This document shows, piece by piece, positions 1 to 64,000 of a stretch of 64,000 bases of DNA. The position numbers and the translations under genes were made by a program. How positions within the stretch are numbered: the stretch's first letter is position 1; each line of letters opens with the position of its first letter. The notes beneath the pieces are model-generated. The model did no database searches and was not told where the DNA came from. It saw nothing but the letters and a program-made list of their open reading frames with translations. This DNA comes from Mycobacteriales bacterium. Its GTDB lineage: Bacteria; Actinomycetota; Actinomycetes; JAFAQI01. The stretch is from the NCBI GenBank assembly GCA_035695045.1, contig DASSEX010000081.1, forward strand, positions 9,881-73,880, read 5' to 3'.

Positions 1-19
1 CGATCAGGATGCGCGTCAT
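1..19 (-). CDS. 5' end (first 6 codons, MTRILI...) of a minus-strand gene running out of the window; product unknown
   Basis: The reverse complement of bases 1-31 reads gacacGAGGAGGatgacgcgcatcctgatcg, a canonical AGGAGG Shine-Dalgarno 5 nt upstream of ATG at 19. The partial CDS is open at the window edge, so it is absent from the ORF track. Confidence 0.3.
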
Positions 20-98
20 CCTCCTCGTGTCGGCTGACGGGACCCCCGATCTGTAGCCGCGCTGCGGCAGGATCAGGTCGGCCCACCCTTCTCGGCGA

Positions 99-1352
99 TC
101 AGCCGAGAAGGGCGCCGAGTGCGGCCTCGAGCTTCGCGGTGGTCTCCGCCACCTCTGCCTCGGGGTCGGACTCCGCGACGATGCCCGCGCCCGCCCACAC
201 CCGGGCCCGGCTGCCGTCGAGCTGGGCACAGCGCAACGCGATCGCGAATTCGCCGTCGCCGCGCGCGTCGACCCAGCCGATCGGACCCGCATAGCGGCCG
301 CGTGGAGCAGACTCGAGCTGACGGATCATCTCGAGTGCTGCCGGCGCAGGAACCCCGCCGACCGCAGCCGTCGGATGCAGTGCAGCTGCCAGCCGGATGG
401 CGGACGGCGGCGGATCAGGCAGCCAGGCCTGCACATGGCTGCCCAGATGGGAGATGTTCGCGAGTCTCACCAGCTGCGGCTCGGCGTCGCAGGCCAGGTC
501 GACGGCGACCGGCGCGAGCACCTCGCGGACGGACTCGAGCGCCAGCCGGTGCTCGTGCCGGTCCTTGACGGATCCGAGGAGCTGACGCTCGAGCTCGGCG
601 TCCTCCTCCGGCGAACTGCCCCGTCGCACCGACCCGGCCAGCACGAGCGACTCGGCCTGTCGGCCGGTTCGGCGGACGAGCAGCTCCGGTGACGCGCCGA
701 CGAGTCCGTCGCAGACATAGGTGAAGCACGACGGGAACCGCTGGGCGAGCCTGGTGGCGATGACTCGCGGGTCGACGTCGCCCGCTGCCGTGACATCGAG
801 CGCGCGGGCGAGCACGACCTTGTCGAGATGACCGGCACGCAGCTCGTCGACTGCCGCTGCGACGGCGTCGGCCCAGGCGGCCTCGGCGGGCAGTCGCGTC
901 GTGACGTGTGCGTCGACCGGCACCGCGGCGGCGGCAGGACGGCGACGGAGCTGCGGCACCGCGACGGTGCCCGGCGGCGTGACCAGCGTCAGCCAGCTGC
1001 GGCCCTCTCGCCGGCCCAGTACCACTTTGGGGACGACGACGACGGAGCCGCTGTCGGCCGGGTCGAAGACCAGACTCGCGATCGCTACCGCCCCGGTGCC
1101 GGGCATCATCACGTCGTCGCGAACCGTCATCGCGCCGAGGAGTGTCTCGACCTCGGCGGCGATCTGGTCGCCGGAGCGAGCACTCCGCGACGTCGGCAGC
1201 CGCGCGGCGACGCCCCAGCCGACGATGCCGTCGTTGCCTCGAAGAAAGGCGAACGCCTCGCCATCCGGCAACCAGGACAGCAGGTCACCGGGATCTTCGA
1301 CCTCGACACTCCAGGCGACCAACTCCTCGACCGGTGCGACTGCCTGGGTCAT
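99..1352 (-). CDS. menF: isochorismate synthase family, chorismate-binding enzyme (MenF/EntC-like)
   Basis: 417 aa. The C-terminal block [21 protein letters not shown]...[28 protein letters not shown] is typical of chorismate-utilising enzymes of the MenF/EntC size class. Confidence 0.65.
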
Positions 1353-1870
1353 GAGGATCGTCCCGTTGGGCGGCCATCGGCCCTTCTACCCTGCAGCTCG
1401 GCGTTCTTGCCGTGCGCCAGCTGGCGCAGCTGCTCCTGGAACGTCGTCATGCGGGCCAGCAGGTCCCCGTCGGCGCTGGCGAGGATGCGCACGGCGAGCA
1501 GCCCGGCGTTGCGCGCGCCGCCGATCGACACGGTGGCGACGGGAACACCTGAGGGCATCTGCACGATCGACAGCAACGAGTCGAGACCGTCCAGCCGCTG
1601 GAGCGGGACCGGGACACCGATGACCGGCAGAGGTGTCACGGACGCCAGCATTCCCGGCAGGTGGGCGGCCCCACCGGCGCCGGCGATGATGATCCGCAAC
1701 CCGCGATCGGCCGCGGTGGCGCCGTACTCGAGCATCTCGCGCGGCATCCGGTGCGCAGAGACGACCCGCAGCTCGTGCGGGACGCCGAACTCCTCGAGCG
1801 TCTCCGCGGCTGCCTCCATCGTGGGCCAGTCGGAGTCACTGCCCATGACGATGCCGACGACCGCGCTCAT
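1349..1870 (-). CDS. purE: N5-carboxyaminoimidazole ribonucleotide mutase
   Basis: 173 aa. Contains [12 protein letters not shown]...[14 protein letters not shown], a classic PurE signature. Its stop overlaps the menF start (ATGA-type coupling). Confidence 0.95.
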
Positions 1871-2991
1871 GCATCGCCCCGCAGCAGCTCGACAGCCCGG
1901 CGGGCGCGCTCGCGCGTCTCGACGACGTCGTCGCCCAGCACTGTTACGTGCCCGAGCTTGCGGCCGGGACGGGGGGCCTTGCCATAGAGATGCACGGCGG
2001 CGTCGGGCACCTCGCCGAGCGCGCGCGGCAGGGTTCGGGCGAAGTCGGTGGTCGGCCCACCGAGCAGGTTGACCATGACCGTGACCGGCGCGCGCGGAGC
2101 CGTGTCACCGAGCGGCCAGTCGAGAACGGCTCGCAGGTGCTGCTCGAACTGGCTGGTCGTCGCACCCTCGATCGACCAGTGCCCGGAGTTGTGCGGTCGC
2201 ATCGCCAGCTCGTTGATGAGCAGCCCACCCGGCGCCTCGAAGAGCTCGACCGCCAGCAGGCCGACCACACCGAGGGCTTCGGCGAGCGACGTGGCGATTC
2301 GATCGGCTTCCGCTGCAAGTCCCGGGCTCAGCCGCGGCGCCGGCGCAATCACCTCGTGGCAGATGCCGTCGCGCTGGACGGTCTCGACCACCGGCCAGGT
2401 GCGCATCTCGCCGCTGGGACGCCGAGCGACCTGCACGGCGAGCTCGTGCACGATCGGCACCCGCTGCTCGACGTAGACGTTCGGACCGGGCAGCTCGGCG
2501 GGCGGCCCTGGCAAATGCCAGACGCCGCGACCGTCGTAACCCCCGCGGACGGCCTTGAGCACGACCGGCCAGCCATGGTCCTCGGCGAAGACGGCGACGT
2601 CGGGGATGTCATGCACCGAGGCAAAGCCCGGCACCGGGAAGCCCAGAGCACTCAGGCGCTCGCGCATGTAGAGCTTGTCCTGGGCGTGCGCCAACGCGTC
2701 GGCACCCGGTCGCACGACCACGCCGTCCGACTCGAGGGCCCGCAGATGTGCGGTGGGCACATGCTCGTGGTCGAACGTGACGACGTCACACGCCTTGGCG
2801 AAGGAGCGCAACGCGTCGAGGTCGTCCGGTGCTCCGAGGTCGACGTCATGGGCGACCAGCGCCGCGGAGTCGTCGGGGTTCTCCGCCAGCACCCGCAGCG
2901 AGAGACCGAGTGCGATGGCCGCCTGGTGCGTCATCCGCGCGAGCTGACCGCCCCCGACCATGCCCACGGCGGGGACGTCGGCGCGTGTCAC
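1867..2991 (-). CDS. purK: N5-carboxyaminoimidazole ribonucleotide synthase (ATP-grasp)
   Basis: 374 aa ATP-grasp protein; sequence resembles PurK. It lies immediately upstream of purE with a 4-nt overlap. Confidence 0.95.
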
Positions 2992-3013
2992 CCGACCATT
3001 CTCGCAGGCGAGG

Positions 3014-4045
3014 CTAGGTCCGCCGCTTCCTGACCCGGCGCACCCAACGCGACGCAGTCCGACGCACGCGCAGCGCGAGAGACGGGGTCGCAGCGGGGAG
3101 CGCCGCCTCAGGGGCTGCCTCGACCGACTCGCGGGCCTCCCGAGCGGCCGTCTTGATGGATGACTGGGCGAGCGCCTCCGCGTGACCGTAGGTTGCGACG
3201 TAGTGCTGCCGAAGGTCGTCGAGCGCGCTTCTCCGGTCAGCCGTGTCGCCGGCCTCCTGGGTCAGGCCCAGCAGCTCCTGCCAGGTGGCCTCGGCCAGGT
3301 CGCGCAACCACGCCGGCACGTCGACGGCGTCCCAGCCCGCGGGCGCCCGACGCAGCGAGGGGTCGACGAGGTCATCCACCTCGGCCTGCGCATCCGGGCC
3401 CGCCGCCGCCAGCAGGTCGACGTTCAGCGACTGCTCGGCCGTCTTGAGCGCACCGCGCCAGTCGCGCAGTACGTCGTCGTACAGGATGTAGGCGCGGCGG
3501 GCGCCGCGGGTCTGGTACTCGGCGTGCAACATCATGTTCAGCCACCAGCCGAGCCGGGTGGCATCGCTGTGCTTGTCGCGGTCAGTAGTGCGGACGCTCG
3601 ACATCACCTCCGTCGGATGACGAAGGGGCGTCACGAGCAACGGCTGCACACCCAGCTCGCCCATGCACGTCAGCCACATCGGAAGAAACCATGCCGTGCG
3701 CGGATCCTTGACGACGACACGGTCCGCCTCGTCGAACTGCCACCCTGTCCAGGTCCGGCAGTAGCCGAGCTCGACCGGCTCGTCGAGGACACGGGCCGCG
3801 GCCGACCAGGCGGCCGGTCGGGCATCCAACAGGTCAACGCCGTACCTGAGCATCAGCTTCGCGTGGAAGTTGACCACCCAGCGAGGCTCACCGAAGCCAC
3901 GCGGATTGGTCTTGTTCGCCTCGACCTCGGGCTGCGGGACGTAGAAGCCGAGCCGATTGAACACGCCGGCCGTCAGGCTGGTGCCGCTTCGTCCGGCTCC
4001 GATCACGAGCACGAGCTCGCGTGGATCCTCCTCCGCAGCCGTCAT
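3014..4045 (-). CDS. sulfotransferase family protein (PAPS-dependent, P-loop)
   Basis: 343 aa. N-terminal LVLVIGAGRSGTSL 5'-PSB loop, and a fold resembling the actinobacterial Stf-type sulfotransferases. Confidence 0.8.
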   Translation of the reverse strand: MTAAEEDPRELVLVIGAGRSGTSLTAGVFNRLGFYVPQPEVEANKTNPRGFGEPRWVVNFHAKLMLRYGVDLLDARPAAWSAAARVLDEPVELGYCRTWTGWQFDEADRVVVKDPRTAWFLPMWLTCMGELGVQPLLVTPLRHPTEVMSSVRTTDRDKHSDATRLGWWLNMMLHAEYQTRGARRAYILYDDVLRDWRGALKTAEQSLNVDLLAAAGPDAQAEVDDLVDPSLRRAPAGWDAVDVPAWLRDLAEATWQELLGLTQEAGDTADRRSALDDLRQHYVATYGHAEALAQSSIKTAAREARESVEAAPEAALPAATPSLALRVRRTASRWVRRVRKRRT

Positions 4046-4081
4046 CGCGCGGTGATCATAGTCGAGGCGGCGAGCGCCTCG

Positions 4082-5239
4082 TCAGCTGACCGGAAGGCCG
4101 AGCTGACGGGCGATCAGCAGCCGCTGCACCTCGCTCGTGCCTTCACCGATCTCCAGGATCTTCGCGTCGCGCCAGTGACGTGCGACGGGGAACTCGTCCA
4201 TGAAGCCGTAGCCGCCGAAGACCTGCGTGGCGTCGCGCGCGTTGTCGACGGCGATCGTCGAGGAGTAGAGCTTGGCGATGGCGGCTTCACGCTTGAACGG
4301 CTGACCGCCGGCCATGCGGGCCGCGGCGTCGTAGTAGGCGAGTCGAGCGACGTGAGTCCGCATGTCCATGTCGGCGATCCGGAACGCCACCGCCTGGTTC
4401 TGACCGATCGGCCGCCCGAAGGCCTCGCGCTCCTTGGCGTACTTCACCGACTCATCCACGCAGGCCTGGGCAAGACCGACGGCCAGTGCGCTGATGGCGA
4501 TGCGACCCTCGTCGAGGGTGGACAGGAACTGCGCGTAGCCGCGACCGCGCTCACCCAGGACGTGGTCCGCCGGAACCTGGCAGTCCTGGAAGGCGAGCTC
4601 ACGGGTGTCAGAGGCATGCCAACCGACCTTGCGGTAGCTCTTCGATGCCGAGAAGCCCTCGCGCGGCACCGGCACCATCACGCTTGTGAGCTCGGGGCGT
4701 CCGTCCGGCCGCTCGCCGGTGCGGCACAGCACCGTCACGAGACGAGTGATGTCCGTGCCCGAGTTGGTGATGAACGCCTTCGTGCCGTTGATGACCCAGC
4801 TGTCGTCGACCAGGACGGCGCGCGTCGTCGGGTTGCCGGCGTCAGACCCGCCTCCCGGCTCGGTCAGCCCGAAGGCGGCCAGCGCCTCTCCTCGGCAGAG
4901 CGCGGGGAGCCACTCCTTCTTCTGCTCCTCCGTCCCGAAGGTGTAGATGGGCATTGACCCGAGCCCGACCGCGGCTTCCAGGGTGATGGCCACGGACGAG
5001 TCGGCCCGGGCGAGCTCCTCGATGGCAAGACAGAGCGCGAAGAAGTCGCCGCCCATGCCGCCGTACTGCTCCGGGAACGGAAGGCCGAACAGGCCCATCT
5101 CGCCCATCTGACGGATGACGTCGTACGGAAACCGGTGCTCGCGGTCGGCTGACTCGGCTTGCGGAGCGACCACGTCGCGGGCGAACTTCCCGACTACGGA
5201 CCGCAGCGCTTCATGCTCGTCGTCGAGCCGAAAATCCAT
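4082..5239 (-). CDS. acyl-CoA dehydrogenase (short/branched-chain, isovaleryl-CoA DH-like)
   Basis: 386 aa from the internal ATG (MDFRLDDEHEAL...). The ACAD fold runs from the N-terminal helix domain to a C-terminal ...RQLGLPVS. The ORF-track N-terminal extension from 5371 is discounted. Confidence 0.85.
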   Translation of the reverse strand: MDFRLDDEHEALRSVVGKFARDVVAPQAESADREHRFPYDVIRQMGEMGLFGLPFPEQYGGMGGDFFALCLAIEELARADSSVAITLEAAVGLGSMPIYTFGTEEQKKEWLPALCRGEALAAFGLTEPGGGSDAGNPTTRAVLVDDSWVINGTKAFITNSGTDITRLVTVLCRTGERPDGRPELTSVMVPVPREGFSASKSYRKVGWHASDTRELAFQDCQVPADHVLGERGRGYAQFLSTLDEGRIAISALAVGLAQACVDESVKYAKEREAFGRPIGQNQAVAFRIADMDMRTHVARLAYYDAAARMAGGQPFKREAAIAKLYSSTIAVDNARDATQVFGGYGFMDEFPVARHWRDAKILEIGEGTSEVQRLLIARQLGLPVS

Positions 5240-5306
5240 GACGTGATCGTGCCACGTGCACGCGCAGGCGGGCTGAGCGACTGTCGCTCCGCGATAGCAT
5301 CGAGCG

Positions 5307-8132
5307 GTGCCGACGCCGAGCGAGAGTTCGACCGTCGGCGGGCTCAGACCGGACGTCAGCGTCGTCGTCATCGCCTACAACGACGCTGCACGACTGCCCG
5401 AAGCCGTGGCGTCCGTCCTCGACCAGACCTTGCGTGCGCTCGAGGTCATCGTGGTCGACGACGCGTCGACGGACGGCACCTGGGACGTCGCGCAAGCATT
5501 GGCCGAAGCGCATCCCGACCGCGTGCGCGCGATCAGGTTGCCGGAGAACTCCGGCGGCTGCTCCCGACCCCGCAACACGGGGATCGATGCCGCGCAAGGC
5601 GACTACGTCATGTTTCTCGACAGTGACGACAGTCTCGAGCGGCACGCCGCGAAGAACCTGCTGCTGACCGCGGAGCGGACGGGTGCAGACCTCGTCTCCG
5701 GCCTGTGCGTTCGGGTCAACGTGACGAACGAGAACAAGCGAACCAGGTGGTACGCGCGGCTGTATGCCGAGCACGCGACCTACGACAGCATCCGGGACGC
5801 GCCCGAGCTTCTGTTCGACACGCTGTCGACCAACAAGCTCTACCGACGCGAGTTCCTCGACCGCAACGGCATCCGGTTTCCGGACGGTCTCCATTACGAG
5901 GACCTGCTGTTCAGCACCGAGGCCTATTGCACGGCGCAGCCGATCGCCATCCTGCCCGTCGAGGTCTACCGGTGGCACGTCGTCGAGGACGCCGCGACCG
6001 CGTCGATCAGCAACCGGCGCAACAACATCGCCAACTTTCGTGACCGGCTGCAGATTCACCAGCGGATCGATGCCTACCTGGTCGCGCGCGGATTCGACGA
6101 CCTGCGACCGATCAAGGACCGGAAGTTCATCCTGCAGGACCTCAAGCTCTACCTGACCGACCTGGCACGGCGCGACGCGACGTACCAAGAAGCCTGGTTG
6201 AACATGGCCGCCGACTACCTCGAAACGGTCTCCGACGAAGCGGTCGTGAGCGCCGGCCCGCTGGCGGCGGCCACCGCGTACCTCGTCCGCCGGCGGGACC
6301 TCGACGAGACTCTGCACGCTGCCGAACTGTGGATCCACGGGCGCCTGTCCGGCGGCCTGTGCCTCGACAGCGGCCGCGCCTACCTCACCGGGCGCTACCT
6401 CGAGGACGACCTCGGCCGGGAGCTGTTGGACGTCACCGCTCTGCACCTGCACGATGCACCGTTCAGCCGTCGCAACATGCGCAACCGCCTGGTGTCGATC
6501 GCCGGTGACCGGACCGCCGAGCTGCGGGGCGAGATCAACGACCCCCTCCGTGCCATCGACGCAGACGACGAGCTGTCCGCGACGCTCGAGCTGCGGACGG
6601 CCGACGGCAGGCATCGGGTCGACATCGCCCGCCCGCAGGTCGAGCTGACGGCCCAAGGCACCCTGACCTGGCGGGCTTCACTCGCGGCACGCCGGCGACC
6701 GCCGCGGATGCCGCCGAACGTGAAGTCGTGGGGACTGTGGATGACCCTGCACCACGGCGACAGCGTCAACGTCTCCCAGGTCATCTCGACGACGGACGTG
6801 ACCGCCGGACGCAGACTCCCGTGGAAAAGGTCCCCGTGGACGGGCCAGAGCCTGCTCTGGGTCGAGCGAGGTCCTGGCGACGGAGTGTGGCTCCGGGTCG
6901 AACGTGCCTCGAAGGCCTGGCGCCTGGCTGACCGGGTGTGGTCTCGCGTGCGCCGCTCCGGTGTGTACGGCGACCTTCGACGGCTGTTCTTGTCGGCGCG
7001 CAGCCGTGGCCTCAAGTCGCTCGTCTATCGATCGGTACTCGTCCGGCTCCCTGTCCGTCGCGGAACTGCCGTGTTCGAGAGCCAGCTCGGTCGCGTGTAC
7101 GCCGACAACCCGAAGTACGTCTACCGGGCGTTGCGATCCGCCGGCGACAACCGCCGGGTCGTGTGGTCGTACACCGAGAGCACTTCTGGATGGCCGCAGG
7201 ACGCGGTGCTGGTGAAGCGAGCGAGCTGGCGGTACTTCTACGAGCTCGCCCGCGCAGAGCTGTGGGTCGACAACCAAGGGTTCCCGCCAGGAGCGCCGAA
7301 GCGGCGCGGCACCAAGTACCTCCAGACGTGGCACGGGTCGCCGTACAAGGCCATGGGCTTCGACCAGCCACAGCTGCAGTTCGGTCCGGCGGACAAGCGC
7401 GCGGAGTTCGCCGCCGGCGTCGGTCGATGGACGCACTTCTGCGTGCAGAGCCCGTTCGCGGACGACACGTTCCGTCGGGCGTTCCGGCACTCGGCCAAGT
7501 CCCTGCCCAGTGGGTACCCGCGCAACGACCCGCTGCTGCGGTACGACGCGGCGGCCGTCAAGGACCTTCGCGCCCAGCTGGAACTTCCGGACGACCGGCA
7601 GATCGTGCTCTACGCACCGACGTTCCGCGACTCCGATCGGGTCACACGCACGCGGTCGGGTCTGCGGTTGAACCTCGCACGGCTGAGCGAGCTGGTCGGG
7701 GACCGCTGCTACTTGCTCGTCCGCGCGCACTACCTCGACCGGGGCAGCGTCCCGACGCGCTACTCGAGCTTCGCGCGCGACGTCTCGGACTATCCGGACA
7801 CGACCGAGCTGTTGCTGCTGGCAGACGGCCTGATCACGGACTACTCGTCGGTGATGTTCGACTACGCCCTCCTGCGCCGGCCGATGCTCTTCTACGCCTA
7901 CGACCTAGAGCTCTACAACCAGACCCGTGGCTCCTATTTCGACCTCGAAACCGAGGCGCCGGGCCCCGTCGTCAAGACCGAGGACGGGGTCGCCGAATGG
8001 CTGAGCGACTTCCGTACGCCGCACCTCGCATACGCGGAACGCCTCGAGCGGTTCGTCGACAAGTTCTGCACCTACGAGACGGGCCACGCGTCGGAAGATG
8101 TCGTGCGCGAGTTCTTCGGCGTCGGCACATGA
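5307..8132 (+). CDS. bifunctional glycosyltransferase family 2 / CDP-glycerol:poly(glycerophosphate) glycerophosphotransferase (TagF/TagB-like) fusion
   Basis: 941 aa. N-terminal GT2 signatures VSVVVIAYND...[11 protein letters not shown]...FLDSDD (DXD). C-terminal Glyphos_transf motifs YLQTWHGSPYKAMGFD and ITDYSSVMFDY. Confidence 0.85.
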   Translation: MPTPSESSTVGGLRPDVSVVVIAYNDAARLPEAVASVLDQTLRALEVIVVDDASTDGTWDVAQALAEAHPDRVRAIRLPENSGGCSRPRNTGIDAAQGDYVMFLDSDDSLERHAAKNLLLTAERTGADLVSGLCVRVNVTNENKRTRWYARLYAEHATYDSIRDAPELLFDTLSTNKLYRREFLDRNGIRFPDGLHYEDLLFSTEAYCTAQPIAILPVEVYRWHVVEDAATASISNRRNNIANFRDRLQIHQRIDAYLVARGFDDLRPIKDRKFILQDLKLYLTDLARRDATYQEAWLNMAADYLETVSDEAVVSAGPLAAATAYLVRRRDLDETLHAAELWIHGRLSGGLCLDSGRAYLTGRYLEDDLGRELLDVTALHLHDAPFSRRNMRNRLVSIAGDRTAELRGEINDPLRAIDADDELSATLELRTADGRHRVDIARPQVELTAQGTLTWRASLAARRRPPRMPPNVKSWGLWMTLHHGDSVNVSQVISTTDVTAGRRLPWKRSPWTGQSLLWVERGPGDGVWLRVERASKAWRLADRVWSRVRRSGVYGDLRRLFLSARSRGLKSLVYRSVLVRLPVRRGTAVFESQLGRVYADNPKYVYRALRSAGDNRRVVWSYTESTSGWPQDAVLVKRASWRYFYELARAELWVDNQGFPPGAPKRRGTKYLQTWHGSPYKAMGFDQPQLQFGPADKRAEFAAGVGRWTHFCVQSPFADDTFRRAFRHSAKSLPSGYPRNDPLLRYDAAAVKDLRAQLELPDDRQIVLYAPTFRDSDRVTRTRSGLRLNLARLSELVGDRCYLLVRAHYLDRGSVPTRYSSFARDVSDYPDTTELLLLADGLITDYSSVMFDYALLRRPMLFYAYDLELYNQTRGSYFDLETEAPGPVVKTEDGVAEWLSDFRTPHLAYAERLERFVDKFCTYETGHASEDVVREFFGVGT

Positions 8133-9328
8133 CCGCAGCTGCCGAAGAACGGTCGGCGCCAGAGTCGCGTCACCGGCGCAACATCTTCATCGTCGCCAAC
8201 AACATCGAGGAAGTCGGCGGGCTGCAACGCGTCGTGCACACGCTCGCCGAAGGCTTTGCCGAACGAGGGCACGCCGTCGAGCTGATCGGCATCTCCCCCG
8301 GCCCGCCCGGAGCGCGCATCGAGCCCGGGCGCGGTTACCAGACCATGACGCTCGGGCCCGCGGAGCCCGCTGAGTGGGTGCCCCGCGGGATACGCGCAAA
8401 GCTCCGGCCGGTCAAACAGGCGAAGGAACGCTTCCGCCGACGCGTCCATGCGCGAAACGTCGGTCGGTTGCAGGCACGGTTCGACCGCGTCGAAGACGGA
8501 GTCGTCATCGTCGGTCAGATCTGGGCGATGCAGTGGGTCGCCGACGCAGACACCCGACACCTGCGCGTCATCGGGATGAGCCACGAGTCCTACGAGGCCT
8601 CCCGCGGGCTGCTGCCCACGGCCATCGGGTCGACGCGATATCGGCGGATCATGCAGCTCTACCCGCCGATCGACGCCGTCCTGCTGCTCACGGAAGTGGA
8701 TGCGCGCAAGTTCGAACAACGCGGGCTGTGCAACGTCCAGGTGATGCACAACCCCCTTCCTCAGTGGCCCGACCAGGTGTCACCTCTCACCGACAAGCGG
8801 GTGGTCGCCATCGGCCGGCTCGAGCCGGAGAAGCGATACGACCGTCTGCTGGACGCATGGAAGATTGTCGCCACACGCCACCCCGGCTGGCGACTGGACA
8901 TTTACGGCGCCGGTAGCCTCGCCATGTCACTGCATGACCAGATCGAAGAGGCCGGACTCGTGGACAGCGCAGTGTTGCAAGGACCCACCAAGGATCCGTT
9001 CAGCGTTCTTCAGCGCGCTTCGGTCCTCGCGTTGTCCTCGGAGCAGGAAGGACTGCCGCTCGTGCTGGCGGAAGCCATGGCAACCGGCGTTCCCTGCGTG
9101 GCATTCGACTGCGTGCCAGGGATCCGCGAAATCATCCGCGACGGCGAGGACGGCCTGGTCGTGCGCAACAGGGACGTCGACGCCCTCGCGGACGGGATCT
9201 GCCGACTTATCGAGGACGAGCAGCTGCGCCGGTCCTTCGGATCACGCGGGCGGCACAACATCGAGCGTTTCCGCCTGGACCGGATCCTCGACCGGTGGGA
9301 GCAGCTTTTCGAGCAGGTGGACCGATGA
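8129..9328 (+). CDS. glycosyltransferase family 4 (GT-B, retaining)
   Basis: 399 aa from the ATG overlapping the upstream stop (ATGA). Contains the GT4 EX7E region EQEGLPLVLAEAMATGVPCVAFD. The long upstream extension given in the ORF track (6938..) is shadow reading. Confidence 0.85.
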   Translation: MTAAAEERSAPESRHRRNIFIVANNIEEVGGLQRVVHTLAEGFAERGHAVELIGISPGPPGARIEPGRGYQTMTLGPAEPAEWVPRGIRAKLRPVKQAKERFRRRVHARNVGRLQARFDRVEDGVVIVGQIWAMQWVADADTRHLRVIGMSHESYEASRGLLPTAIGSTRYRRIMQLYPPIDAVLLLTEVDARKFEQRGLCNVQVMHNPLPQWPDQVSPLTDKRVVAIGRLEPEKRYDRLLDAWKIVATRHPGWRLDIYGAGSLAMSLHDQIEEAGLVDSAVLQGPTKDPFSVLQRASVLALSSEQEGLPLVLAEAMATGVPCVAFDCVPGIREIIRDGEDGLVVRNRDVDALADGICRLIEDEQLRRSFGSRGRHNIERFRLDRILDRWEQLFEQVDR

Positions 9329-9789
9329 ACCGCCTGCAGCAGATCTGGCACGAGATCGCCAAGTTCGGGCTCGTCGGTGCGGTCAACTACGTGCTCGACG
9401 TCTCCTTGTTCAACGCGCTGATCGTCGGCCCGCTGCACGACCGCCCGCTCACGTCCAAGGCGATCTCCACCGTGGTCGCGGCGACCTCGTCGTACTTCAT
9501 GAACCGCCACTGGACCTGGCGCAACAGGGCGAGGACCGGTCTTGGCCGGGAGTACGGCCTGTTCATCGTGCTCAGCGCCGTCGGGCTGGCCATCACCCTG
9601 GGATGTCTCGGGTTCGGCGAGTACGTGCTCAACCAACACTCGTGGCTCGCCCGCAACGTGTGGGGCAACGTCGTCGGCGTCGGCCTCGGCATGGTGTGGC
9701 GCTTCTGGTCGTTCAAGCGATGGGTGTTCCTGCCGGCCGGTCCGGCCGCCGACGCGGACGACGACGCGGCTCATGCGGCGCTCGTCTGA
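9325..9789 (+). CDS. GtrA family protein (polysaccharide-synthesis associated small membrane protein)
   Basis: 154 aa with 4 predicted TM helices. The N-terminal KFGLVGAVNYVLDVSLFNAL is GtrA-like. Its ATG overlaps the GT4 stop (ATGA). Confidence 0.8.
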   Translation: MNRLQQIWHEIAKFGLVGAVNYVLDVSLFNALIVGPLHDRPLTSKAISTVVAATSSYFMNRHWTWRNRARTGLGREYGLFIVLSAVGLAITLGCLGFGEYVLNQHSWLARNVWGNVVGVGLGMVWRFWSFKRWVFLPAGPAADADDDAAHAALV

Positions 9790-9799
9790 CGACGGAAGA

Positions 9800-11365
9800 T
9801 CACACGGGCGCGACCCCGTGGCGCCGGCGCGAGAATGCCCGGTCCTTGTTCCGGTACGCCGCCAGCCGGCGGATGAGCTCTGAGCGCAGCTCTTCGGGCT
9901 CGACGATCGCGTCGACGACGAGCTCACTCGCCAGCCGCACGATGTCGATGTCGGCGTTGTACTCGTCGCGCAGCTTCTGCACGTAGACCGCACGCTCGGT
10001 CTCATCCTCGATCGACTGAATGCGGTTGTAGTGGACGGCATTGACCGCCGCCTCCGCACCCATCACCGCGATCATCGCGGTGGGAAGCGCCAGCGTCGCG
10101 TCCGGCTCGAAGCCCGGCCCGGCCATCGCGTAGAGACCGGCGCCGTAGGCCTTGCGAACGATCACCGAGATCTTCGGCACGGTCGCCTCGGACACCGCGG
10201 TGATCATCTTCGCGCCGTGCCGGATGATGCCCTCCCGCTCGACGGCCGTGCCCACCATGAAGCCCGGAACGTCGGCGAGAAACACCAGGGGGACGTTGAA
10301 CGCGTCGCAGAGCTGGATGAAGCGTGCGGCCTTGTCCGCGGAGTCGACGAACAGGACGCCGCCTTTGAACATCGGGTTGTTGGCGACGATTCCGACAACC
10401 TCGCCGTCGAGACGCGCGAAGCCCACCAGCAGCTCTCGCGCCCACAGCGCATGGATCTCGAAGAACGAGTCTTCGTCGACCAGCGCCTTCACGTAGCGCC
10501 GCATGTCGAATGCCTGCCGCTCGCTGACGGGCACGAGGGAGCGCAGATCGCCGGTGCCGGCCGCCCTCGGCTCGGAGCGCGGGGGGAGCTGGGTCCAGTT
10601 CGAGGGCAGATAGGACAGATAGCACTGCACGATGTCGAGCGCGGTGGGCTCGTCCTTGGCGAGGAAGTGGCCGACGCCTGAGACGGTGCAGTGCATCTTG
10701 GCACCGCCCATCTCCTCCAGCGTCGTCTTCTCCCCGACGACCATCTCCACCATGCGAGCCGATCCGAGGTACATCGAGGCGTTGCCGTCCACCATGACGA
10801 CGACGTCACAGAACGCCGGGATGTAGGCGCCGCCCGCGGCGCTGGGACCGAACAAGGCACACACCTGAGGAATCGAGCCACTGGCCCGAACCTGGGTGTG
10901 GAAGATCTTCCCCGCTCCCCGCCGACCGGGGAACATCTCGACCTGGTCGGTGATGCGCGCGCCTGCGGAGTCGACCAACCACACCATTGGCACACCGGTG
11001 CGGTAAGCCTGCTCGATGATGCGCACGATCTTCTCGACCGTCCGGGCACCCCACGATCCGGCCTTCACCGTCGAGTCGTTGGCCATCAGACACACCGGCC
11101 GACCGTCGACGGTGGCGGTCCCGGTCACGACGCCGTCTGCCGGCAGATCGGCCGCGCCGGCGTTCGCGTAGAGCCCGTCCTCGACGAACGAGCCCGCGTC
11201 GACGAGCAGACGGATCCGCTCTCGCGCGAACAGCTTGCCCTTCTCGGCGTTCGCACTGTGGTACTTCTCGGCGCCGCCCGCGAGGATCCGCTCCCGGAGC
11301 TGGGCGAGATGGGGGTGACCTGGATCGTCGTGCTCGGCCCTGACAGCCTCGGAGTCGGCGCTCAT
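9800..11365 (-). CDS. acyl-CoA carboxylase carboxyltransferase beta subunit (AccD1/MCCase-beta-like)
   Basis: 521 aa from the internal ATG (MSADSEAVRAEH...). Carboxyltransferase N- and C-subdomains are present ([23 protein letters not shown] ... VANNPMFKGGVLFVDSADKAARF). Confidence 0.85.
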   Translation of the reverse strand: MSADSEAVRAEHDDPGHPHLAQLRERILAGGAEKYHSANAEKGKLFARERIRLLVDAGSFVEDGLYANAGAADLPADGVVTGTATVDGRPVCLMANDSTVKAGSWGARTVEKIVRIIEQAYRTGVPMVWLVDSAGARITDQVEMFPGRRGAGKIFHTQVRASGSIPQVCALFGPSAAGGAYIPAFCDVVVMVDGNASMYLGSARMVEMVVGEKTTLEEMGGAKMHCTVSGVGHFLAKDEPTALDIVQCYLSYLPSNWTQLPPRSEPRAAGTGDLRSLVPVSERQAFDMRRYVKALVDEDSFFEIHALWARELLVGFARLDGEVVGIVANNPMFKGGVLFVDSADKAARFIQLCDAFNVPLVFLADVPGFMVGTAVEREGIIRHGAKMITAVSEATVPKISVIVRKAYGAGLYAMAGPGFEPDATLALPTAMIAVMGAEAAVNAVHYNRIQSIEDETERAVYVQKLRDEYNADIDIVRLASELVVDAIVEPEELRSELIRRLAAYRNKDRAFSRRRHGVAPV

Positions 11366-11432
11366 CAAGCGGAAGCGTAGCGGCCCAGGCGTGCCCGACC
11401 GTGCACACCGCTGCGCTAGGGTCGCAGGCCCT

Positions 11433-12608
11433 ATGTCGCAACCAGATCGGCCCATCTTCATCGTCGGCTGCCCGCGATCGGGTACGACGTTGTTCCGGAC
11501 GATGCTGCATGCGCATCCACGCATCGCCGTGCCGCCGGAGACCCGGTTCGTCATGCCGGCGTATCGCCGCCGCTACGCGTTCGGTGACCTCCAGCTGACC
11601 GCGAACCGACAGCGACTCGCCAGGTGGATCGTGGATCGGGCAGAGACCCGGTTCAGCGTTCTCGAGGTCGATGCGGAGAAGGTTCGACAGGCCATCATCG
11701 ACGGGCCGCCGACCTTGGGATCAGCGTTCGGCGCCGTCTTCCGCGAGTACTCCGACAGCCATGGCAAGGCGCGCTGGGGCGACAAGCGCCCGGCCTACTA
11801 CTCGTTCATCGAGGAGCTCGACGCCCTCTTCCCGGACGCGCAGTTCATCCACGTCGTCCGGGACGGGCGGGCATGCGTGGCGTCGCTGAAACGGACACCC
11901 TGGCTCGACCACGAGCCGATTCCGTGCATGGCGACCTGGATGATGGCGATCGACTGCAGCCGCGAGTCCGGCGCGAAGCTCGGCCGGAACCGCTTCTGCG
12001 AGGTCCGTTACGAGGACCTCGTCACAGACCCGGAGAAAGAGATGCGACGGGTCTGCGAGTTCCTCGGCGAAGCCTTCGTCCCCGAGATGTGTCATCCCGA
12101 GAAGATCGCCGAGCAGGTAAACCCTGCGCATTACCAGCAACGCCGTCAGATCAGCGAGGGCATCTACACCAAGTCGATGGAGGCCTGGCGCGACGAGCTG
12201 ACACCGTGGGAGATCGCAACTTTCGAGAAGGCGGCGGGTTCGCGGCTGGCGCTCTACGGCTATGCCCCGTCCGGCATCGACCAGGAACCCCCCAAGGACA
12301 AGGTCCACGAGCTGCTCTCCGAGCACCGCCGCCTCCGCCAGAGCCTGCAGTCCCGGCGTCGTTCGGATCGGCGCAAACGCGTCGATGCCGACCGCCCCGT
12401 TGCCGCCGTACTGACCGAAGGGCAGCGCAAGGCCGCCGCCGAACCGATGAGGCGTCCGTTGGCAAGCAAGCTGCGGCGGTCCGCCCGGCCGGTCGTCCGC
12501 CGAACCCGACGGTTGTGGCGCACAATGGTCCGTCTCGAACGGCCTCCTCGCGCGGCAGCAGCGGCCCCCTCCGCCCAGCAGGCAGTCGACAACATCGAAG
12601 AGACCTGA
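11433..12608 (+). CDS. sulfotransferase family protein (second copy) with basic C-terminal tail
   Basis: About 391 aa from MSQPDRP. Contains the IFIVGCPRSGTTLF 5'-PSB P-loop and a mid-protein VVRDGRA (3'-PB-like) motif. The C-terminus is Arg/Lys-rich. Confidence 0.75.
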   Translation: MSQPDRPIFIVGCPRSGTTLFRTMLHAHPRIAVPPETRFVMPAYRRRYAFGDLQLTANRQRLARWIVDRAETRFSVLEVDAEKVRQAIIDGPPTLGSAFGAVFREYSDSHGKARWGDKRPAYYSFIEELDALFPDAQFIHVVRDGRACVASLKRTPWLDHEPIPCMATWMMAIDCSRESGAKLGRNRFCEVRYEDLVTDPEKEMRRVCEFLGEAFVPEMCHPEKIAEQVNPAHYQQRRQISEGIYTKSMEAWRDELTPWEIATFEKAAGSRLALYGYAPSGIDQEPPKDKVHELLSEHRRLRQSLQSRRRSDRRKRVDADRPVAAVLTEGQRKAAAEPMRRPLASKLRRSARPVVRRTRRLWRTMVRLERPPRAAAAAPSAQQAVDNIEET

Positions 12609-12674
12609 CGCCCGGGCGATTCGCCTGCGCGAGGTGACGACTGCCCCTACCCTCAGCCGGAAGAGGGGGTCTCG

Positions 12675-13310
12675 ATGGGTATCTCGCTGTTCAACTTCGT
12701 CCTGTTCCTGCACATCTCGCTGGTGGTCGTCGCCTTCGCGATGGCAGGCATCGTGCATGCCGGCATGCCGGCGATGGCGCGGGCGCGCGACGTCTCGCAG
12801 ATGCGCCCGTGGGCCGAGCTGCTGCACCGCCTCGACCCGCTGTTCCCCGTGGTTGCACTCTTCCTGCTCGGGCTCGGCTCCTGGCTCGTGCATCTCGGCG
12901 CGCACACCGGCGACGGGTTCTCGTTCAAGGACGGCTGGGTGATCACCTCCATCGTCACGCTGGTCGTGATCGAGGGGATCGCGGGCGCACTGCTCGCGCC
13001 GACCGCCAAGCGGCTCGTCGCCTCGATCCACGAGGCGGCGGACGGCCCGCCGAGCGCCGAGCTCCGCGTCGCCGCCCGCGATCCGAAGATCTGGTACCCC
13101 GGGCACATCGCGACGTTCGGCTTCCTCGGCATCGTATTCGTCATGGCCACCAAGCCCGCGGGTGAGTGGGCATGGCTGTTCCCGGCGGCCGGCGCTGCGA
13201 TCGGCGTCGCGCTGGCGCGGCTTCAGCTCGTGCGTCTCACCTCGACGAGCGACGGGTCGGTGCCGGCGCAGCGCGCTGCCGCAACGGAGACGGCCGTCCA
13301 GCAGGCCTGA
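12675..13310 (+). CDS. hypothetical integral membrane protein (4 TM)
   Basis: 211 aa with hydrophobic helices. Preceded by a GAAGAGGGGG RBS. No recognisable catalytic motif. Confidence 0.5.
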   Translation: MGISLFNFVLFLHISLVVVAFAMAGIVHAGMPAMARARDVSQMRPWAELLHRLDPLFPVVALFLLGLGSWLVHLGAHTGDGFSFKDGWVITSIVTLVVIEGIAGALLAPTAKRLVASIHEAADGPPSAELRVAARDPKIWYPGHIATFGFLGIVFVMATKPAGEWAWLFPAAGAAIGVALARLQLVRLTSTSDGSVPAQRAAATETAVQQA

Positions 13311-13323
13311 GGCCGCGTTCCGG

Positions 13324-14241
13324 TCAGCCGACCGGAACGGTCCGGGTCCGGGGACCCGCGCGCAGCACCTGTGACGGCAGCGTGCGACCGACGATGCGCT
13401 CGGCCGTCGCCGCGACGTCGATCATCGCGTCGAGGTCGACGCCGGTCGCGACGCCCATGTCCTCGACCATGTGCACGAGCTCCTCGGTCGCGACGTTGCC
13501 GGTGGCCCCCGGCGCGTAGGGACAGCCGCCGAGCCCGCCGACACTCGCGTCGAAGTCCGAGACACCGAGCTCGAGCGCGGCGAGGACGTTGGCGAGACCC
13601 GTGCCCCGCGTGTTGTGGAAGTGCAGGTTCAGCGGCGCGTCCGGATGCGCCGAGCGGAGCTCACCGACCAGCCGGGTGACCCGGGTGGGCGTCGCCATGC
13701 CGGTGGTGTCCCCGAACGAGATGCCGTCGGCACCGTCCCGCACGGCACGGGAGGCGACCGCGACGACCCGCTCGACCGGCACGTCTCCCTCGTAGGGGCA
13801 GCCCCAGGCGGTCGACACGATGACCTGCAAGGTCGCGCCGCGACCGTGCACCAGGTCGATGACCTCGGCGATCTCGTCGAGCGACTCGTCGGTCGAGCGG
13901 TTGATGTTCTTGCGGTTGTGCGTGTCGCTCGCACTCACCACGATCTCGAGCTCACGGAACCCCGCGTCGAGTGCGCGCTGCGCCCCTTTGAGGTTGGGCA
14001 CCAGCGCGGAGTAACGCACGTCGTCGTTGCGGGTCACGTGCTGCCACACCTCGGCGGCGTCGGCCATCTGCGGGATCGCCTTGGGGTGCACGAAGCTGAC
14101 CGCTTCGATCCGCCCGACGCCCGTCTTGGACAGCGCGTCGATCAGCTCGACCTTGGCCTCGGTCGGGACCGGCGCTTCGTTCTGTAGTCCGTCGCGCGGG
14201 CCGACCTCGCGCAGGCTGATCCGCTCCGGGAGGTCGCTCAC
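13324..14241 (-). CDS. hydroxymethylglutaryl-CoA lyase
   Basis: 305 aa. Has a TIM-barrel DRE_TIM signature (EVGPRDGLQNE ... HFHNTRGTGLAN ... GGLGGCPYAPGATGN). Confidence 0.9.
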   Translation of the reverse strand: MSDLPERISLREVGPRDGLQNEAPVPTEAKVELIDALSKTGVGRIEAVSFVHPKAIPQMADAAEVWQHVTRNDDVRYSALVPNLKGAQRALDAGFRELEIVVSASDTHNRKNINRSTDESLDEIAEVIDLVHGRGATLQVIVSTAWGCPYEGDVPVERVVAVASRAVRDGADGISFGDTTGMATPTRVTRLVGELRSAHPDAPLNLHFHNTRGTGLANVLAALELGVSDFDASVGGLGGCPYAPGATGNVATEELVHMVEDMGVATGVDLDAMIDVAATAERIVGRTLPSQVLRAGPRTRTVPVG

Positions 14242-14250
14242 GGGTCCAGG

Positions 14251-15225
14251 CTAGCCAGCGGCGGCGTCGGGCTCAGCGCGACGCAGACGACTCGCGTGCA
14301 GCAACGCGTAGCCCCGCACCGGCCGCGGTGGCACGCGGCGCAACCGGAACCGCGGGTCCTCGTCCAGCTCGGACGCGAGCTCACGGTCGACGAGGATGCT
14401 CGCCGGCCGGGCGATCGACGTCAGCCTGCTCGCGATGTTGACCGGCTCTCCGTAGACGTCACCGAGCCGGGCGAGCACGGGTCCGCAGGCGAGCCCGATT
14501 CGCAGGTCGGGCACGTCGTCAGCAGCTTCCACCCTGTCTGCCAGGTCGAGAGCGATCAGCGCTCCCTGACCCGCTTCGTCGGAGGTGAACATCACCTCGT
14601 CGCCCAGAGTCTTGACGACGCGTCCGCCGTGCTCGGCGATGACGTCGGCGGCAAGTGCCTCGAACGTGTCGACGACGCCGGCGAGCTCCGCCTCGCCGAC
14701 GTCGCGGGTCAGCGACGTGAACCCGACCAGGTCGGCGAAACCCACGACGAGCGACGCGGATGGCGACGTACCGTCGGCGAGCGCGCGCCCCGCGGTGGCG
14801 GCGAGATGACGACGCCAGACATAACCGATCAGACCCTCGACCACCGGCACCAGCTCGTGGGCGACCGCTGCCGCGTCCTCACCGGCTGCCGGATGGTCGA
14901 CATCGAATGCGGACGTGATTGCCGACACGTGCCAGTCCGCCAACCGCGCCAGCGACTGGCCCATCGCGCGGGTCATCGCCAGCTGCGTGCCGGCGTCGAT
15001 GACCCCACGCCGGACCAGTCCGTCGACCGCACGGAGCGCTTGCACGTCCTGGTTGGTGAACGCGACGTTGTCGTCGCCGACGTCCGCGAAGCCGAGAGCC
15101 CGCCACAGGATCCGGGCCTGCTCCACGGGCACGCCCGCCTGCTCCGCCACCTCGACCCGTGTGTATCGACGGTCGCCGCCGAGCAGCTCGCGCTCGAGCG
15201 CCGCCGGCACGTCCTCGGAAGTCAC
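14251..15225 (-). CDS. class III adenylate/guanylate cyclase with N-terminal regulatory region
   Basis: The C-terminal CYTH/cyclase core is VGFADLVGFTSLTRD...VKTLGDEVMF...GPVLARLGDVYGEPVNIASRL. The start is set at the GTG at 15225 to avoid a 150-nt overlap with the upstream gene; this start is uncertain. Confidence 0.7.
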   Translation of the reverse strand: MTSEDVPAALERELLGGDRRYTRVEVAEQAGVPVEQARILWRALGFADVGDDNVAFTNQDVQALRAVDGLVRRGVIDAGTQLAMTRAMGQSLARLADWHVSAITSAFDVDHPAAGEDAAAVAHELVPVVEGLIGYVWRRHLAATAGRALADGTSPSASLVVGFADLVGFTSLTRDVGEAELAGVVDTFEALAADVIAEHGGRVVKTLGDEVMFTSDEAGQGALIALDLADRVEAADDVPDLRIGLACGPVLARLGDVYGEPVNIASRLTSIARPASILVDRELASELDEDPRFRLRRVPPRPVRGYALLHASRLRRAEPDAAAG

Positions 15226-15239
15226 CCCTCGATCCTGCC

Positions 15240-15767
15240 TCAGGACGTCTGCGCGTCCGCGGCGCGTGCCACTCGCATCGACTCGTCCTCGGCATGGCGC
15301 AGCACCTGACGTTGCACCATCTCGACGGTCGGCACCTCCGGCAGGACCACCTGCCCGTGCTCGCCCGCCGACTCGATCGTCAACGTCCCGCAACGGAGCA
15401 TGCGGTCGATGACGGAGTGCCGGAAGGAGACGTCGTTGACCCGTGTGAGCGGGATGTCACGGCCGGACCGGGAGAGCACACCCGTGCGGATGACGACCCG
15501 CCTGTTGGTCAGCACGTAGCGCGTCGTCGACCACCTGAGGAACGGCCACAACGACCAGCGCAGCAGGACGAGCACCGCGACCACGAGGATCAGCCAGCGC
15601 AGCGCGGCGTGCAGTGAGCCGTCCGGGACGAGGAAGACGAGGTACGACGCGAGACCCACGACGACCGGCAGCAGCAGGGCAGGCAGGACGATCCGCTTCC
15701 AGTGCGGATGCAGGTCCAGGACGATGTGCTCGTCGTCGCCGAGCAGCCGGCTGGGGAACGGTGACAT
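15240..15767 (-). CDS. PH-domain (bPH_2/YdbS-like) membrane protein
   Basis: 175 aa from the internal ATG. Two TM helices are followed by a PH-like domain (LTNRRVVIRTGVLSRSGRDIPLTRVNDVSF). Its ATG overlaps the birA stop (ATGA). Confidence 0.7.
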   Translation of the reverse strand: MSPFPSRLLGDDEHIVLDLHPHWKRIVLPALLLPVVVGLASYLVFLVPDGSLHAALRWLILVVAVLVLLRWSLWPFLRWSTTRYVLTNRRVVIRTGVLSRSGRDIPLTRVNDVSFRHSVIDRMLRCGTLTIESAGEHGQVVLPEVPTVEMVQRQVLRHAEDESMRVARAADAQTS

Positions 15768-16573
15768 CAGCCGGTGCTCCTGACGTGCGTGACGTCGCCC
15801 GCCGACCAGCGCGCCGTCGCGCCGTCGCTGTCCTCGACGACCAGCTGCCCGCTGTCGTCGACGTCGATCGCTCGACCGGTCACCGTGCGCCCCCCAGGCA
15901 GCTCGACCCGCACCTGCACGCCGATCGTCTCGCACACCGAGCGGTACGCCGGCATCACGGCATCCGCCACTCCGCCGGCATCACGAAATGTGCGGTAACG
16001 CCGGGAGAACGACCGCAGCAGCTCCTTCACGAGCGGCTCCCGGTCGGTGCTGCCCCCCTCGATCGCCAGGCTGGTCGCGGTGTCGACGGGTCGCTCCTCC
16101 GCCCGGACTGTGACGTTGACTCCGATGCCGACGACAACGGCGTCGTCGAGACGCTCGACCAGGATCCCGCCCAGCTTGCGGCCGGAGACCAGCACGTCGT
16201 TGGGCCACTTCAAGGCACTGTTGACCTCGCCGACTCCGCGCGTCGACTCGACGACCGCGACGCCCGTCAACAACGGGATGAGCGGCAACGAGGTGACCGG
16301 CAGCTCGGGCCGCAGGAGCAGTGACATCAAGACCGAGGAGCGCGCCGGCGCCTCCCACGACCGCCCCAGCCGGCCGCGTCCGCCGCGTTGCTCCTCCGCG
16401 ATCACCACCAGACCCTCGGCGGCGCCGTCGCGCGCCGCGGTCGCGACGTCAGCATTGGTCGAGGTCGTCGATGCGCGCACCTCGAGCGCGGTCCACAACG
16501 GGTCGTCCCTCAGGACCGCACGAAGCCGGGCCGCCGACAACGGCGGCCGCTCGAGGTCCGACCACTGCGACAC
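15767..16573 (-). CDS. birA: biotin--[acetyl-CoA-carboxylase] ligase
   Basis: 268 aa. Contains the GRGRLGRSWEAP biotin-binding loop (GRGRRG(R/N)xW type) and KWPNDVL. Confidence 0.9.
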   Translation of the reverse strand: MSQWSDLERPPLSAARLRAVLRDDPLWTALEVRASTTSTNADVATAARDGAAEGLVVIAEEQRGGRGRLGRSWEAPARSSVLMSLLLRPELPVTSLPLIPLLTGVAVVESTRGVGEVNSALKWPNDVLVSGRKLGGILVERLDDAVVVGIGVNVTVRAEERPVDTATSLAIEGGSTDREPLVKELLRSFSRRYRTFRDAGGVADAVMPAYRSVCETIGVQVRVELPGGRTVTGRAIDVDDSGQLVVEDSDGATARWSAGDVTHVRSTG

Positions 16574-16582
16574 GGGCCAACG

Positions 16583-18223
16583 CTAAGGCCGATGCAGGCG
16601 AGCTGCCGTCTGTTGCGCGGCATAGCGCGCCCACGAGCCGGCCGCGATGGCACGGTCGGTGATCTGTGGCAGAGCGGTCAGCTGGAGGACGAGGCGGCCG
16701 TTGACCTCCGCGATGCGCACGCGATCGCCGACGAGGCGCCGCCACGGCGTCGGAAGCGGGTGGTCGCCCGGCGGCAGGTCCGCGTCGCGCCCCGTCAGTG
16801 GCCGGACCACGCGCTCGCCGTCACGCTGCAGCTCGACGAGCAGCCGCAGCTCGTGACCCACCGTCGGGCGGCCGAGCGCCTTGCCCAGAGCAACGAGATC
16901 GAGGCGTCCGCTGAACCGGACGTCGGCCCCCGCGTCGGTCAGCAGGAGCGGGCCGGACCACAGCACACCGCCGAGCCGCCCGCGCACGAGGATCCGGCCG
17001 GCCAGGGACTGAGCCGGCCCGAGCCGGCCGAGGACGTCGTACACGCGTCCGTCGCAGAACAGGCTGTCGCCCTCCCAGCGAGCGTGGTCGACCGTGGCGA
17101 GGAACGGTGTCGCCGCGAAGGCGGCGGAGAGCACGCCCGTCGCGGTCACGTCGAGAGCGTCGCCCGCGTCGGGATGAGCAGACGTCCAACGCAGCCGGTC
17201 GCCGCCTTCGACGGTCAGGTCGGACGCCAGGCCTCCGGTCACCGCGAAGTCGGCCGCCGCCAGCACGCCGGGCAGGTCTCCGCGGGCCGCGAGGACTGCC
17301 GCGACCCTGGGGCCGACCGGCTCGACCGGCCAGCTCCGCTCGTCGATGCCGGTCAGGTACTTCTGCGCCAGGTCCAGCAGTGCCTGCCGGTCATCGGTAC
17401 GACGACCACGGAGGTCACGCAGGAACACGGTGAAGTCCGCCGACAAGAACTTCACCTGCTTGGCGCGAACGACCGCGGCCGGCACATCGACGCGAGCGAG
17501 ATGCGCGTCGATGCGGCGATGCACCTCGAACCGGTCCTGCCAGTTGCGGAGCTCCGTGCGGTTGGTGATGGAGGGGATGTCCGCGTCACGCCGGACGTTC
17601 CAGACGTAGACCAGGTCGGGCACGACGGCGATGCGCCGGGCGCTCACGTAAGCCGCGGTCGTGAAGAGCAGATCCTCGTAGAGGAGCCCCTCCGGGAACG
17701 ACAGGTCGTTGTCCGTGAGGAAGCGGCGCCGGTAGAGCTTCGCGGGGGCAGGCGTGTCGAACAGCTGCTCCGGACGCTCGGCGATGCCGTCGACGACCGC
17801 CGCGCGGGCATAGAGCCGGCGGTGCGCCTCGATGTAGCGCGTCGGCCGGTGGTGGCGCCGCACCCACCGGCCGCACACGATGTCGGCGTCGGTGCGCCGC
17901 GCCGCGCGCAGCAGCCGGCTGCACGCCGGCCGGGGCAGCGCGTCGTCGCTGTCGAGAAACGTGACGTAGTCGCCCGTCACGAGTGACATGCCGACGTTTC
18001 GTGGGCGGCTGCAGCCCCCGCTGTTGGTCTCCAGCCGGTGGTAACGGACGCGTTCATCCGCGGCCGCGAGGGCCGCCGCGACCGTCGGCGTCTCGTCGTC
18101 CGATCCGTCGTCGACGATGACGACCTCGAGGTCGCGAAGGGTCTGCGTCGTCGCCGACCGGACAGCTGTGCCCAGGTGCTGCGCGTCGTTGAAGCAGATC
18201 ACGACGACCGACACCGCGGGCAT
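16583..18223 (-). CDS. glycosyltransferase family 2 with C-terminal non-TagF extension
   Basis: 546 aa. The N-terminal GT2 domain is paralogous to the two fusion proteins ([10 protein letters not shown]...[12 protein letters not shown]...FLDSDD). The C-terminal half has no Glyphos_transf motifs. Confidence 0.8.
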
Positions 18224-18240
18224 GCTCGTACGCTACGGCC

Positions 18241-19836
18241 ATGACAGCGGAGCCGCAGGAGACGCCTGCACACCCCGACCTGCACACGACCGCAGGACGG
18301 CTGGCGCAGCTCGACCACAAGCTCGACGAGGCGCTGCATGCCGGTTCGCAGGCGGCGGTCGACAAGCGGCACGAGGCCGGGCGCATGACCGCACGCGAGC
18401 GGATCGAGGCGCTGCTCGACCCCGGTTCGTTCGTCGAGCTCGATGCCCTGGCCCGGCACCGCGCTCACGGGTTCGGCGTCGAGGACAAGCGGCCGTACGG
18501 CGACGGCGTGATCACCGGGCACGGGACCGTCGACGGTCGTCCGGTATGCGTGTTCAGCCAGGACTTCACCGTCTTCGGCGGCAGTCTCGGCGAGGTCTTC
18601 GGCGAGAAGATCGTCAAGGTCATGGATCTCGCGATGAAGACCGGCTGCCCGCTGGTCGGCATCAACGACTCAGGCGGTGCCCGCATCCAGGAAGGTGTCG
18701 TCGCGCTGGGTCTCTACGCCGAGATCTTCTACCGCAACGTCATGGCGAGCGGCGTGGTTCCGCAGATCTCCCTGGTCATGGGCCCGTGTGCGGGCGGAGC
18801 GGTCTACTCACCGGCGATCACCGACTTCATCCTGATGGTCGACGAGTCGTCCCACATGTTCATCACCGGGCCCGACGTCATCAAGACCGTCACGGGCGAG
18901 GACGTGACCTTCGAGGAGCTCGGTGGTGCGCGAACGCACAACACCAAGTCCGGGGTCGCGCACTTCGTCGCGAACGACGAGGCCGACTGCCTCGAGCTCA
19001 CCAGGGCGCTGCTGTCGTACCTACCGAGCAACAACCTGGAGGACCCGCCGTCCTACGACGACGAGGACCTCGAGGCGATGACCGACGATGCGTTCCTCGA
19101 CACCTTCATCCCTGACTCCTCCAACCAGCCCTACGACATCAAGACGGTCGTCGAGCACGTCGTCGACGAGGGCGAGTTCCTCGAGGTGCACGCCCTGTTC
19201 GCGCCGAACATCGTCTGCGGTTTCGCCCGCATCGACGGACACAGCGTCGGCGTGGTCGCCAACCAGCCGATGTCGTTCGCCGGAACCCTCGATATCGACG
19301 CCTCGGAGAAGGCCGCACGCTTCGTGCGCACGTGCGACGCCTTCAACATCCCGATCGTGACGTTCGTCGACGTACCAGGGTTCCTGCCGGGCACGGCACA
19401 GGAGTGGGGCGGCATCATCCGGCGCGGGGCCAAGCTGCTCTATGCCTACGCCGAGGCGACGGTGCCGAAGGTGACCGTCATCACGCGCAAGGCCTACGGC
19501 GGCGCCTACGACGTCATGGGCTCGAAGCACCTGCGCGCCGACGTGAACCTCGCGTGGCCGACCGCGGAGATCGCCGTGATGGGGGCGCAGGGTGCCGCCA
19601 ACATCCTCTACCGCCGCGAGCTGGCCGACGCCGAGGATCCGGACGCGCGCCGCAAGGAGCTGGTCGCCGACTACGAGGACCACTTCGCCAACCCCTACAT
19701 CGCCGCCGAACGCGGCTACGTCGACGCCGTCATCCGGCCCTCGACGACCAGACGCGAGCTGGTGCGTGCTCTCCGCCTGCTGCGGACGAAGCGTGAGTCG
19801 CTCCCGCCGAAGAAGCACGGGAACATCCCGCTGTGA
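18241..19836 (+). CDS. accD5: acyl-CoA (propionyl/acetyl-CoA) carboxylase carboxyltransferase beta subunit
   Basis: 531 aa, colinear with PccB/AccD5 throughout ([26 protein letters not shown] ... [23 protein letters not shown]). Followed by a small epsilon-subunit gene, as in mycobacteria. Confidence 0.95.
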
Positions 19837-20066
19837 GCGAGAACGGTGAGGCGCAGCGCGACGCGCCGATGCTGCGGGTCGTGCACGGCGGCGACCCGGG
19901 CCCGGAGGCCCTCGCCGCGCTCGTGGTCGCGGTGAGCGCCAGGGCCGTATCCACAGCCGAGCCGCCCCGGCGACGGTCCGGCTGGGCCGATCGCGGCGCG
20001 ATGCTGCGGCGGCCGCTCGAGCACGGTCCCGGCCGCTGGGTCGCGAGCGGCCGGCGCTGGCGGTGA
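19833..20066 (+). CDS. accE5: acyl-CoA carboxylase epsilon subunit
   Basis: 77 aa. The GTG start overlaps the accD5 stop (GTGA). The [22 protein letters not shown] motif is typical of AccE. Confidence 0.7.
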
Positions 20067-20102
20067 ACGAGAACTTAATGCCCCCCGCGTAGGCTGGTCA
20101 CG

Positions 20103-21305
20103 ATGCGTCGCTTCCCAGCCGGTCTCGCCGTTGCCGCCCTGATCCTCACGGCCTGCAGTGCGACGAGCGGACAGGCCGAGCGGGTGACGACCGGGGCCTC
20201 CCCGTCCGCCTCGGCAACGGCGACCTCCTCACCGAGCCTCACGCCGCGTCCGACCCGCGCCGCCGCGTCGCTGCGCGGTCTGCTGCCGGGCATGCCGGCG
20301 CCGTTGTCGCCGACGGACATCTATGCCGCGGACCGACCTGGCCGCCTCTCCGCCGTCGTCCGGCACGACCCCGCGCTCGTCTACGTGCCCAACAGCGAGT
20401 CCGGGACGCTCGACGTCATCAGCCAGAAGACGTTCCAGATCGTGGGGCACTACCAGGTCGGCCGGCTGCCGCAGCACGTCACGCCGTCGTACGACATGCG
20501 CCGGCTCTACGTGCTGAACGACCAGGGCAACAGCGTCACGGTCATCGACCCGCGCACCGGCAAGCCGGGCCGGACGATCCCGGTCACCGACCCCTACAAC
20601 ATGTACTTCACCCCCGACGGCAAGTACGCCATCGTCGTCGCGGAGGCGTTGCAGCGTCTCGACTTCCTCAACGCCCGCACGATGCAGCTGGTGCACAGCC
20701 TTCCTGTCGACTGCTTGGGCATCGACCACGCGGACTTCACCGCGGACGGTCGATACGCCGTCTTCTCGTGCGAGTTCTCCGGCAAGCTGCTGAAGCTCGA
20801 CGTCGCGAAGCAGAAGGTCGTCGGCATGATTCACGTCAAGGAAGGCGGCTCGCCGCAGGACGTGAAGACCTCGCCGGACGGCAAGGTGATGTACGTCGCC
20901 GACCAGTACGCCAACGGCGTGCAGATCATCGATCCGAAGCGCTTCAAGGAGATCGGCTTCCTGCACACGGGCGTCGGGGCGCACGGCCTCTACGTCAACC
21001 GCTCGTCGACGTGGCTCTTCGTCACCAACCGGCGCGAGGGCAGCGTGAGCGTGATCGACCTGCGCACGCGCAAGGTGATCCACACGTGGCACATCCCCGG
21101 CGGCGGCAGCCCGGACATGGGCGGTCTGTCGGCCGACGGCAAGGTGCTGTGGTTGTCCGGCCGCTACAACAGCGTCGTCTACGCCCTCGACGCGCGGACA
21201 GGGCGCCTGCTGGCGAAGATTCCCGTCGGGTCCAGCCCGCACGGCCTCTGCGTGTACCCGCAGCCGGGGCGTTACTCGCTCGGGCACACCGGCGTCTTCA
21301 GATAA
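20103..21305 (+). CDS. lipoprotein, YVTN-family beta-propeller repeat protein
   Basis: 400 aa. A signal peptide carries the lipobox ILTAC. A Ser/Thr/Ala/Pro-rich linker is followed by repeated beta-propeller blades. Confidence 0.75.
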   Translation: MRRFPAGLAVAALILTACSATSGQAERVTTGASPSASATATSSPSLTPRPTRAAASLRGLLPGMPAPLSPTDIYAADRPGRLSAVVRHDPALVYVPNSESGTLDVISQKTFQIVGHYQVGRLPQHVTPSYDMRRLYVLNDQGNSVTVIDPRTGKPGRTIPVTDPYNMYFTPDGKYAIVVAEALQRLDFLNARTMQLVHSLPVDCLGIDHADFTADGRYAVFSCEFSGKLLKLDVAKQKVVGMIHVKEGGSPQDVKTSPDGKVMYVADQYANGVQIIDPKRFKEIGFLHTGVGAHGLYVNRSSTWLFVTNRREGSVSVIDLRTRKVIHTWHIPGGGSPDMGGLSADGKVLWLSGRYNSVVYALDARTGRLLAKIPVGSSPHGLCVYPQPGRYSLGHTGVFR

Positions 21306-22158
21306 CAGGAGGCCGGCCGGCTCGGGTCATCCGCCAGGCCGCTCTCCAGCCGATCGGACGGCGTTCGCCGCAGGGCTGACGGAGGCCGTCCCGCCACCCG
21401 CGCAGCGCCTCCCGGCGCGCGGCGCCCTGCGGCACGCGGGCGAGCGTCAGCACGAACCAGACCGCGAGGTAGACGGCGGCGACCGGCGCGGGCAGGTTGC
21501 GGCGGGCGAGCCACACCCGGTTGCGCCCCTGCATCCGGAAGTACGCCGGGTCACGCCCCGGCTGCTTCGCATCGTGCCAGCACACCAGCGCACCGGCGTA
21601 ACGCACCCGATGCCCTCCGTCGATGACGCGCCACGCGAGCTCGACGCCTTCGTGCTGGTAGAAGTACACCTCCGGCCAGCCACCGGCCGCCGCGAGCACG
21701 TCGCGCCGCGCGACGACCGCTCCCTCCCACAGCGCCGCGAGGTCACTGTCCCGGCCCGCGTCGCCGACGCGCAGCCGCGGTACGAAGGAGCGCGGCGTCT
21801 CCCCCGTCACCGGGTCGACCGGACGCAGCTGCACCACTCCGATGTCCGGGTTCGCGTCCAAGAGCTCCGCGGCCCTCGCGAGCACGTCGTCGTCGGCCAG
21901 GGCAGCGTCGTCATCGAGGAAGAACAACAGCTCGCCACTGACATGTGGCACACCCGCGTTGCGGCCGGCCGGGATGCCGACGTTCTGGGGAAGCCCGACA
22001 CCGCGCACGTCCGGAGGCAGGCCACTGGGCTGCCAACCGTTGCCGACGACGACGACGTCGAGAGAGACGCCACGTTGGGACAGGATCGAGCGCAGCGCCC
22101 GCTCCAACAGCTCCGGTCGGTTGCCCATGGTGAGGACGACGCAACCGATGCCGGTCAT
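21298..22158 (-). CDS. glycosyltransferase family 2 (short, GT-A)
   Basis: 287 aa from the internal ATG (MTGIGCVVLTMGNRPELL...), with an FLDDDA DXD motif. Its 3' end overlaps the convergent lipoprotein gene by 8 nt. The ORF-track extension to 22704 is discounted. Confidence 0.75.
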   Translation of the reverse strand: MTGIGCVVLTMGNRPELLERALRSILSQRGVSLDVVVVGNGWQPSGLPPDVRGVGLPQNVGIPAGRNAGVPHVSGELLFFLDDDAALADDDVLARAAELLDANPDIGVVQLRPVDPVTGETPRSFVPRLRVGDAGRDSDLAALWEGAVVARRDVLAAAGGWPEVYFYQHEGVELAWRVIDGGHRVRYAGALVCWHDAKQPGRDPAYFRMQGRNRVWLARRNLPAPVAAVYLAVWFVLTLARVPQGAARREALRGWRDGLRQPCGERRPIGWRAAWRMTRAGRPPVI

Positions 22159-22946
22159 CGCAGTCGCGCTGACGTCAGGATCGTCAGCAGATGCAGCAGG
22201 CAGACGAGGACGCCGACGACGGCGAGGACGACGGCAAGCACCTGATGACCGACGGTCGAACCCGCGACCAGGTCGACGACGGCGACCGCCACGAGGACCA
22301 CCGACAGGTCCCAGGCGAGCAAGAGACGGTTGATCGGGACGGCGTACGCGAGACGGCGTAGCCGGCGGATCCCGGAGACCTGCGGCGCGACAGCCGTCGG
22401 CTCGAAACGAGGCAGCCCGACATAGGCACGCGCCACGTGCACGAGGTCGGTCTCCGCCCTGCTGACCAGGACGAGCACGGCGCCGAGCAGCCCGAGTGTC
22501 GTCCAGCCGCCGATCGACCCGAGGCCACCGTCGGCATGCACCCCGACCGCGCACACGACGGCTGCGTCGGTCGTGTAGTGGCCGAAGCGGTCGAGGTAGA
22601 TCCCGCGCGGACTGCTCCACTGACGCCAGCGCGCGAGTTCTCCGTCCGAACAGTCGCAGAGCAGCTGCAGCTGGATGAGTGCGACCGCGACGAAGTCGGA
22701 CCACGCCGACGGCACGGTGAGCACCAGCGCCGCGGCCAGCCCGCTGACCACCATCAGCCAGGTGAGGCCGTCCGGCGTTGCCCTGGTGGGGATCAGCGCC
22801 CGGGTGAAGTGCAGCGACACCCGGCGCATGTAGAGCCGGCCCATCCAGTGCTCGCGACTCACGTCCTCGACGAGCGCCGGCGGATGAACGATCGCGCGCA
22901 GCTCCTCGAGCGAGGGCCGCGTGCGCTCAGCCGAAGGCGGCGACAT
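22155..22946 (-). CDS. CDP-alcohol phosphatidyltransferase family protein
   Basis: 263 aa polytopic membrane protein carrying the CDP-OH_P_transf motif DCSDGELARWRQWSSPRGIYLDRFGHYTTDA (D-x2-DG-x2-AR...G-x3-D-x3-D). Confidence 0.8.
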   Translation of the reverse strand: MSPPSAERTRPSLEELRAIVHPPALVEDVSREHWMGRLYMRRVSLHFTRALIPTRATPDGLTWLMVVSGLAAALVLTVPSAWSDFVAVALIQLQLLCDCSDGELARWRQWSSPRGIYLDRFGHYTTDAAVVCAVGVHADGGLGSIGGWTTLGLLGAVLVLVSRAETDLVHVARAYVGLPRFEPTAVAPQVSGIRRLRRLAYAVPINRLLLAWDLSVVLVAVAVVDLVAGSTVGHQVLAVVLAVVGVLVCLLHLLTILTSARLR

Positions 22947-23964
22947 AGTCGTCGACCCGCTTGCGGACGTCCGCCTCCGGCAGGTCGAGGTGCTCGAGGA
23001 TCGTGAACCGTTCGGGCCGCGTCGTCGGGGCGTGCACCACAGCGGCGGTGAACTGCTCGCTGGTGAGCGTGATGTCTCCCGGCAGCCTCGGCAGCTGGTG
23101 CCGCCGCAGGCACTCGTCGATCAGCTGCTGCTGCCTCTGGTCGCCGCGTAGGAACGCACAGAAGAGCGCGCCGACACCGGCGAGCTCGCCGTGGTTGCTC
23201 ACGCCCGGGAAGAGCTGGTCGATGGCATGGAGGATCTCGTGGTCGCCGCCGCTGCAGGGCCGGCTGCTGCCGGCGACCGCCATTGCCAGGCCGGACAGGA
23301 TCAGCGCCTCGGCGAGGGTCACCAGGAAGTCGGCCGACTCGATCGAGTCGGGCCTGAAGACGACGGCGTCCGCTGCCGCGCGCGCCATGGCCGCGGCGAG
23401 CCCGTCGATCTGCTCGCCGCGCTCGTCGGCCGCGAGCTGCCAGTCGGACAGAGCGGACAGGTTGCTGACCACGTCGCCGATGCCGGACCGCACCATCCGC
23501 TCGGGCGCGCGCTGCACGTAGTCGAGGTCGACGAACACGGCGAGCGGGATGTGCACGCCGTACGAGCCCTTCCGTCCTTCGTGCTCCAGCGACGCGACCG
23601 GTGACGCGATGCCGTCGTGCGACAGGTTGGTCGCGACCGCGACCATCGGCAGGCCGGTCAGGCTCGCGGTGTACTTCGCGACGTCGAGCGTCCGCCCGCC
23701 GCCGATGCCGACGACGGCGTCGTACGACGACTGACGCAGGCGCACCGCGAGCTCACGGGCGGAGTCGACGGATGCTTCCTCCACCGGCAGGACATCGGCG
23801 TCGGTGAGGGTCGGCGCGAGCACCTCCGCGATGGCCTCGCCCTGGCCGGGACCGACGAGGACGGCGACCCTCCCCCCGGCGGAGATGCCACCCTCGGCGA
23901 GCAGCCGGCGAAGTCCCGTGATCGCGCCGCGCCGCACGTCGACCGTGAGCGGCGACGCGATCAT
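22927..23964 (-). CDS. iron-containing alcohol dehydrogenase superfamily; sn-glycerol-1-phosphate dehydrogenase (AraM/EgsA)-like or glycerol dehydrogenase-like
   Basis: 346 aa from the internal ATG (MIASPLTVDV...). Contains the GIGGGRTLDVAKYTA glycine-rich NAD(P) loop and a DHE/HxxxH metal-site region. Its size and motifs fit G1PDH better than 3-dehydroquinate synthase. Confidence 0.6.
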   Translation of the reverse strand: MIASPLTVDVRRGAITGLRRLLAEGGISAGGRVAVLVGPGQGEAIAEVLAPTLTDADVLPVEEASVDSARELAVRLRQSSYDAVVGIGGGRTLDVAKYTASLTGLPMVAVATNLSHDGIASPVASLEHEGRKGSYGVHIPLAVFVDLDYVQRAPERMVRSGIGDVVSNLSALSDWQLAADERGEQIDGLAAAMARAAADAVVFRPDSIESADFLVTLAEALILSGLAMAVAGSSRPCSGGDHEILHAIDQLFPGVSNHGELAGVGALFCAFLRGDQRQQQLIDECLRRHQLPRLPGDITLTSEQFTAAVVHAPTTRPERFTILEHLDLPEADVRKRVDDYVAAFG

Positions 23965-23969
23965 CCGGG

Positions 23970-24701
23970 CTAGTAGTGGCACGCGATCTCCCGCGCCTTC
24001 GCGAGGTCGTCGTGGTTGTCGACCTCGACCCACGCGACCGTCCCGATCGGCGCGACATCGACCAGGCCGCCGCGGTCGGCGTACTCCTGGTAGCCGTCCT
24101 CGTAGTAGAGGCCGGTGTCCCGGCGCCAGGTCGCCTCGAGCGCCTCCGCGAGCCCGTCGGCTGCGGCAGGGGCGATCCGGGTCACGCCGATGTACTCCCC
24201 CGCAACCTCCGCCGGGTCGAGCTCTTTGTTGATGCGGGTCATCGTCCCGGCCGGACCGAGGATGATCTTCATCTCCTCCTCGGCGAGCGGCTTCACGTCG
24301 TCCATCGCGAGGAGGATCTCCCGTGGCTCCGTGGCGAGCAGAGTCTTCTCCACGGAATCGGGATGCACGGTGTCGCCGTTGCACAACAGCACACCCTCGG
24401 CGAAGAACTCACGCGCCAGCCACAGCGAGTAGGCGTTGTTCCACACCGTCGCCCTGTCGTTGAAGACGGTCCGCAGCCGGACACCGTGCCGTCGCTGCAG
24501 CGCCTCGACGCGGTTGTCGATCTGGTGCGCCGCGAAGCCGGTGACCACGACCACATCGGTCAGGCCCACCTGCGCGAGGTTGTGCAACGCGATGTCGAGG
24601 ATCGACGTGTCGTCGGCGACCGACAGGAGCGTCTTCGGAAGGTCGTCCGTCAACGGGGAGAGCCGGCGACCCGCGCCCGCGGCGAGAACGACTCCGATCA
24701 T
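23970..24701 (-). CDS. sugar/polyol-phosphate nucleotidyltransferase (GlmU/RmlA-like N-terminal fold; LicC/IPCT-like cytidylyltransferase)
   Basis: 243 aa. Contains the MIGVVLAAGAGRRLSPLTDDLPKTLL GxGxR(L) nucleotide loop. This is not the small TagD (HxGH) class. Confidence 0.75.
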   Translation of the reverse strand: MIGVVLAAGAGRRLSPLTDDLPKTLLSVADDTSILDIALHNLAQVGLTDVVVVTGFAAHQIDNRVEALQRRHGVRLRTVFNDRATVWNNAYSLWLAREFFAEGVLLCNGDTVHPDSVEKTLLATEPREILLAMDDVKPLAEEEMKIILGPAGTMTRINKELDPAEVAGEYIGVTRIAPAAADGLAEALEATWRRDTGLYYEDGYQEYADRGGLVDVAPIGTVAWVEVDNHDDLAKAREIACHY

Positions 24702-27682
24702 GCGCCAACCTCATCACACGCGGCCCTCAGACCTGCGCACCGCTCGACGAGGAAGTCGGCGACGGCGGCCGCTGCGCGTCCTTGGTCGTACTCCGCGAAC
24801 CGCACCCGAGCAGCGGCCCGCAACGATGCGCTGTCGTGCCGCGTTCGCTCGAGATCGGCGAGCAAGGCCGCCAGCGCCTCGTCGTCGTGCACGACCGGGC
24901 CGGGGGCGGCCTCGGCGATGTCGACGTACGCCGGCGGCGCCGTTCCGTGCACCGTGCGCCCGATCTCGCAGCGGCAGCCGACGAGGATGACCGGCCGGTC
25001 GCGGAGCACGATGTCGAACATCGCCGGGTGATGGTCGGTGACGAGGACGTCGGCGGCAAGCAGCAACTGCTCGAGCGGCCCGTCGCCGAGACGGAGAACG
25101 CGCGCGCCTCCGAACGCGACCGCGGAGCCGACCTCGGCCGGCCGGTCGCAGTCCCGCAGGTGAAGCACGGCGAGGTCCTCGGGGCGCACCCCGACCGCCG
25201 CCCGGGCGGCGTGGACCGACGCCGCGTCGTCGTGGACCAGAGCGTCGTTACGCGGGAGTCCTACCGGCAACGTCTGCGCCGTGTGCCGGAACGCGCGCGC
25301 CAGCACGTCCTCGTCGTACGGCGCCCGCACGCACACCGCGTCCCACCGATCGACACTGCGGCGCAGCGCAAGCCGGTCGTCGTTGCTCGCCCGGCGCATC
25401 TGCGGGGCGTCGAAGCCGACCCACCGCAACGGGGTGAACCTCGGGATGTGCACGTACACGGTGCTCGGCGACTTCACCGTCTCGCGCGGGAATCCGCTGT
25501 CGTCGACCCATGCCTCCGCTCGAGCGAGAGCAGAGTAGTAGGCCCAGGAGCCATGCCTGACGAGGCGCACGTCCGTGGGGAACACGGTGGTGTCGCCGGC
25601 GTGCACCCAGATCGGCTCGATGGGCAAACGCCTTCGGCGGAGCTCGTCGAAGACGGCACGCGGGCTTCCGCCGAACGCTGCACCGTCCTCGCTCTGGAAC
25701 ACCACCGACCGCGGCCGGGTGCGGGCCGGCCGAAGGGCGCGAGCCAACACCTCCTCACGCACCCGCGGGTGCGCGGGGTGCCGGGCCAACGTCGCCGCCC
25801 GCCGGGCGGTCTGCCGGGCGCGTCGCAGACCGGGCGACCGGAGAACCCGCTGACCCGCCTTGTGTACCGCCTGTGCACTGCGTGTGCCCGGAACCCACTC
25901 GAGAGCGAGGTCCCCCTGGGGCGTGACGAGGGTCTGGAGGCGGTCGGCAGCGAACCGGCCGGCGAGGGGTCGACCGGACAGATGCAGCCCGTCCCAGTCG
26001 GCATTCCGGACGGTCAACCGGGACTCGTTCACCTCGCTGCCGACGGACAGCTGCAGCCGCAGGTCCCAGACCCGATCGACGAAGCCGAGCGCCCTGATGG
26101 TCTGTCTGGTGTCGACGGTTGCAGTCCACTCGATGTCGCCGGTGTCCGGTTCACGTCGCAGGTCGAGGACCGGCACAGAGCCCGAGCGACGGCCGCGCCG
26201 GGGGCGGGCGATGAGGCGGGCGGCGACAGGAGCCTCCGACGGGATCCGGCCGAGCTGGTTGAGCAGTCGCCCACGCAGCTCTAGCCGATGACCGTGCACC
26301 TGCAGCTGCGTCACCTCGTCATAGAGGTCGAGGGAGGGCAGGGCCAGCTCCTGGAACCCGAGCTCTGTGACGTCGAAGAACGGCGCATCCGCGGCGGCTT
26401 CCAGTCCACGTTCGTCCCAGAACACCCGACCGGACCGCTCCAGGAGCCTCGTCGAGAGCTTGCGTCCGTGCGCCACGTAGTCGATGGCGCCGAACAGGCC
26501 GGCCTCGTCGTCATGCAGGAGGTACCACCCGACGAGTGCCTGGAGAGGATGGACGCGGGCGAACGCGGCGGCATCCAGCGTTTCCAGATAGCTCCTTGCG
26601 ACTCGGCCGAACTCCTCGCGGAACGCCGAGTCTCGGAACGGCAGATCCGGCAGGTAGAGCACGAGGTCGTGACGCAAGAACTTCAGGTCCTTGTGGAGCT
26701 TCAGCTGCGTTGCACCATGCGCCCGGAACTGCTCATCGAGCAGGCGATGCACGCGGACGCGGTCCTCGAAGTTGCGCAGCTCGGATCTCCGGTTGGAGAT
26801 CGAGGGGGTGTCGAGCGACTCGACCACGTTCCATCGGTAGACGACGTCCGGCACCAAGGTGAACCGGCGTGCGAGGAGGTAGACCTCCCCCGAGAAGAGC
26901 AGGTCTTCGTAGTGGACGCCTTCCGGGAAGCGCAGCGCATTGCGTTGGAGGAAGTCACGTCGGTAGCACTTGTTGGTGGACAAGGTGTCGTACAGCAGGT
27001 CGGGGTTCTCGAGGATCGACTCGTACGTCGTCCGTCTCGTGTAGAGCCACCGGTACCACGGCGACACTGCGCCGCCCTTGCTCAGGTGGACCCTGTGGCA
27101 GAGCCCAGACGAGAAGTCCGCCTCGTCTGCCTCCGCGGCGGCGACGAGAGTCGCGCAGGCAGTTCGGGGAAGCTCGTCGTCACTGTCCAGGAACATGACG
27201 TAGCGTCCGCGAGCGATGTCGATCCCGGCGTTGCGGGGACGGCTGCAGCCACCGCTGTTCTCGGCGAGCCGCTCGACCCGAATGCGGGGGTCGGCCGCGG
27301 CCAGCTTCGCAGTTACGGTCGGCGTGGCGTCAGTGCTGGCGTCGTCGATGATCACGATCTCGAGGTCGGTCATCGTCTGGCGGCGGACCGACCGGACGGC
27401 CGTGTCGAGACGGTCCGCGTCGTTGTAGACGATCACGACCACGCTCAGGAGCGGCTCGGTCGCCCTCGAGGAACGGGACGATCGGACACGGACAGGAAGA
27501 ATTCGGGCGCTCCTTAGGTTCTTCGGGTGACAGTCTCGTTGCTCCGTTGGGACTGAAGCAGGCCCCTGCCCCCGCCGAAGGAAAAGATATGCGACTCCGA
27601 CTTGTGGCCGCCGCGATCGCCGTGGCGCTTCCGACCATGGGCCTCGTGGCCACCACTGCTCCCTCTGCCGGCGCGGCGACAT
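24698..27682 (-). CDS. bifunctional GT2 / TagF-like glycerophosphotransferase fusion, second paralog (TagF-like active-site motif degenerate)
   Basis: 994 aa as the ATG-initiated ORF. The GT2 region starts near residue 78 (LLSVVVIVYNDADRL...[11 protein letters not shown]...FLDSDD), so the true start may be an internal GTG near 27440. The C-terminal TagF-like region keeps VTDHHPAMFDI but reads YVHIPRFTPLRWVGFD where paralog 1 has the WHG motif. Confidence 0.75.
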   Translation of the reverse strand: MSPRRQREQWWPRGPWSEAPRRSRRPQVGVAYLFLRRGQGPASVPTEQRDCHPKNLRSARILPVRVRSSRSSRATEPLLSVVVIVYNDADRLDTAVRSVRRQTMTDLEIVIIDDASTDATPTVTAKLAAADPRIRVERLAENSGGCSRPRNAGIDIARGRYVMFLDSDDELPRTACATLVAAAEADEADFSSGLCHRVHLSKGGAVSPWYRWLYTRRTTYESILENPDLLYDTLSTNKCYRRDFLQRNALRFPEGVHYEDLLFSGEVYLLARRFTLVPDVVYRWNVVESLDTPSISNRRSELRNFEDRVRVHRLLDEQFRAHGATQLKLHKDLKFLRHDLVLYLPDLPFRDSAFREEFGRVARSYLETLDAAAFARVHPLQALVGWYLLHDDEAGLFGAIDYVAHGRKLSTRLLERSGRVFWDERGLEAAADAPFFDVTELGFQELALPSLDLYDEVTQLQVHGHRLELRGRLLNQLGRIPSEAPVAARLIARPRRGRRSGSVPVLDLRREPDTGDIEWTATVDTRQTIRALGFVDRVWDLRLQLSVGSEVNESRLTVRNADWDGLHLSGRPLAGRFAADRLQTLVTPQGDLALEWVPGTRSAQAVHKAGQRVLRSPGLRRARQTARRAATLARHPAHPRVREEVLARALRPARTRPRSVVFQSEDGAAFGGSPRAVFDELRRRRLPIEPIWVHAGDTTVFPTDVRLVRHGSWAYYSALARAEAWVDDSGFPRETVKSPSTVYVHIPRFTPLRWVGFDAPQMRRASNDDRLALRRSVDRWDAVCVRAPYDEDVLARAFRHTAQTLPVGLPRNDALVHDDAASVHAARAAVGVRPEDLAVLHLRDCDRPAEVGSAVAFGGARVLRLGDGPLEQLLLAADVLVTDHHPAMFDIVLRDRPVILVGCRCEIGRTVHGTAPPAYVDIAEAAPGPVVHDDEALAALLADLERTRHDSASLRAAARVRFAEYDQGRAAAAVADFLVERCAGLRAACDEVGA

Positions 27683-28578
27683 CGCCCGTGCTCTTCGGTC
27701 TGACAGACAAGTGGAAGGACCAGATCAGCGCCGACAACTCGCAACTGCATCTGACCGCCGGCGTGGTCGACCTGTTCCAGCAGTGGGTCGCCACCAGCAC
27801 GAAGCGCACGACGGTGAAGAACTGGATGAGCTGGGTCCGGGGCGCCAGCGGCGCGCCCGGTGGCGCTCCCATGCTGACCCTTCAGCCACCCACGTCCGCC
27901 TCTTTGAGCTCGATCAATGCCGGGCACTACGACGCGCAACTGCGCGCGTGGGCGCACACGATTGCGTCCTGGGGCCACCCGATGTTCGTGCGGCTGTTCC
28001 CGGAGATGAATCAGAAGTCGCACAGCTACTCGCCCGGCTACGGAAGCAACACCGCCGCACAGTTCCGGACGGCGTGGCGTCACGTGGTCACACTGATGCG
28101 CAACGCCGGCGCTCACAACATTGCCTTCATCTGGTGCCCGTACCGCGTCTACTCGACCTCGACGCCACTGAAGTCGGTGTGGCCCGGTGCTTCGTATGTC
28201 AACTGGGTCGGATTCGACGCCTACAACTACGACGACTCACACCATGCCTTCGCGTGGCCGTACGCACTGTTCTCGCCCACCGTCAAGGCGATCCGCAGCA
28301 TCGCCCCGTACAAGCCGCTCGTCATCGCCGAAGTTGGCACAAGGCCCGAGAGCCAGAAGCCGACCTGGATCTCCCGCTCCGTAACGGCCGCCCAGTCGGT
28401 CGGCGCGAAGGCCATGCTCTGGTTTGACGAGAGCGCGGAGTACAACTGGCGGCTCGATTCGGCGCCAAGTCCCTCGGTGATCAACGCAGCCAGGACAGCA
28501 CTGCACTCGTCCGCGATCACCTACGCCGGCAAGTGGTCGATCGCCCGGATCGACCAGCTCGTCTCGACGGGCAAGTAG
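27589..28578 (+). CDS. secreted glycoside hydrolase, GH26-like (beta-mannanase/endoglycanase fold)
   Basis: About 329 aa from MRLRL, with signal peptide MRLRLVAAAIAVALPTMGLVATTAPSAGAA. Candidate catalytic motifs are FVRLFPEMN (acid/base Glu) and VIAEVG (nucleophile Glu). Upstream RBS is GAAGGAAAAG. Confidence 0.6.
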   Translation: MRLRLVAAAIAVALPTMGLVATTAPSAGAATSPVLFGLTDKWKDQISADNSQLHLTAGVVDLFQQWVATSTKRTTVKNWMSWVRGASGAPGGAPMLTLQPPTSASLSSINAGHYDAQLRAWAHTIASWGHPMFVRLFPEMNQKSHSYSPGYGSNTAAQFRTAWRHVVTLMRNAGAHNIAFIWCPYRVYSTSTPLKSVWPGASYVNWVGFDAYNYDDSHHAFAWPYALFSPTVKAIRSIAPYKPLVIAEVGTRPESQKPTWISRSVTAAQSVGAKAMLWFDESAEYNWRLDSAPSPSVINAARTALHSSAITYAGKWSIARIDQLVSTGK

Positions 28579-28583
28579 GCGGA

Positions 28584-31415
28584 CTAACCGTTCGGCTGGG
28601 AGGCGGCGATCGTCGCGAGCGCCGCCTCCAGCAGCCGCTCCTGCCGCTCGTACTCCGCCCGGTTGTTCGCGGCCAGCGCAGCCTGGGCGCGCGCCTGGGC
28701 CTGCTGAGCGGCGGCGACAGCCTGGGCCAGTCGGGCGGACGGCGTCGACCCGTTGCCGACGGCGTCGGCCAGGGCGAGGTCGAGTGTCGGCTCGAACGCG
28801 ATCGTGCCACCGCGCGCCACGACGACGCGACGCAGGATCGGGAAGGACGTGCCGCCCGCGGCGCGGGAGTAGATCGGTTCGACCCAGATGACGTCACCGT
28901 CGACCGGGATCGGCTGCAGGTTGCCCAGGACGACTCGGGAGCCGCCGCCTCGCAACAGTGTCAGCTGCTGGGCCACGCCGGGATCCGACTCGATGTCGTT
29001 GCGGATCTGGCCCGGTCCCTCGACGCCCGCCGGAAGGGTCTGCAGCTGCATCCGGCCGTAGCCAGGCCCCGGATCCGAGCCGACCGAGAGGTAGGCCGTC
29101 ATGGTGCGTCCGTTCAGAGAAACGAACGACGTCGTGAGTGCCAGCTGCGTGCCGCCGGCGCCGGGAAGGCGTAGGTAGTAGGACGGCTGCGCGGCCGACC
29201 CCTTCATCGTCGGGTCGGACGGCACCAGCCAGAAGTCACTGCCGTTGTAGAACGAGCGCGGGTCGGTGACGTGGTAGCGCGCAAGCATCGTGCGCTGCAC
29301 GTTGAACAGGTCGCGCGGGTAGCGCAGATGCGCACGTACGTCGGAGGGGAGGGCAGCCGCCGGCCGGACCAGTCCCGGGAACGCCTTCATCCACGTCGCA
29401 AGAACGGGGTCGCGCCCGAGGCCGGTCTCGGTGTCCCACCGGTAGAGGTGCACGGTGCCGTCGTACGCGTCGACCGTCGCCTTCACCGAGTTGCGGATGT
29501 AGTTGATGCTCTGGTTCGACTGCGCCGACGACGAGCCGTTCGTGACATAGGTGTCCGACGCCGCCGCGGCAAGGTTCTGCTGCTGCGAGTAGGGCACCGA
29601 GTTGGCCGTGGTGTAACCGTCGACCACCCACAGCACCCGCCCGCCGGCTACGACGGGGTACGCCGCCCCGTCGACGGTGAGCCAGGGGGCGACCTGCTGC
29701 ACGCGCTGCCGCGGGTCGCGGATAGAGAGCAGGCGCGAATACTTGTTGATGCCCTTGGAGAACAGGATGTTCTTGTCGCCGAGCTGCCAGGCGAAGGCGA
29801 GGCGTCGCCAGAACGAGCCGATCCGGACACCGCCGAGTCCGTGGTAGGTGTTGGTGACCTGGCCGCTTCCGGTGGCCGGCCGGTCGAACTCGTGCGGCCG
29901 CGCACCGGGCGGAGCGCCGACGATGGAGTACGACGGCGAGCTCTGCCCGAAGTAGATGCGCGGTTCGTAGCTGCCGAGGCCTCCCGTGGGGGGGATGTCC
30001 GACTCCACGAAGTTGGGTGTTCCGCCGCGGAGATCATCGACAGGCGCAGCGACAACGCCGTAGCCATGCGTGTAGACGAGGTGCAGGTTGCTCCAGGTGC
30101 GCTGACCACTGGGCAGTCCGGACGGGTTCAGCTCACGCACAGCCAGCGCGACGTCACGCGTGGCACCACCCAGCGGGTAGCGGTCCGTGTCCAGTGTCGA
30201 CTTGAACCCGTAGAAGGCACGGACCTGCTGCAGCTGGGTGAACGTCGGCGACATCTGGTTGGGGTCGAGCAGCTGCGGCTGTGCCGCGGCCACCGCCGCC
30301 GACACCGCCGCTCCGGACATCTGCTGCGGAGACGCGGCCGCGCCCGTGGTGACGGTGTCCGACCCGATGCCGTAGCCGTATCTGGTCGCCACCAGGTCGC
30401 GGGCGATGGACAGCGCTTCGGCGTCCTGGGCGTCCGGCTTGACGTGATAGGTCTGCACGACCCAGGGCACGACCCCACCGAGCACCACGCCGCTGAGCGC
30501 CAGCGTCACGACCCCCGCGGCCGTCACCTTCCAGCTGCGGAAGGCGGCGTTGATGAAGAACAGCACCGCGAGGATGACGGCGATGACCAGCAGGATCAGC
30601 TTCGAAGGCAGCACGGCATGGATGTCGGTGTACGACGGGCCGGTGACGACGCCGCGGTTGGAGACCGCTGTCGCCAGGCGGTCGAGCCAGTAGCCGAACG
30701 CCTTCAGCAGTGCGAGAGCGCCGAGCAGCAGGCACAGGTGGACGCGCATCTCGGCGCGCAGCCGCGGCCGTTGACCACGTGGTCGAAAGCCGCCGTTGAG
30801 GTAACCCATCACCCCCAGGAGCACCAGGCACAGCAGCACGATGGTGAACACCGCACCGAGCGCGAAGCGATGCATCGGGTAGACGAACACGTAGTAGGAG
30901 TAGTCGCGGTGGAACTGCGGGTCCTTGACTCCGAACGACGTCGCGTTGCGCCATTGCAGCCACAGCGGCCACTGCCGGGCTGCCCGGGACCCCAGCCATA
31001 TGCCGGCGACCAGGGCTGCGACGACCGTCACCAGGTGCCGGCGCGGGTAGACCAGCCGCCCGTAGCGAAGGCGCACCGAGAACCGCGTCGTCGGGGCGTC
31101 GCCGCCGTACGGTGTGTGCCGGTGCAGCGCGAAGAGGTTCACCGCGACGGCCAACGCGGTCGCCCCGCCGAAGACGGCGAACATCACGATCTGCGTCAGC
31201 AGCCGCCGTGAGTAGACCGACGACTCGTGCAACGAGCCGAACCACAGCCAGTTGGTGTAGAGCGAAACCACCGTGTTGACGACGGCGTACAGGACCGCGA
31301 CGACGACGACGAGCACGAAGAGCGGGCGGACCTTGCGCAACGTCGCCCGGATCGGGGCCTTGGGCCGGACCGGCGCCTCCACCTCACGGCTCTCGGATGG
31401 TGCGGCGGTCCTCAC
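28584..31415 (-). CDS. UPF0182 family large membrane protein
   Basis: 943 aa. The N-terminal TM bundle carries the family hallmark YTNWLWFGSLHESSVYSRRLLTQIVMF, followed by a large Gly/Tyr/Trp-rich extracytoplasmic domain. From memory it matches the mycobacterial Rv3193c-type UPF0182 proteins. Confidence 0.7.
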   Translation of the reverse strand: MRTAAPSESREVEAPVRPKAPIRATLRKVRPLFVLVVVVAVLYAVVNTVVSLYTNWLWFGSLHESSVYSRRLLTQIVMFAVFGGATALAVAVNLFALHRHTPYGGDAPTTRFSVRLRYGRLVYPRRHLVTVVAALVAGIWLGSRAARQWPLWLQWRNATSFGVKDPQFHRDYSYYVFVYPMHRFALGAVFTIVLLCLVLLGVMGYLNGGFRPRGQRPRLRAEMRVHLCLLLGALALLKAFGYWLDRLATAVSNRGVVTGPSYTDIHAVLPSKLILLVIAVILAVLFFINAAFRSWKVTAAGVVTLALSGVVLGGVVPWVVQTYHVKPDAQDAEALSIARDLVATRYGYGIGSDTVTTGAAASPQQMSGAAVSAAVAAAQPQLLDPNQMSPTFTQLQQVRAFYGFKSTLDTDRYPLGGATRDVALAVRELNPSGLPSGQRTWSNLHLVYTHGYGVVAAPVDDLRGGTPNFVESDIPPTGGLGSYEPRIYFGQSSPSYSIVGAPPGARPHEFDRPATGSGQVTNTYHGLGGVRIGSFWRRLAFAWQLGDKNILFSKGINKYSRLLSIRDPRQRVQQVAPWLTVDGAAYPVVAGGRVLWVVDGYTTANSVPYSQQQNLAAAASDTYVTNGSSSAQSNQSINYIRNSVKATVDAYDGTVHLYRWDTETGLGRDPVLATWMKAFPGLVRPAAALPSDVRAHLRYPRDLFNVQRTMLARYHVTDPRSFYNGSDFWLVPSDPTMKGSAAQPSYYLRLPGAGGTQLALTTSFVSLNGRTMTAYLSVGSDPGPGYGRMQLQTLPAGVEGPGQIRNDIESDPGVAQQLTLLRGGGSRVVLGNLQPIPVDGDVIWVEPIYSRAAGGTSFPILRRVVVARGGTIAFEPTLDLALADAVGNGSTPSARLAQAVAAAQQAQARAQAALAANNRAEYERQERLLEAALATIAASQPNG

Positions 31416-32179
31416 GGCTTGTCCTCTTCCTCGTCGTCGTCCACGTCGGTGTCCGCGCGATAGTGCTCGAGCACGTCGTCCATCGGGCCGTCCGCGACCT
31501 TGCGCCCGCCCTTGAGGTAGATGCCGCGTTCACAGAACCGCCGCAGGTCGTTCTCGTTGTGCGACACCATCACGACCGTGCGACCTTGGCTGAGGAGGTA
31601 CTCCATCACACGGTAGGACTTGCGTTTGAACCGTCGGTCACCGACGGCCATGACCTCGTCGACCAGCAGGATCGGCTCCTCCAGCCGGGTGACGACCGAG
31701 AAGCCGAGTCGCGACTTCATGCCGCTCGAATAGTGTCGGAGCGGCGTGTTCATGAAGCCTTCCAGCTCCGCCCACTTGACGATGCGGTTGTACTTCGCGT
31801 CGATCTGCCGCCGCGAGAACCCGTGCAGGGATCCGAGCAGGTAGACGTTGTCACGGCCGGTCAGCTCCGCGTTGAAACCCGCGTTGAGCTCGAGCATGGC
31901 GCCGACGCCACCGTTGACCCACACCTCGCCCTCGTCCGGCATCAACACGCCGGCGATCAACCGGAGGAGCGTGCTCTTGCCGGATCCGTTGCGGCCGATG
32001 AGTCCGACGGCCTCCCCCTGACGGACGCTGAACGAGACGTTCCTCAGCGCCCAGAACGTGTTCGGAGCGGTGATCGTGGCCTTACGGACGACGAAGTCCT
32101 GCAGCTTGAGCCGCCGCCGCCGGGTGACGGCGAAGTTGATCCCGACGTTCGACACGTTGATGACGTCCGGCACGCTCAC
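31412..32179 (-). CDS. tagH: ABC transporter ATP-binding protein, TagH/Wzt-like (glycopolymer export)
   Basis: 255 aa from the GTG overlapping the permease stop (GTGA). Contains Walker A GRNGSGKST, the ABC signature YSSGMKSRL and Walker B ILLVDE. Confidence 0.85.
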   Translation of the reverse strand: MSVPDVINVSNVGINFAVTRRRRLKLQDFVVRKATITAPNTFWALRNVSFSVRQGEAVGLIGRNGSGKSTLLRLIAGVLMPDEGEVWVNGGVGAMLELNAGFNAELTGRDNVYLLGSLHGFSRRQIDAKYNRIVKWAELEGFMNTPLRHYSSGMKSRLGFSVVTRLEEPILLVDEVMAVGDRRFKRKSYRVMEYLLSQGRTVVMVSHNENDLRRFCERGIYLKGGRKVADGPMDDVLEHYRADTDVDDDEEEDKP

Positions 32180-33048
32180 AGCTCCTTGAGCACGTGCCGC
32201 TCGAGCGTGATGAACGTCCACCAGCCGACGACGAAGAACAGGATCGCACCGACGCACGACACGAGGAACTGCGTCAGAAGGGTCCCCGCCGGGATCATGT
32301 TCGGGTACCAGACCGCGCGGTTGAGCTGCAGGATGCCGACGAGCGGGTTGAGCTGGTAGATCAGCGCCAACTTTCCGTGCAGCCGGCTCGACGGGTAGAG
32401 CACGGGCGACAGGTAGAACATCACCCGCAGCACCACGCGCAGGATCTTGGACACGTCGCGCAACAGCGCGTTCAGCGACGCGAGCATCAGTCCGAGGCCG
32501 ACGACGAGAAGCACCTCGACGAGGAACGCGAGCGGCAGCCACACGATGTAGCGACTGGGAAACTGGCCGTACAGCACACCCACGAGAAACACCACGGGGA
32601 GGCTGAGGAGGTACTCCGCCCCCTGCTCGCCGACGGACGCGAGCGGATAGATCTCCCTCGGCAACGTGACGGTGCGCACCAGGCCGGCGTTGCTGCGCAG
32701 CGAACCGGCCGCCTGCGACAGCGTGCCGTTGAAGAACAGCCACGGCATGATCGCCGAGGCGATGAACAGCGGGTAGTGCGGCATGCCGAACCGAGCGACC
32801 CGCCCGAAGATCAGCCAGTAGACGGCGACGAGCAGCGTCGGCTCGAGAAGCGACCAGGCGTAGCCCAGGAAGGACTCGCGGTACTGCACCTTGAGACCGC
32901 GCGCGATGAGCTCATAGAGGACGTTGGAGCGCCGCCGGATCTGGTTGATCCGCGCGACCGGGCTGCCACCCAGCAGCCGACCACGTTCGTAGTCCCACCA
33001 GACGCGCCACTCGTTGAGGAGCCCGGGCGGCTGCTCGACCTGCGTCAA
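32176..33048 (-). CDS. tagG: ABC-2 type transporter permease, TagG/Wzm-like
   Basis: 290 aa with 6 TM helices; ABC-2 family layout, immediately upstream of the ATPase. Confidence 0.85.
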   Translation of the reverse strand: MTQVEQPPGLLNEWRVWWDYERGRLLGGSPVARINQIRRRSNVLYELIARGLKVQYRESFLGYAWSLLEPTLLVAVYWLIFGRVARFGMPHYPLFIASAIMPWLFFNGTLSQAAGSLRSNAGLVRTVTLPREIYPLASVGEQGAEYLLSLPVVFLVGVLYGQFPSRYIVWLPLAFLVEVLLVVGLGLMLASLNALLRDVSKILRVVLRVMFYLSPVLYPSSRLHGKLALIYQLNPLVGILQLNRAVWYPNMIPAGTLLTQFLVSCVGAILFFVVGWWTFITLERHVLKEL

Positions 33049-33104
33049 CGGGTGTTCCTCACGATGGGCGTGCGGCCAGAAGGCCGCTGGGATGCACGGA
33101 AAGA

Positions 33105-34292
33105 CTACCGTTCGGCCGCGTGCCGCCCCGGTAGCGCAAGCACGTCCGGACCGAGGTCCGCGAGGCTGCGGCAGCCCGCCAGAGCCATCGTCAGGTCGAG
33201 CTCTGCGAGCAGGCTGCGCAGGACGTGACGCACGCCGTCCTCGCCACCGAGCCCCAGGCCGTAGACGTACGGCCGCCCGATGAGCACCGCCTGGGCCCCG
33301 AGGGCGAGCGCCTTCACGACGTCGCTGCCGGTGCGCACGCCCGAGTCGAGCAGAACGGCCATCCGGTCACCGACGGCCGACACGACCCCCGGCAGCGCGT
33401 CGAGCGACGCGATCTCGCCGTCGATCTGGCGACCGCCGTGGTTGCTCACGATGACGCCGTCCATGCCCGCATCGGCCGCGCGGCGAGCGTCGTCGGGGTG
33501 CAGCACGCCCTTCAGCACGATCGGGCCGTCCCACTGCTCGCGGAGCCAGACGAGGTCGTCCCAGCTCTTCGTCGGGTCGCCGAACATCGTCAGCCACCTC
33601 AACACTGAGGCGCCGGGGTCCTCCTCGGGCGACTTCTCCAGGCCGGCCAGGAAGGCGGGGTCCGACTCGTAGTTGGCGAGCCCCATCCGCTGCAGGAACG
33701 GCAGGTACGCCGCGCTGAGATCACGGGGCCGCCACGCGAGGATGAAGGTGTCGAGGGTGACGACGAGTGCGCTGAACCCGGCCCCTTTCGCCCGGCCGAT
33801 GAACGAGGACGCCACGTCGCGGTCGCGCGGCCAGTAGAGCTGGAACCATCGGGGCGAGTCACCCCCGGCCTCGGCCACCTCCTCCATCCGGTACGACGAC
33901 ACCGTCGACAGCACCATCGGGATCCGCAGGCTCGCCGCGGCTCGGGCGACGGCGAGCTCGGCCTCGTCGTGCACGATTCCCTGCACACCGACCGGCGCGA
34001 GAGCGAGCGGCGCAGGGAAGGTCGTCCCGAGAACCGTCGTGGACAGGTCACGGGTCGAGACGTCGCGCAGGAAGCGCGGGACGATCCGCCATCGGTCGAA
34101 CGCGGCGCGGTTCTCCCGAGCCGTCCCCTCGGTGCCCGCACTGCCGGCGACGTAGCCGTAGGGCTCCGGCGCGAAACGCTCGCGCGCGAGCTCCTCCAGC
34201 TGCCCCGGCTCGCACGGCAGCGACGGAAGGACGCCGCCGAGGCCGTTGAGGTAGATCTCGTTCTGGTAGTTCGCGAACGGCTGCTCAGTCAC
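33105..34292 (-). CDS. FMN-dependent alpha-hydroxy-acid dehydrogenase/oxidase (lactate 2-monooxygenase-like)
   Basis: 395 aa. Contains the FMN_dh motifs VLSTVSS...KGVLHPDDARRAADAGMDGVIVSNHGGRQ. Confidence 0.85.
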   Translation of the reverse strand: MTEQPFANYQNEIYLNGLGGVLPSLPCEPGQLEELARERFAPEPYGYVAGSAGTEGTARENRAAFDRWRIVPRFLRDVSTRDLSTTVLGTTFPAPLALAPVGVQGIVHDEAELAVARAAASLRIPMVLSTVSSYRMEEVAEAGGDSPRWFQLYWPRDRDVASSFIGRAKGAGFSALVVTLDTFILAWRPRDLSAAYLPFLQRMGLANYESDPAFLAGLEKSPEEDPGASVLRWLTMFGDPTKSWDDLVWLREQWDGPIVLKGVLHPDDARRAADAGMDGVIVSNHGGRQIDGEIASLDALPGVVSAVGDRMAVLLDSGVRTGSDVVKALALGAQAVLIGRPYVYGLGLGGEDGVRHVLRSLLAELDLTMALAGCRSLADLGPDVLALPGRHAAER

Positions 34293-34375
34293 CGGCGGAG
34301 CATCGCATGTCCCCGGGGGCCGCCGCCGCGTACGCAGCGCGTCGGCGCCATCGGCCGCCCCCGTAGAGTGCTCGC

Positions 34376-36121
34376 GTGCGCAAGGTCCTCATCGCCAACC
34401 GCGGCGAGATCGCGGTGCGCGTCATCCGCGCCTGCCGCGACGCCGGCCTCGGCAGCGTCGCCATCTACGCAGACCCCGACCTGGACGCAGTCCACGCCCG
34501 CCTCGCCGACGAGGCCTATGCACTCGGCGGCGCGACGCCGGGCGAGACCTACCTCGACATCGCGAAGATCCTCGACGTGGCCCGGCGTTCGGGAGCGGAC
34601 GCGGTCCATCCCGGCTACGGCTTCCTCGCCGAGAACGCGGCGTTCGCGAGCGCGGTCATCGACGCCGGGCTCATCTGGATCGGACCCCCGCCCGAGGCGA
34701 TCGAGGCACTCGGCGACAAGGTCAAGGCGCGGCACATCGCGCAGGATGTCGGCGCTCCCCTCGCTCCCGGCACCGCTGACCCCGTCGACGGTGTCGACGA
34801 GGTGCTCGCCTTCGTCGACGAGCACGGACTGCCGGTCGCGATCAAAGCCGCCTTCGGTGGCGGCGGACGCGGCCTGAAGGTCGCGCGCGAGCGCGACGAG
34901 ATTCCCGAGCTCTACGACAGCGCGGTCCGTGAAGCCGTCGCTGCGTTCGGCCGGGGTGAGTGCTTCGTCGAGCGCTACCTCGATCGCCCACGTCACGTCG
35001 AGACGCAGATCATCGCCGACCAGCACGGCACCGTCGTCGTTGTCGGCACCCGCGACTGCTCGCTGCAGCGCCGGCACCAGAAGGTCGTGGAGGAAGCACC
35101 TGCGCCCTTCCTCACCGACGAGCAGCTCCAGCGGCTCTACGAGTCGTCGAAAGCGATCGCCCGGGCCGCGGGCTATGTCGGCGCCGGCACGTGCGAGTTC
35201 CTCGTCAGCCAGGACGGCGTCGTGTCCTTCCTCGAGGTCAACACACGGCTGCAGGTCGAGCACCCCGTCACGGAAGAGACCAGCGGGGTCGATCTCGTCC
35301 GCGCGCAGTTCGCCATCGCCGACGGGCAGCGACTGAAGGGCGTCGACCCGGCGCCGCGTGGCCACTCGATCGAGTTCCGTATCAACGCCGAGGATCCGGG
35401 CCGTAACTTCCTGCCCGCTCCGGGGCAGATCACGTCACTGCGACTGCCGCACGGGCCGGGCGTGCGCGTCGACGCCGGTTACGTCGAGGGCGACGTCGTA
35501 CCCGGCGGCTTCGACTCGCTGCTCGCGAAGCTCGTCGTCACCGGATCCTCACGGCAGCAGGCGATCGAGCGCTCGCGTCGCGCGCTGGCCGAGTTCGAGG
35601 TCGGCGGCATGCCGACGCTGCTGCCGTTCCACCGCGCCGTACTGGACGATCCCGCGTTCATCAGCGAGCCGTTCTCGATTCACACGAGGTGGATCGAGAC
35701 CGAGTGGCAAGGGGGCATCGAGCCCTACACGCCTACTGCGGACCCCGCCGACCCTGCGGCCGAGCGCGAGCTGATCACCGTCGAGGTCGGCGGGCGCCGG
35801 CTCGAGGTCGTGCTGCCTGACGGGCTCGCACGCTCGGGCGGTACGTCGTCCGGCCGCAAGCCGCCGTCGCACGCACGCAAGGGCGGCGGCGCCTCCGCGG
35901 TGTCCGGCGACACCCTCACGGCTCCGATGCAGGGAACCATCGTCAAGGTCGCCGTCGAGGACGGGCAGCAGGTGGGCGAGGGCGATCTCGTCGTCGTCCT
36001 CGAGGCGATGAAGATGGAACAGCCGATCGCCGCGCACAAGGCCGGAACGATCAGCGGTCTGACCGCCGAGGTCGGCGCCCCGGTGCAGTCGGGCTCGCCG
36101 ATCTGCACCATCGCCGACTAA
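34376..36121 (+). CDS. accA3: acetyl/propionyl-CoA carboxylase alpha subunit (biotin carboxylase + BCCP)
   Basis: 581 aa. Starts [19 protein letters not shown] and carries the ATP-grasp biotin carboxylase core. The C-terminal biotinyl domain has the EAMKME biotinylation motif. Confidence 0.95.
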
Positions 36122-36333
36122 GCGAGGCTGCTCGCGGCTCCTGCCGCATCGGGGTGAGACGTCACTCACTTTCCCGCTGCCTTGTCCGCATTTGTCCGTC
36201 TACCCGGCGGTAGGCCCGCGTTCCGCCGTGACCGTGGCGATACGTGCGGGCATCGACTCACTACGGCAGGTGCAGGGCGAGCGGACGACGTTCGTCACTG
36301 ACGTCCCACGGCGATCGGGAGGAGGTGATTCGG

Positions 36334-36540
36334 ATGGCTCAGCAGAAGGCCGCCAGTGAGCCCCTGCTCACCCCCGCGGAAGTCGCAGGACTCTTCGGCG
36401 TCGACAGCGCAACCGTCACCCGGTGGGCACGAGCCGGCCGGCTGACCGCCGTACGCACGCTCGGCGGCCATCGGCGCTTCCTCGAACGCGAGGTGCGCGC
36501 ACGCCTTTCCGCGTCGACGGGCCCTTTCCGTTCGATGTGA
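36334..36540 (+). CDS. bldC: BldC-like small MerR-type HTH DNA-binding protein
   Basis: 68 aa. The sequence EPLLTPAEVAGLFGVDSATVTRWARAGRLTAVRTLGGHRRF resembles Streptomyces BldC. A strong RBS GGGAGGAGG lies 7 nt upstream, after a 212-nt leader. Confidence 0.8.
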   Translation: MAQQKAASEPLLTPAEVAGLFGVDSATVTRWARAGRLTAVRTLGGHRRFLEREVRARLSASTGPFRSM

Positions 36541-36574
36541 CCCAACCCCTGACAGCTTTCTCGGAGGACACGGC

Positions 36575-37753
36575 ATGACTGGATACACCGCCCGACATCG
36601 TCAGGCGCCGCACCCGACCGGCGCGAAGCGCGCCGCCGTCGTCGTCGGGTTCGGCGCACTCGCGACCACCGCGGTCGCCGGCACCTCTGCTGCCGCAGCC
36701 TGGGCGTGCCCCAGCCAGCACGCGCACAGCGGCACCAGTGGCAGCTCCGTGACCACGCATGACCAGCGCAGGACCTCGGCCGGCGCCCAGCCCGGCGGCA
36801 CGTCCGGCGCGACCCGTGGCTCCGCACCGTCGAACCCGGACGGCGCCAGCAACGGCGGCGCGGACAAGCCCTGGGGCGCCGCCGCGGCCAACGACAACGT
36901 CGACGGCAACAACGGCTCCGGCAACGACGCCGACTGCGAGGACGACAACAACGGCGTCGGCACCCCCGGCCACTGCCGCACCGGCTTCGCCGGGCACCAG
37001 CACGACGTCGGAGGCTCGGCGCACGGGAGCGGAGAGTCTCAAGCCGCCACCGCACATGCGCGGGTCGCTGAGCGCATGCTGCTGCACTCCTCCGGTGGGA
37101 CACGCGACGTCGTCGCGGGTCTCGGTGTGGTCCATGTGACGTCGAGCGAAGCGACACCCGGAACGCTGACCGTCGTCGTGACCCGCCCGAACGGTGACAC
37201 CGCAACGGTGACCGTCGCGGCCCCGGCGAGCGGTGAGACCGTGGTGGCGCCGGTCACCATCAACGGCGTGACCGTCCTGGTGACCGTGACCGGCACGAGT
37301 GGCGGTGCAGATGTCGCTGTTTCCGCGACGCCGCACGGCCTGTCTTCCGACTCCCACGAGTCCGGCTCGGTCGGCGGTTCGGACGAGGCGGGCTCGGTCA
37401 GCCGACCCGCCGGCACCGGGGCATCGGGCGCATCGGGCGCATCGACACAGGTGCTCGGCGAGCAGGTCAGCCGCGCACTCAATGCCGCCGCATTGACGTC
37501 GTCGGCTTCGAGCCCCGCCTCCCTTGCGTCAGGCGCGTCCGCCGCGTCGCTCGCGTCCAGCGCGTCGCTCGCGTCCGGCACGACGTCCGGCGCCGCTTCG
37601 GTGTCACCGACGTCGACCCAGCTGCCGTTCACCGGCGGCCGGGACACGCCACTGCTCACGCTCATCGGCGCCGCAGGTGTCGTCACGGGCATCGGTCTCG
37701 TCCGGGCGGCGCGCCGTCGGCCGGGCACCCGGGCCGCGCACACGACGTCCTGA
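36575..37753 (+). CDS. LPXTG-anchored cell-surface protein, Ser/Ala/Gly/Thr-rich
   Basis: 392 aa with an N-terminal signal peptide. The C-terminal sorting signal is LPFTGG, a hydrophobic stretch and RRRP. The middle is low-complexity (SGASGASGAS, ASLASGASAASLASSASLASG). Confidence 0.75.
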   Translation: MTGYTARHRQAPHPTGAKRAAVVVGFGALATTAVAGTSAAAAWACPSQHAHSGTSGSSVTTHDQRRTSAGAQPGGTSGATRGSAPSNPDGASNGGADKPWGAAAANDNVDGNNGSGNDADCEDDNNGVGTPGHCRTGFAGHQHDVGGSAHGSGESQAATAHARVAERMLLHSSGGTRDVVAGLGVVHVTSSEATPGTLTVVVTRPNGDTATVTVAAPASGETVVAPVTINGVTVLVTVTGTSGGADVAVSATPHGLSSDSHESGSVGGSDEAGSVSRPAGTGASGASGASTQVLGEQVSRALNAAALTSSASSPASLASGASAASLASSASLASGTTSGAASVSPTSTQLPFTGGRDTPLLTLIGAAGVVTGIGLVRAARRRPGTRAAHTTS

Positions 37754-37778
37754 CCCGGCTGTCCACGCCACGCGCGTT

Positions 37779-37835
37779 GAGTGCGACGTTCGACCCCCTA
37801 TCAGCGCATGAGATAGGGGGTCTTTCGTCGCACTC
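37779..37835. terminator. compound hairpin between convergent genes (bidirectional terminator candidate)
   Basis: The outer stem is gagtgcgacg paired with cgtcgcactc. The inner stem is gaccccctatc, a 9-nt loop, then gatagggggtc, followed by TTT. Confidence 0.5.
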
Positions 37836-37850
37836 GACGAAGTCGGGTGG

Positions 37851-39248
37851 TCAGTCCTTGGTCGCGAGGTGCAGCTGACGCGCAGCCTCGGTGATGCTTC
37901 CGCTGATCGACGGATAGATGGTGAAGGTCTGCGCGAGCTGGTCGACGGACAGGGAGTTCTGCACGGCCATCGACACCGGCAGGATCAGCTCACTGGCCCG
38001 CGGTGCGACGACGACGCCGCCGAGCACGGTGCCCGTGCCGGGGCGGCAGTAGAGCTTCACGAACCCGTCGAGGACGCCCTGCATCTTCGCGCGCGCGTTG
38101 GTGCCGAGGGGAAGCTTCACCTCGCGGACACCGCCCGACCGATCGTTCTCCACCGTCGTCTGGCCGAGGCCGACCGTCGCAATCTCCGGATCCGTGAACA
38201 CGTTGGCCGCGACATGCCCGAGTCGCAACGGGGTCACTGCGTCACCGAGTGCATGCCACATCGCGATGCGTCCCTGCATGGCCGCCACCGACGCCAGCAG
38301 CAGCACACCCGTGCAGTCACCTGCGGCGTAGATGCCGGGGACCGTCGTGCGCGAGACGCCGTCGACCTGCACGTAGCCGCGTTCGTCGACCGCTACACCG
38401 ACGTCTTCCAGCCCGAGCCCGCGGGTGTTGGGTACGGCGCCGACCGCGACGAGACAGTGACTGCCCTCCACCGTGCCGCCGTCATCGAGCTTCACGACCA
38501 CGCCGTCACCGGTGCGGCTCACACCCGCGGCGCGTGACCTCTTCACGATGCGCATGCCGCGGCGGCCGAACACGTCCTCGATCAACAGCGCCGCGTCGGC
38601 GTCCTCGCTCGGCAGGACGCGATCGCGGCTCGAGACGAGGGTCACCCTGCTGCCCAGGGCGAGGTACGCCGAGGCGAACTCCGCGCCGGTCACGCCGGAT
38701 CCGACGACGACGAGGTGCTCCGGCAGCTGTGGCAGGTCGTAGAGCTGCTGCCACGACAGGATGCGCTCGCCGTCGGGCTCCGAGCCCGGCAGCGTGCGGG
38801 GCGAGCCGCCCGTCGCGACGAGGATCACGTCGGCGTCGTACTTCTCCTCACCGTCGTCGGTCTGCGCCACGAGCTGATGCGCGCCGACGATGCGGCCGGA
38901 CCCGCGCACCACACGCACGCCTTCGCGGGCGACCCGGCGCGCGATGTCGAGCGACTGCGCCAGAGCCAACGCCTTGACCCGTGCGTTGACCCGCGCGAGG
39001 TCGGCGGTGACCTCGTCCTCGGGCTGCGCACCCGATCGCAGCCGCACGCCCAGCGGTTCACTGCACGCGAACGACGTCATCGACTCGCTCGTCGCGATCA
39101 GCGTCTTCGACGGCACGCAGTCGGCGAGCACACACGCGCCGCCGAGGCCGTCGCGGTCGACGACCACCACGTCGGCGCCGAGCTGAGCGGCGACAAGCGC
39201 GGCCTCATAGCCGCCGGGGCCACCACCGAGGATCGCGACGCGGGTCAT
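37851..39248 (-). CDS. lpdA: flavoprotein pyridine nucleotide-disulfide oxidoreductase (LpdA-type NAD(P)H quinone reductase / dihydrolipoamide dehydrogenase family)
   Basis: 465 aa. Contains an N-terminal FAD GxGxxG (ILGGGPGG), a second NAD(P) GxGxxG (VVVGSGVTGAEFA) and a C-terminal dimerisation domain. There is no CxxxxC redox disulfide (CVLADCVPSK is partial). Confidence 0.8.
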   Translation of the reverse strand: MTRVAILGGGPGGYEAALVAAQLGADVVVVDRDGLGGACVLADCVPSKTLIATSESMTSFACSEPLGVRLRSGAQPEDEVTADLARVNARVKALALAQSLDIARRVAREGVRVVRGSGRIVGAHQLVAQTDDGEEKYDADVILVATGGSPRTLPGSEPDGERILSWQQLYDLPQLPEHLVVVGSGVTGAEFASAYLALGSRVTLVSSRDRVLPSEDADAALLIEDVFGRRGMRIVKRSRAAGVSRTGDGVVVKLDDGGTVEGSHCLVAVGAVPNTRGLGLEDVGVAVDERGYVQVDGVSRTTVPGIYAAGDCTGVLLLASVAAMQGRIAMWHALGDAVTPLRLGHVAANVFTDPEIATVGLGQTTVENDRSGGVREVKLPLGTNARAKMQGVLDGFVKLYCRPGTGTVLGGVVVAPRASELILPVSMAVQNSLSVDQLAQTFTIYPSISGSITEAARQLHLATKD

Positions 39249-39285
39249 GACGGCATTCTGCCCAGCCCCGGCCTAGTCTTCCCGG

Positions 39286-39738
39286 GTGGCTCTCTACGCC
39301 GCCTACGGCACCAACCTCGATCCCGACCAGATGCGCGAGCGCTGTCCGCACTCCCCCTCGCGCGGGGCCGGCTGGCTGGTCGGGTGGCGGCTGACGTTCG
39401 GCGGCGAGGACCTGGGCTGGGAAGGCGCGCTCGCGACCGTCGTCGAGGACGCCGGCGACCAGGTGTTCGTGATGGTCTACGACGTCCCGGAGCAGGACGA
39501 GGCGGCGCTGGACAGCTGGGAGGGCGCCGACAGCGGCCTCTACCGCAAGATCCGTGTCCGCGTGCAGACCCTGGCCGGTGACGAGCTGTGCTGGCTCTAC
39601 GTGCTCGACGGCTACGAAGGCGGGCTGCCGTCCGCGCGCTACCTCGGGCTGATGGCCGACGCAGCCGAGAAGGCCGGAGCACCCGACGACTACGTCACGG
39701 CGCTGCGGCGCCGCGCCTGCCGCACGATCGGCCCCTGA
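39286..39738 (+). CDS. gamma-glutamylcyclotransferase-like (AIG2/GGCT fold) protein
   Basis: 150 aa from a GTG start. The N-terminal (V)ALYAAYGTNLDPDQMRERCP matches the GGCT YGSL/N motif region. Confidence 0.65.
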   Translation: MALYAAYGTNLDPDQMRERCPHSPSRGAGWLVGWRLTFGGEDLGWEGALATVVEDAGDQVFVMVYDVPEQDEAALDSWEGADSGLYRKIRVRVQTLAGDELCWLYVLDGYEGGLPSARYLGLMADAAEKAGAPDDYVTALRRRACRTIGP

Positions 39739-39745
39739 CCCGGCG

Positions 39746-39997
39746 GTGTCGGAGCCCGTTCCGTCGGGTATCGCCGAGGGCATGGGAGCAGCACTCATCG
39801 CGCCGGTTGTCGCGCTTCTCGTCCTCGGCCTCATCGCGGCCGCCTACTTCACGCGTGCGGCCAGCAAGCGGCGCCGCGCCGAGGAGACGCTTCCTGACGA
39901 GCCCTACGCCCGCCGCGCGGAGGAGATCCGGCGGCTGCGCACGGACCACGCCGAGTCCGACCCGGCGCACGTGACGCATCCGGCCCGCCGGCCCTAG
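39746..39997 (+). CDS. small hypothetical membrane protein (1 TM, basic tail)
   Basis: 83 aa, or about 71 aa from the internal MGAAL. One hydrophobic helix followed by KRRRAEE. Coding status is uncertain. Confidence 0.35.
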   Translation: MSEPVPSGIAEGMGAALIAPVVALLVLGLIAAAYFTRAASKRRRAEETLPDEPYARRAEEIRRLRTDHAESDPAHVTHPARRP

Positions 39998-41158
39998 CTA
40001 ACCGGCGAGGCAGGCACCCGCGAGGAGCCGCACCCCTACTCCGATGCACCGCTCGTCGACGTCGAACGTCGGCTGGTGCAGGTCGACCGCGTCGAGGTCA
40101 CCCGGTCGTCGTACTCCCAGCCGGGCCAGCGCGCCGGGCACCTTCTCGAGCAGCCATCCGAAGTCCTCGCCACCCAGGCTCTGCTCCGTGTCGCACGCCG
40201 CCATGTCGCCGAGCCCGGCCTTCGCGGCGGCGTGCAGCTCGGCCACGGGAAGCGCATCGTTGACGACCGGAGGCACGCCGCGGGTGTGCGTGATGTCCAC
40301 CTCGACGCCGTACGGCGCCACGACGTCGCGCACCGTCGCGGCGAGCAGCGTGGGCATGGTCTCCCACACGTTGCGGTCCAGCATGCGCAGCGTTCCTCTT
40401 GCGACGCCGCTCCGCGGAATGACGTTGGACGCACTGCCGGCGTGCACCTCACCCCAGACCAGGTTGACGCCGGCGCGCGGATCGACCCGGCGAGCCAGCG
40501 CACCCGGCACCCGGCTGACCATCTCGCCGATCGCGGAGACGAGGTCCGCCGTGCGATGCGGTCGGGCGGTGTGCCCGCCGGGTCCGGTCAACCGCACCTC
40601 GATCTGGTCCGTCGCCGACGTCACCGCACCGACGCGCAGGCCGACCCGGCCGACCTCGATCGACGGGTCGCAGTGGACGGCGAAGACGCGCTCCAGCCCG
40701 TCCAGCCCACCGTGCTCGATCAGCTCCAGCGCACCGCCGGGCATCTTCTCCTCGGCCGGCTGGAACAGCAGCCGCACACCGCGCGGAAGCCGACCGGCGG
40801 CAGCGAGCCCGGCCAGGTAGCGGCCGACCCCCACGACGACGGTGGCGTGCACGTCATGACCGCAGGCGTGGGAGACACCGTCGACCGTGGACCGGTACGC
40901 CGCCGCGGTGCCATCCGTCACCGGCAAGGCGTCGATGTCCGCGCGCAGGCCGACAACGGGGCTCGGCCCGATGTCGCAGATCACCCCGGTGCCGCCCGGC
41001 AGCTTGCGTGGCGAAAGGCCGACGGCGGTCAGCTCGTGGACGATCCGGGCCGTCGTCCGGTGCTCGTGCCATCCCAGCTCGGGATGCGCGTGCAGGTCGC
41101 GGCGCAGCTCGACGAGTGACGCGCCCTCCTCGGCCAGGAACTGGTCGAGCCCGGTCAC
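39998..41158 (-). CDS. M20 family metallopeptidase / amidohydrolase (AmiA/AmiB, N-acyl-amino acid amidohydrolase-like)
   Basis: 386 aa. Metal-binding motifs HACGHD and ...EE.... The starts with LDQFLAEEGASLVELRRDLHAHPELGWHE, typical of the M20D subfamily. Confidence 0.85.
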   Translation of the reverse strand: MTGLDQFLAEEGASLVELRRDLHAHPELGWHEHRTTARIVHELTAVGLSPRKLPGGTGVICDIGPSPVVGLRADIDALPVTDGTAAAYRSTVDGVSHACGHDVHATVVVGVGRYLAGLAAAGRLPRGVRLLFQPAEEKMPGGALELIEHGGLDGLERVFAVHCDPSIEVGRVGLRVGAVTSATDQIEVRLTGPGGHTARPHRTADLVSAIGEMVSRVPGALARRVDPRAGVNLVWGEVHAGSASNVIPRSGVARGTLRMLDRNVWETMPTLLAATVRDVVAPYGVEVDITHTRGVPPVVNDALPVAELHAAAKAGLGDMAACDTEQSLGGEDFGWLLEKVPGALARLGVRRPGDLDAVDLHQPTFDVDERCIGVGVRLLAGACLAG

Positions 41159-42309
41159 GGGGCGACCTGGCCGGCACCCGGCATGCCGTCGCGCATCTCC
41201 TTGAGCAACGAGTCGACGACCGCGGTCAGGTCATCGCCGTTCGCGGCCGCGACCGCGCGCTGGCGTTGAGCGGACGGTCCGATGTCGAGGATCTGCTGCG
41301 CTACCGCGAGCTCCTTGGTGCACCCGAGACGTTCGGCGAAGGGCATGAGGTCGTCGACGAGATCGTCGATGAGATCGCGCAGCGGCGCGGTGCCCCCCTG
41401 GTCGTCGACGAGGATGTCGGCGTCGATGCCGTAGCGAGCGGCGCGCCACTTGTTCTCGCGCACCGTCCAGCGTTTCGGCGTCGGCAGCGTGTATCCCTTG
41501 TCCAGCTGGTTGTTGAACATCTCCACGAGGCACTGCGACAGAGCCGCTGCCCAGCCGACCTCCGTCAACGTCGGCAGCCCGTCGCAGATGCGCAGCTCGA
41601 CGGTGCCGAACTGCGGATGCGGGCGGACGTCCCACCAGACTTCGCGAATCGTCGAGATCGTTCGCGAGGAGATGAGCGTCTCCATGAACTGCTCGAAGTC
41701 GTCCCAGCCCGACAGCTGGTAGGGCAGTCCCGCCGTCGGCAGCCCTTCGAACACCTTCGAGCGTGCGGAGGCGAGTCCGGTGTCGCGGCCGAGCCAGTAC
41801 GGCGAGGACGCGGACAGGGCGAGGAAGTGCGGGATGTACGCCGTCAACGCGTTGACGATGGGGATCGCCTTCTCCGGTGAACGCACACCGACATGGACGT
41901 GCACACCGAAGATCTGCAGCCGCCTGGCCAGCCACTGCATGTCCTCGACCAGCTGTGCGTACCTCGGGTTGGGGCTGATCTGCTGCGTCGACCAGTCGGT
42001 GAACGGGTGGGTCCCCGAGCACATCACTCCAATGCCGCGCGCCGCCGCCGCTGTCGCGACCTGATCGACGGTCGTGCGCAGGTCGTCGAGCGCTTCGTCG
42101 ACCGTGCCGCAGACACCCGTGATGACCTCGATGCACGACTCGAGCAGCTCATGCTTGGCCTTCGGGTGCTCGCCGCCGTATGGCGCACCCAGCTCGGCGA
42201 GGATGTCGCTCGCGGCGCCACGCAGCTCGCGAGTCTGCAGGTCGACCAGCTCGAGCTCCCATTCCACGCCCAGGCTCGACCGCGGCGAGGACGTGAACGG
42301 GATCTGCAC
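41155..42309 (-). CDS. carboxylate-amine ligase, glutamate--cysteine ligase family 2 (YbdK-type)
   Basis: 384 aa. Starts GVEWELELVD..., the GCS2 hallmark, and carries the HVHVGV motif. Its stop overlaps the M20 start (ATGA). Confidence 0.9.
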   Translation of the reverse strand: MQIPFTSSPRSSLGVEWELELVDLQTRELRGAASDILAELGAPYGGEHPKAKHELLESCIEVITGVCGTVDEALDDLRTTVDQVATAAAARGIGVMCSGTHPFTDWSTQQISPNPRYAQLVEDMQWLARRLQIFGVHVHVGVRSPEKAIPIVNALTAYIPHFLALSASSPYWLGRDTGLASARSKVFEGLPTAGLPYQLSGWDDFEQFMETLISSRTISTIREVWWDVRPHPQFGTVELRICDGLPTLTEVGWAAALSQCLVEMFNNQLDKGYTLPTPKRWTVRENKWRAARYGIDADILVDDQGGTAPLRDLIDDLVDDLMPFAERLGCTKELAVAQQILDIGPSAQRQRAVAAANGDDLTAVVDSLLKEMRDGMPGAGQVAP

Positions 42310-42354
42310 GAGGGGACGCTATCGAGGAAACGGCTTCGATTCAGCAGTGACCGA

Positions 42355-42672
42355 TCAGCGTTCGTCGTCCTCGTCGACCATCATGTCGTCGAGGCTGCTC
42401 TCCTCGCCGTCATCGCTCTGGCCCTCTCCGTCGTTCCCCTCGATCCGGTCGCCGGCTTCGTTCTCGCGCTCCCCTTCGGGGACGTCGGCGCCCTCACCCG
42501 TCACGGGCTCCAGGTTGTCGAGTGGTTCGCCCGGCACGTAGCCGTCCTGCTCGGCCTTGTCGCGATGCTCGTCACAGATCGCAATCCAGCCGGTGCCGTC
42601 CTCGCGCACGGCGGTCGCAGTCGCCGCCTCGTCGAAGTCGCCGTAATGACACTTGCCGAGACTGATCTGCAC
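42355..42672 (-). CDS. hypothetical highly acidic small protein with N-terminal Cys/His pairs
   Basis: 105 aa. Starts MQISLGKCHYGDF...IAICDEH, then a run of about 60 residues with more than 40% D/E. No family assigned. Confidence 0.45.
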   Translation of the reverse strand: MQISLGKCHYGDFDEAATATAVREDGTGWIAICDEHRDKAEQDGYVPGEPLDNLEPVTGEGADVPEGERENEAGDRIEGNDGEGQSDDGEESSLDDMMVDEDDER

Positions 42673-42693
42673 GGGGGTGCCTTCCTCGGGTCC

Positions 42694-44274
42694 TCACATG
42701 GCGTCGGCCGGCGTGTACACGCCCCAGATGTCACGAAGCGCGTTGCACACCTCACCCACCGTCGCGCGGGCGCGGAGCGCGTCGCGCATCGGGTAGAGGA
42801 CGTTGTCGTTCCCCTTCGCGGCCCGACGTAACGTGTCGAGTCCGCGCGCGACGTCGTCGGCCGAGCGGTCGGCGCGCAGCGCCGTCAACCGCTTCGCCTG
42901 CTCCTCCTCGATCGCCGGGTCGACCCGCAGCGGTTCGTAGCGCTCGTCGGCCGGCATCTGGTGCTTGTTGACGCCGACCACGACGCGCCAGCCGTTCTCG
43001 ATCTGCTGCGCCGTCGTGTACGCCGCCTGCTCGATCTCCCGCTTCTGGAAGCCCTTCTCGATCGCGGCGACGGCTCCGCCCATCTCCTCGACCTGGCCCA
43101 TCAGCTCGCGAGCAGCTGCCTCGACCTCGTCGGTGAGCTTCTCGACGGCGTACGAGCCCGCGAACGGGTCGACCGTCGCGGTCAGGTCGGTCTCGTTGGC
43201 GAGGACCTGCTGGGTGCGGACGGCGAGCCTCGCCGCCTTCTCCGTCGGGAGGGCGATCGCCTCGTCGAAGGAGTTGGTGTGCAACGACTGCGTGCCGCCG
43301 AGAATCGCGGCGATCGCCTGTGTGGTCACCCGGATCAGGTTGACCTCCGGCTGCTGCGCGGTGAGCTGCACACCAGCGGTCTGGGTGTGGAAGCGCAACA
43401 TCTGCGACTTCGGGTCCTTGGCACCGAACTCGTCGCGCATCACCTCGGCCCAGATCCGCCGGGCGGCGCGGAACTTCGCGACCTCCTCGAGCAGGGTGGT
43501 GCGGGCGACGAAGAAGAACGCCAGCCGGGGCGCGAACTCGTCCACCTGCTGCCCGCTCGCGACGGCCGCGCGGACGTACTCGATGCCGTCCGAGAGCGTG
43601 AACGCGATCTCCTGCGCAGGTGTCGCTCCCGCCTCCGCCATGTGGTAGCCGGAGATCGAGATGGTGTTCCACTTGGGGATCTCCGCCCGGCAGTAGCGGA
43701 AGATGTCGGTGATCAGGCGCAGCGACGGCTTCGGCGGGTAGATGTAGGTGCCGCGAGCGATGTACTCCTTGAGGACGTCGTTCTGGATGGTGCCGGTCAA
43801 GGCCGACGCGGCGACACCCTGCTCCTCGGCGACCAGTTGGTAGAGCAGCAGCAGCACCGCCGCCGGTGCGTTGATCGTCATCGACGTCGAGACCTTGTCG
43901 AGCGGGATCCCGTCGAACAACATCCGCATGTCGTCGATCGAGTCGATCGCGACCCCGACCTTGCCGACCTCGCCGTGCGCGACGGCGTCGTCCGAGTCGT
44001 AGCCCATCTGCGTCGGCAGGTCGAACGCGACGGACAGGCCGGTGCTGCCGGCGGCGACCAGCTGGTGGTAGCGCTCGTTGGACTCGCGAGCGGTGCCGAA
44101 TCCGGCGTACTGGCGGATCGTCCAGGGCCGGCCCGTGTACATCGACGGGTAGACGCCGCGCGTGTAAGGAAACTCCCCCGGACGACCCAACCGAGCGTCG
44201 GCATCCCAGCCGGCCAGAGCCCCGGCGTCGTAGACCGGCTCGATCGGGAAGCCCGACTCCGACTCTCGGGTCAT
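42694..44274 (-). CDS. methylmalonyl-CoA mutase family, catalytic (substrate-binding TIM barrel) subunit lacking the B12-binding domain
   Basis: 526 aa colinear with the MCM/ICM large-subunit N-domain ([29 protein letters not shown] ...). It ends before the DxHxxG cobalamin module. Confidence 0.85.
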
Positions 44275-44286
44275 GATCCGATGCTA

Positions 44287-44301
44287 GTCACGGCCCGTGA
44301 C
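44287..44301. promoter_or_regulatory. perfect palindrome GTCACGG-C-CCGTGAC in divergent promoter region
   Basis: 15-bp inverted repeat in the 44-bp spacer between the mutase gene (-) and the Ser/Thr kinase gene (+). Confidence 0.3.
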
Positions 44302-44318
44302 GGGGTAGGGACGAGGAG

Positions 44319-45347
44319 ATGACCGCCTCAGAGGCGGCGACCCGGCAGCGCCTGGTCGCCGGTCGCTACCGCCTGCACACACCGCTGGGCCGCGGCGGCA
44401 TGGGCGTGGTCTGGGCCGCCGAGGACGAGCTGCTCCAGCGGCCGGTGGCGGTCAAGGAGGTGCGGTTCCCGCCGACGGTCGACGACGAGGAGCGCGACCT
44501 CCTCCGCGAGCGGACCCTGCGGGAGGCACGCACCGCCGCGCGGCTCGACCACCCGTGCGCGGTCCGGGTGTTCGACGTGTGCGACGACAACGAACAGCCG
44601 TTCATCGTCATGGAGCGGCTCGTCGGCCGGACGCTCTCGGACATCGTGAAGAACGACGGGCCCGTCTCCCCTGCGCGGGCAGCCGAGATCGGCATGTGCC
44701 TCGTGGATGCGCTGTCAGCCGCGCATGCGGCGGGCATCGTGCACCGCGACGTCAAGCCCGGCAACGTGGTCGTCGGGGAGGACGGTCGGGTGACCCTCAC
44801 CGACTTCGGCATCGCCTCGACGGCCGGCGATCCGTCGATCACCTCGACCGGCCTGCTGCTCGGCTCGCCGGCGTACATCGCGCCGGAACGTGCGCGTGGC
44901 GGCCGTCCCGAGCCCGCCAGCGACTACTGGTCGCTGGGTGCGACGCTCTACACGGCCGTTGAGGGGCATCCGCCCTTCGACAAGCCGGAGGCGGTCGCGA
45001 CGCTGGCGGCGGTCGTCACCGAGCCACACGAGCCGTGCCGACGCGCGACCGGTTTGCTGTGTGACGCCATCCACGGCCTGCTCGACAAGGACCCGGAGGC
45101 TCGGCCCAGCCGCGACGAGCTGCGCGCGATGTTCGAGACGGTCATCGCGGACCCCGACGCCCAGGTCGCTGCGCCGGTCAGCGTCTCAGCCGCCGAGACC
45201 GACACGGGTGGCCACACCGTGGCCCTCACGCCGACCGACGCGCGGCCGCCGATCACCAGGCGGCAGCGCGTGCTGGCGCTGGCTGCGCTGTCCACCGTCG
45301 TCTTCGTCGTGACCGGCGTCATCTCGGCGATGTTGGCCAGCCACTGA
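44319..45347 (+). CDS. serine/threonine protein kinase with C-terminal TM anchor
   Basis: 342 aa. Contains the GRGGMGVVW glycine loop, VAVK, HRDVKPGNVVV, DFG and APE motifs, and a C-terminal hydrophobic helix. Confidence 0.9.
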   Translation: MTASEAATRQRLVAGRYRLHTPLGRGGMGVVWAAEDELLQRPVAVKEVRFPPTVDDEERDLLRERTLREARTAARLDHPCAVRVFDVCDDNEQPFIVMERLVGRTLSDIVKNDGPVSPARAAEIGMCLVDALSAAHAAGIVHRDVKPGNVVVGEDGRVTLTDFGIASTAGDPSITSTGLLLGSPAYIAPERARGGRPEPASDYWSLGATLYTAVEGHPPFDKPEAVATLAAVVTEPHEPCRRATGLLCDAIHGLLDKDPEARPSRDELRAMFETVIADPDAQVAAPVSVSAAETDTGGHTVALTPTDARPPITRRQRVLALAALSTVVFVVTGVISAMLASH

Positions 45348-45374
45348 GTCGTTCGGCGGTAGCCTGCGCGCAAT

Positions 45375-46481
45375 ATGCGTGCCCGTTTCACTGCGGCTCT
45401 CCTGACTGCCGCCCTCCCGCTCCTCGCCGCCCCGGCGACGGCCGCCGCCGGCGGCGATCCGGTCGGAGGGCCGATGCTCGGCAGCCGCGGTGTGGTGGTC
45501 GACTCGCAGCGTGGAGCGCCGCCGCTGCCGAAGGGGCTGACGGCGGCCTCCTGGCTGGTCGCCGACGCCGACACGGGTGAGGTGCTGGCGGCGAAGGCGC
45601 CCCATGTCCGGCACCTGCCGGCGAGCACGCTGAAGGTGCTGACCGCGATCACGTTGCTTCCACGCCTGGACCCGTCGCAGATGGTGCGGGCCAGCTGGCA
45701 GGACGCGGCCACCGACGGCACGAAGGTCGGTCTCGTCCCCGGCATGAAGTACTCCGTGGACACACTGTTCACCTCGATGCTCGTCGTCTCCGCCAACGAC
45801 GCCGCGGGTGCGCTCGCGGAGGCCGCCGGCGGAATCGGGCCGACCGTTCGACTGATGAACGACACGGCGCGACACCTGCAGGCGGACGACACGAACGCCC
45901 GTACGCCGAGCGGCCTCGACGCGAAGGGCGAGTCCTCCTCGGCGTACGACCTGGCCCTGCTCGGCCGGGCCGGACTGGCGATGCCGGCGTTCCGGCACTA
46001 CATCGGCATCGTCATGGACCACGTACCGGCCCCGCACCACAAGCGCTTCGAGATCTACACGCACGACCAGCTGCTGACGTCGTACCCGGGGATGATCGGC
46101 GGCAAGAACGGTTACACGGTCGCGGCGTCCGCGACGTTCGTCGGCGCTGCCCGCCGGCACGGTCACACCATCCTGGTCACGCTGATGCATGCGCCGCCGT
46201 ACTTCTGGCCGCAGGCGAAGAGTCTGCTCGACTGGGGCTTTGCGGCGGACGGCAAGGTTGTCCCGGTCGGTCAGCTGGTGGAACCGTCGACGGGGAAGAC
46301 GACCACGGTCCCGCAGCACGCGTCGAGAACGACGACCGTGTTCTTGTCCGCCCATCGTCCGAGCAGCCCGGTGGCGAGCTGGCAGCTGCTGGCACTCGCA
46401 GGTTCAGCGGCCGTGGCGGCGACCGTCACCGCACGCCGGATGCGGCGTCGCACACACGCTCTGTCGCTGCCGCCACTCTGA
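45375..46481 (+). CDS. D-alanyl-D-alanine carboxypeptidase (serine-type, class A low-MW PBP)
   Basis: 368 aa with a signal peptide. Carries SxxK (ASTLK), SxN (SAND) and KNG/KTG-like (GGKNG) motifs. Confidence 0.85.
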   Translation: MRARFTAALLTAALPLLAAPATAAAGGDPVGGPMLGSRGVVVDSQRGAPPLPKGLTAASWLVADADTGEVLAAKAPHVRHLPASTLKVLTAITLLPRLDPSQMVRASWQDAATDGTKVGLVPGMKYSVDTLFTSMLVVSANDAAGALAEAAGGIGPTVRLMNDTARHLQADDTNARTPSGLDAKGESSSAYDLALLGRAGLAMPAFRHYIGIVMDHVPAPHHKRFEIYTHDQLLTSYPGMIGGKNGYTVAASATFVGAARRHGHTILVTLMHAPPYFWPQAKSLLDWGFAADGKVVPVGQLVEPSTGKTTTVPQHASRTTTVFLSAHRPSSPVASWQLLALAGSAAVAATVTARRMRRRTHALSLPPL

Positions 46482-46622
46482 CCTAACCGGGACTCCCGGC
46501 AGATTGCCCGACTGGCGGCGAAACCGCCCATCGACGTGTATCGTTCCGCGCAACCTGCGCCTCCCCGGCGCGGGCCGCTCCGACGATCGGCTCGGGGCGA
46601 GGATCGAGCAACTGGGGTCGTT

Positions 46623-46829
46623 GTGGCACAAGGCACAGTCAAGTGGTTCAACTCCGAGAAGGGCTACGGCTTCATCGCCGTGGACGGAGGTAGTGACGTC
46701 TTCGTTCACTACAGCGCAATCCAGATGGACGGCTACAAGTCCCTCGAAGAAGGCCAGCGGGTCGAGTTCGAGGTGACCCAGGGCCAGAAGGGTCCGCAGG
46801 CCGACGCGGTGCGCGCCGTCTCCTCCTGA
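46623..46829 (+). CDS. cspA: cold-shock protein (CspA family)
   Basis: 68 aa from a GTG start. Starts (M)[17 protein letters not shown] with the RNP1 motif, and has VFVHYSAI (RNP2). A 140-nt leader lies upstream. Confidence 0.9.
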
Positions 46830-46846
46830 CGCGTCCCCTTAGGCTT

Positions 46847-46887
46847 CGACGAAGGCCCGCGACCGTGATGGTCGCGGGCCTTCGTCG
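46847..46887 (+). terminator. 17-bp perfect stem-loop immediately downstream of cspA
   Basis: The hairpin is cgacgaaggcccgcgac, loop cgtgatg, then gtcgcgggccttcgtcg. It starts 18 nt after the cspA stop. There is no U-tract, as is common in high-GC genomes. Confidence 0.55.
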
Positions 46888-46949
46888 TGTCGGAGACGCG
46901 CCGATGTCTGTCGTGTCGGAGGCGCGCCGATGTCTGTCGTGTCGCGAGG
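46885..46949. repeat. 26-bp tandem direct repeat (about 2.5 copies)
   Basis: tcgtgtcggagacgcgccgatgtctg is followed directly by tcgtgtcggaggcgcgccgatgtctg and then tcgtgtcgcgagg. It sits downstream of the cspA hairpin. Confidence 0.6.
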
Positions 46950-46956
46950 TTCGCGG

Positions 46957-47994
46957 TCAGCGGCTGCGGATCCGCCGACCGCGCTCTTGCTCGAAGCCGG
47001 ACTGTTCCTCCGGGTACGCGTCCTGCGTCGCCGTGTCGTCCTGACCGTCGAACGACGTGTCGACGTCTTCCTCTTCCTGGTAGCGCTCCCGCTCGGCATA
47101 GGCCTCGTAGGTCCGGAAGTCCGCCTCGGTCGCAGGTGCGTCGGTCATCGCGCGCGGCCACAGCTTGTACTGCCGTACGACGTTGACCTCCGCGGCGAGC
47201 AGTACGACCTGGGCCTGCAGGTAGAACCACGAGAGCAGGACGATGACGCCGGCGACATCCTTGCCGTAGGTCTTGCTGGCGCCGCTGAGCTTGTGCGAGA
47301 TGAACGCCGACGCGGCGAGCTGGAGCACCTGAAGCGCGAGCGCCGACAGCAGCGCGCCCGGCAGCGCGTCGCGCCAGCGGACGTGCCGCACCGTCAGCCA
47401 TCGGAAGAGCAGGATGAACAGCGCGGTGTTGAGGACGATGGCGAGCGCGGTGCCCGCGATCCGGATCCCGATGCCGAGGTGGAGCCCACCGATCGAGTGC
47501 ACGCTCGTCACGGCGCTGGCGATGATCGTCGTGACGATGAGTCCGCCTCCGCCCACCACCACGATCCCGAGCGCACGGAGCGTCGACTTGAGGAAGTTCG
47601 GGCGGTCGGTGTGCGAGACGAGGTAGACGGTGTTGAAGGCCGTCTGCGCCGCTTTCGCCACTCCGAGGCCGCTCCACAGGGACAGCGCCAGGCCGACGAC
47701 GAGCGCGACGATGCTGCCGCTCGGCGGCGACGCCGGGAGGTTGATCAGCGGCAGGTTGCGCAGCGCCGACTGGGTGACGCCGTGCTGCAGCTCCGGATGC
47801 CCGTGCAGCACGAACGACATGACCGTCGTCAGCGCGAGCATCAGCGGGAAGATCGAGAAGATGGCGTAGTAGGCGATGAGCGCTGCCAGGTTGCCGGCCT
47901 GGTCTTCGCCGAACTTCTTCAGCACGGCGAACGGGAACGCCGCCCACGTGCGCCGCTGCTGCAGCCGGTCGAGCCGGTCGAGGAAACCCTTCAC
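46957..47994 (-). CDS. YihY/BrkB (virulence factor BrkB / RNase BN-like) family membrane protein
   Basis: About 345 aa from the GTG at 47994 (VKGFLDRLDRLQQRRTWAAFPFA...), the typical family N-terminus. It has 6 TM helices and an acidic C-terminal tail. The 75-aa upstream Ser/Ala/Pro-rich extension is discounted. Confidence 0.65.
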   Translation of the reverse strand: MKGFLDRLDRLQQRRTWAAFPFAVLKKFGEDQAGNLAALIAYYAIFSIFPLMLALTTVMSFVLHGHPELQHGVTQSALRNLPLINLPASPPSGSIVALVVGLALSLWSGLGVAKAAQTAFNTVYLVSHTDRPNFLKSTLRALGIVVVGGGGLIVTTIIASAVTSVHSIGGLHLGIGIRIAGTALAIVLNTALFILLFRWLTVRHVRWRDALPGALLSALALQVLQLAASAFISHKLSGASKTYGKDVAGVIVLLSWFYLQAQVVLLAAEVNVVRQYKLWPRAMTDAPATEADFRTYEAYAERERYQEEEDVDTSFDGQDDTATQDAYPEEQSGFEQERGRRIRSR

Positions 47995-48025
47995 GGACAG
48001 ATCGCTACCCACTGGACGGGCGCGG

Positions 48026-48631
48026 TCACCATCCGGCTTCGCGCCGAACGGTTCCGGCCGGCCGCTCCTCGGGGCCGGGCAGGCCGCCGCCGCCGAAGAC
48101 GAAGTCCCGCTGTGGCCGCCAGGTGCCGTCGGTGTCCTGCTCGAAGAGGCTGAAGCCGTGCACGCGGAAGTCGGCTTCGTAGGTGCCGAGCGCGGCGAAC
48201 GCGTCGTCGAGCGCATCCGCCGGCAGATCGTGGGCCACCGTCACGTGCGGGTGGTAGGGAAATCGGATGTCGCGGTGCAGCGGCCCTTCTCGAACCTTCG
48301 CCTCGAGCCGTTCGCACTCGCTGATGCCTTGGACGAGCGGCACGAAGACGACCGGCGACACCGGCCGGAACGTCGCTGAGCCGCGCAGCCTGATGTCGAA
48401 GTCCTGCTCGCCCATCGCGACGACGCGCAGGTGCTCCTCGATGTCGGGCAAGGAGTCCGAGGGCACCTCCGTCGGGGGCAGCAGGGTCACGTGCGGAGGG
48501 ATGCGCGCAGCGTTGGGATCGCCGAGCCGCTCCCGCCAGCGCTGCAGCTCGCTGTTGAAGGGCTCCGGCAGGCCGATGGCCACACCGATCGATCGGGCGC
48601 CCTCGGCGATGCTGCCTGCTGCCGTCGTCAT
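48026..48631 (-). CDS. 2H phosphoesterase superfamily protein (ThpR/LigT-like RNA 2',3'-cyclic phosphodiesterase)
   Basis: 201 aa with two H-x-T-x motifs (HVTLL and HVTVA) at the canonical spacing. Its ATG overlaps the trpS stop. Confidence 0.75.
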
Positions 48632-49632
48632 CCGCGGGCCGGCAGGAAGCCGACCGCCTCGTAGGCCTGTGCCAGCATCTCCGCCGCCACCTTCCGCGCC
48701 CGCGCTGCGCCGGCCGCGAGTACGTCGTCGAGTGCGGCGCTGTCGTCGAGCCAGCGTTGCGTGCGTTCGCGGTACGGCGTCGCGAACTCGGTGAATGCGT
48801 CGGCGACGTCACCCTTGAGCGCGCCATAGCCCTTGCCGGCGTAGTCGGGGACGACATCGGCCACGCTGCGGTCGGTGAGGGCGGCGAGGATCGTCAGGAG
48901 GTTGGACACGCCCGGCTTCTGCTGCGGGTCGAACCGGATCTCCGTCTCGGTGTCGGTGACGGCGCGCTTGATCTTCTTCGCGTTCACCCCGGGCTCGTCG
49001 AGCAGCCACAGGCAACCGGCGCCGCCGATGCTCTTCGACATCTGCTTCTCGACCACCTGCAGGTCGTAGATCTTGCCGGTCTCCTTGAGGATGAACGGCT
49101 CCGGCACGACAAACGTCTCACCGAACCGGGTGTTGAACCGCTGCGCGAGGTCGCGGGTCAGCTCGAGATGTTGACGCTGGTCCTCGCCGACAGGGACCTG
49201 GGCGGCGCGGTAGAGCAGGATGTCGGCGGCCATCAGCATCGGGTAGGTGAACAGCCCGACGGTGGACTCCTGCTGGCGCGACGACTTGTCCTTGAACTGG
49301 GTCATCCGGCTGGCCTCGCCGTAGCCGGTGAGGCAGCTCATCACCCAGCCGAGCTGCGCGTGCTCCTCGATGTGACTCTGCACGAACAGCGTGCAGCGGT
49401 CCGGGTCGAGCCCGGCAGCAAGCAGTTGCGCCGCGGCGACACGGGTGCGCTGGCGCAGCTCCGCCGGATCCCAGGCAACGGTGATCGCGTGCAGGTCGAC
49501 GACGCAGTAGAACGCGTCGTGGGAGTCCTGCAGGGCAACCCACTGCCGGACCGCGCCGAGGTAGTTGCCGAGATGGAACGAGTCGGCCGTCGGCTGGATG
49601 CCGGACAGCACACGTGGGCGGTCGGCGGGCAT
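48628..49632 (-). CDS. trpS: tryptophan--tRNA ligase
   Basis: 334 aa. Carries the HIGH-class motif ([10 protein letters not shown]) and KMSKS. Confidence 0.95.
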
Positions 49633-49643
49633 GTGCCCATTGT

Positions 49644-50948
49644 CTACGACGGCGACTCGTTGTCCTCGGGCACGTCGAGAGGAGTCACGCGGACCCGGGC
49701 GATGCGGCGGCCGTCCATCTTGGTGACCTTCAGCCGGACCGAGTCGACCTCCACGGCGTCGCCGTTGCGGGGCAGCCGCCCGAGGCGCGACATCAGGCAG
49801 CCGGCAACGGTCTCGTAGGGACCGTCGGGCAGCTCGTGTCCGGTCGACTCGGCGAAGTCGTCGAGGTTGAGCAGGCCGTCGACCTCCATGTCGCCGCCAC
49901 GCAGTCGGCGCGTCTCGTCGTCGACGACGTCGTACTCGTCGCGGATGTCCCCGATCAGCTCCTCGATGAGGTCCTCGAGGGTGACGATGCCGGCGGTCCC
50001 GCCGTACTCGTCGACGACGACGGCGAGATGGTCGCCGGAGCGGCGCATCTCCGACATCGCCGGCAGCACCATCTTGGTCGCCGGCAGCATCAGCACCTCA
50101 CGCGCGAGATCACCCACCTTCGCACCGCGACGCGCCGCCCCGGTCGGCGTGTAGAGGTCGCGCACGTGCACGAAGCCGACGACCTCGTCGTGGGAGCCGC
50201 GGACGACCGGATAGCGCGAGTGCGGCAGCGACTGCACGGTGCGCACGGCCCGCGCGAGACTCCAGCCGGCGTCGAGGAACTCGACCTCGGTGCGCGGCAC
50301 CATCACCTCGCGCAGCTGGCGCTCTCCGGCCTCGAAAACTTCGTCGATGAGCCGGCGCTCGTCGCCGCTGAGCGCCTCGTGCGCCGTGACGAGGTCGCGC
50401 AGCTCTTCTTCGGTGATGTTCTCGCGCGAGACCGAGGGATCGCCGCCCGCGAGACGCACGAACAGGTCCGTGCTCTTCGAGAGGAACCAGATCACCGGCC
50501 GCATCAGCCGGGCGAACCGTTCGAGTGGGGGGCCGAGCAGGAGCGCCGTTCCCTCTGCGCGCTGCAGACCGAGCCGCTTGGGCACCAGCTCGCCGAGCAG
50601 GATCGTGACGTAGGAGATGCCGAGCACGACGACCACGAAACCGATCACGTCGGCGACGCTCTTGGACAGCCCCGCCCGCTCGAGTGCATGACCCACCGGA
50701 TGCCCGAGAGTGGCCTCACCGAAGGCACTGACCAGGATCGCGGTCGTCGTCACGCCGATCTGGATCGCACCGAGGAAGCGGTTGGGGTTGTGCACCAGGT
50801 CGACGACGTGCCGGCCGCGGCTTCCCTGATCGCCGATGGCGCGGACCTGACCCTCGCGCAGCGAGACCAGGGCGATCTCAGCGGCCACGAACAGGCCGCT
50901 GAGCAGCACCAGCACGATGACGACGACGACGCTCGCCCAGACGGGCAC
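49644..50948 (-). CDS. hemolysin/CNNM family protein (DUF21 TM domain + CBS pair + CorC_HlyC)
   Basis: 434 aa. An N-terminal 4-TM DUF21 domain is followed by tandem CBS domains and a C-terminal transporter-associated domain. Confidence 0.85.
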
Positions 50949-51037
50949 TCAGCACCCCCCACTTCCCGTTGAGGGCGACGATAAGTGTCCTATGAGGGGG
51001 TCCATAAGACACACAACGTCACACTCAACAGGAGCGG

Positions 51038-51994
51038 TCAGAGATTGGCGACGTCGGCCTGTTTGGCGCGGACCGCCTCGGCGGCCTCCTTGAGGCCGGC
51101 GAGCTCCGTGTCGGTGAGGTCGCGCTCGACGACCTTGCGTACGCCACCCTTGCCGAGCTCCGCCTCGACGCCGAGGTAGACGCCGGAGATGCCGTACTCG
51201 CCGTCGACCCACGTGCACACCGGCATCACCGCTCCGCTGTCCTCGGCAACGGCCCGCGCCATGCGTGCCGCGGCCGCGGACGGCGCGTAGTAGGCCGAGC
51301 CGGTCTTCAGCAACGCCACGACCTCGGCGCCGCCGTTTCGAGTGCGGTCGACGAGCTCGTCGATCTTCGCCTGGTCGAGCACGTCGGACAGCGGTTTGCC
51401 GTCGACCTTGCACGCGCTCGGCACCGGCACCATCGTGTCGCCGTGCGAGCCCAGCGTGAGCGTGGTCACGGACGACACCGGGACGTTCGCCGCCTCGGCG
51501 ACGTTGTTGGTGAACCGCGCGGTGTCGAGCATGCCGGCCTGGCCGATGACGCGGTTCTTCGGGAAGCCGGTGGCGATCTGGGCCAGAGCGGTCATCTCGT
51601 CGAGCGGGTTGGAGACGACGATGACGACGGCCTCGGGTGAGTACTTCGCGACGTTCTCGGCCACCTGGCGCACGATCTTCGCGTTGGTCTCGATGAGGTC
51701 CATGCGGCTCATGCCGGGCTTGCGCGGCAGCCCGGCCGTGATGACGACGATGTCGGAGTCAGCCGTCTTCTCGTAGCCGGAACCGTCCTGGCCCGTGGTG
51801 ACACCGACGACCTGCGTCTCGAAGCCCTCGATCGGGCGGGACTGGTTGAGGTCGAGGGCGAGCCCCTCCGGCTTTCCCTCCACGATGTCGGTGAGGACGA
51901 CGGTCTCGAAGACGTCGTACTCGGCAAGTCGCTGCGCGGTCGTGCTGCCGTAGAAACCGGCTCCGACGACCGTGACCTTTCCAGACCGTGCCAC
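51038..51994 (-). CDS. mdh: malate dehydrogenase (LDH-like family)
   Basis: 318 aa. Contains the VTVVGAGFYGST Rossmann loop and the catalytic-region motif SNPLDEMT. Confidence 0.9.
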   Translation of the reverse strand: MARSGKVTVVGAGFYGSTTAQRLAEYDVFETVVLTDIVEGKPEGLALDLNQSRPIEGFETQVVGVTTGQDGSGYEKTADSDIVVITAGLPRKPGMSRMDLIETNAKIVRQVAENVAKYSPEAVVIVVSNPLDEMTALAQIATGFPKNRVIGQAGMLDTARFTNNVAEAANVPVSSVTTLTLGSHGDTMVPVPSACKVDGKPLSDVLDQAKIDELVDRTRNGGAEVVALLKTGSAYYAPSAAAARMARAVAEDSGAVMPVCTWVDGEYGISGVYLGVEAELGKGGVRKVVERDLTDTELAGLKEAAEAVRAKQADVANL

Positions 51995-51996
51995 TG

Positions 51997-53100
51997 CTAT
52001 TTCATCTCCTCGAGCTTTGCGATGATCGCGTCGGCGTACTCACTTGTGCCCACCGCGGTCGGGTCGTCACGGGTCGGCTTCATGTCATAGGTCGTGTTCT
52101 TGCCCTCGCGGATGACATCGGCGACAGCGTGCTCGAGGTTCTCGGCGGCCTTGCCCTCACCGAGGTGCTTGAGCATCAACATGCCGGACAGGATCATCGC
52201 GGTCGGGTTGACCTTGTTCTGCCCCTTGTACTTCGGCGCGGACCCGTGCGTCGCCTCGAAGACGGCGGCGTTCTTGCCGATGTTGGCGCCGGGAGCGACA
52301 CCGAGACCGCCCACCATCCCTGCGGTCAGGTCGCTCAGGATGTCGCCGTAGAGGTTGGGCAGCACCAGCACGTCCCACTCGTCCGGCCGCTGGATGAGCC
52401 CCATGCAGGTCGCGTCGACGAGGTTCTCCCACGGGTCGATGTCGGGGAACTCCTTGGCCACCTCGCGGAACACCGACAGGAACAGACCGTCGGTGTGCTT
52501 CATGATGTTGCTCTTCGTCACGCAGTGGACGCGCTTGCGCCCGTTGTCCCGGGCGTACTCGAACGCGTAACGGATGATCCGCTCCGAGCCGAACTCGCTC
52601 ATCGGCTTGATGGAGATGCCGGACCCCTCGCGGATCTTCTTCTCCTGCAGCCCGTTGAGGAACTCGATGACCTTGTCGGCGTCCTCCGAGTGCGCGGGGT
52701 ACTCGATGCCGGCATAGAGGTCCTCGGTGTTCTCGCGCACGATCACGACGTCGACGTTGTCGAACCTGCTGCGCACACCGGCATAGGACTTGCAGGGGCG
52801 CAGGCATGCGTAGAGGTCGAGCTCGTAGCGCAGCGCGACGTTGACCGAACGGAAGCCGGTGCCGATCGGCGTCGTGATCGGACCCTTGATGGCGACGCCG
52901 TTGCGGCGCACCGAGTCGATCGTCTCCTGCGGCAGCGGCGTGCCGGCGGTCTCCATGATGTCGACGCCGGCTTCCTGGACGTCCCAGTCGAAGTCCGAGC
53001 CGACCGTGCCGGCGGCCGCTTCGAGCACGCGACGGGTGGCCTCGGCGAGCTCGGGACCGGTCCCGTCGCCCGGGATCAGCGTCACGCGATGCGTGGTCAT
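51997..53100 (-). CDS. icd: isocitrate dehydrogenase (isocitrate/isopropylmalate dehydrogenase family)
   Basis: 367 aa. The segment NLYGDILSDLTAGMVGGLGVAPGANIG...EATHGSAPKYKGQNKVNP resembles the E. coli-type IDH C-terminal active-site segment. Confidence 0.75.
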   Translation of the reverse strand: MTTHRVTLIPGDGTGPELAEATRRVLEAAAGTVGSDFDWDVQEAGVDIMETAGTPLPQETIDSVRRNGVAIKGPITTPIGTGFRSVNVALRYELDLYACLRPCKSYAGVRSRFDNVDVVIVRENTEDLYAGIEYPAHSEDADKVIEFLNGLQEKKIREGSGISIKPMSEFGSERIIRYAFEYARDNGRKRVHCVTKSNIMKHTDGLFLSVFREVAKEFPDIDPWENLVDATCMGLIQRPDEWDVLVLPNLYGDILSDLTAGMVGGLGVAPGANIGKNAAVFEATHGSAPKYKGQNKVNPTAMILSGMLMLKHLGEGKAAENLEHAVADVIREGKNTTYDMKPTRDDPTAVGTSEYADAIIAKLEEMK

Positions 53101-53157
53101 GTCAGGTCTCCAGGCGTTCAGGGGGCGAATTCGAGGCTATCCGAGCGGTGCCGCCGC

Positions 53158-53463
53158 TCATTGGGCCGGGAAGGGGGTGACGAGAGCGAGCACTCCGATC
53201 GCGGCGCCGAGAGAAGCCAGGAGTACGACGTCGACCTGCCGGCTGCGCACGACCAGCGAGCCTGCGTCGCGGGGCCGCAGCACGAGCCGAAGGAACGCGC
53301 CGACGATCAGCGCGCCCGAGATGACGAGCATGCCGAGCTGCGGTCGCCGCAGCACAGCGACGACGATGCCGACCGCGACGCCGGCGACGACGAGCACCAG
53401 CGGGTCCGGGCGGCGGCGTACGGGCGGCGGCGCCGTCGGATGTGGCGCCGGGTCCGAGGTCAC
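53158..53463 (-). CDS. DUF3017-like small membrane protein
   Basis: About 101 aa from a GTG overlapping the upstream stop (GTGA). It has two TM helices (LVLVVAGVAVGIVVAVL ... VLLASLGAAIGVLALV). Confidence 0.45.
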   Translation of the reverse strand: MTSDPAPHPTAPPPVRRRPDPLVLVVAGVAVGIVVAVLRRPQLGMLVISGALIVGAFLRLVLRPRDAGSLVVRSRQVDVVLLASLGAAIGVLALVTPFPAQ

Positions 53464-53882
53464 GGGTTGGTGCCGGGCTGTTGCGGTGGCGGCTGGTCGC
53501 CGGAGAGAACAGAGACAGCCAGGTCGGCCTGCGCGGCGCGCACCAGCACATGGTCGGTCGTGAACCCCGACACGGACGTGAACGGGATCTGCGCGCCGGC
53601 CAGCCGTCCGGCCACGTCCGCGAGAAACCCGACCAGCTCCCACGGCAGCGGGCCCGCAAACGTGATCCGCCGCCACCCGGCGTCGACCTGAAGGGCATCG
53701 GCGGACCAGGCCGGGTCGTCGAGCATCGCCTCGGGCAGGATCACCGTCGTCTCGTCCTCGGACGCCACGATCGCGGTGAAGGCGTCCGCCGGAAGCGGAG
53801 CGGGCTGCCACCCCTGCGGGCACCGCACGACGGCGAGGTGCGTGGGGTCGAGTCGCGGATGCAGGTCGGTCGCCGCAGCCAT
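53460..53882 (-). CDS. hypothetical protein (possible ACT/regulatory-like fold)
   Basis: About 141 aa from MAAATDLHPR. No catalytic motif is evident. It is translationally coupled to the downstream DUF3017 gene. Confidence 0.4.
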   Translation of the reverse strand: MAAATDLHPRLDPTHLAVVRCPQGWQPAPLPADAFTAIVASEDETTVILPEAMLDDPAWSADALQVDAGWRRITFAGPLPWELVGFLADVAGRLAGAQIPFTSVSGFTTDHVLVRAAQADLAVSVLSGDQPPPQQPGTNP

Positions 53883-54004
53883 TCCGCCCGAATCCTCCCG
53901 CCGCCGTCGCACGGGCAGTCTAACGACGCAGCCGAGCAGGTGACGGGTGTGTCGCCCCCGGTGGGGTGGGTAGGCCGAGTGAGGAAGAAATGTGACCGCA
54001 ACAG

Positions 54005-54634
54005 GTGAAGGGAACGCGCGTGGACACGCCGTACCTGCGAGTCGAGGACACCGGATCGGTGTTCGAGCTGCGCACCGAGGTCACGACCGTCGGTCGCGGC
54101 GAGGGCGTCGACATCGCGCTCGACGATCCCAGCGTCTCGCGGCTGCACGCGGAGCTCGTGCGCCGCGGACCGCACGTCTACATCGCCGACCTCGGACTGT
54201 CCGCCAACGGAACACGGGTCAACGGACGGCCGGTCGGGCGACGCATTCTTGCCGACGGCGACGTGCTCAGCTTCGGTGCGGCACGGGCTCGCATGGGCGG
54301 GCTGGCGAAGTCCGAGGCGGCTGCTGAGGAGACCGTCGAGCTGCGCAGGGTCGCGGCTCCGGATCTCACCCGTCGCGAGGTCGAGGTCCTCCAGGCACTG
54401 TGCCGGCCGGCGCTCCGCCACGAAGCCTTCGTCGCGCCCGCCACGGCCAAGGACGTCGCGGACGAGCTCGTCGTCACCGAGGCAGCGGTGAAGCAGCACC
54501 TGTTGCGTCTCTACCAGAAGTTCCGCATCCCCGAGGGCGGCAACCGACGCGGACGGCTGGCGAACGAGGTCATCGCACTGGGCGTCGTCCGCCCTGTTCC
54601 CAACGGCGAAGACCAGGTAAGACGCGCGGGCTGA
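54005..54634 (+). CDS. FHA-domain transcriptional regulator with C-terminal LuxR/GerE-type HTH
   Basis: 209 aa. An N-terminal FHA domain (TTVGRGEGVDIALDDPSVSRLHAEL...NGTRVNGRPV) is followed by a C-terminal HTH (TRREVEVLQALCRP...ELVVTEAAVKQHLLRLYQKF). Confidence 0.65.
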   Translation: MKGTRVDTPYLRVEDTGSVFELRTEVTTVGRGEGVDIALDDPSVSRLHAELVRRGPHVYIADLGLSANGTRVNGRPVGRRILADGDVLSFGAARARMGGLAKSEAAAEETVELRRVAAPDLTRREVEVLQALCRPALRHEAFVAPATAKDVADELVVTEAAVKQHLLRLYQKFRIPEGGNRRGRLANEVIALGVVRPVPNGEDQVRRAG

Positions 54635-54638
54635 GGCC

Positions 54639-55502
54639 CTAGCTGCTGACCCGACGTTCGGCGGCTTCGACGCAGTTGCGGAAGAGCATCGCGATGGTGG
54701 TCGGGCCGACGCCACCGACGCGCGGCGTTATCGCGCCGGCGACCTCCTCGCAGGACTCGTCGACGTCGGGAAGCAGTCGCTTGCCTTCGTACCGCACACC
54801 GGCACCGATGACCGTCGCTCCCGGTCGGATGTGCTCGGGCTGGATCATGCCGGGCACTCCTGCCGCGGCGATGACGATGTCGGCGCGACGCGTGTAGTCG
54901 CTCCAGTCCGGGACACCCGTGTGCACGAGCGTCACCGCTGCGTTCGCGGTCGGGCGCTTCTGCGACAGCAGGATCGACAGCGGACGGCCGATCGTGAAAC
55001 CACGGCCGACGACGCAGACGTTGCGGCCCGCGACAGGGATCTCGTAGTGCGTGAGAATCGCCTCGATCCCCGCCGGCGTACACGGCTTTGGGCCCGGCAT
55101 GTCGAGAGCAAGGCGGCCCATGTTCGTCGGATGAGCGGCGTCGGCGTCCTTGTCCGGGTCGATCTCGTAGAGAGCCTTCTCGTAGTCGAGGTGCGCGGGG
55201 ATCGGGTACTGCAGCAGGATCGCGTCGACGTCACGGGCGTCGTTGAACCCGCGGATCTTCGCGTGCAGTCCCTCCTGCGTGGCGGTCGCCGCAAGATGCA
55301 CGTGGTGCCCCGGGTTGAAGCCGAGCTCAGCAGCCTTGTTCTGCTTCATCGCGACGTAGCGCTCGCTCGGCTCGTCGTCGCCCACGAGGATCGTCGCCAG
55401 ACCCGGCGGATGACCGAGCTCGCGGAGCTTCTCGATGCGCGGGGCGAGGTCGTCGAAAACGGCCTGCGCGACCGGCGCGCCGGGCAGCAGTCGTGCGGTC
55501 AT
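54639..55502 (-). CDS. folD: bifunctional methylenetetrahydrofolate dehydrogenase / methenyl-THF cyclohydrolase
   Basis: 287 aa from the internal ATG (MTARLLPGAPVAQAV...). Contains VCVVGRGFTIGRPL and DVGI-type FolD motifs. The RBS ggag lies in the 8-nt spacer after purH. Confidence 0.9.
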   Translation of the reverse strand: MTARLLPGAPVAQAVFDDLAPRIEKLRELGHPPGLATILVGDDEPSERYVAMKQNKAAELGFNPGHHVHLAATATQEGLHAKIRGFNDARDVDAILLQYPIPAHLDYEKALYEIDPDKDADAAHPTNMGRLALDMPGPKPCTPAGIEAILTHYEIPVAGRNVCVVGRGFTIGRPLSILLSQKRPTANAAVTLVHTGVPDWSDYTRRADIVIAAAGVPGMIQPEHIRPGATVIGAGVRYEGKRLLPDVDESCEEVAGAITPRVGGVGPTTIAMLFRNCVEAAERRVSS

Positions 55503-55510
55503 GCAGCTCC

Positions 55511-57067
55511 TCAGTGGAAGAAGTGACGCGTGCCGGTGAAGTACAGCGTCACGCCCGCCGTCTTGCAGGCCTCGATCGTTTCGTCGTCGCGGACGGACCC
55601 ACCCGGTTGCACGATGGCGCGAACGCCCGCATCGATAAGGACGCCGGGCCCGTCGGCGAACGGGAAGAACGCGTCGCTCGCCGCGACCGACCCCTTGGCG
55701 CGGTCGCCGGCCCGCGACACCGCCAGCCGGCACGAGTCCACGCGGTTGACCTGCCCCATGCCGATGCCGACGGTGGCCTCGTCGTTGGCGAGCAGGATGG
55801 CGTTGGACTTGACCGAACGGGCCGCGCGCCAGGCGAACTCGAGGTCGCGCAACGTCGCGTCGTCGGCGGCGTCGCCCGCTTGCAGCGTCCAGGTCCCCGG
55901 GTCGTCGCCGTCAGCCGTCACTCTGTCGACGGACTGCATGAGCAAGCCACCGGACACGCTCCTGGTCTCGACCTCGAGTGCGGCGGGCGGCTGCACCCGA
56001 AGGATCCGGATCGATGGCTTCCGCGCGAGGATCTCGACCGCACCGGGCTCGTAGTCGGGCGCCGCGATGACCTCGGTGAAGACGTCGGCGACCTGCTCGG
56101 CCATCGCGACCGACACCGTCGCATTGGTGGCGATGACACCACCGAACGCGGACACGGGATCGCAGGCGTGCGCCTTGCGGTGCGCATCCGCGACGTCCGC
56201 GCCGGTCGCGATGCCGCACGGGTTCGCGTGCTTGATGATCGCGACGCACGTGCCACGGAAGTCGTTCGCCGCGCGCAGCGCGGCGTCGGTGTCGACGTAG
56301 TTGTTGTACGACATCTGCTTGCCGTGCAGCTGCTCCGCCTGGGCGAGTCCCCCGGGACCGTACGGCGACCGGTAGAGGGCGGCGCGCTGGTGCGGGTTCT
56401 CGCCGTAGCGAAGGACATCCGCACGTTCCCAGGAGGCGGCCACCCAGTCCGGGAACCCGGTGCCCTCATCCGTCGGCGCGAGCACGCTGGACATCCATGA
56501 CCCGACCGCGATGTCGTAGCTCGCGGTGTGCTGGAACGCCTTCGCGGCCAGCCGCCGGCGCTGCTCGAGTGTGAACCCGCCGTCCCGGAGGGCATCGCGC
56601 ACGTCGCCGTACGACGCCGGGTCCACGACAACGGCGACCGACGGATGGTTCTTCGCTGCAGCGCGCACCATCGACGGACCACCGATGTCGATCTGCTCCA
56701 CGCACTCGTCCGGAGTTGCGCCGCTCGAGACCGTCTCGACGAAGGGATAGAGGTTCACGACGACGAGGTCGAACGGCTCGACGCCGAGCTCTTCGAGCTG
56801 TTGCGCGTGTTCGGGCTTGCGCAGGTCGGCGAGGATGCCCGCGTGCACCTTCGGGTGCAGCGTCTTCACCCGGCCGTCGAGACATTCGGGAAACCCGGTG
56901 AGCTCCTCCACCGCGGTGACGGGCACACCGGCGTCGCGCAGCCGGGCAGCGGTCGAACCGGTCGACACCACCTGCACTCCCGCCGCTGCCAGCGCAGCGC
57001 CGAGCTCGTCGAGACCGGTCTTGTCGTAGACGCTGACCAGCGCTCGCCTGATGGGACGCCTGCTCAT
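55511..57067 (-). CDS. purH: bifunctional AICAR transformylase / IMP cyclohydrolase
   Basis: 518 aa from [18 protein letters not shown]. The MGS-like and AICARFT domains span the whole length. Confidence 0.95.
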
Positions 57068-57669
57068 CCGAGCCGCACCTTTCTTCCGTCGACCTTCCAA
57101 CCGTCGCGCACCATGCGGCCGACGACTTCTATCAACAGCTTGCGCTCGACTGCCTTGATCCGCTCGTGCAGAGCGCTCTCGTCGTCGCCGTCCTCGACGG
57201 TCACCGCCTGCTGAGCGATCACCGGGCCGGTGTCCACGCCGCCGTCGACCAGATGAACCGTGCAGCCGGTCACGTGCACGCCGTAGTGCAACGCGTCGCG
57301 GACGGCGTGCGCTCCGGGGAACGACGGCAGCAGCGCAGGGTGTGTGTTGACGACGGTGAAGCGTTCGAGGAACCGCTTGCCGAGGATCTTCATGTATCCG
57401 GCGGAGACCACGAGGTCCGGCGCGTACGCCGCGACGGTGTCCGTCAGTGCCGCGTCCCAGTCATCGCGGTCGGCGAATTCCGTCACGGGCAGCGCGAAGG
57501 TCGGCACCTGCGCCCGCTCCGCGCGAAGCAGGCCTTCGATGCCGGCACGATCCGCTCCGACGACGCTCACCGCGGCGCCGTACGCGGGATCCGCGCATGC
57601 ATCGAGCAGCGCCTGGAGGATGGAACCGCCTCCGGAGACGAGGACGGCAAGCCGCGCGGGCAGGGTGAT
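57064..57669 (-). CDS. purN: phosphoribosylglycinamide formyltransferase
   Basis: PurN core is [20 protein letters not shown] ... [12 protein letters not shown] ... [14 protein letters not shown]. There is no in-frame ATG or GTG near the domain start, so a CTG/TTG start near 57669 is inferred. The ORF-track ATG at 58008 would add about 105 Arg-rich residues and overlap DUF2752. Confidence 0.7.
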
Positions 57670-57755
57670 CTCCTCGGGTCGTCCGGGGAAGACGCTGCCA
57701 CGATATCGGTCCGCGCACGCTGGGCGGGGCCGGACGCATCTGCGATGCTGCGGCT

Positions 57756-58157
57756 GTGACGGTGACAGCAGCCGGCCCGGCGCCGCGCTTTGCGTCTCGA
57801 GGCGTCCGTCGGGTCGTCCTGCCGCGCTATCTCGCGATGGGGCTCGTCGTGCTGGCCGTCGCCGCGTTGCACGTACGCCGTCCCGCCACGCTCTGCCTGT
57901 TGCGCGCAACGACCGGAGTCCCGTGCCCGTTCTGCGGCGGTACGACGGCCGCCGTCCGGCTCGGGCACGCCGATCTCCGCGGTGCCGTCGCCGCGTCCCC
58001 GCTGGCACTGCTGCTGATCGTGACCTGGCCGCTGGTCGGCGTCGTACGCGGTCCGGGGTGGTGGCAGGTCCGGGCGGCGCGATGGTCCTTGATCGCGGTC
58101 GCGCTCGTGTCGGCAGAGGTGTGGCAGTTGTTGCGGTTCGGTCTCATCCGGCTCTAG
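57756..58157 (+). CDS. DUF2752 domain-containing membrane protein
   Basis: 133 aa with the conserved CPFCGGT motif between TM helices. Confidence 0.7.
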   Translation: MTVTAAGPAPRFASRGVRRVVLPRYLAMGLVVLAVAALHVRRPATLCLLRATTGVPCPFCGGTTAAVRLGHADLRGAVAASPLALLLIVTWPLVGVVRGPGWWQVRAARWSLIAVALVSAEVWQLLRFGLIRL

Positions 58158-58197
58158 AGTCCGCGCCGACGCCGCCCCCGACATCGGAGCGCTCCAC

Positions 58198-58821
58198 ATG
58201 ACGCAGCCGCCCGAGGACCCGTACGGCACACCGGCGGAGCACCCGACACCGCCGAGCGCACCACAGCCGCCGCAGTACGGACAGCCGGCGGCGGGGCAGC
58301 CCGAGCAACCACCGGCCTACGGTCAGCCGCCGGCCTACGGTCAGCCACCCGGTTATGGCCAGCCGCCGCCCTACGGGCAGCCGCCACAGGGTTACGGCTA
58401 CGCACCACCGGCAGCGGGCGGCGCGTACGCGAGCTGGATCCAGCGGGTGGGCTCGTACATCATCGACGGGCTGGTCGCGTTCCCGGGCTACATCGTGGCG
58501 GCACTCGGTCACGCGATCGGCGGCGGCTTCGGTACGCTGCTCGTGATCGTCGGCTATCTCGGTGCACTCGCCATCGTGGTGTGGAACCGCTGGATCCGGG
58601 CGGGCACGACCGGCCAGTCGCTCGGCAAGCAGGCGCTGAACATCAAGCTGATCCGCGAGTCCGACGCGCAGCCGATGGGCACCGGCATGGCCTTCGTGCG
58701 CGACCTCGCGCACTTCCTCGACAGCATCGCCTGCTACATCGGCTGGCTGTGGCCGCTGTGGGACAACAAGCGGCAGACGTTCGCGGACAAGGTGTGCAGC
58801 AGCGTCGTCGTCAGCGCCTGA
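58198..58821 (+). CDS. RDD family membrane protein with Pro/Gln/Tyr-rich N-terminal tail
   Basis: 207 aa. An N-terminal YGQPP repeat tail precedes an RDD-family core ([14 protein letters not shown] ... [12 protein letters not shown]). Confidence 0.75.
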
Positions 58822-58822
58822 C

Positions 58823-59335
58823 GTGACGACCGACGACCCCTACCAGTCGCCGGCGGAAGACGGCGGTGCCGGGCAGCCACCTCCCCCACCACCACCGCCG
58901 GGCTACGGCCCACCACCTCCGGCCGGCTACGGTCCGCCGCCTCCACCACCCCCGCCGGGCTTCGGCCCGCCGCCGCCGTACGGACAGCCGCCGTACGGCC
59001 AGCCGCCGTACGGCCAGCCGCCGTACGGACAGCCGCCGTACGGCCAGCCGCCGTACGGACAGCCGCCGTACGGACAGCCGCAGTACGGCCAGTACGGCTA
59101 TCCGCAGCCGTCGAGCACCAACGGCTTCGCGATCGCGTCCCTGGTCTGCGCATTCCTGTGCTGGCCACTCGGCCTGGTCTTCGGGTTCGTGGCGAAGTCC
59201 CAGATCCGGCAGAGCGGTCAGCAGGGCAGTGGTCTCGCGACCGCCGGCATCGTCGTGTCCGCGGTAGCCGGCGCCCTGCTCGTCCTCTTCTTCATCATCG
59301 GCGCGACGGTCAGCACGACGAGCCCGCAGTACTGA
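58823..59335 (+). CDS. DUF4190 domain-containing protein with proline-rich (YGQPP x7) N-terminus
   Basis: 170 aa. A Pro-rich repeat region precedes the C-terminal DUF4190 two-TM domain ([28 protein letters not shown]). It starts 2 nt after the RDD gene stop. Confidence 0.7.
58973..59092 (+). repeat. 15-bp tandem repeat x8 (ccgccgtacgg[a/c]cag) encoding the YGQPP repeats
   Basis: Eight near-identical head-to-tail units lie within the DUF4190 gene. Confidence 0.6.
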
Positions 59336-59357
59336 CGGCCTGGTACGCCGCCGCGCG

Positions 59358-60563
59358 TCAGCGGCCGCGGCGCCAGGTCATGGCGCCGGCTGCGCCGCAG
59401 GCGACCGCGGCGACCTCGGCCGCCACCGCGAGACCGGTCTGCCACGGAGAAGCCCCGATGGCGGTCATCCGTCCCGGACCCGCCGATCCACCCGCGACGG
59501 CCACCAGGACAGCGGTGCAGGTCCCGGCGATTGCTCCGGCGCCGAGCGCAAGCAGCATCGTGCGCAGCAGCGGCTCGCCGAACCGCGCAACGACCGCAGC
59601 CGCGGCCAAGCCGGCACCGACGAGCGCGGCCAGCACGATCGCCTCGACGACAACGCCGGCCGATGAGTGCGGAACGGCCGCAAGGAGCGGCAGCGCAGGC
59701 AGGCTCCCCGGATGCGCCGAGCCGATGGTCACTGCGCTCCCGGCGCCGACCGCGAAGCCCGGACCCGAGAGGTAGCCCACCGCCGCAGCTGCGGCGTTGG
59801 GCACGAGCGCGAGATCGAGCAGCAGGACAGCCCCGGCGGCGACGGGGCCGCCGCCGAGCGCTCCCACGCTGGACCACGCCGTGGCGGCGTGGGTTGCCAA
59901 CGACGCCACGACCAGCAGCAGCCCGCCGACCAGCAGTGCACCGGTCGCGGCGAGTCCGCCCGAGAGCGGTCGGGCCACTGCCGCCGGGAGCCTTTCCCAG
60001 CAGGCACGAACCAGACCGACGCCGCGAGCGGCCCCCCATCCGGCGCAGACCAGCCCGATCAGCAAGCCACCGATGAGGGCGACGACCGGATCAGGGTGAA
60101 CGTGCGAGGAGTTCGCGGCGGCGGCCACGAACGCGGCGAGGACGGCGTACGGCACGGCGACCGCCACCGCGATCATGCCCACCGCGCGCGGGTCCTCGGC
60201 CTGCTGACCGCGCGCGAGGACCGCTGCGGAGCGGGCGACGAGCCAGCCGAGGGCGAGCGTCAGTCCCAGCGGCGCGAGCACGATGGTGCCGCCTTCGACG
60301 TGCAGCGGCACCCGATGGGCGGCCAGCCACACCTGCAGCGCCGTGCGGATCGCTTGCCCGGCGTTGGCACCGGATCGGGAGTCAGCCGCCCACGCGATCA
60401 GGACGACGACGACGAGGACGGCGCAGCCGAGCGCTGCCGCCCAGAGCGCCGAGACCACTCCACGCGCCCACAGAGTGGACATGAACGGAACGGGCGCATC
60501 CTGATCGCTCTCCGCGACGCGAGAGGTCGTCGGCGTCCGGGTCAGCAGCTCGGTCATCGACAC
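59358..60563 (-). CDS. polytopic integral membrane protein, Ala/Gly/Leu-rich (possible PerM-like division-associated membrane protein)
   Basis: 401 aa with about 10 predicted TM helices. From memory, its position between sucD and the Pro-rich membrane proteins parallels the mycobacterial Rv0954/Rv0955 neighbourhood; homology is not verified. Confidence 0.5.
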   Translation of the reverse strand: MSMTELLTRTPTTSRVAESDQDAPVPFMSTLWARGVVSALWAAALGCAVLVVVVLIAWAADSRSGANAGQAIRTALQVWLAAHRVPLHVEGGTIVLAPLGLTLALGWLVARSAAVLARGQQAEDPRAVGMIAVAVAVPYAVLAAFVAAAANSSHVHPDPVVALIGGLLIGLVCAGWGAARGVGLVRACWERLPAAVARPLSGGLAATGALLVGGLLLVVASLATHAATAWSSVGALGGGPVAAGAVLLLDLALVPNAAAAAVGYLSGPGFAVGAGSAVTIGSAHPGSLPALPLLAAVPHSSAGVVVEAIVLAALVGAGLAAAAVVARFGEPLLRTMLLALGAGAIAGTCTAVLVAVAGGSAGPGRMTAIGASPWQTGLAVAAEVAAVACGAAGAMTWRRGR

Positions 60564-60619
60564 GAGCGTGACAAACCCGGAACGACTTTGCCGGTTGCAA
60601 CGCCGACGTCGCGCGAGAC

Positions 60620-61492
60620 TTACGACGCGGAGACGAGCTCCCGCATGAGCCGCGCGGTCTCCGAGGGCGTCTTGCCGACGCGAACGCCGACCGCCTCGAG
60701 TGCTTCCTGCTTCGCCGCCGCCGTACCGCTCGAACCGGACACGATCGCGCCCGCATGACCCATCGTCTTGCCCTCGGGAGCGGTGAACCCGGCGACGTAG
60801 CCGACGACCGGCTTCGTGACGCTGGACTTGATGAAGTCCGCGGCGCGTTCCTCCGCGTCGCCACCGATCTCGCCGATCATCACGATCGCGTCGGTCTCGT
60901 CGTCTTCCTCGAAGGCACGCAGGCAGTCGATGTGTGTGGTGCCGATGATCGGGTCACCACCGATGCCGACACACGACGAGAAGCCGAGATCGCGCAGCTC
61001 GTACATCATCTGGTAGGTCAGTGTGCCGCTCTTGCTGACGAGGCCGATCCGACCGGGCTTGGTGATGTCAGCCGGAATGATGCCGGCGTTGGACTTGCCC
61101 GGAGAGATGATGCCCGGGCAGTTGGGCCCGATGATGCGCGTGCTTGCGGACTCCCGCGAGTAGGCGAAGAAGTACGCCGTGTCCTGCACCGGGATCCCCT
61201 CGGTGATGACGACGAGCAACGGCATCTGCGCGTCGATCGCCTCGATCGCGGCATCCTTCGCGAACGCAGGCGGAACGAAGACGACCGACACGTCGGCGCC
61301 TGTCTCCTTCATCGCCTCACCGACTGTCGCGAAGACGGGAATGCCGTCGACGTCGGTGCCGGCCTTGCGCGGGTTGACGCCGCCGACCACGTTGGTGCCG
61401 GACGCAACCATCCGCCGGGTGTGCTTCGTGCCTTCGGAGCCCGTGATGCCCTGCACGATCACCTTGCTGCTGTCGTTCAACCAGATCGCCAT
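60620..61492 (-). CDS. sucD: succinate--CoA ligase [ADP-forming] subunit alpha
   Basis: 290 aa from [21 protein letters not shown]. Carries the phospho-His loop GHAGAIVSG. Its ATG overlaps the sucC stop (ATGA). Confidence 0.95.
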
Positions 61493-62679
61493 CAGGCTGC
61501 GCTCCCGCTCGACGCAAGCTCGGCGGCCCGCTCGGCCGCTCCGTCCATCGTGTCGACCTGCTCGACGAGTCGATGATCGGCTTCGCTGAGGATTCGCCGA
61601 CCCTCCTCCGCGTTGTTCCCGTCGAGCCGGACGACGAGCGGTTTGGTCAGCTCCTCGCCGCGTCCTTCGAGCAGCGACAGCGCCGACACGATGCCGTTGG
61701 CCACCGCATCGCACGACGTGATGCCGCCGAAGACGTTCACGAACACGGATCGGACCGACGGGTCGGACAGGATGATCTCCAGCCCGTTCGCCATCACCTC
61801 GGCGGACGCACCGCCGCCGATGTCGAGGAAGTTGGCCGGGCGCACCCCCGAATGCCGCTCACCGGCGTAGGCGACGACGTCCAGCGTCGACATGACCAGC
61901 CCCGCGCCGTTGCCGATGATGCCGACCTCGCCGTCGAGCTTCACGTAGTTGAGGTTCTTCTCCTTCGCCCGCGCCTCGAGCGGGTCGGCGGCGGCGCTGT
62001 CGCGATACGCGTCATGCACGTCGCGGTGCCGGAAGTCGGCGTTGTCGTCGAGGGTCACCTTGCCGTCGAGCGCGAGCACCTTGTCGTCCGGCGTGCGCAC
62101 GAGCGGGTTGACCTCGACCAACGTTGCCTCTTCGCCGGTGAAGACGTCCCAGAGCTTGACGATGACCTCGACCGCCTGGTCTCGGATGACCTCCGGCAGG
62201 CCGCCCTTCTCCGCGATCTCGCGCGCCTTCGCCTCGTCGACGCCGACGACCGGGTCGACGGGGATACGAGCGAGCGCTTCCGGCTTCTCGACCGCCAGCT
62301 GCTCGATCTCCATGCCGCCCTCGGCCGAGCACATCGCGAGATAGCTCCGGTTGCCGCGGTCCAGGAGAAACGAGAAGTAGTACTCCTCACCGATGTCCGC
62401 CGCCTCGGAGATGAGGATCGTACGGACGGTGTGGCCCTTGATGTCCATGCCGAGGATGTCGCGCGCCTTCGCCTCGGCGTCGTCCACGCTCGGCGCGAAC
62501 TTGACGCCGCCGGCCTTGCCTCGCCCGCCGGTCTTGACCTGGGCCTTGACCATGACCGGGGCACCGAGCTGCTCAGCCGCCGCTCGGACCTCGTCGACGG
62601 AGGTCACGACCACCTGCTTCGTGGTCGGGACGCCGTACTTGGCGAAGAGCTCTTTCGCTTGCCACTCGAACAGGTCCAC
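61492..62679 (-). CDS. sucC: succinate--CoA ligase [ADP-forming] subunit beta
   Basis: 395 aa. Starts [18 protein letters not shown], then an ATP-grasp and CoA-ligase domain. Confidence 0.95.
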
Positions 62680-62734
62680 GACCGGCGAGGCTATCCGCGG
62701 CTTGCGCCGGGGCGATCACCGGGCTTGCGGATGA

Positions 62735-63163
62735 TCAGGCGGCGTCGGCGGGGCTGACGTGCTGGCTGACCCATTCGACGATGCTCGCCGTGGTCGTGCC
62801 CGGGGTGAAGACTTCCGCGACACCCATCTCCTTCAGCGGTGCGATGTCCGCGTCCGGGATGATCCCGCCCCCGAAGACGACGATGTCGAGGGCGTCGCGC
62901 TCGCGCAACAGCTCCAGCACCCGGCCGAACAGCGTCATGTGCGCGCCGGACAGGATCGACAGACCGATCGCGTGGGCGTCCTCCTGCAGGGCCGTCTCCA
63001 CGACCTGCTCCGGCGTCTGGTGCAGGCCGGTGTAGATGACCTCCATGCCCGCGTCGCGGAGGGCCCGTGCCACGACCTTCGCCCCACGGTCGTGACCGTC
63101 GAGGCCCGGCTTGGCGATGACCACGCGGATGCGCGCGGCGGTGCCCGGCGTCGTCGCCATCAC
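62735..63163 (-). CDS. cobalamin (B12)-binding subunit of a methylmalonyl-CoA mutase-family enzyme (MCM C-terminal-domain protein / IcmB-like)
   Basis: 142 aa. Carries the DxHxxG motif in [19 protein letters not shown] and a Rossmann-like B12-binding fold. Confidence 0.85.
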
Positions 63164-63210
63164 GAACCTCCCTCCACATCGGGTCGCGGCTGCTGCGAGA
63201 GTAACCGCCT

Positions 63211-64000
63211 GTGACCGACTGGCGCGACGCCGTCCTCGCCGACGTCACTCCTCTGAGCCGGCCCGGGGCGGACCGGCCGGCTTCTGCTGAGCCCGCAGCC
63301 GTGCAGATCGGTGCCGGGCGGATCGGCGACGCGGAGTGCGTCGTGGCCGCGTGGGACTTCGCCGTCCGCGGCGGCACGTTCGGAGAGCACGAGGCGACCT
63401 TGTTCACGGTGGCCTGTGCCGAAGCGGCATCGTCCGGCCGCCCGCTGGTCTCGCTGTTGCGGAGCGGCGGGACGCGCTTGCAGGAGGGAATGCGCGCACT
63501 GGTGGGCATCCCGCGGGCGATGCTCGCCCTCGACCAGCTCGCGTCGTCCGGGGTTGGTCACATCGCTGTCGTCGACCATCCGACGACCGGAGGAGTCTGG
63601 GTGGCGATCGGGTCGCGCGCCGACATCCGGCTGGGCGTGCGGGGCGCAACCGTCGGCTTCTCGGGCCCGCGGGTGATCGAGGCGATGACCGGCGTGACGA
63701 TCGGCCCGGGCGCCAACACCGCGGAGTCCGCGGGCGCCAGCGGGTTGCTGGACGCCGTCGTCCCCACGGACGAGATCGTCGACCGGCTCGCGCAGGCCGT
63801 GGCCGTCCTGCAGCCCGACGATCCCGCGACCACGTCGCTGACGCCCACACCGATCGGCGTACCGGACCGGTCCGGCTGGCAACAGGTCGCCGCTTCCCGC
63901 GAGGCATCACGCCCGGACGGGGTCGAGCTGCTGACCGGTCTGCTGAGCGACCCGGTCGCGCTGACCGGCGTCGACGACTCCTCAGCCGCCGCCGTCGGCC
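63211..64000 (+). CDS. AccD-family carboxyltransferase (N-terminal part; gene continues beyond the window)
   Basis: The reading frame from the GTG at 63211 is open to the window end, which is why it is absent from the ORF track. The translation (...[46 protein letters not shown]...) matches the carboxyltransferase N-subdomain fold. Confidence 0.55.

Follow-up and report, generated by a model that had tools for sequence, protein, structure and literature searches.

A cytidylyltransferase, a glycerol-1-phosphate-dehydrogenase-clade enzyme and a membrane CDP-alcohol phosphotransferase form a putative CDP-polyol supply-and-use module in actinobacterial cell-envelope polymer clusters

Several described systems resemble parts of the locus reported here. 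In the CDP-ribitol synthases TarI/TarJ and fused TarIJ/Bcs1, a reductase turns a keto-sugar phosphate into a polyol phosphate, which is then activated by a cytidylyltransferase; a tarIJ fusion of Streptomyces has been described (bioRxiv 10.1101/2025.04.24.650519). IPCT/DIPPS of Archaeoglobus fulgidus (PDB 4MND) and AF2299 (PDB 4O6M, 4O6N and 4Q7C) associate an NTP_transferase-fold cytidylyltransferase with a six-TM CDP-alcohol phosphotransferase. Archaeal EgsA and Bacillus subtilis AraM are glycerol-1-phosphate dehydrogenases (G1PDHs), and TagF-like multi-domain capsule polymerases of the Cps3D/Cps7D type make poly(glycosyl-glycerol phosphate) (PMC8262930). We analysed a 64,000-nucleotide stretch of DNA from a Mycobacteriales bacterium (DASSEX010000081.1:9881-73880; hereinafter the window), in which three adjoining genes, designated A, B and C, encode relatives of the cytidylyltransferase, dehydrogenase and phosphotransferase components. 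No experimental study of this three-gene set was found in the literature searched.

Positions 22155-24701 are occupied by exactly three minus-strand open reading frames, transcribed in the order A, B, C: an NTP_transferase-fold, putative CTP:glycerol-phosphate cytidylyltransferase of LicC/IPCT rather than TagD type (A, 23970..24701, 243 aa), an Fe-ADH_2 enzyme of the G1PDH clade (B, 22927..23964, 345 aa) and an AF2299/DIPPS-like integral-membrane CDP-alcohol phosphotransferase (C, 22155..22946, 263 aa). The sequence junctions, a 5-nt gap between A and B and a 20-nt overlap between B and C, bear out the tight, co-directional packing recorded in the first-pass annotation, which had nevertheless taken the dehydrogenase for the first gene; it is the middle one. 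The B frame opens mechanically up to 24384, where its first 140 codons overlap A. Upstream, a minus-strand gene (24698..27442) encodes a fusion of a family-2 (GT-A) glycosyltransferase and a TagF-like glycerophosphotransferase (Glycos_transf_2, 111 bits; Glyphos_transf, 147 bits), so that, contrary to the upstream position that had been proposed, the TagF-like gene precedes the triad, which lies on its downstream (3') side. The longest frame of this gene starts at ATG 27682 (994 aa), with its N-terminal 80 codons overlapping a plus-strand GH26-like gene; translation probably begins at GTG 27442 or 27436. Its stop overlaps the start ATG of A, and the end of C overlaps the start of GT2d, a family-2 glycosyltransferase (21298..22158, minus strand, 286 aa; PF00535, 48.6 bits), in both cases through an ATGA overlap. 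A, B and C are thus coupled translationally to the upstream GT2+TagF-like gene and the downstream GT2. Farther upstream on the same strand lie the ATPase (TagH/Wzt-like, 31412..32179) and the ABC-2 type permease (TagG/Wzm/KpsM-like, 32176..33048; ABC2_membrane, 60.8 bits) of an ABC exporter. The Pfam matches of A, B and C given below all exceed the gathering score.

Gene A matches PF00483 (NTP_transferase) with 49.5 bits (cutoff 21.2). The best solved relatives of its family profile are LicC (6e-19), PntC (2e-14) and Thermotoga IPCT (3e-14), all of which use CTP and a small phospho-alcohol and outrank every sugar-1-phosphate enzyme; the clustering with glucose-1-phosphate thymidylyl- or uridylyltransferases that would have refuted the first-pass annotation is not seen. 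The N-terminal loop AAGAGRRLSPLTDDLPK, which matches the GxGxRLxPxTxxxPK type, is unvarying in the family alignment. Counting against the assignment, NCBIfam gives low-scoring matches to a variety of models (archaeal GlmU, AglF, MurU and IPCT), each well short of its cutoff. We regard A as a putative CTP-dependent cytidylyltransferase for a small phospho-alcohol, its preference for CTP being predicted by homology. A adjoins B in every A-bearing locus examined. The two differ in fold from their counterparts in TarI, TarJ and TagD: A has the LicC-like NTP_transferase fold as opposed to IspD or HxGH, and B is Fe-ADH_2 (DHQS-like), not SDR or MDR.

Gene B matches PF13685 (Fe-ADH_2) with 115.2 bits (cutoff 28). 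Against the PDB, its family profile finds 3ce9 at 9e-63, the G1PDHs of Methanocaldococcus jannaschii and P. calidifontis at 4e-61 and 6e-51, and other families at best at 5e-20 (GldA) and 5e-11 (DHQ synthase). Residues G88-G90, D117, H242, H246, H258 and the SRP motif are kept across the family alignment; the GGG dinucleotide loop (G88-G90) and the SSRPxSGxxH motif are held in common with three crystallised G1PDHs. The invariant D117, H242/H246 and H258 match their equivalents in 4rgq and 5fb3 in position, and the conserved Asp and two His presumably sit where the metal ligands of the G1PDH family are expected. Over the catalytic region, B is about 40% identical to the M. jannaschii G1PDH, as read off alignments. 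The curated G1PDH equivalog NF002022 scores 245.7 bits, under its cutoff of 413; GldA and AroB score 57 and 25 bits. The family is annotated as G1PDH by JGI, and actinobacterial homologues fall in the bacterial G1PDH clan in published trees (PMC6431249, PMC5059525). Against the assignment stands the finding that annotated G1PDHs can have another activity, as in a haloarchaeal glycolaldehyde reductase (PMC9700705). By HMM score and profile, B sits with the solved G1PDHs, far from glycerol dehydrogenases and DHQ synthases, as the first-pass annotation had suspected, and homology predicts a DHAP-reducing G1PDH, product stereochemistry included. EgsA and AraM, which share its fold and motifs, are its nearest characterised relatives; B differs from them in its linkage, which is to a cytidylyltransferase and polymer genes and not to GGGPS or PcrB of ether-lipid synthesis.

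Gene C matches PF01066 (CDP-OH_P_transf) with 26.6 bits (cutoff 22), and the best solved relatives of its family profile are AF2299 (1.3e-19) and IPCT-DIPPS (1.5e-8). The AlphaFold model (pLDDT 90) has six TM helices and an interfacial helix; Foldseek places AF2299 at the top (TM 0.6) and also matches PIP synthase and DIPPS. The signature D1xxD2GxxAR...GxxxD3xxxD4 is incomplete: D1-D3 and the G, A and R residues do not vary, and D4 is replaced, by His in the window protein and, among 81 family members, by His in 56 and by Ala in 25, with an invariant acidic residue at +4 from the D4 position. Since the fourth Asp of CDP-alcohol phosphotransferases is regarded as the catalytic base, we count its loss, which sets C apart from IPCT/DIPPS and AF2299, against the proposed catalysis. 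The DIPPS donor is soluble CDP-inositol, and AF2299, we assume, likewise uses a soluble CDP-alcohol. In contrast to IPCT/DIPPS, A and C are separate proteins with a dehydrogenase gene between theirs, and the genes form part of clusters for polymer export.

To place the triad in context, we compared synteny across more than 80 loci, with counts taken on 61 full-length related loci. The triad is found widely among Actinomycetota. Across the loci, the conserved core consists of C together with GT2 and a TagGH-like ABC exporter, a synteny kept across orders: GT2d, the most constant neighbour, adjoins C in 48 of the 61 loci and an exporter permease lies near C in 53. The A-B-C order recurs in 42/61, so the arrangement is not a chance one. 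The slot filled by A and B is taken elsewhere by other genes, namely a TagD-like PF01467 gene in Intrasporangiaceae loci and an IspD+adh_short (TarIJ-like) fusion in L006, L053, L016 and L087, the last of which has the chromosomal neighbourhood of the window with the TarIJ-like gene instead of A and B. This interchange points to A and B as a CDP-polyol supply module whose product C consumes. Two observations count against the explanation: no supply module was found within 10 kb in 11/61 loci, and one A-B pair was found without C. No TagD-like ORF was found in the window at E<=1e-4 with an approximate TagD query that recovered the PF01467 genes of other loci, which agrees with the earlier proposal of a route other than TagD.

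The TagF-like gene is not part of this core. It occurs in 5 of the 61 loci and is missing from the close relative L091, whose neighbourhood is otherwise syntenic, and is therefore a lineage-specific insertion ahead of A rather than a conserved partner. Its product has the GT-A and TagF-like domain arrangement of the Cps3D/Cps7D type, from which it differs in being actinobacterial, in a 300-aa middle region without assigned function and in not being conserved with the triad. Compared with the classical TagD/TagB/TagF route, the window has the Glyphos_transf domain, an ATPase whose best NCBIfam matches are TagH models (184 and 175 bits, below cutoffs), with galactan Wzt at 163 bits, and a permease whose best matches, KpsM and galactan Wzm, also fall short of their cutoffs. 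In Thermostaphylospora, the cluster is flanked by LCP ligase genes, a GT4 and an acyltransferase, a wall-polymer context.

With moderate confidence, we propose that A, B, C and GT2d make up a single operon and, with the nearby TagGH-like ABC exporter, build a polyol-phosphate cell-envelope glycopolymer via CDP-glycerol in six steps. B would convert dihydroxyacetone phosphate to sn-glycerol-1-phosphate, which A would join with CTP to give sn-1 CDP-glycerol, the enantiomer of the TagD product. C would then move glycerol phosphate from CDP-glycerol to a membrane-bound acceptor, in a priming or repeat-unit step, and a sugar would be added by GT2. The GT-A + TagF-like enzyme, an insertion in this genome, may lengthen a poly(glycosyl-glycerol-phosphate) chain, and the ABC transporter would export the product. 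That the substrates are DHAP and CTP is a prediction from sequence, as are the stereochemistry of the product, the acceptor and the structure of the polymer. As glycerol-3-phosphate is supplied by central metabolism, a dedicated reductase would be sensible only for a polyol phosphate absent from the cell. In vitro, either enantiomer of glycerol phosphate can be used by TagF-like polymerases and by glycerol-phosphate cytidylyltransferases (PMC8262930). Of the pathway logic first put forward, CDP-polyol supply and consumption is upheld by synteny; the gene order and the position upstream of the TagF-like gene are not, and C lacks the canonical fourth Asp.

Other readings differ in what the dehydrogenase makes. 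B might reduce a different keto compound and A activate a different phospho-alcohol, the module then supplying a CDP-polyol other than CDP-glycerol. The sub-cutoff equivalog score of B, the precedent of a mis-annotated G1PDH paralogue (PMC9700705) and the occurrence of close relatives of C with a CDP-ribitol-type module favour this reading, but we think it unlikely given the identity of B to the M. jannaschii enzyme with all motifs in common and the profile E-values of 1e-61 to G1PDHs against 1e-20 for the next family. A CDP-2-glycerol pathway, reported for pneumococcal Gtp1-Gtp2-Gtp3 with WchX, is a further, quite improbable candidate: glycerol would come from dihydroxyacetone by way of the Fe-ADH and be phosphorylated at O-2 by the third protein, and the nucleotidyltransferase would make CDP-2-glycerol for a glycerophosphotransferase. 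The pneumococcal set reportedly has three genes beside one for a glycerol-phosphate transferase, two of them for a dehydrogenase and a nucleotidyltransferase, and by this description may be of the same families as the triad. Bentley et al. list three gtp genes together with wchX, and reports of 2,3-linked poly(glycerol phosphate) from actinomycetes also speak for this pathway. Against it, B retains the SRP motif of solved G1PDHs, the pneumococcal gene order and phylum differ, and the 150 best relatives of C include no Firmicute sequence. The pneumococcal locus differs in export too, which is by Wzx/Wzy and not by an ABC transporter. Moreover, C is also found with a TagD-like gene alone or a TarIJ-like fusion, beside which a glycerol-2-phosphotransferase would have no role, so the synteny argues that C consumes rather than makes activated glycerol.

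The nearest solved relatives of A and C, IPCT and AF2299/DIPPS, would also suit synthesis of a compatible solute in the form of a soluble phosphodiester of diglycerol-phosphate or DIP type, such as IPCT/DIPPS provides in hyperthermophiles. We consider this very improbable: the hosts are mesophilic soil actinomycetes, C is nearly always beside an ABC-2 polymer exporter and GT2, often with LCP or TagF-like genes, the window genes examined included no inositol-phosphate synthase, and the NCBIfam IPCT/DIPPS model NF041135 scores 45.8 (A) and 30.4 bits (C) against a cutoff of 580. Nor do we give more than the slightest credence to the reading of C as a conventional enzyme of phospholipid head-group synthesis (PgsA or PIS/PIP synthase) and a chance neighbour of A and B. 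Its PF01066 domain and weak NCBIfam matches to archaetidylinositol-phosphate synthase and PIP synthase point that way, but these two matches score 37.7 bits (cutoff 180) and 25.5 bits (cutoff 170), the family lacks the fourth Asp and has invariant residues of its own, and the GT2 and ABC synteny is conserved across orders. C accordingly does not match the ordinary PgsA or PIS orthologue, kept regardless of the polymer genes, that would have refuted the first-pass annotation; in all loci it sits among polymer genes.

The favoured CDP-glycerol route admits a more specific form, which we put forward tentatively and think rather doubtful. Natural phosphatidylglycerol and LTA bear sn-1 glycerol phosphate. 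The A-B-C-GT2-ABC cluster might be an LtaS-independent actinomycete route to lipoteichoic or teichoic polymers of the sn-glycerol-1-phosphate type, in which CDP-sn-1-glycerol made from archaeal-type G1P would be used by the CDP-alcohol phosphotransferase for Kennedy-like attachment to a lipid alcohol, followed by cytoplasmic extension and ABC export. If true, this route would provide a physiological role for the bacterial G1PDH clan, and the enantiomer of CDP-glycerol would be a compound that occurs in nature.

The first-pass annotation had placed three co-directional, close-packed genes at 22155-24701, and minus-strand ORFs together with Pfam placement confirm them. A, a LicC/IPCT-like nucleotidyltransferase (24701-23970, 243 aa), B, a dehydrogenase of the glycerol-1-phosphate dehydrogenase (G1PDH) clade (23964-22927, 345 aa), and C, a CDP-alcohol phosphotransferase resembling AF2299 and DIPPS (22946-22155, 263 aa), score above the Pfam gathering scores for NTP_transferase, Fe-ADH_2 and CDP-OH_P_transf, respectively. 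The dehydrogenase had been read as the first gene and the triad as lying upstream of a TagF-like gene; B instead stands in the middle, and the triad is downstream of the TagF-like gene. An ATGA overlap joins the end of this GT2+TagF-like gene to A, 5 nt separate A from B, B and C overlap by 20 nt, and a further ATGA overlap joins the end of C to a GT2 gene (22158-21298, minus strand, 286 aa), junctions that, as read from the sequence, indicate translational coupling from the GT2+TagF-like gene through to this GT2 gene.

In gene order toward the triad, the minus strand begins with an ABC-2 permease (33048-32176), a TagH-like ATPase (32179-31412) and UPF0182 (31415-28584). A GH26-like gene of lower G+C on the plus strand (27547-28578; Pfam 28.4 bits) lies between UPF0182 and the TagF-like gene, and is followed by the GT2+TagF-like gene, A, B, C and the downstream GT2; G+C of the window is ~70%. 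Because the GH26-like gene, on the opposite strand, covers the opening ~45 codons of the longest TagF-like ORF, GTG 27442 (or 27436) is a more probable start for the TagF-like gene than ATG 27682. Elsewhere the window carries housekeeping genes (purEK, accD5/accA3, birA and others), and an Rfam scan of the window gave no matches. Amid these housekeeping genes lie a 546-aa GT2 (16583-18223, minus) and a sulfotransferase (11319-12608, plus), which, with a second GT2+TagF-like gene (5307-8132, plus; top NCBIfam match TarF, 248 bits), suggest additional polyol-phosphate glycopolymer functions, possibly sulfated. A 435-aa ORF with unusual codon-position G+C (36446-37753, plus) has only a sub-threshold LPXTG anchor match (19 bits against a cutoff of 20).

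B is G1PDH-like rather than a GldA or DHQ synthase, as the first-pass annotation had proposed, though its top NCBIfam score (G1PDH, 245.7 bits) is under the 413-bit equivalog cutoff; the GldA (57 bits) and AroB (25 bits) models score far lower. A profile of 13 B family sequences run against the PDB ranks 3ce9, annotated 'glycerol dehydrogenase' (E 9e-63), and the G1PDHs of M. jannaschii (4e-61) and P. calidifontis (6e-51) and 9h4x (7e-31) ahead of the best true glycerol dehydrogenase (5e-20) and the best DHQ synthase (5e-11). In the family alignment the GGG loop shows no variation, nor do the Asp and His residues at positions that we take to be metal ligands, and an SSRPxSGxxH...H motif is conserved. 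Actinobacterial homologues already fall within the bacterial G1PDH clan in published trees (PMC6431249, PMC5059525), and a haloarchaeal protein annotated as G1PDH that is in fact a glycolaldehyde reductase (PMC9700705) calls for caution. The 3ce9 protein, from Clostridium acetobutylicum, clusters with G1PDHs, not GldA, and carries SSP where G1PDHs carry SRP. Stand-alone 3ce9-like genes of C. butyricum, the N. vulgaris plasmid pDV and Cytobacillus (L003-L005) have no cytidylyltransferase neighbours, and no triad accompanies the Fe-ADH_2 homologues that Clostridium, Nitratidesulfovibrio and Cytobacillus carry as stand-alone genes.

The A family profile matches LicC (6e-19), the phosphonate cytidylyltransferase PntC (2e-14) and Thermotoga IPCT (3e-14), with sugar-1-phosphate enzymes ranking below all three. 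A is not of the small HxGH (TagD) type, and the 64-kb window holds no TagD-like or TarIJ-like ORF, in keeping with the non-TagD route proposed at first reading.

The C family profile matches AF2299 (1.3e-19), IPCT-DIPPS (1.5e-8) and then PIP synthases, while C scores far under all NCBIfam phospholipid-synthase cutoffs. Its AlphaFold model (pLDDT 90, pTM 0.86) has an interfacial helix and six transmembrane helices, and the top Foldseek match is again AF2299 (TM ~0.6). C departs from the signature motif of the CDP-alcohol phosphotransferase family: the first three Asp residues (D1-D3) and the signature G, A, R and G are invariant across 81 family members, and the fourth Asp position (D4) holds His in 56 sequences and Ala in the 25 others, these last being the Streptomyces clade plus a small number of related loci. 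Asp or Glu is always found four residues after D4 (signature stretch 119-127 in the window protein). An earlier set of 28 representatives had made His123 appear invariant, a view dropped once the 81 sequences gave His or Ala. The cluster points to a phosphotransferase subfamily predicted to work without the canonical fourth Asp.

The C family comprises 308 representatives at E<=1e-10, and a genome scan returned at least 531 relatives, nearly all from Actinomycetota; none of the best 150 is a Firmicute sequence. In longer matches (P0144 and others) only PF01066 was detected, with no evidence of domain fusion. Plasmid tblastn found only Streptomyces and Nonomuraea replicons, besides an unrelated Prevotella nigrescens inositol-lipid locus (L002, 6378-10985) in which NDP-sugar synthase, a hypothetical protein, CDP-alcohol phosphatidyltransferase, HAD hydrolase and inositol-3-phosphate synthase genes stand in a row; this inositol-type, IPCT/DIPPS-like cluster contrasts with the glycerol-type A-B-C module of the window.

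Six-frame ORFs of 80 loci were searched with the window proteins, and features within 10 kb of C were scored in the 61 that span 19 kb or more. A and B accompany C in 42 of these, a TagD-like gene in five and, together with a TarIJ-like gene, in one more, and a TarIJ-like gene alone in two; no supply module was found within 10 kb in the other 11. An ABC permease (53/61), the downstream GT2 (48/61) and DUF5941 (35/61) are frequent companions. The Streptomyces order is DUF5941-A-B-C-GT2-permease-ATPase, which Kitasatospora loci mostly share minus DUF5941, and Intrasporangiaceae carry permease-ATPase-DUF5941-C with a TagD-like PF01467 gene ~1 kb downstream. An IspD+adh_short (TarIJ-like) fusion is present in L006, L053, L016 and L087, the last sharing the chromosomal neighbourhood of the window but with the TarIJ-like gene where the window has A and B. 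LCP ligase genes flank the Thermostaphylospora cluster. At one locus (L090, 7282-9059), an A-B pair stands alone among fragmented ATP-synthase and EPSP-synthase gene calls, with C, GT2 and ABC genes absent within 8 kb. A published study notes that the cluster is syntenic across 929 Streptomyces genomes, without characterising it; in S. fungicidicus its neighbours are the hopanoid hpn genes.

The TagF-like gene is not a member of this conserved unit: it lies near C in 5 of 61 loci and is missing from a close relative (L091, B 94% identical) whose neighbourhood is otherwise identical (24698-27442, minus, in the window against 9097-9264 in L091). The GT2+TagF-like gene therefore appears, from this comparison, to be a recent insertion directly ahead of A. 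A 329-aa gene without a Pfam match occupies the place of the GH26-like gene in L091.

The commonest large partner of C is the DUF5941 protein (L001 8405-10222, L007 7980-9977, L043 7301-9175, L089 4922-7180), ~600 aa long, which joins a second CDP-OH_P_transf domain, with DxxDGxxAR..GxxxDxxxD motif and canonical fourth Asp, to a DUF5941 membrane domain; the literature searched held no mention of DUF5941. Clusters lacking A and B repeatedly carry a 420-aa protein, unmatched in Pfam and NCBIfam and often near the TarIJ-like fusion (L087 13180-14442 and 14471-14968; L006, L016, L026, L038, L043, L048, L053), which may represent a polymerase or transferase not yet recognised as such.

The interchange of A and B with TagD-like or TarIJ-like modules supports a role for A and B as a CDP-polyol supply module and for C as the predicted consumer. 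The pneumococcal Gtp1-3/WchX system may use the same families as A, B and C, and the literature searched gave no family assignments for Gtp1-3; the consumer role read for C counts against a Gtp3-like biosynthetic one. We infer the substrates, stereochemistry and acceptor of the A-B-C pathway as follows. Since sn-G3P is already at hand in the cell, the likeliest reason for keeping a separate reductase of the G1PDH clade is that sn-G1P is required, and the predicted donor would be the enantiomer of TagD's CDP-glycerol. C and the GT2 would then act on a membrane acceptor, either priming a glycosyl-polyol-phosphate chain or building it, and the ABC transporter would export the product. The domains of the inserted GT-A+TagF-like enzyme of the window are arranged as in poly(glycosyl-glycerol-phosphate) polymerases (PMC8262930). 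The logic of A, B and C is that of TarIJ or TagD plus a transferase, whereas the enzyme families, G1PDH, LicC/IPCT and AF2299/DIPPS-like, differ.

Bacterial homologues of archaeal G1PDH have been discussed mainly over the 'lipid divide', and to our knowledge none has an assigned role except Bacillus AraM/PcrB; throughout Actinomycetota they are now tied to a cytidylyltransferase and to genes for cell-envelope polymers. In actinomycetes, lipoteichoic acid is produced independently of LtaS (PMC3196553), and it is conceivable, if rather unlikely, that the cluster provides a route of this kind to (lipo)teichoic acid built on sn-1 glycerol phosphate. GlpQ, being stereospecific, could act as a chirality probe (PMC7086022). 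The cluster combines a predicted G1P supply of its own with an ABC exporter and membrane CDP-alcohol phosphotransferases of two kinds, which makes it a candidate testable in Streptomyces.

Follow-up and report, generated by a model that had tools for sequence, protein, structure and literature searches.

A conserved TagF-like domain without the canonical catalytic residues in a GT2 fusion protein from an uncultured soil actinobacterium

TagF-family enzymes make wall teichoic acids and teichoic-acid-like capsules, and to our knowledge the same two histidines are needed by every characterised member. Staphylococcus epidermidis TagF (3L7I-3L7M) joins an N-terminal GT2-like region to a C-terminal GT-B domain, and its deposited mutants locate both residues: 3l7j reads TWNG against wild-type TWHG, identifying the histidine of the Trp-His-Gly (WHG) motif as H444 (TarL H300), and 3l7m reads RMAYL against wild-type RMHYL, fixing the position of the second, H584 (TarL H433). 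H444 acts as the base and H584 as the leaving-group histidine. Two invariant histidines are critical in TagB, TagF and TarL, and the stacking of the Trp-His pair, a proline that opens the cytidine pocket and a helix dipole at the pyrophosphate have been described (PMC10901376); the same residue roles are reported for capsule polymerases (PMC5974469). The GT-B Gro3P 'transition transferase' Cps7A (Actinobacillus pleuropneumoniae) has a fold related to that of TagF but not the WHG histidine (PMC11666461). Tyr takes the place of H444 in this enzyme, which is nevertheless active, so loss of the canonical histidine is not proof of inactivity. A further point of reference is given by S. aureus TarS and TarP (5TZE, 6H1J), which add GlcNAc to wall teichoic acid and whose C-termini are trimerisation or carbohydrate-binding-like domains.

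The window analysed here, a stretch of 64,000 nucleotides from a Mycobacteriales bacterium, a soil actinobacterium, encodes two GT2/TagF-like fusion proteins, paralog 1 (P1) and paralog 2 (P2), which have the two-part layout of TagF and match its chain in both regions (Table 1). They align with each other end to end by BLASTP at 37% identity (E 1e-141). All TagF catalytic and donor motifs that P2 has lost are kept in P1, TDYSS included; P1 scores 342 bits against PF04464 over profile positions 5-365 and matches TagF across the whole domain (7.9e-77). P2 is 914 aa long by the NCBI call (P0001), with an uncertain start in an open frame that reaches 27682, and has a 100% protein match in a 'Mycobacteriales bacterium' MAG. 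Its Pfam scores are 111 bits for PF00535 and 147.4 bits for PF04464 (cut-off 22.1), the latter above the family threshold but split in two pieces, the better of which covers profile positions 10-196 of 367. The HMMER match of P2 to TagF likewise comprises two blocks only. At one related locus (L002), 8 kb separate the P2-like gene from a P1-like gene upstream of it that has the histidine.

Table 1. Positions in the window of the two fusion genes, their motifs and their neighbours
Feature	Position	Strand	Remarks
Paralog 1 (P1)	5307..8132	+	Canonical GT2 + TagF fusion, 941 aa
YLQTWHGSPYKAMGFD	7317..7364	+	P1; WHG at 7329..7337
P1 YAPTFR	7611..7628	+	
P1 RAH (R-x-H)	7722..7730	+	
GT4 gene	8120..9328		Downstream of P1
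Second GT2, 286 aa	21298..22158	-	Last gene of the P2 operon; 4-base overlap with previous gene; Pfam
CDP-alcohol phosphotransferase-like membrane protein, 263 aa	22155..22946	-	PF01066, 26.6 bits
Glycerol-1-phosphate dehydrogenase-like (Fe-ADH_2/DHQS-like)	22927..23982	-	PF13685, 115 bits
Nucleotidyltransferase (NTP_transferase fold)	23970..24701	-	Pfam, NCBIfam; syntenic in L001, L004, L005
Paralog 2 (P2)	24698..27442	-	GT2 + degenerate TagF-like fusion; ORF list, Pfam
TagF-like GT-B domain of P2	24701..25726	-	Residues 573-914; fold retained, catalytic and donor residues lost
Cys823-x-Cys825 (CRC)	24968..24976	-	Clade-invariant; canonical Tyr-Asp-x position
His804-His805	25028..25033	-	Replace Tyr-Ser of TDYSS
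Shortened segment LHLRDCDRPAEVGSAVAFGGARVLRLGDGP	25076..25165	-	P2 residues 760-789; alignments, model secondary structure
Cys765	25148..25150	-	Clade-invariant; Phe/Trp position of YAPT(F/W)R
Flagged motif YVHIPRFTPLRWVGFD	25409..25456	-	P2, at the place of YLQTWHGSPYKAMGFD in P1
Pro-Arg-Phe	25436..25444	-	Replaces Trp-His-Gly
GT2 (GT-A) catalytic domain of P2	26753..27442	-	Residues 1-230, apparently intact; Pfam
DXD motif DSDD	27176..27187	-	P2 GT2 domain; D86 S87 D88 D89 clade-invariant
GH26-like protein	27547..28578	+	Divergent, upstream of P2; PF02156, 28 bits

A sequence-only reading had proposed that Trp-His-Gly is replaced by Pro-Arg-Phe in P2 and had placed the change at 25420-25460, a span that overlaps the exact motif; translation and alignment register bear the replacement out. 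The two motifs stand in ungapped register in the BLASTP alignment of P1 with P2, and HMMER alignments of both proteins to S. epidermidis TagF agree, setting Pro-Arg-Phe at W443-H444-G445 while the polyol loop retains its Thr-Pro-Leu. A frameshift or assembly artefact at this point was ruled out, as independent metagenome assemblies likewise have no Trp-His there, and the P2 codons ATC CCG AGG TTC align to ACG CCA CCC GGT in the nearest ortholog. Across the P2 clade, an alignment of 16 sequences, the first WHG position holds P, F or G, the second R, P, D or A (H in a single sequence) and the third G or F, with Phe in place of Gly found in the window protein alone. Since the H444-equivalent varies in this way, it is not a functional residue in the clade. 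The same reading allowed that an indel might simply have moved the catalytic histidine; the clade alignment reveals no such residue in the TagF-like domain, where the only histidines conserved in at least 15 of the 16 sequences, H804 and H805, belong to the other subdomain. The P2 histidine two residues before the motif (YVH) is Gln in most orthologs.

Loss of canonical residues extends through the rest of the domain. Of 100 residues scored as invariant over 41 canonical proteins, 43 remain in P2, and those lost in the clade include W675, H676, K681, Y769-R774, R806, H808, Y846-S848 and D866 (P1 numbering). The segment LHLRDCDRPAEVGSAVAFGGARVLRLGDGP stands where canonical proteins have YAPTFR, a helix, a strand and R-x-H, with about 35 residues (one beta-alpha unit) gone; the spacing from beta1 to alpha3 is 27 residues in P2 against 62 in the P1 model, and the C-terminal subdomain has four modelled strands against five. 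The second catalytic histidine is thus absent from P2: the R-x-H stretch is missing, or cannot be aligned, both in P2 and in 15 of the 16 clade members, and none of the 16 has a histidine there. Donor motifs are altered as well, P2 reading LHLRDCDR for YAPT(W/F)R and TDHHP for TDYSS. The cytidine-pocket proline, the phosphate loops YAPTxR and R-x-H and the Tyr-Ser-Ser of the pyrophosphate helix are all lost. Still present are the acidic residue of MFD/LFE and PRxD, RG.Y and PGP, the last three shared with TagF together with FES..G. The same changes are carried by at least 15 metagenomic orthologs. Where the earlier reading took a downstream TD[YH]xxxMFD motif to be retained, P2 in fact has TDHHPAMFD against TDYSSVMFD, without the Tyr-Ser-Ser. 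That reading also overlooked the deletion of about 35 residues, which takes both YAPTFR and the second catalytic histidine.

One possible explanation for these losses is decay: P2 would be a duplicated polymerase in the course of shedding its C-terminal half, a remnant under relaxed selection kept through its fusion to a useful GT2. Besides the missing catalytic residues and the deleted segment, such a history would fit the Gly-to-Phe change specific to the window's lineage and the assorted degenerate motifs of other GT2-TagF-like lineages. It would also fit dN/dS within the window's own sub-clade, at 0.31-0.53 for the TagF-like part against 0.16-0.23 for GT2 with dS near saturation, so that constraint on the TagF-like part may be weaker in this lineage. 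However, no frameshift or stop occurs in at least 15 orthologs, 50-67% identical to P2, and the domain is never truncated although its stop was free to move. In two closer pairs from the sister sub-clade, dN/dS is 0.13 for the N-terminal TagF-like part, 0.12 for the C-terminal part and 0.13 for GT2 (L008 against L009), and 0.15, 0.10 and 0.13, respectively (L010 against L002). In the sister sub-clade, purifying selection on the degenerate domain is as strong as on the GT2 half. The AlphaFold2 model of the TagF-like domain is very confident (pLDDT 92.2, pTM 0.88), and a Foldseek search with it returned TagF chains for all of the top 12 matches (E 1e-25, TM 0.76-0.80; 0.78-0.80 for the best), followed by Cps3D and TarL. 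With 43 family-invariant residues kept and new clade-invariant ones added, we regard decay as highly improbable. The TagF-like half is predicted to be folded and is under selection, and is therefore most likely a non-catalytic module and not part of a decaying gene. The features by which a pseudoenzyme is recognised (catalytic residues gone, fold kept, purifying selection) all appear in this domain, as judged from sequence and model.

The new clade-invariant residues are concentrated in what was the CDP-glycerol pocket. Compared with TagF, P2 is without W443-H444, the YAPTWR loop, H584 and Tyr-Ser-Ser, and has Cys and His on those loops instead. C765, H804, C823 and C825 are each invariant in 15-16 sequences (H804 in 16 of 16, its neighbour H805 in 15 of 16), and in the AlphaFold model each falls 1-4 residues past a strand: Cys765 directly after beta1 of the C-terminal subdomain (239-243), His804-His805 after 280-283 and Cys823-x-Cys825 after 299-302. 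By the topology of the Rossmann fold these three strands are neighbours, which would bring the residues close together. On sequence and model, the cluster may be a metal site, most simply of the structural zinc type. A regulatory function could be imagined as well, in which a redox or metal-sensing switch, or an iron-sulfur site, controls GT2 or polymer synthesis; the invariant Cys-x-Cys, Cys and His-His on adjacent loops of a former ligand pocket would suit it, as would two extra conserved Cys in the C-terminal tail of sub-clade A (ERC...C.EV). Neither a redox partner nor a gene for Fe-S assembly occurs in the operon, however, and we give such a switch only a very slight chance. It is quite doubtful that the shortened C-terminal subdomain of the clade is still functional as a metal-dependent site of a new type, with Cys765, His804/805 and Cys823-x-Cys825 as its parts, that transfers from or senses a CDP-alcohol supplied by the adjacent nucleotidyltransferase and dehydrogenase-like genes; if it were, an actinobacterial wall polymer with sn-glycerol-1-phosphate would be assembled by a mechanistically different descendant of TagF.

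P2 is the first gene of a conserved operon, whose content bears on what its TagF-like half might do. The nucleotidyltransferase start and the P2 stop share 4 bases (ATGA). The dehydrogenase-like protein that follows, with a gene start inferred from a 13-base overlap in orthologs, scores 246 bits against NF002022 (NAD(P)-dependent G1P dehydrogenase), under the cut-off of 413. In four of eight loci translational coupling ties both genes to P2; in the other four they are not adjacent to it. Downstream of P2 orthologs the CDP-alcohol phosphotransferase-like gene is always present; its product carries the signature DCSDGELAR-x8-G-x3-D-x3-H, with His in place of the fourth Asp in an eight-locus alignment. 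The second GT2 is syntenic in all ortholog loci long enough to show it, and the GH26-like gene lies upstream of P2 in all loci reaching that far.

In a rival reading, the TagF-like domain would remain a phosphotransferase, its active site rebuilt so that His804/His805 serve as the leaving-group histidine in place of the deleted H584 and the acceptor is activated by a different residue or by a bound metal. As donor it would use a CDP-alcohol from the adjacent genes, possibly CDP-sn-1-glycerol. The Thr-Pro-Leu loop, the MFD/LFE acid, PRxD, RG.Y and PGP are all retained, and the helix pointing at the pyrophosphate in TarL and TagF has, in P2, the His-His pair at its N-terminal end. Coupling of the nucleotidyltransferase and dehydrogenase-like genes to P2 would provide such a donor in half of the loci, and no TagD-type cytidylyltransferase was found within the window. 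In Cps7A, an active enzyme, Tyr occupies the H444 position and a His-His pair near the pyrophosphate site superimposes on H584, whereas the pair in P2 replaces the Tyr-Ser of TDYSS; moreover, Cps7A is a separate single-domain protein, and its comparison with P2 is one of fold and residue positions. The TagF-like polymerase Cps7D is stimulated even by inactive mutants of Cps7A, whose presence and not activity is what counts (PMC11666461), so that Cps7A offers a precedent for a non-catalytic helper role as much as for a rebuilt site. Against catalysis in P2, the H444-equivalent is free to be R, P, D, A or H within the clade, the cytidine-pocket Pro and the arginines of YAPTxR and R-x-H are lost, the nucleotide-binding subdomain is short of a beta-alpha unit, and three invariant Cys look more like a structural metal site than a pyrophosphate site. 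The donor genes lie away from P2 in four of eight loci while the CDP-alcohol phosphotransferase-like gene always adjoins it, and a CDP-alcohol would more obviously be used by that membrane protein. A rebuilt site is possible but, on balance, unlikely.

The N-terminal half presents a simpler picture. The earlier reading's description of an intact DXD was confirmed: DSDD is accompanied by HYEDL, the Glu-Asp catalytic-base motif, which is clade-invariant, and mean identity of the GT2 domain within the clade is 75%. The nearest solved relatives are TarS (5tze, 5e-20) and TarP (6h1j, 6e-17), with which DDxSTD, NSGG..PRN, DSDD and YED of P2 are aligned. The GT2 domain is probably active, and by analogy with TarS and TarP its role could be the decoration of a polyol phosphate, although P2 has a TagF-like GT-B module where those enzymes have their own C-terminal domains.

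We therefore favour, with moderate confidence, the view that P2 is a wall-glycopolymer glycosyltransferase in which a probably active GT2 is joined to a conserved non-catalytic, pseudoenzyme-type TagF-like module. In such a protein the Cys765/His804(-His805)/Cys823-x-Cys825 cluster on three strand-end loops would fill the former CDP-glycerol pocket, and the module would keep a role free of catalysis: holding P2 at the membrane, binding an anionic polyol-phosphate chain, or pairing with either the canonical polymerase P1 or the downstream membrane enzyme. We infer this binding or pairing role from context, and under any of its forms the GT2 domain would add sugar to the polymer. Phosphotransfer in the operon would fall to the co-translated CDP-alcohol phosphotransferase-like membrane protein, supplied with donor by the nucleotidyltransferase and the glycerol-1-phosphate dehydrogenase-like enzyme. 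The earlier suggestion that P2 is catalytically altered, dead or uses a different donor was sound in that the canonical machinery is gone but understated how much has changed; among those three alternatives, the sequence evidence favours a non-catalytic module.

P2 is not alone among actinobacterial fusions. P0128, P0143, P0200, P0209, P0214 and P0240 are same-family fusions with WHG, APTxR and/or R-x-H substituted, and degenerate loci (L011-L014) come from Actinomadura, Spirillospora and Streptomyces. Because these other fusions are also degenerate, loss of the TagF-type catalytic residues is recurrent in the family. Unlike P2, they have neither the deletion nor the Cys/His/Cys-x-Cys residues, each showing its own pattern, and the GT2 DXD that P2 keeps is lost in L011 (FLAAGE) and L012 (FVEAGR). 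P2 and its relatives are automatically labelled 'CDP-glycerol glycerophosphotransferase', a label that is probably wrong for the conserved P2 clade, as well as for several further actinobacterial lineages whose motifs are degenerate. The case refines the reading of such fusion proteins and overturns nothing known. P2 would be a naturally occurring case of a module that derives from a polymerase and is retained non-catalytically beside an active glycosyltransferase, in a conserved operon through which an uncultured soil Mycobacteriales could make a glycerol-1-phosphate-containing wall polymer.

P1 and P2, the canonical paralog and the paralog with a degenerate TagF-like half, share an architecture in which a GT2 domain precedes a PF04464 TagF-like domain, and they align end to end at 37% identity. 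The window has an actinobacterial base composition (70% G+C), and a metagenome-assembled genome labelled 'Mycobacteriales bacterium' encodes a protein that matches P2 at 100% identity. The sequence-only reading had reported that the Trp-His-Gly triplet of P1 is Pro-Arg-Phe in P2; this difference is correct, and both peptides were located in the window (see table of coordinates). The Phe in place of the Gly is found only in the P2 of the window among members of its clade, which comprises P2 and 15 metagenomic orthologs. A frameshift or assembly artefact behind the IPRF motif or the deletion described below was considered and rejected, as codon-level comparison revealed plain substitutions and the deletion is common to independent assemblies. 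The start of P2 is uncertain: the GTG called by NCBI lies within the opening beta-strand of GT2, further upstream stands an AAGGAG sequence with an in-frame ATT 7 bases on, and orthologs start approximately 6-17 residues ahead of the VVVIVYND strand.

Two point-mutant structures of S. epidermidis TagF, 3l7j (TWNG, against TWHG in the wild type and P1) and 3l7m (RMAYL, against RMHYL in the wild type and RAHYL in P1), mark the two histidines named H444 and H584 in the literature. Two papers describe both as invariant and critical in TagB, TagF, TarL and TagF-like capsule polymerases, with H444, which stacks on the preceding Trp, proposed as the base activating the acceptor hydroxyl and H584 proposed to protonate the leaving CMP (PMC10901376; PMC5974469). 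When P2 is aligned to TagF with HMMER, the match stops after TagF residue 517 and picks up again at 609, with 53 residues of P2 against 92. In a 23-sequence alignment, P2 reads LHLRDCDR for the canonical LYAPTFRD, TDHHPAMFD for TDYSSVMFD and VGCRCE for FYAYDL, and lacks about 35 residues that include the strand and loop bearing R-x-H. Of the TagF-like columns with at least 97% invariance across 41 canonical GT2-TagF proteins, 100 in all, 43 are retained by 14 or more of the 16 clade members. The lost columns cover every residue with a catalytic or donor-binding role assigned from TarL and TagF structures: the Trp-His pair, the Pro of APT (by which, according to PMC10901376, the cytidine pocket is opened), the YAPTxR Arg, both the Arg and the His of R-x-H, and, at the N-terminus of the helix that points its dipole at the pyrophosphate, the Tyr-Ser-Ser. 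The kept columns are mostly Gly, Pro, Trp and hydrophobic positions, together with PRxD, RG.Y, PGP, Thr-Pro-Leu in the polyol loop and the acid in MFD.

A catalytic His shifted by an indel and conserved elsewhere was also sought. Within the TagF-like domain only H804 and H805 are kept in at least 15 of 16 members, and both lie in the other subdomain; the His of YVH is mostly replaced by Gln in the orthologs, H630 is conserved in just 11 of 16, and the idea of a shifted His was rejected. The earlier suggestion of a catalytically altered or dead partner stands in part, with a loss far wider than the one motif on which it was built. The alignments show that P2 has neither histidine and none of the donor loops left, so that it would be unable to use the TagF mechanism. 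P2 lacks three things that define a PF04464-type enzyme, namely the first catalytic His, the second catalytic His and the donor motifs; it is a TagF homolog by sequence and fold, and the annotation 'CDP-glycerol glycerophosphotransferase' should not be applied to it.

AlphaFold2 models were built for the C-terminal halves of P1 and P2. Confidence in the P2 model is very high (pLDDT 92.2, pTM 0.88), and among solved structures the twelve TagF chains listed match it best (TM 0.76-0.80), with Cps3D and TarL next. Over the first part of its C-terminal Rossmann subdomain the P1 model shows five strands, with 62 residues between strand 1 and helix 3, whereas the same stretch of P2 has four strands and 27 residues. 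The strand count and spacing indicate that one beta-alpha unit is missing, the one carrying the second His.

A protein search placed P2 in a tight clade whose 15 other cluster representatives come from soil metagenomes; their identity to P2 is 50-67%, and all measure 904-940 aa except for one 790-aa fragment. The next nearest relatives are canonical 950-aa proteins of Streptomyces and its relatives at approximately 40-42% identity. The clade accounts for one 50%-identity cluster and two fragments among 1.84 billion library representatives. Cultured or GTDB-representative carriers were sought in two genome scans, which yielded no clade member, only degenerate relatives of 34-39% identity in Actinomadura, Spirillospora and Streptomyces. 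The clade is thus a narrow lineage, found in metagenomes only so far. The deletion and the loss of YAPTxR and R-x-H are common to its members, as is the loss of Trp-His, with the exception of P0009, a clade member that keeps the first catalytic His (QAGHGTP; alignment A1, columns 720-900) and has a longer segment replacing most of the deletion. P0009 already has the Cys, His-His and Cys-x-Cys and is without YAPTxR and R-x-H; from its sequence it looks like an intermediate state.

Plain decay of the TagF-like half is a very unlikely explanation, contradicted by selection data. Nei-Gojobori dN/dS values for the TagF-like N-subdomain, TagF-like C-subdomain and GT2 domain were 0.13, 0.12 and 0.13 between ortholog loci L008 and L009, and 0.15, 0.10 and 0.13 between L010 and L002. 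Between the window and L001 they were 0.31, 0.52 and 0.20, values that are rough because synonymous sites in the window's sub-clade are near saturation; constraint may be somewhat relaxed there. These ratios and the intact frames argue against a decaying pseudogene and, with the confident model, show a TagF-like domain that is folded and under selection.

Canonical proteins lack four residues that never vary within the clade: Cys765 (at the Phe/Trp position of YAPT(F/W)R), His804 (in place of the Tyr of TDYSS, with His805 beside it in 15 of 16), and Cys823 and Cys825 (in place of the Tyr and third residue of Y-D-x). Cys765, His804 and the Cys823/Cys825 pair fall 1-4 residues past model strands 239-243, 280-283 and 299-302, respectively. 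By GT-B Rossmann topology these would be strands 1, 4 and 5, lying side by side, with C-terminal ends that are predicted to form the nucleotide pocket. We infer that the three Cys, with one or two His, make a putative zinc-type structural site replacing the donor where the lost pocket opened, their closeness being argued from fold topology. A redox or metal switch at these same Cys/His residues is a very unlikely alternative. The window's sub-clade (P2, P0002, P0003, P0004) also has an extra C-terminal tail, ERC(A/P)G(L/W)R..C(D/G)EV, with two conserved Cys, which is missing from the other sub-clade.

The GT2 domain is the best conserved part of P2 (75% mean identity within the clade). Among solved proteins it is closest to TarS and TarP, which transfer GlcNAc to teichoic acid in S. 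aureus and with which the motifs DDxSTD, NSGG..PRN, DSDD and Glu-Asp align. From this conservation and motif alignment, the domain is expected to be active.

P2 heads a minus-strand operon of five genes with overlapping stops and starts; a scan of it for promoters and terminators gave nothing above chance. Seven ortholog loci were compared (L001, L002, L004, L005, L008, L009, L010). All five genes are also present in L001, L004 and L005, while in the other four the membrane protein directly follows P2, and the second GT2 comes next in all three that are long enough. This synteny identifies the CDP-alcohol phosphotransferase-like membrane protein and the second GT2 as the invariant partners of P2. 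The membrane protein carries DCSDGELAR-x8/9-G-x3-D-x3-H, compared with the family motif D-x2-DG-x2-AR-x8-G-x3-D-x3-D; the fourth Asp is His in all eight copies and is kept in a 471-aa relative in L007, a Frankiaceae locus. A GH26-like gene (weak Pfam match, 28 bits), the product of which may trim or remodel a polymer, lies divergently upstream of P2 in the window, and a GH26 gene does so in every locus reaching that far. TagG/TagH-like ABC transporter genes are near the operon in the window and adjoin the GH26 gene in five loci. Between the two, the window and L005 have a UPF0182 membrane protein (806 bits in the window) that is absent from L001, L002, L008 and L010.

Coordinates of the features discussed, in the window unless another locus is named
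Feature	Position	Strand	Remark
P1	5307..8132	+	941 aa
P1 counterpart peptide YLQTWHGSPYKAMGFD	7317..7364	+	
P2, operon gene 1	24698..27442	-	914 aa per NCBI call (GTG at 27442); open frame up to 27682
Flagged P2 peptide YVHIPRFTPLRWVGFD	25409..25456	-	
P2 C-terminal tail	24701..24760	-	
AAGGAG upstream of P2	27515..27510	-	in-frame ATT at 27502
Nucleotidyltransferase, gene 2	23970..24701	-	
Glycerol-1-phosphate dehydrogenase-like, gene 3	22927..23982	-	with gene 2, 22927..24701
Membrane protein, gene 4	22155..22946	-	263 aa; CDP-alcohol phosphotransferase signature
Second GT2, gene 5	21298..22158	-	
GH26-like gene	27547..28578	+	
UPF0182 membrane protein	28584..31415	-	
Sulfotransferase	11319..12608	+	
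Sulfotransferase, L002	5885..6961		
Sulfotransferase, L010	12..1238		
Sulfotransferase, L007	4282..5409		
Membrane protein, L001	14521..15312		
Membrane protein, L002	12763..13533		
Membrane protein, L004	7259..8050		
Membrane protein, L005	13321..14112		
Membrane protein, L008	6043..6813		
Membrane protein, L009	3785..4570		
Membrane protein, L010	6899..7669		
Degenerate relative, L011	7314..9038		
Degenerate relative, L012	7128..9020		
Degenerate relative, L013	6759..9086		
Degenerate relative, L014	6552..8963		

In L002, a canonical P1-like gene (WHG, YAPTFR, R-x-H, TDYSS) lies 8 kb upstream of the P2-like gene, and a GT4, another GT2 and a sulfotransferase belong to the same contiguous cluster; the window counterparts are scattered between 5.3 and 33 kb and interleaved with acyl-CoA carboxylase genes. 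The Frankiaceae genome carries the P1-GT4 pair and an LCP ligase as well as the ABC transporter and a nucleotidyltransferase, G1P dehydrogenase and CDP-alcohol phosphotransferase module, but lacks P2. A Streptomyces synteny study likewise groups araM, a CDP-alcohol phosphatidyltransferase, a GT2 and tagGH (PMC13118837). The operon, its synteny and the P1-like neighbours assign P2 to a wall-glycopolymer pathway of teichoic-acid-like type in which a canonical polymerase is present as well. Since a sulfotransferase gene recurs by the TagG/TagH-like transporter in the window, L002, L010 and L007, the polymer may be sulfated. The G1P dehydrogenase-like gene (NF002022, 246 bits, under the cut-off of 413) and the NTP_transferase-fold nucleotidyltransferase gene, with no TagD-type cytidylyltransferase found within the window, hint at a CDP-sn-1-glycerol (or other CDP-alcohol) route. 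This actinobacterial occurrence contrasts with the published view that bacterial G1P dehydrogenase is restricted to Bacillales (PMC8262930).

We consider it somewhat probable that the TagF-like module of P2 is noncatalytic, that its GT2 domain adds sugar, and that phosphotransfer falls to the CDP-alcohol phosphotransferase-like protein of the operon. The module would then serve by anchoring the enzyme to the membrane, binding the anionic chain, or pairing with P1 or with the membrane enzyme encoded downstream. Cps7A sets a precedent for a helper of this kind, as its inactive mutants still stimulate the TagF-like polymerase Cps7D to long chains (PMC11666461). The same protein also lends weight to the alternative of a rebuilt active site in P2, as Cps7A actively transfers glycerol phosphate with a Tyr where TagF has H444 and His-His where it has H584 (PMC11666461); in P2, a His-His stands close to the pyrophosphate site, Thr-Pro-Leu of the polyol loop and the acid that binds ribose are kept, and donor-synthesis genes are coupled to P2 in half of the loci. 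However, clade members differ freely at the H444 position, residues of the cytidine pocket have been lost and the nucleotide-binding subdomain lacks a part, so that we regard a rebuilt site as unlikely, although a serious alternative.

Loss of TagF catalytic residues is not unique to the P2 clade. The first-position His is missing in 30 of approximately 250 TagF-like domain instances in the proteins fetched here, 19 of the 30 belonging to the clade. Other actinobacterial GT2-TagF-like proteins are independently degenerate (P0128, P0143, P0196, P0200, P0208, P0209, P0214, P0240), and degenerate relatives were located at four loci of Actinomadura, Spirillospora and Streptomyces (L011-L014), two of which have also lost the GT2 DXD (FLAAGE in L011, FVEAGR in L012). 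Patterns in other lineages include TWYG, loss of APTxR and loss of R-x-H, and several multi-domain proteins of 1100-1650 aa have one TagF-like domain in which the first His alone is missing. The P2 clade is set apart from the other degenerate lineages by its deletion, its Cys/His signature and its fixed operon. A literature search for TagF-like pseudoenzymes found no paper. The value of the P2 case lies in the correction of an annotation, in a putative metal site that is testable, and in the conserved operon that surrounds P2.

What the first reader, a model, noticed from the sequence alone, without database searches (positions are those of the whole stretch)
27589..33048. UPF0182 giant membrane protein placed between the TagG/TagH exporter and a secreted GH26-like hydrolase
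UPF0182 proteins (about 950-1000 aa, N-terminal TM bundle plus a huge extracytoplasmic domain) have no assigned function. Here the gene overlaps the tagH start (ATGA) and lies 5 nt from the convergent hydrolase gene, within the polymer export block. This context suggests a role in polymer translocation, length control or attachment.
Basis: partly seen in the sequence, partly recalled or inferred. Interest (0 to 1): 0.6.

Follow-up and report, generated by a model that had tools for sequence, protein, structure and literature searches.

The report
UPF0182 membrane protein fused into ABC-2 exporter operon
A normal-looking member of the poorly understood UPF0182 membrane-protein family sits in one operon with a sugar-polymer-type ABC exporter; this pairing is kept in one group of uncultured soil actinobacteria but is absent from the rest of the family, so it is a modest lead and not a general clue to the family's function.

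Summary
28584-31415(-) encodes a full-length UPF0182 protein (PF03699, E=4e-242). Its GTG start overlaps the stop of a TagH-like ATPase gene (GTGA, not ATGA). Its stop lies 5 nt from a convergent, genuine GH26 gene. Family-wide, UPF0182 does not sit with polysaccharide genes. In 54 of 59 informative metagenome loci, and in most genome loci, it lies directly downstream of a PDZ/Lon_C protease gene. None of 80 metagenome loci has a TagG-like permease. A 2026 preprint links the family to FtsH/YccA membrane-protein homeostasis. However, in the window's own subclade the trio of ABC-2 permease, ATPase and UPF0182 stays adjacent down to 48% UPF0182 identity, in two arrangements (co-directional and divergent). 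Meanwhile the polymer-synthesis genes and the GH26 gene come and go. My best reading is a family-typical UPF0182 scaffold whose partner or client in this clade is the ABC-2 exporter. It does not look like a polymerase, ligase or length ruler. I could not determine whether these genomes also carry a canonical copy. Interest is moderate: a new contextual variant of a known family.

The parts
32176..33048 (-). ABC-2 type permease (TagG/Wzm-like), 290 aa; first gene of the conserved trio
   Evidence: PF01061 E=1.7e-16. NCBIfam gives only sub-threshold hits to KpsM and galactan Wzm. Orthologues at 83-51% identity lie next to UPF0182 in L001, L003-6, L030, L112, L111 and L113.
31412..32173 (-). ABC transporter ATPase (TagH/Wzt-like, nucleotide-binding domain only, 253 aa)
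   Evidence: PF00005 E=7.7e-22. The best NCBIfam hits are TagH equivalogs, at 182 and 172 bits, below their cut-offs of 538 and 320. The GTG start lies 2 nt after the TagG stop.
31412..31415 (-). GTGA overlap of the tagH-like stop (TGA) with the UPF0182 start (GTG). A GAGGA Shine-Dalgarno-like run lies about 9-13 nt upstream
   Evidence: Read directly from the sequence. The same 4-nt overlap occurs in L001, L003-L006 and L030.
28584..31415 (-). UPF0182 family membrane protein, 943 aa
   Evidence: PF03699 E=4.3e-242, full length. AF2 model pLDDT 84.8, pTM 0.83. 147 positions conserved at 90% or more across all family groups are retained.
30447..31352 (-). UPF0182 membrane domain, aa 22-323: seven transmembrane helices, N-terminus cytoplasmic
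   Evidence: AF2 helices at 22-61, 65-100, 113-146, 172-207, 221-251, 262-292 and 295-322. Seven hydrophobic segments and the K/R-rich N-terminus and loops 98-125 and 205-225. 7 of the 8 subclade-specific conserved substitutions lie here.
28746..30368 (-). UPF0182 extracytoplasmic alpha/beta domain, aa 350-890
   Evidence: AF2 model. No PDB fold match at E<0.001. No PDB sequence match.
28602..28742 (-). UPF0182 C-terminal helical hairpin, aa 892-938 (coiled-coil-like)
   Evidence: AF2 helices 892-915 and 919-938. It corresponds to the C-terminal coiled-coil studied in C. diphtheriae DIP0733 (PMC6123952, title and abstract).
27589..28578 (+). Secreted GH26 glycoside hydrolase (CtLic26A-like), convergent with UPF0182; a variable neighbour
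   Evidence: PF02156 28.4 bits against a cut-off of 20.2. PDB 2bv9 E=2.9e-16, with the 'fpEmn' and 'viaEvg' motifs aligned to the catalytic Glu motifs. Present in L001 (71-74% identity). Absent from L003-6, L030, L111 and L113.
24698..27682 (-). GT2 + CDP-glycerol glycerophosphotransferase (TagF-like) fusion. The true start is probably downstream of 27682. Context gene, not conserved with the trio
   Evidence: PF00535 E=6e-32 and PF04464 E=7e-43. No full-length orthologue of this fusion, only partial GT2-domain matches (45-47% over ~320-370 of 994 aa), at the corresponding position in L001 or L003.
22155..24701 (-). NTP transferase (23970-24701), Fe-ADH_2/glycerol-1-phosphate-dehydrogenase-like gene (22927-23964) and CDP-alcohol phosphatidyltransferase-like gene (22155 to about 22950): activated polyol-phosphate supply genes
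   Evidence: Pfam hits. Start of the Fe-ADH_2 gene. In L003-L006 these genes directly follow UPF0182, with an overlap.
33105..34292 (-). FMN-dependent alpha-hydroxy-acid dehydrogenase/oxidase gene directly upstream of tagG. Conserved only within the close clade
   Evidence: PF01070 E=7e-133. 88-93% identical in L001 and L003. Replaced by birA in L112 and L114.

Best explanation
The 943-aa protein is an intact, family-typical UPF0182 protein. It has seven transmembrane helices with the N-terminus inside, a roughly 540-residue extracytoplasmic alpha/beta domain, and a C-terminal helical hairpin.

In one subclade of uncultured soil actinobacteria, its gene has left the family's usual position downstream of a PDZ/Lon_C protease gene. 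It has become a stable three-gene module with an ABC-2 (TagGH/Wzm-Wzt-type) exporter. In the window it is translationally coupled to the ATPase gene and co-transcribed with wall-polymer genes.

Most likely mechanism (inferred): it does what the family is proposed to do elsewhere. It acts as a membrane-embedded scaffold, predicted in a preprint to form a tetrameric extracytoplasmic dome that works with YccA and FtsH to control the stability or turnover of polytopic membrane machines. In this clade the ABC-2 exporter would be its main partner or client. It is unlikely to be a catalytic polymerase, ligase or chain-length ruler.

Shown here: family membership, topology, operon structure, the conserved trio, and the family-wide PDZ/Lon_C synteny.
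Inferred: the functional or physical coupling to the exporter, and the link to FtsH/YccA, which is taken from other species.
For: - Family membership: Pfam full-length match. 147 family-conserved positions are retained (and the invariant list).
- Architecture: confident AF2 model with 7 TM helices plus an ectodomain. Hydropathy and the positive-inside rule agree.
- Operon: GTGA overlap with tagH and an SD-like GAGGA. The same overlap is seen in L001, L003-6 and L030. In L003-6 the downstream NTP-transferase gene also overlaps.
- Conserved trio: UPF0182 lies next to the orthologous TagG/TagH at 79, 77, 68, 58, 49 and 48% UPF0182 identity. It is co-directional in L001, L003-6, L030 and L112, and divergent in L111 and L113. 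All other neighbours differ.
- Phylogeny: NJ bootstrap gives the window clade 100, L111+L113 100, TagGH-linked plus patatin-linked 99, and all TagGH-linked 65.
- Subclade signature: 7 of 8 subclade-specific conserved substitutions lie in the membrane domain, where a transporter would make contact.
- Proteolysis theme across the family: a PDZ/Lon_C gene lies directly upstream in 54 of 59 informative metagenome loci and in most genome loci.
- Literature: knock-down phenotypes correlate with ftsH and yccA in three actinobacteria (10.1101/2025.11.14.688347). MSMEG_1959 was mutated in all three wild-type ethidium-evolved lineages but not in the lfrA pump deletion strain (10.64898/2026.01.04.697598).
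Against: - The adjacency may have arisen only once. Monophyly of the TagGH-linked genes has 65% bootstrap support, so it counts as one evolutionary event, kept for an unknown time.
- No direct evidence of a physical interaction exists.
- The FtsH/YccA link rests on one preprint, on correlations and on AF3 predictions, all in other species. No yccA, ftsH or small partner gene is in the window.
- TagGH and Wzm-Wzt exporters studied so far need no such partner (established knowledge).
- The TM-substitution enrichment is post hoc and rests on 8 sites.
- It is not known whether these genomes also carry a canonical copy.
Confidence: 0.4

Rival explanations
1. Neutral placement. This is the lineage's ordinary housekeeping UPF0182 gene. 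It landed beside an ABC-2 exporter operon once and has stayed there by inertia among fairly related lineages. Co-transcription has no functional meaning.
For: - No TagG-like gene in any of 80 sampled family loci, and none in 16 of the 17 genome loci (the exception, L010, is the window clade itself).
- Other clade-B members sit in miscellaneous contexts, such as patatin/GFO, ArsR or ferritin-like genes. This shows that the gene moves around once it leaves the PDZ/Lon_C position.
- In the window, L030, L112 and L114 the trio stays in the same broad birA/accD region, so those lineages share regional synteny anyway.
- Among 13 named NCBI MAG proteins checked by accession, no assembly shows a second copy. 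This fits one housekeeping copy per genome.
Against: - Adjacency survives a change from co-directional to divergent arrangement.
- It also survives loss of every other shared neighbour, at 48-49% UPF0182 identity and 51-52% TagG identity.
- The tight 4-nt coupling is kept in several species-level lineages.
- The subclade-specific conserved substitutions concentrate in the membrane domain.
Confidence: 0.3
2. UPF0182 is here a dedicated extracytoplasmic component of the wall-polymer pathway. It would be a conduit or chamber above the exporter, a chain-length regulator, or a factor that hands the polymer to the wall.
For: - The conserved trio and operon structure.
- The large extracytoplasmic domain sits directly after TM7.
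- The predicted tetrameric dome in the preprint superficially recalls the bell-shaped Wzz/PCP oligomers and the MlaD/Mce rings that sit on ABC permeases (my own knowledge).
- Conserved acidic and histidine residues (D165, H169, D171, D264) lie in loops on the outer face.
Against: - Polymer-synthesis genes are not conserved with the trio. L113 has no glycosyltransferase or TagF-like gene within 10 kb, and L111 has a sulfotransferase instead.
- There is no LCP ligase in the window.
- Foldseek finds no similarity to PCP, GT-C, ligase or Mce structures.
- The protein keeps all family-conserved positions, although most family members have no exporter nearby.
- ABC-transporter-dependent pathways normally set chain length by terminal capping or a Wzt carbohydrate-binding domain, not by a PCP-like partner (established knowledge).
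Confidence: 0.15
3. Specialised paralogue. These genomes also hold a canonical PDZ/Lon_C-linked UPF0182 gene, and the exporter-linked gene is a duplicated, neofunctionalised copy.
For: - The split between PDZ-linked clade A and clade B has 100% bootstrap support. MAGs labelled Mycobacteriales fall on both sides, while a Nonomuraea sequence nests in clade A.
- One metagenome (JGI 3300044718) yields both an exporter-linked gene (L113) and a clade-B gene near uvrD (L029) on long contigs.
Against: - No second UPF0182 and no PDZ/Lon_C protein from the assemblies of HET6818464 or HET7310533 appears in the top-120 lists.
- No NCBI MAG in the lists has two copies.
- M. smegmatis has a single copy.
- Clade-B loci L027-L029 lie within about 9 kb of a UvrD helicase gene, as the canonical locus does in M. 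tuberculosis (my own knowledge of Rv3193c-Rv3198c). This suggests positional orthology.
- Tetranucleotide composition cannot tell whether L113 and L029 come from the same genome.
Confidence: 0.15

Closest known systems
UPF0182 family (Pfam PF03699): M. smegmatis MSMEG_1959, M. tuberculosis Rv3193c, C. glutamicum cg0896, C. diphtheriae DIP0733
   Same: Full-length Pfam match. Seven TM helices plus a large extracytoplasmic domain and a C-terminal helical or coiled-coil tail. All family-conserved positions are retained (architecture as described).
   Different: It is not next to the PDZ/Lon_C and Zincin_2 protease genes that accompany most family members. Instead it is embedded in an ABC-2 exporter operon. 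It is at most 53% identical to any sequence outside its clade. It scores below the NCBIfam subfamily cut-offs. It is slightly shorter, at 943 aa against about 960-990.
TagGH / Wzm-Wzt ABC-2 exporters of teichoic acids, O-antigens and mycobacterial galactan
   Same: The two upstream genes have the same domain pair (PF01061 + PF00005) and the same order. Their best NCBIfam similarities are to TagH, galactan Wzt and KpsM/Wzm. In the window they sit among TagF-like and GT2 genes.
   Different: All equivalog cut-offs are missed. The ATPase has no C-terminal carbohydrate-binding or membrane extension. No described TagGH or Wzm-Wzt system includes a UPF0182 partner (my own knowledge; nothing found in the literature searches).
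FtsH regulators in the membrane: YccA (Bax-inhibitor-1 family) and the HflK/C cage
   Same: A proposed functional analogy only. UPF0182 knock-down phenotypes track with ftsH and yccA, and a dome-like oligomer is predicted.
   Different: There is no sequence or fold relationship. The preprint's own modelling did not support FtsH binding inside the dome. None of these partner genes is in the window.
Clostridium thermocellum Lic26A (GH26 lichenase, PDB 2bv9), for the convergent hydrolase
   Same: Alignment at E=2.9e-16 across the catalytic domain, with both catalytic glutamate motifs aligned.
   Different: Low identity. Its substrate here is unknown. It is not a conserved part of the module.

Membership tests
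UPF0182 (PF03699) | Full-length match to the family profile above the gathering score | tested here: met
   806 bits against a cut-off of 27, profile positions 2-770 of 770.
UPF0182 (PF03699) | Seven N-terminal TM helices followed by a large extracytoplasmic domain | tested here: met
   AF2 model, pLDDT 84.8. Seven hydrophobic segments and the positive-inside pattern.
UPF0182 (PF03699) | Retention of family-invariant residues | tested here: met
   About 130 invariant columns in A1 include the window protein. 147 positions are conserved at 90% or more in all four groups.
UPF0182 (PF03699) | NCBIfam subfamily models PRK00068, PRK12438 and PRK02509 above their curated cut-offs | tested here: not met
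   813, 690 and 470 bits against cut-offs of 995, 1254 and 949. It is a family member but lies outside these curated subfamilies.
UPF0182 (PF03699) | Typical (not defining) synteny: immediately downstream of a PDZ/Lon_C protease gene, near a Zincin_2 gene | tested here: not met
   No PDZ/Lon_C or Zincin_2 homologue anywhere in the 64-kb window. The synteny is present in 54 of 59 informative loci elsewhere.
FtsH/YccA-associated membrane-protein homeostasis module (as proposed for MSMEG_1959) | Interaction or shared phenotype with YccA, FtsH and a small TM protein | not testable with these tools
   Known only from the preprint, for other species. No such genes are in the window.
TagGH teichoic-acid exporter | ABC-2 permease plus ABC ATPase gene pair | tested here: met
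   PF01061 and PF00005 on adjacent genes.
TagGH teichoic-acid exporter | Equivalog-level similarity to TagH or TagG | tested here: not met
   TagH models score 182 and 172 bits against cut-offs of 538 and 320. The permease hits only KpsM and Wzm, far below their cut-offs. 'TagGH-like' is a description, not an assignment.
TagGH teichoic-acid exporter | Association with polyol-phosphate polymer synthesis genes | tested here: inconclusive
   Present in the window, L001 and L003 (TagF-like, NTP transferase, G1PDH-like). Absent around the orthologous exporter in L111 and L113.
Glycoside hydrolase family 26 | Profile match above the gathering score, and the two catalytic glutamates | tested here: met
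   28.4 bits against 20.2. The 2bv9 alignment at E=2.9e-16 aligns E in 'fpEmn' and E in 'viaEvg'.

The most novel reading that the evidence does not exclude
The exporter-linked UPF0182 genes form a functionally distinct subfamily. Their membrane domain docks on an ABC-2 (TagG/Wzm-type) exporter, and their extracytoplasmic dome forms part of, or polices, the export machine. One version of this idea is that the protein gates FtsH-dependent removal of exporters jammed with lipid-linked polymer. If so, this would be the first concrete client or partner for UPF0182 and a new accessory class for ABC-2 exporters.
Probability: 0.15. Interest if true: 0.75.

Novelty: new variant of a known kind. Interest (0 to 1): 0.4.

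Why it matters
UPF0182 is conserved across Actinobacteria, including M. tuberculosis and C. diphtheriae. Its molecular role is still uncertain and currently rests on one preprint.

Two context signals from this work could make the question more testable:
1. Family-wide, the gene is almost always coupled to a PDZ/Lon_C protease gene. This independently fits a proteolysis or quality-control role.
2. In one subclade the gene has swapped that neighbour for an ABC-2 exporter and kept the new neighbour through rearrangements. This nominates a specific transporter as a candidate partner or client.

If the second signal is real, TagG/Wzm-type exporters would be the first defined clients. The link would also matter for how wall-polymer export is safeguarded. 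If it is not real, the locus is just an ordinary housekeeping gene in an unusual position.

Tried and rejected
- Second-copy test by accession proximity. I compared 13 NCBI protein accessions of UPF0182 hits, and the accessions of PDZ/Lon_C hits, with HET6818464 and HET7310533. None came from the same assemblies. This is inconclusive because only the top 120 hits are listed and MAGs are incomplete.
- Genome scan. The peptide patterns were specific to the window protein and returned only 17 loci. It cannot exclude a canonical paralogue in the same MAG.
- Tetranucleotide and GC comparison, to decide whether L113 and L029 (same metagenome) come from one genome. All high-GC actinobacterial loci correlate at 0.92-1.00, so this is uninformative.
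- Promoter and terminator scan of 27300-34500. Nothing above the shuffled expectation.
- My interim view after one search was that the linkage is a one-off confined to relatives at 68% identity or more. I rejected it after the TagG-based search uncovered L112, L111 and L113.
- Concatenated TagG+UPF0182 structure prediction. Not attempted, because such sequences are not accepted and only about 6 paired sequences exist.

Full report
**1. What is in the sequence**

The window is high-GC (0.67-0.72) actinobacterial chromosome. The UPF0182 protein is identical to HET6818464.1 from a MAG labelled 'Mycobacteriales bacterium', on a 119-kb contig.

On the minus strand, in reading order, the genes are:
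- an FMN-dependent dehydrogenase gene (33105-34292);
- an ABC-2 permease gene (32176-33048, PF01061);
- an ABC ATPase gene (31412-32173, 253 aa);
- the 943-aa UPF0182 gene (28584-31415; PF03699 E=4.3e-242, full profile length).

The ATPase start is a GTG 2 nt after the permease stop. The UPF0182 GTG start overlaps the ATPase TGA stop as GTGA, with a GAGGA run just upstream. The UPF0182 stop lies exactly 5 nt from the stop of a convergent gene (27589-28578, plus strand).

That convergent gene encodes a real GH26 enzyme. Pfam scores it above the gathering cut-off. It aligns to the C. thermocellum lichenase Lic26A at E=2.9e-16, with both catalytic glutamate motifs aligned.

Beyond it lie further wall-polymer genes:
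- a GT2+TagF-like fusion (24698-27682);
- an NTP transferase;
- a glycerol-1-phosphate-dehydrogenase-like Fe-ADH_2 gene;
- a CDP-alcohol-transferase-like gene;
- a GT2 gene.

These genes are interleaved with core genes such as accD5, birA, accA3, purK, purH and sucCD.

**2. The protein itself**

An AlphaFold2 model built on 55 homologues is confident (pLDDT 84.8, pTM 0.83). It shows:
- seven long transmembrane helices (aa 22-322);
- an alpha/beta extracytoplasmic domain (about aa 350-890);
- a C-terminal helical hairpin (aa 892-938).

Hydropathy and the positive-inside rule place the N-terminus in the cytoplasm and the large domain outside.

The protein keeps every family-invariant column of the alignment. 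It also keeps 147 positions that are at least 90% conserved across all subgroups. It is therefore an intact family member, not a degenerate one.

**3. What is known about the family**

A 2026 preprint (10.1101/2025.11.14.688347) reports the following:
- UPF0182 is universally conserved in Actinobacteria.
- Knock-down of the single M. smegmatis copy (MSMEG_1959) gives phenotypes that correlate with those of ftsH (r=0.80), yccA (r=0.67) and a small membrane protein (r=0.87).
- The same correlations hold in C. glutamicum and B. breve.
- AlphaFold3 predicts a tetrameric periplasmic dome that binds YccA.

The authors propose a role in FtsH-linked membrane-protein homeostasis.

A second preprint (10.64898/2026.01.04.697598) found MSMEG_1959 mutated in all three wild-type lineages evolved on ethidium bromide. 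It was not mutated in a strain lacking the LfrA pump.

DIP0733 of C. diphtheriae, whose C-terminal coiled-coil matters for host interaction, belongs to the same family (named as such).

'No assigned function' is therefore no longer accurate, although the evidence is still indirect.

**4. Family-wide gene context**

Relatives at 53% identity or less from other Mycobacteriales MAGs show the order Zincin_2 ... PDZ/Lon_C - (sometimes a histidine kinase) - UPF0182.

- Genome-collection loci: of 17 loci, 11 have this context (PDZ/Lon_C upstream; Zincin_2 also seen in 10), 1 is the window clade itself (L010), 1 (L023) is a 5'-truncated match with no upstream DNA, and 4 have unrelated neighbours with no wall-polymer genes.
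- Metagenome loci: in 80 loci found with family-conserved peptide patterns, a PDZ/Lon_C gene lies co-directionally just upstream in 60 overall.
- Among the 59 metagenome loci with at least 1.5 kb of upstream DNA, 54 have it. The median distance between the two tblastn matches is 232 bp.
- None of the 80 has a TagG-like permease.

The dominant synteny instead points towards proteolysis, in line with the preprint. The preprint does not mention this synteny.

**5. The window's own subclade is different**

Close relatives keep TagG-TagH-UPF0182 with the same 4-nt overlap: P0002 (79%), P0003 and P0004 (77%), P0007 (68%). In the P0004 lineage the NTP-transferase gene follows, again with an overlap, and there is no GH26 gene.

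Searching with the permease rather than with UPF0182 revealed more distant carriers:
- L112: TagG 59%, UPF0182 58%. Order is birA | TagG-TagH-UPF0182.
- L111: TagG 52%, UPF0182 49%. UPF0182 is divergent from a sulfotransferase-TagG-TagH operon.
- L113: TagG 51%, UPF0182 48%. UPF0182 is divergent from TagG-TagH across 47 bp. No glycosyltransferase or TagF-like gene lies within 10 kb.

A tblastn search of all 43 window genes against these loci shows that L111 and L113 share only the trio with the window.

Bootstrapped neighbour-joining trees give:

| Grouping | Bootstrap support |
|---|---|
| PDZ-linked clade A versus the rest | 100% |
| Exporter-linked plus a 'patatin-linked' sister group | 99% |
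| All exporter-linked genes together | 65% |

The linkage is therefore probably a single origin that has since been retained through substantial divergence and one change of gene orientation. The polymer-synthesis genes and the GH26 hydrolase have meanwhile come and gone.

Eight positions are conserved within the exporter-linked genes but differ from both other groups. Seven of them lie in the membrane domain. This is suggestive, but it is post hoc.

**6. Interpretation**

The conserved unit is ABC-2 permease + ATPase + UPF0182. It is not 'UPF0182 plus a teichoic-acid pathway'.

The protein is biochemically a standard UPF0182, and most family members work without a nearby exporter. Its core activity is therefore unlikely to be polymer-specific.

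My best reading (confidence about 0.4) is that it plays the family's general role as a membrane scaffold controlling the stability or turnover of polytopic membrane machines. In this clade the ABC-2 exporter would be its principal partner or client.

Rival readings:
- Neutral retention of a chance adjacency (about 0.3).
- A cross-cutting question, not exclusive of the readings above: the exporter-linked gene may be a specialised paralogue alongside a canonical copy (about 0.15).

I could not settle the paralogue question. No second copy and no PDZ/Lon_C protein from the two relevant NCBI assemblies appears in the top-hit lists. These lists are truncated, MAGs are incomplete, and composition analysis was uninformative.

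**7. Verdict**

The locus is a new contextual variant of a known but still poorly understood family. Interest is moderate (0.4). It offers a candidate partner for UPF0182, but only in uncultured lineages and only from synteny.

Noticed in passing
L007-L009, L012, L014-L021, L025-L026, L031-L110 (family loci outside the window): UPF0182 genes lie almost always directly downstream of, and co-directional with, a PDZ + Lon_C serine-protease gene. This holds in 54 of 59 informative metagenome loci, with a median of 232 bp between the matches. A Zincin_2 metalloprotease gene usually lies a few kb upstream. The preprint that links UPF0182 to FtsH does not mention this synteny.
   Followed up: yes
window 36122-37850 (ORF 36575-37753, +): A 1.7-kb segment is absent from the closest relative L001, where the accA3 and lipoamide-dehydrogenase-like genes abut. 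It encodes a 392-aa protein with no Pfam hit. The protein has a signal peptide and a C-terminal LPFTG motif followed by a hydrophobic stretch and an RRRP tail, so it is a likely sortase-anchored surface protein. A 28-nt inverted repeat (37775-37839) follows it.
   Followed up: partly
window 5298-8132 (+) and 24698-27682 (-): Two paralogous GT2 + TagF-like (CDP-glycerol glycerophosphotransferase) fusion proteins, 49% identical over the N-terminal GT2-containing ~370 aa (33% over a further ~300 aa). They lie 17 kb apart and are separated by core metabolic genes. The wall-polymer genes are scattered through a housekeeping region and do not form one island.
   Followed up: partly
window 22155-24701 (-): A trio of NTP transferase, Fe-ADH_2 (glycerol-1-phosphate-dehydrogenase-like) and CDP-alcohol-phosphatidyltransferase-like genes, conserved in L001 and L003. 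It suggests an unusual CDP-activated polyol-phosphate, possibly sn-glycerol-1-phosphate-based, as a polymer building block.
   Followed up: no
window 11319-12608 (+); L111 5735-7384; L113 15816-16688; L029 16127-17218: Sulfotransferase genes recur near the exporter/UPF0182 loci. In L111 one is the first gene of the TagG-TagH operon. In L113, sulfate-assimilation genes (PAPS reductase, sulfite reductase) are also nearby. The exported product may be sulfated in some lineages.
   Followed up: no
UPF0182 residues M78, L151, R216, L234, T249, G309, V316, Q834 (window 28584-31415, -): These positions are conserved among exporter-linked UPF0182 proteins but differ from the residue conserved in both the PDZ-linked clade and the other non-PDZ clade. 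Seven of the eight fall in the transmembrane domain.
   Followed up: partly
L027/L028 and L024 (sister group of the window clade): The closest UPF0182 genes that are not exporter-linked (889 aa) are followed, with a 4-nt overlap, by a patatin-like phospholipase gene and a GFO/IDH/MocA oxidoreductase gene. This is a second lineage-specific operon partner for UPF0182.
   Followed up: no
window 59358-60953 (-): A DUF6350 membrane protein gene sits between the purH/folD-like and sucCD genes. From my own knowledge this family includes mycobacterial PerM. It confirms that the window is conserved core chromosome.
   Followed up: no
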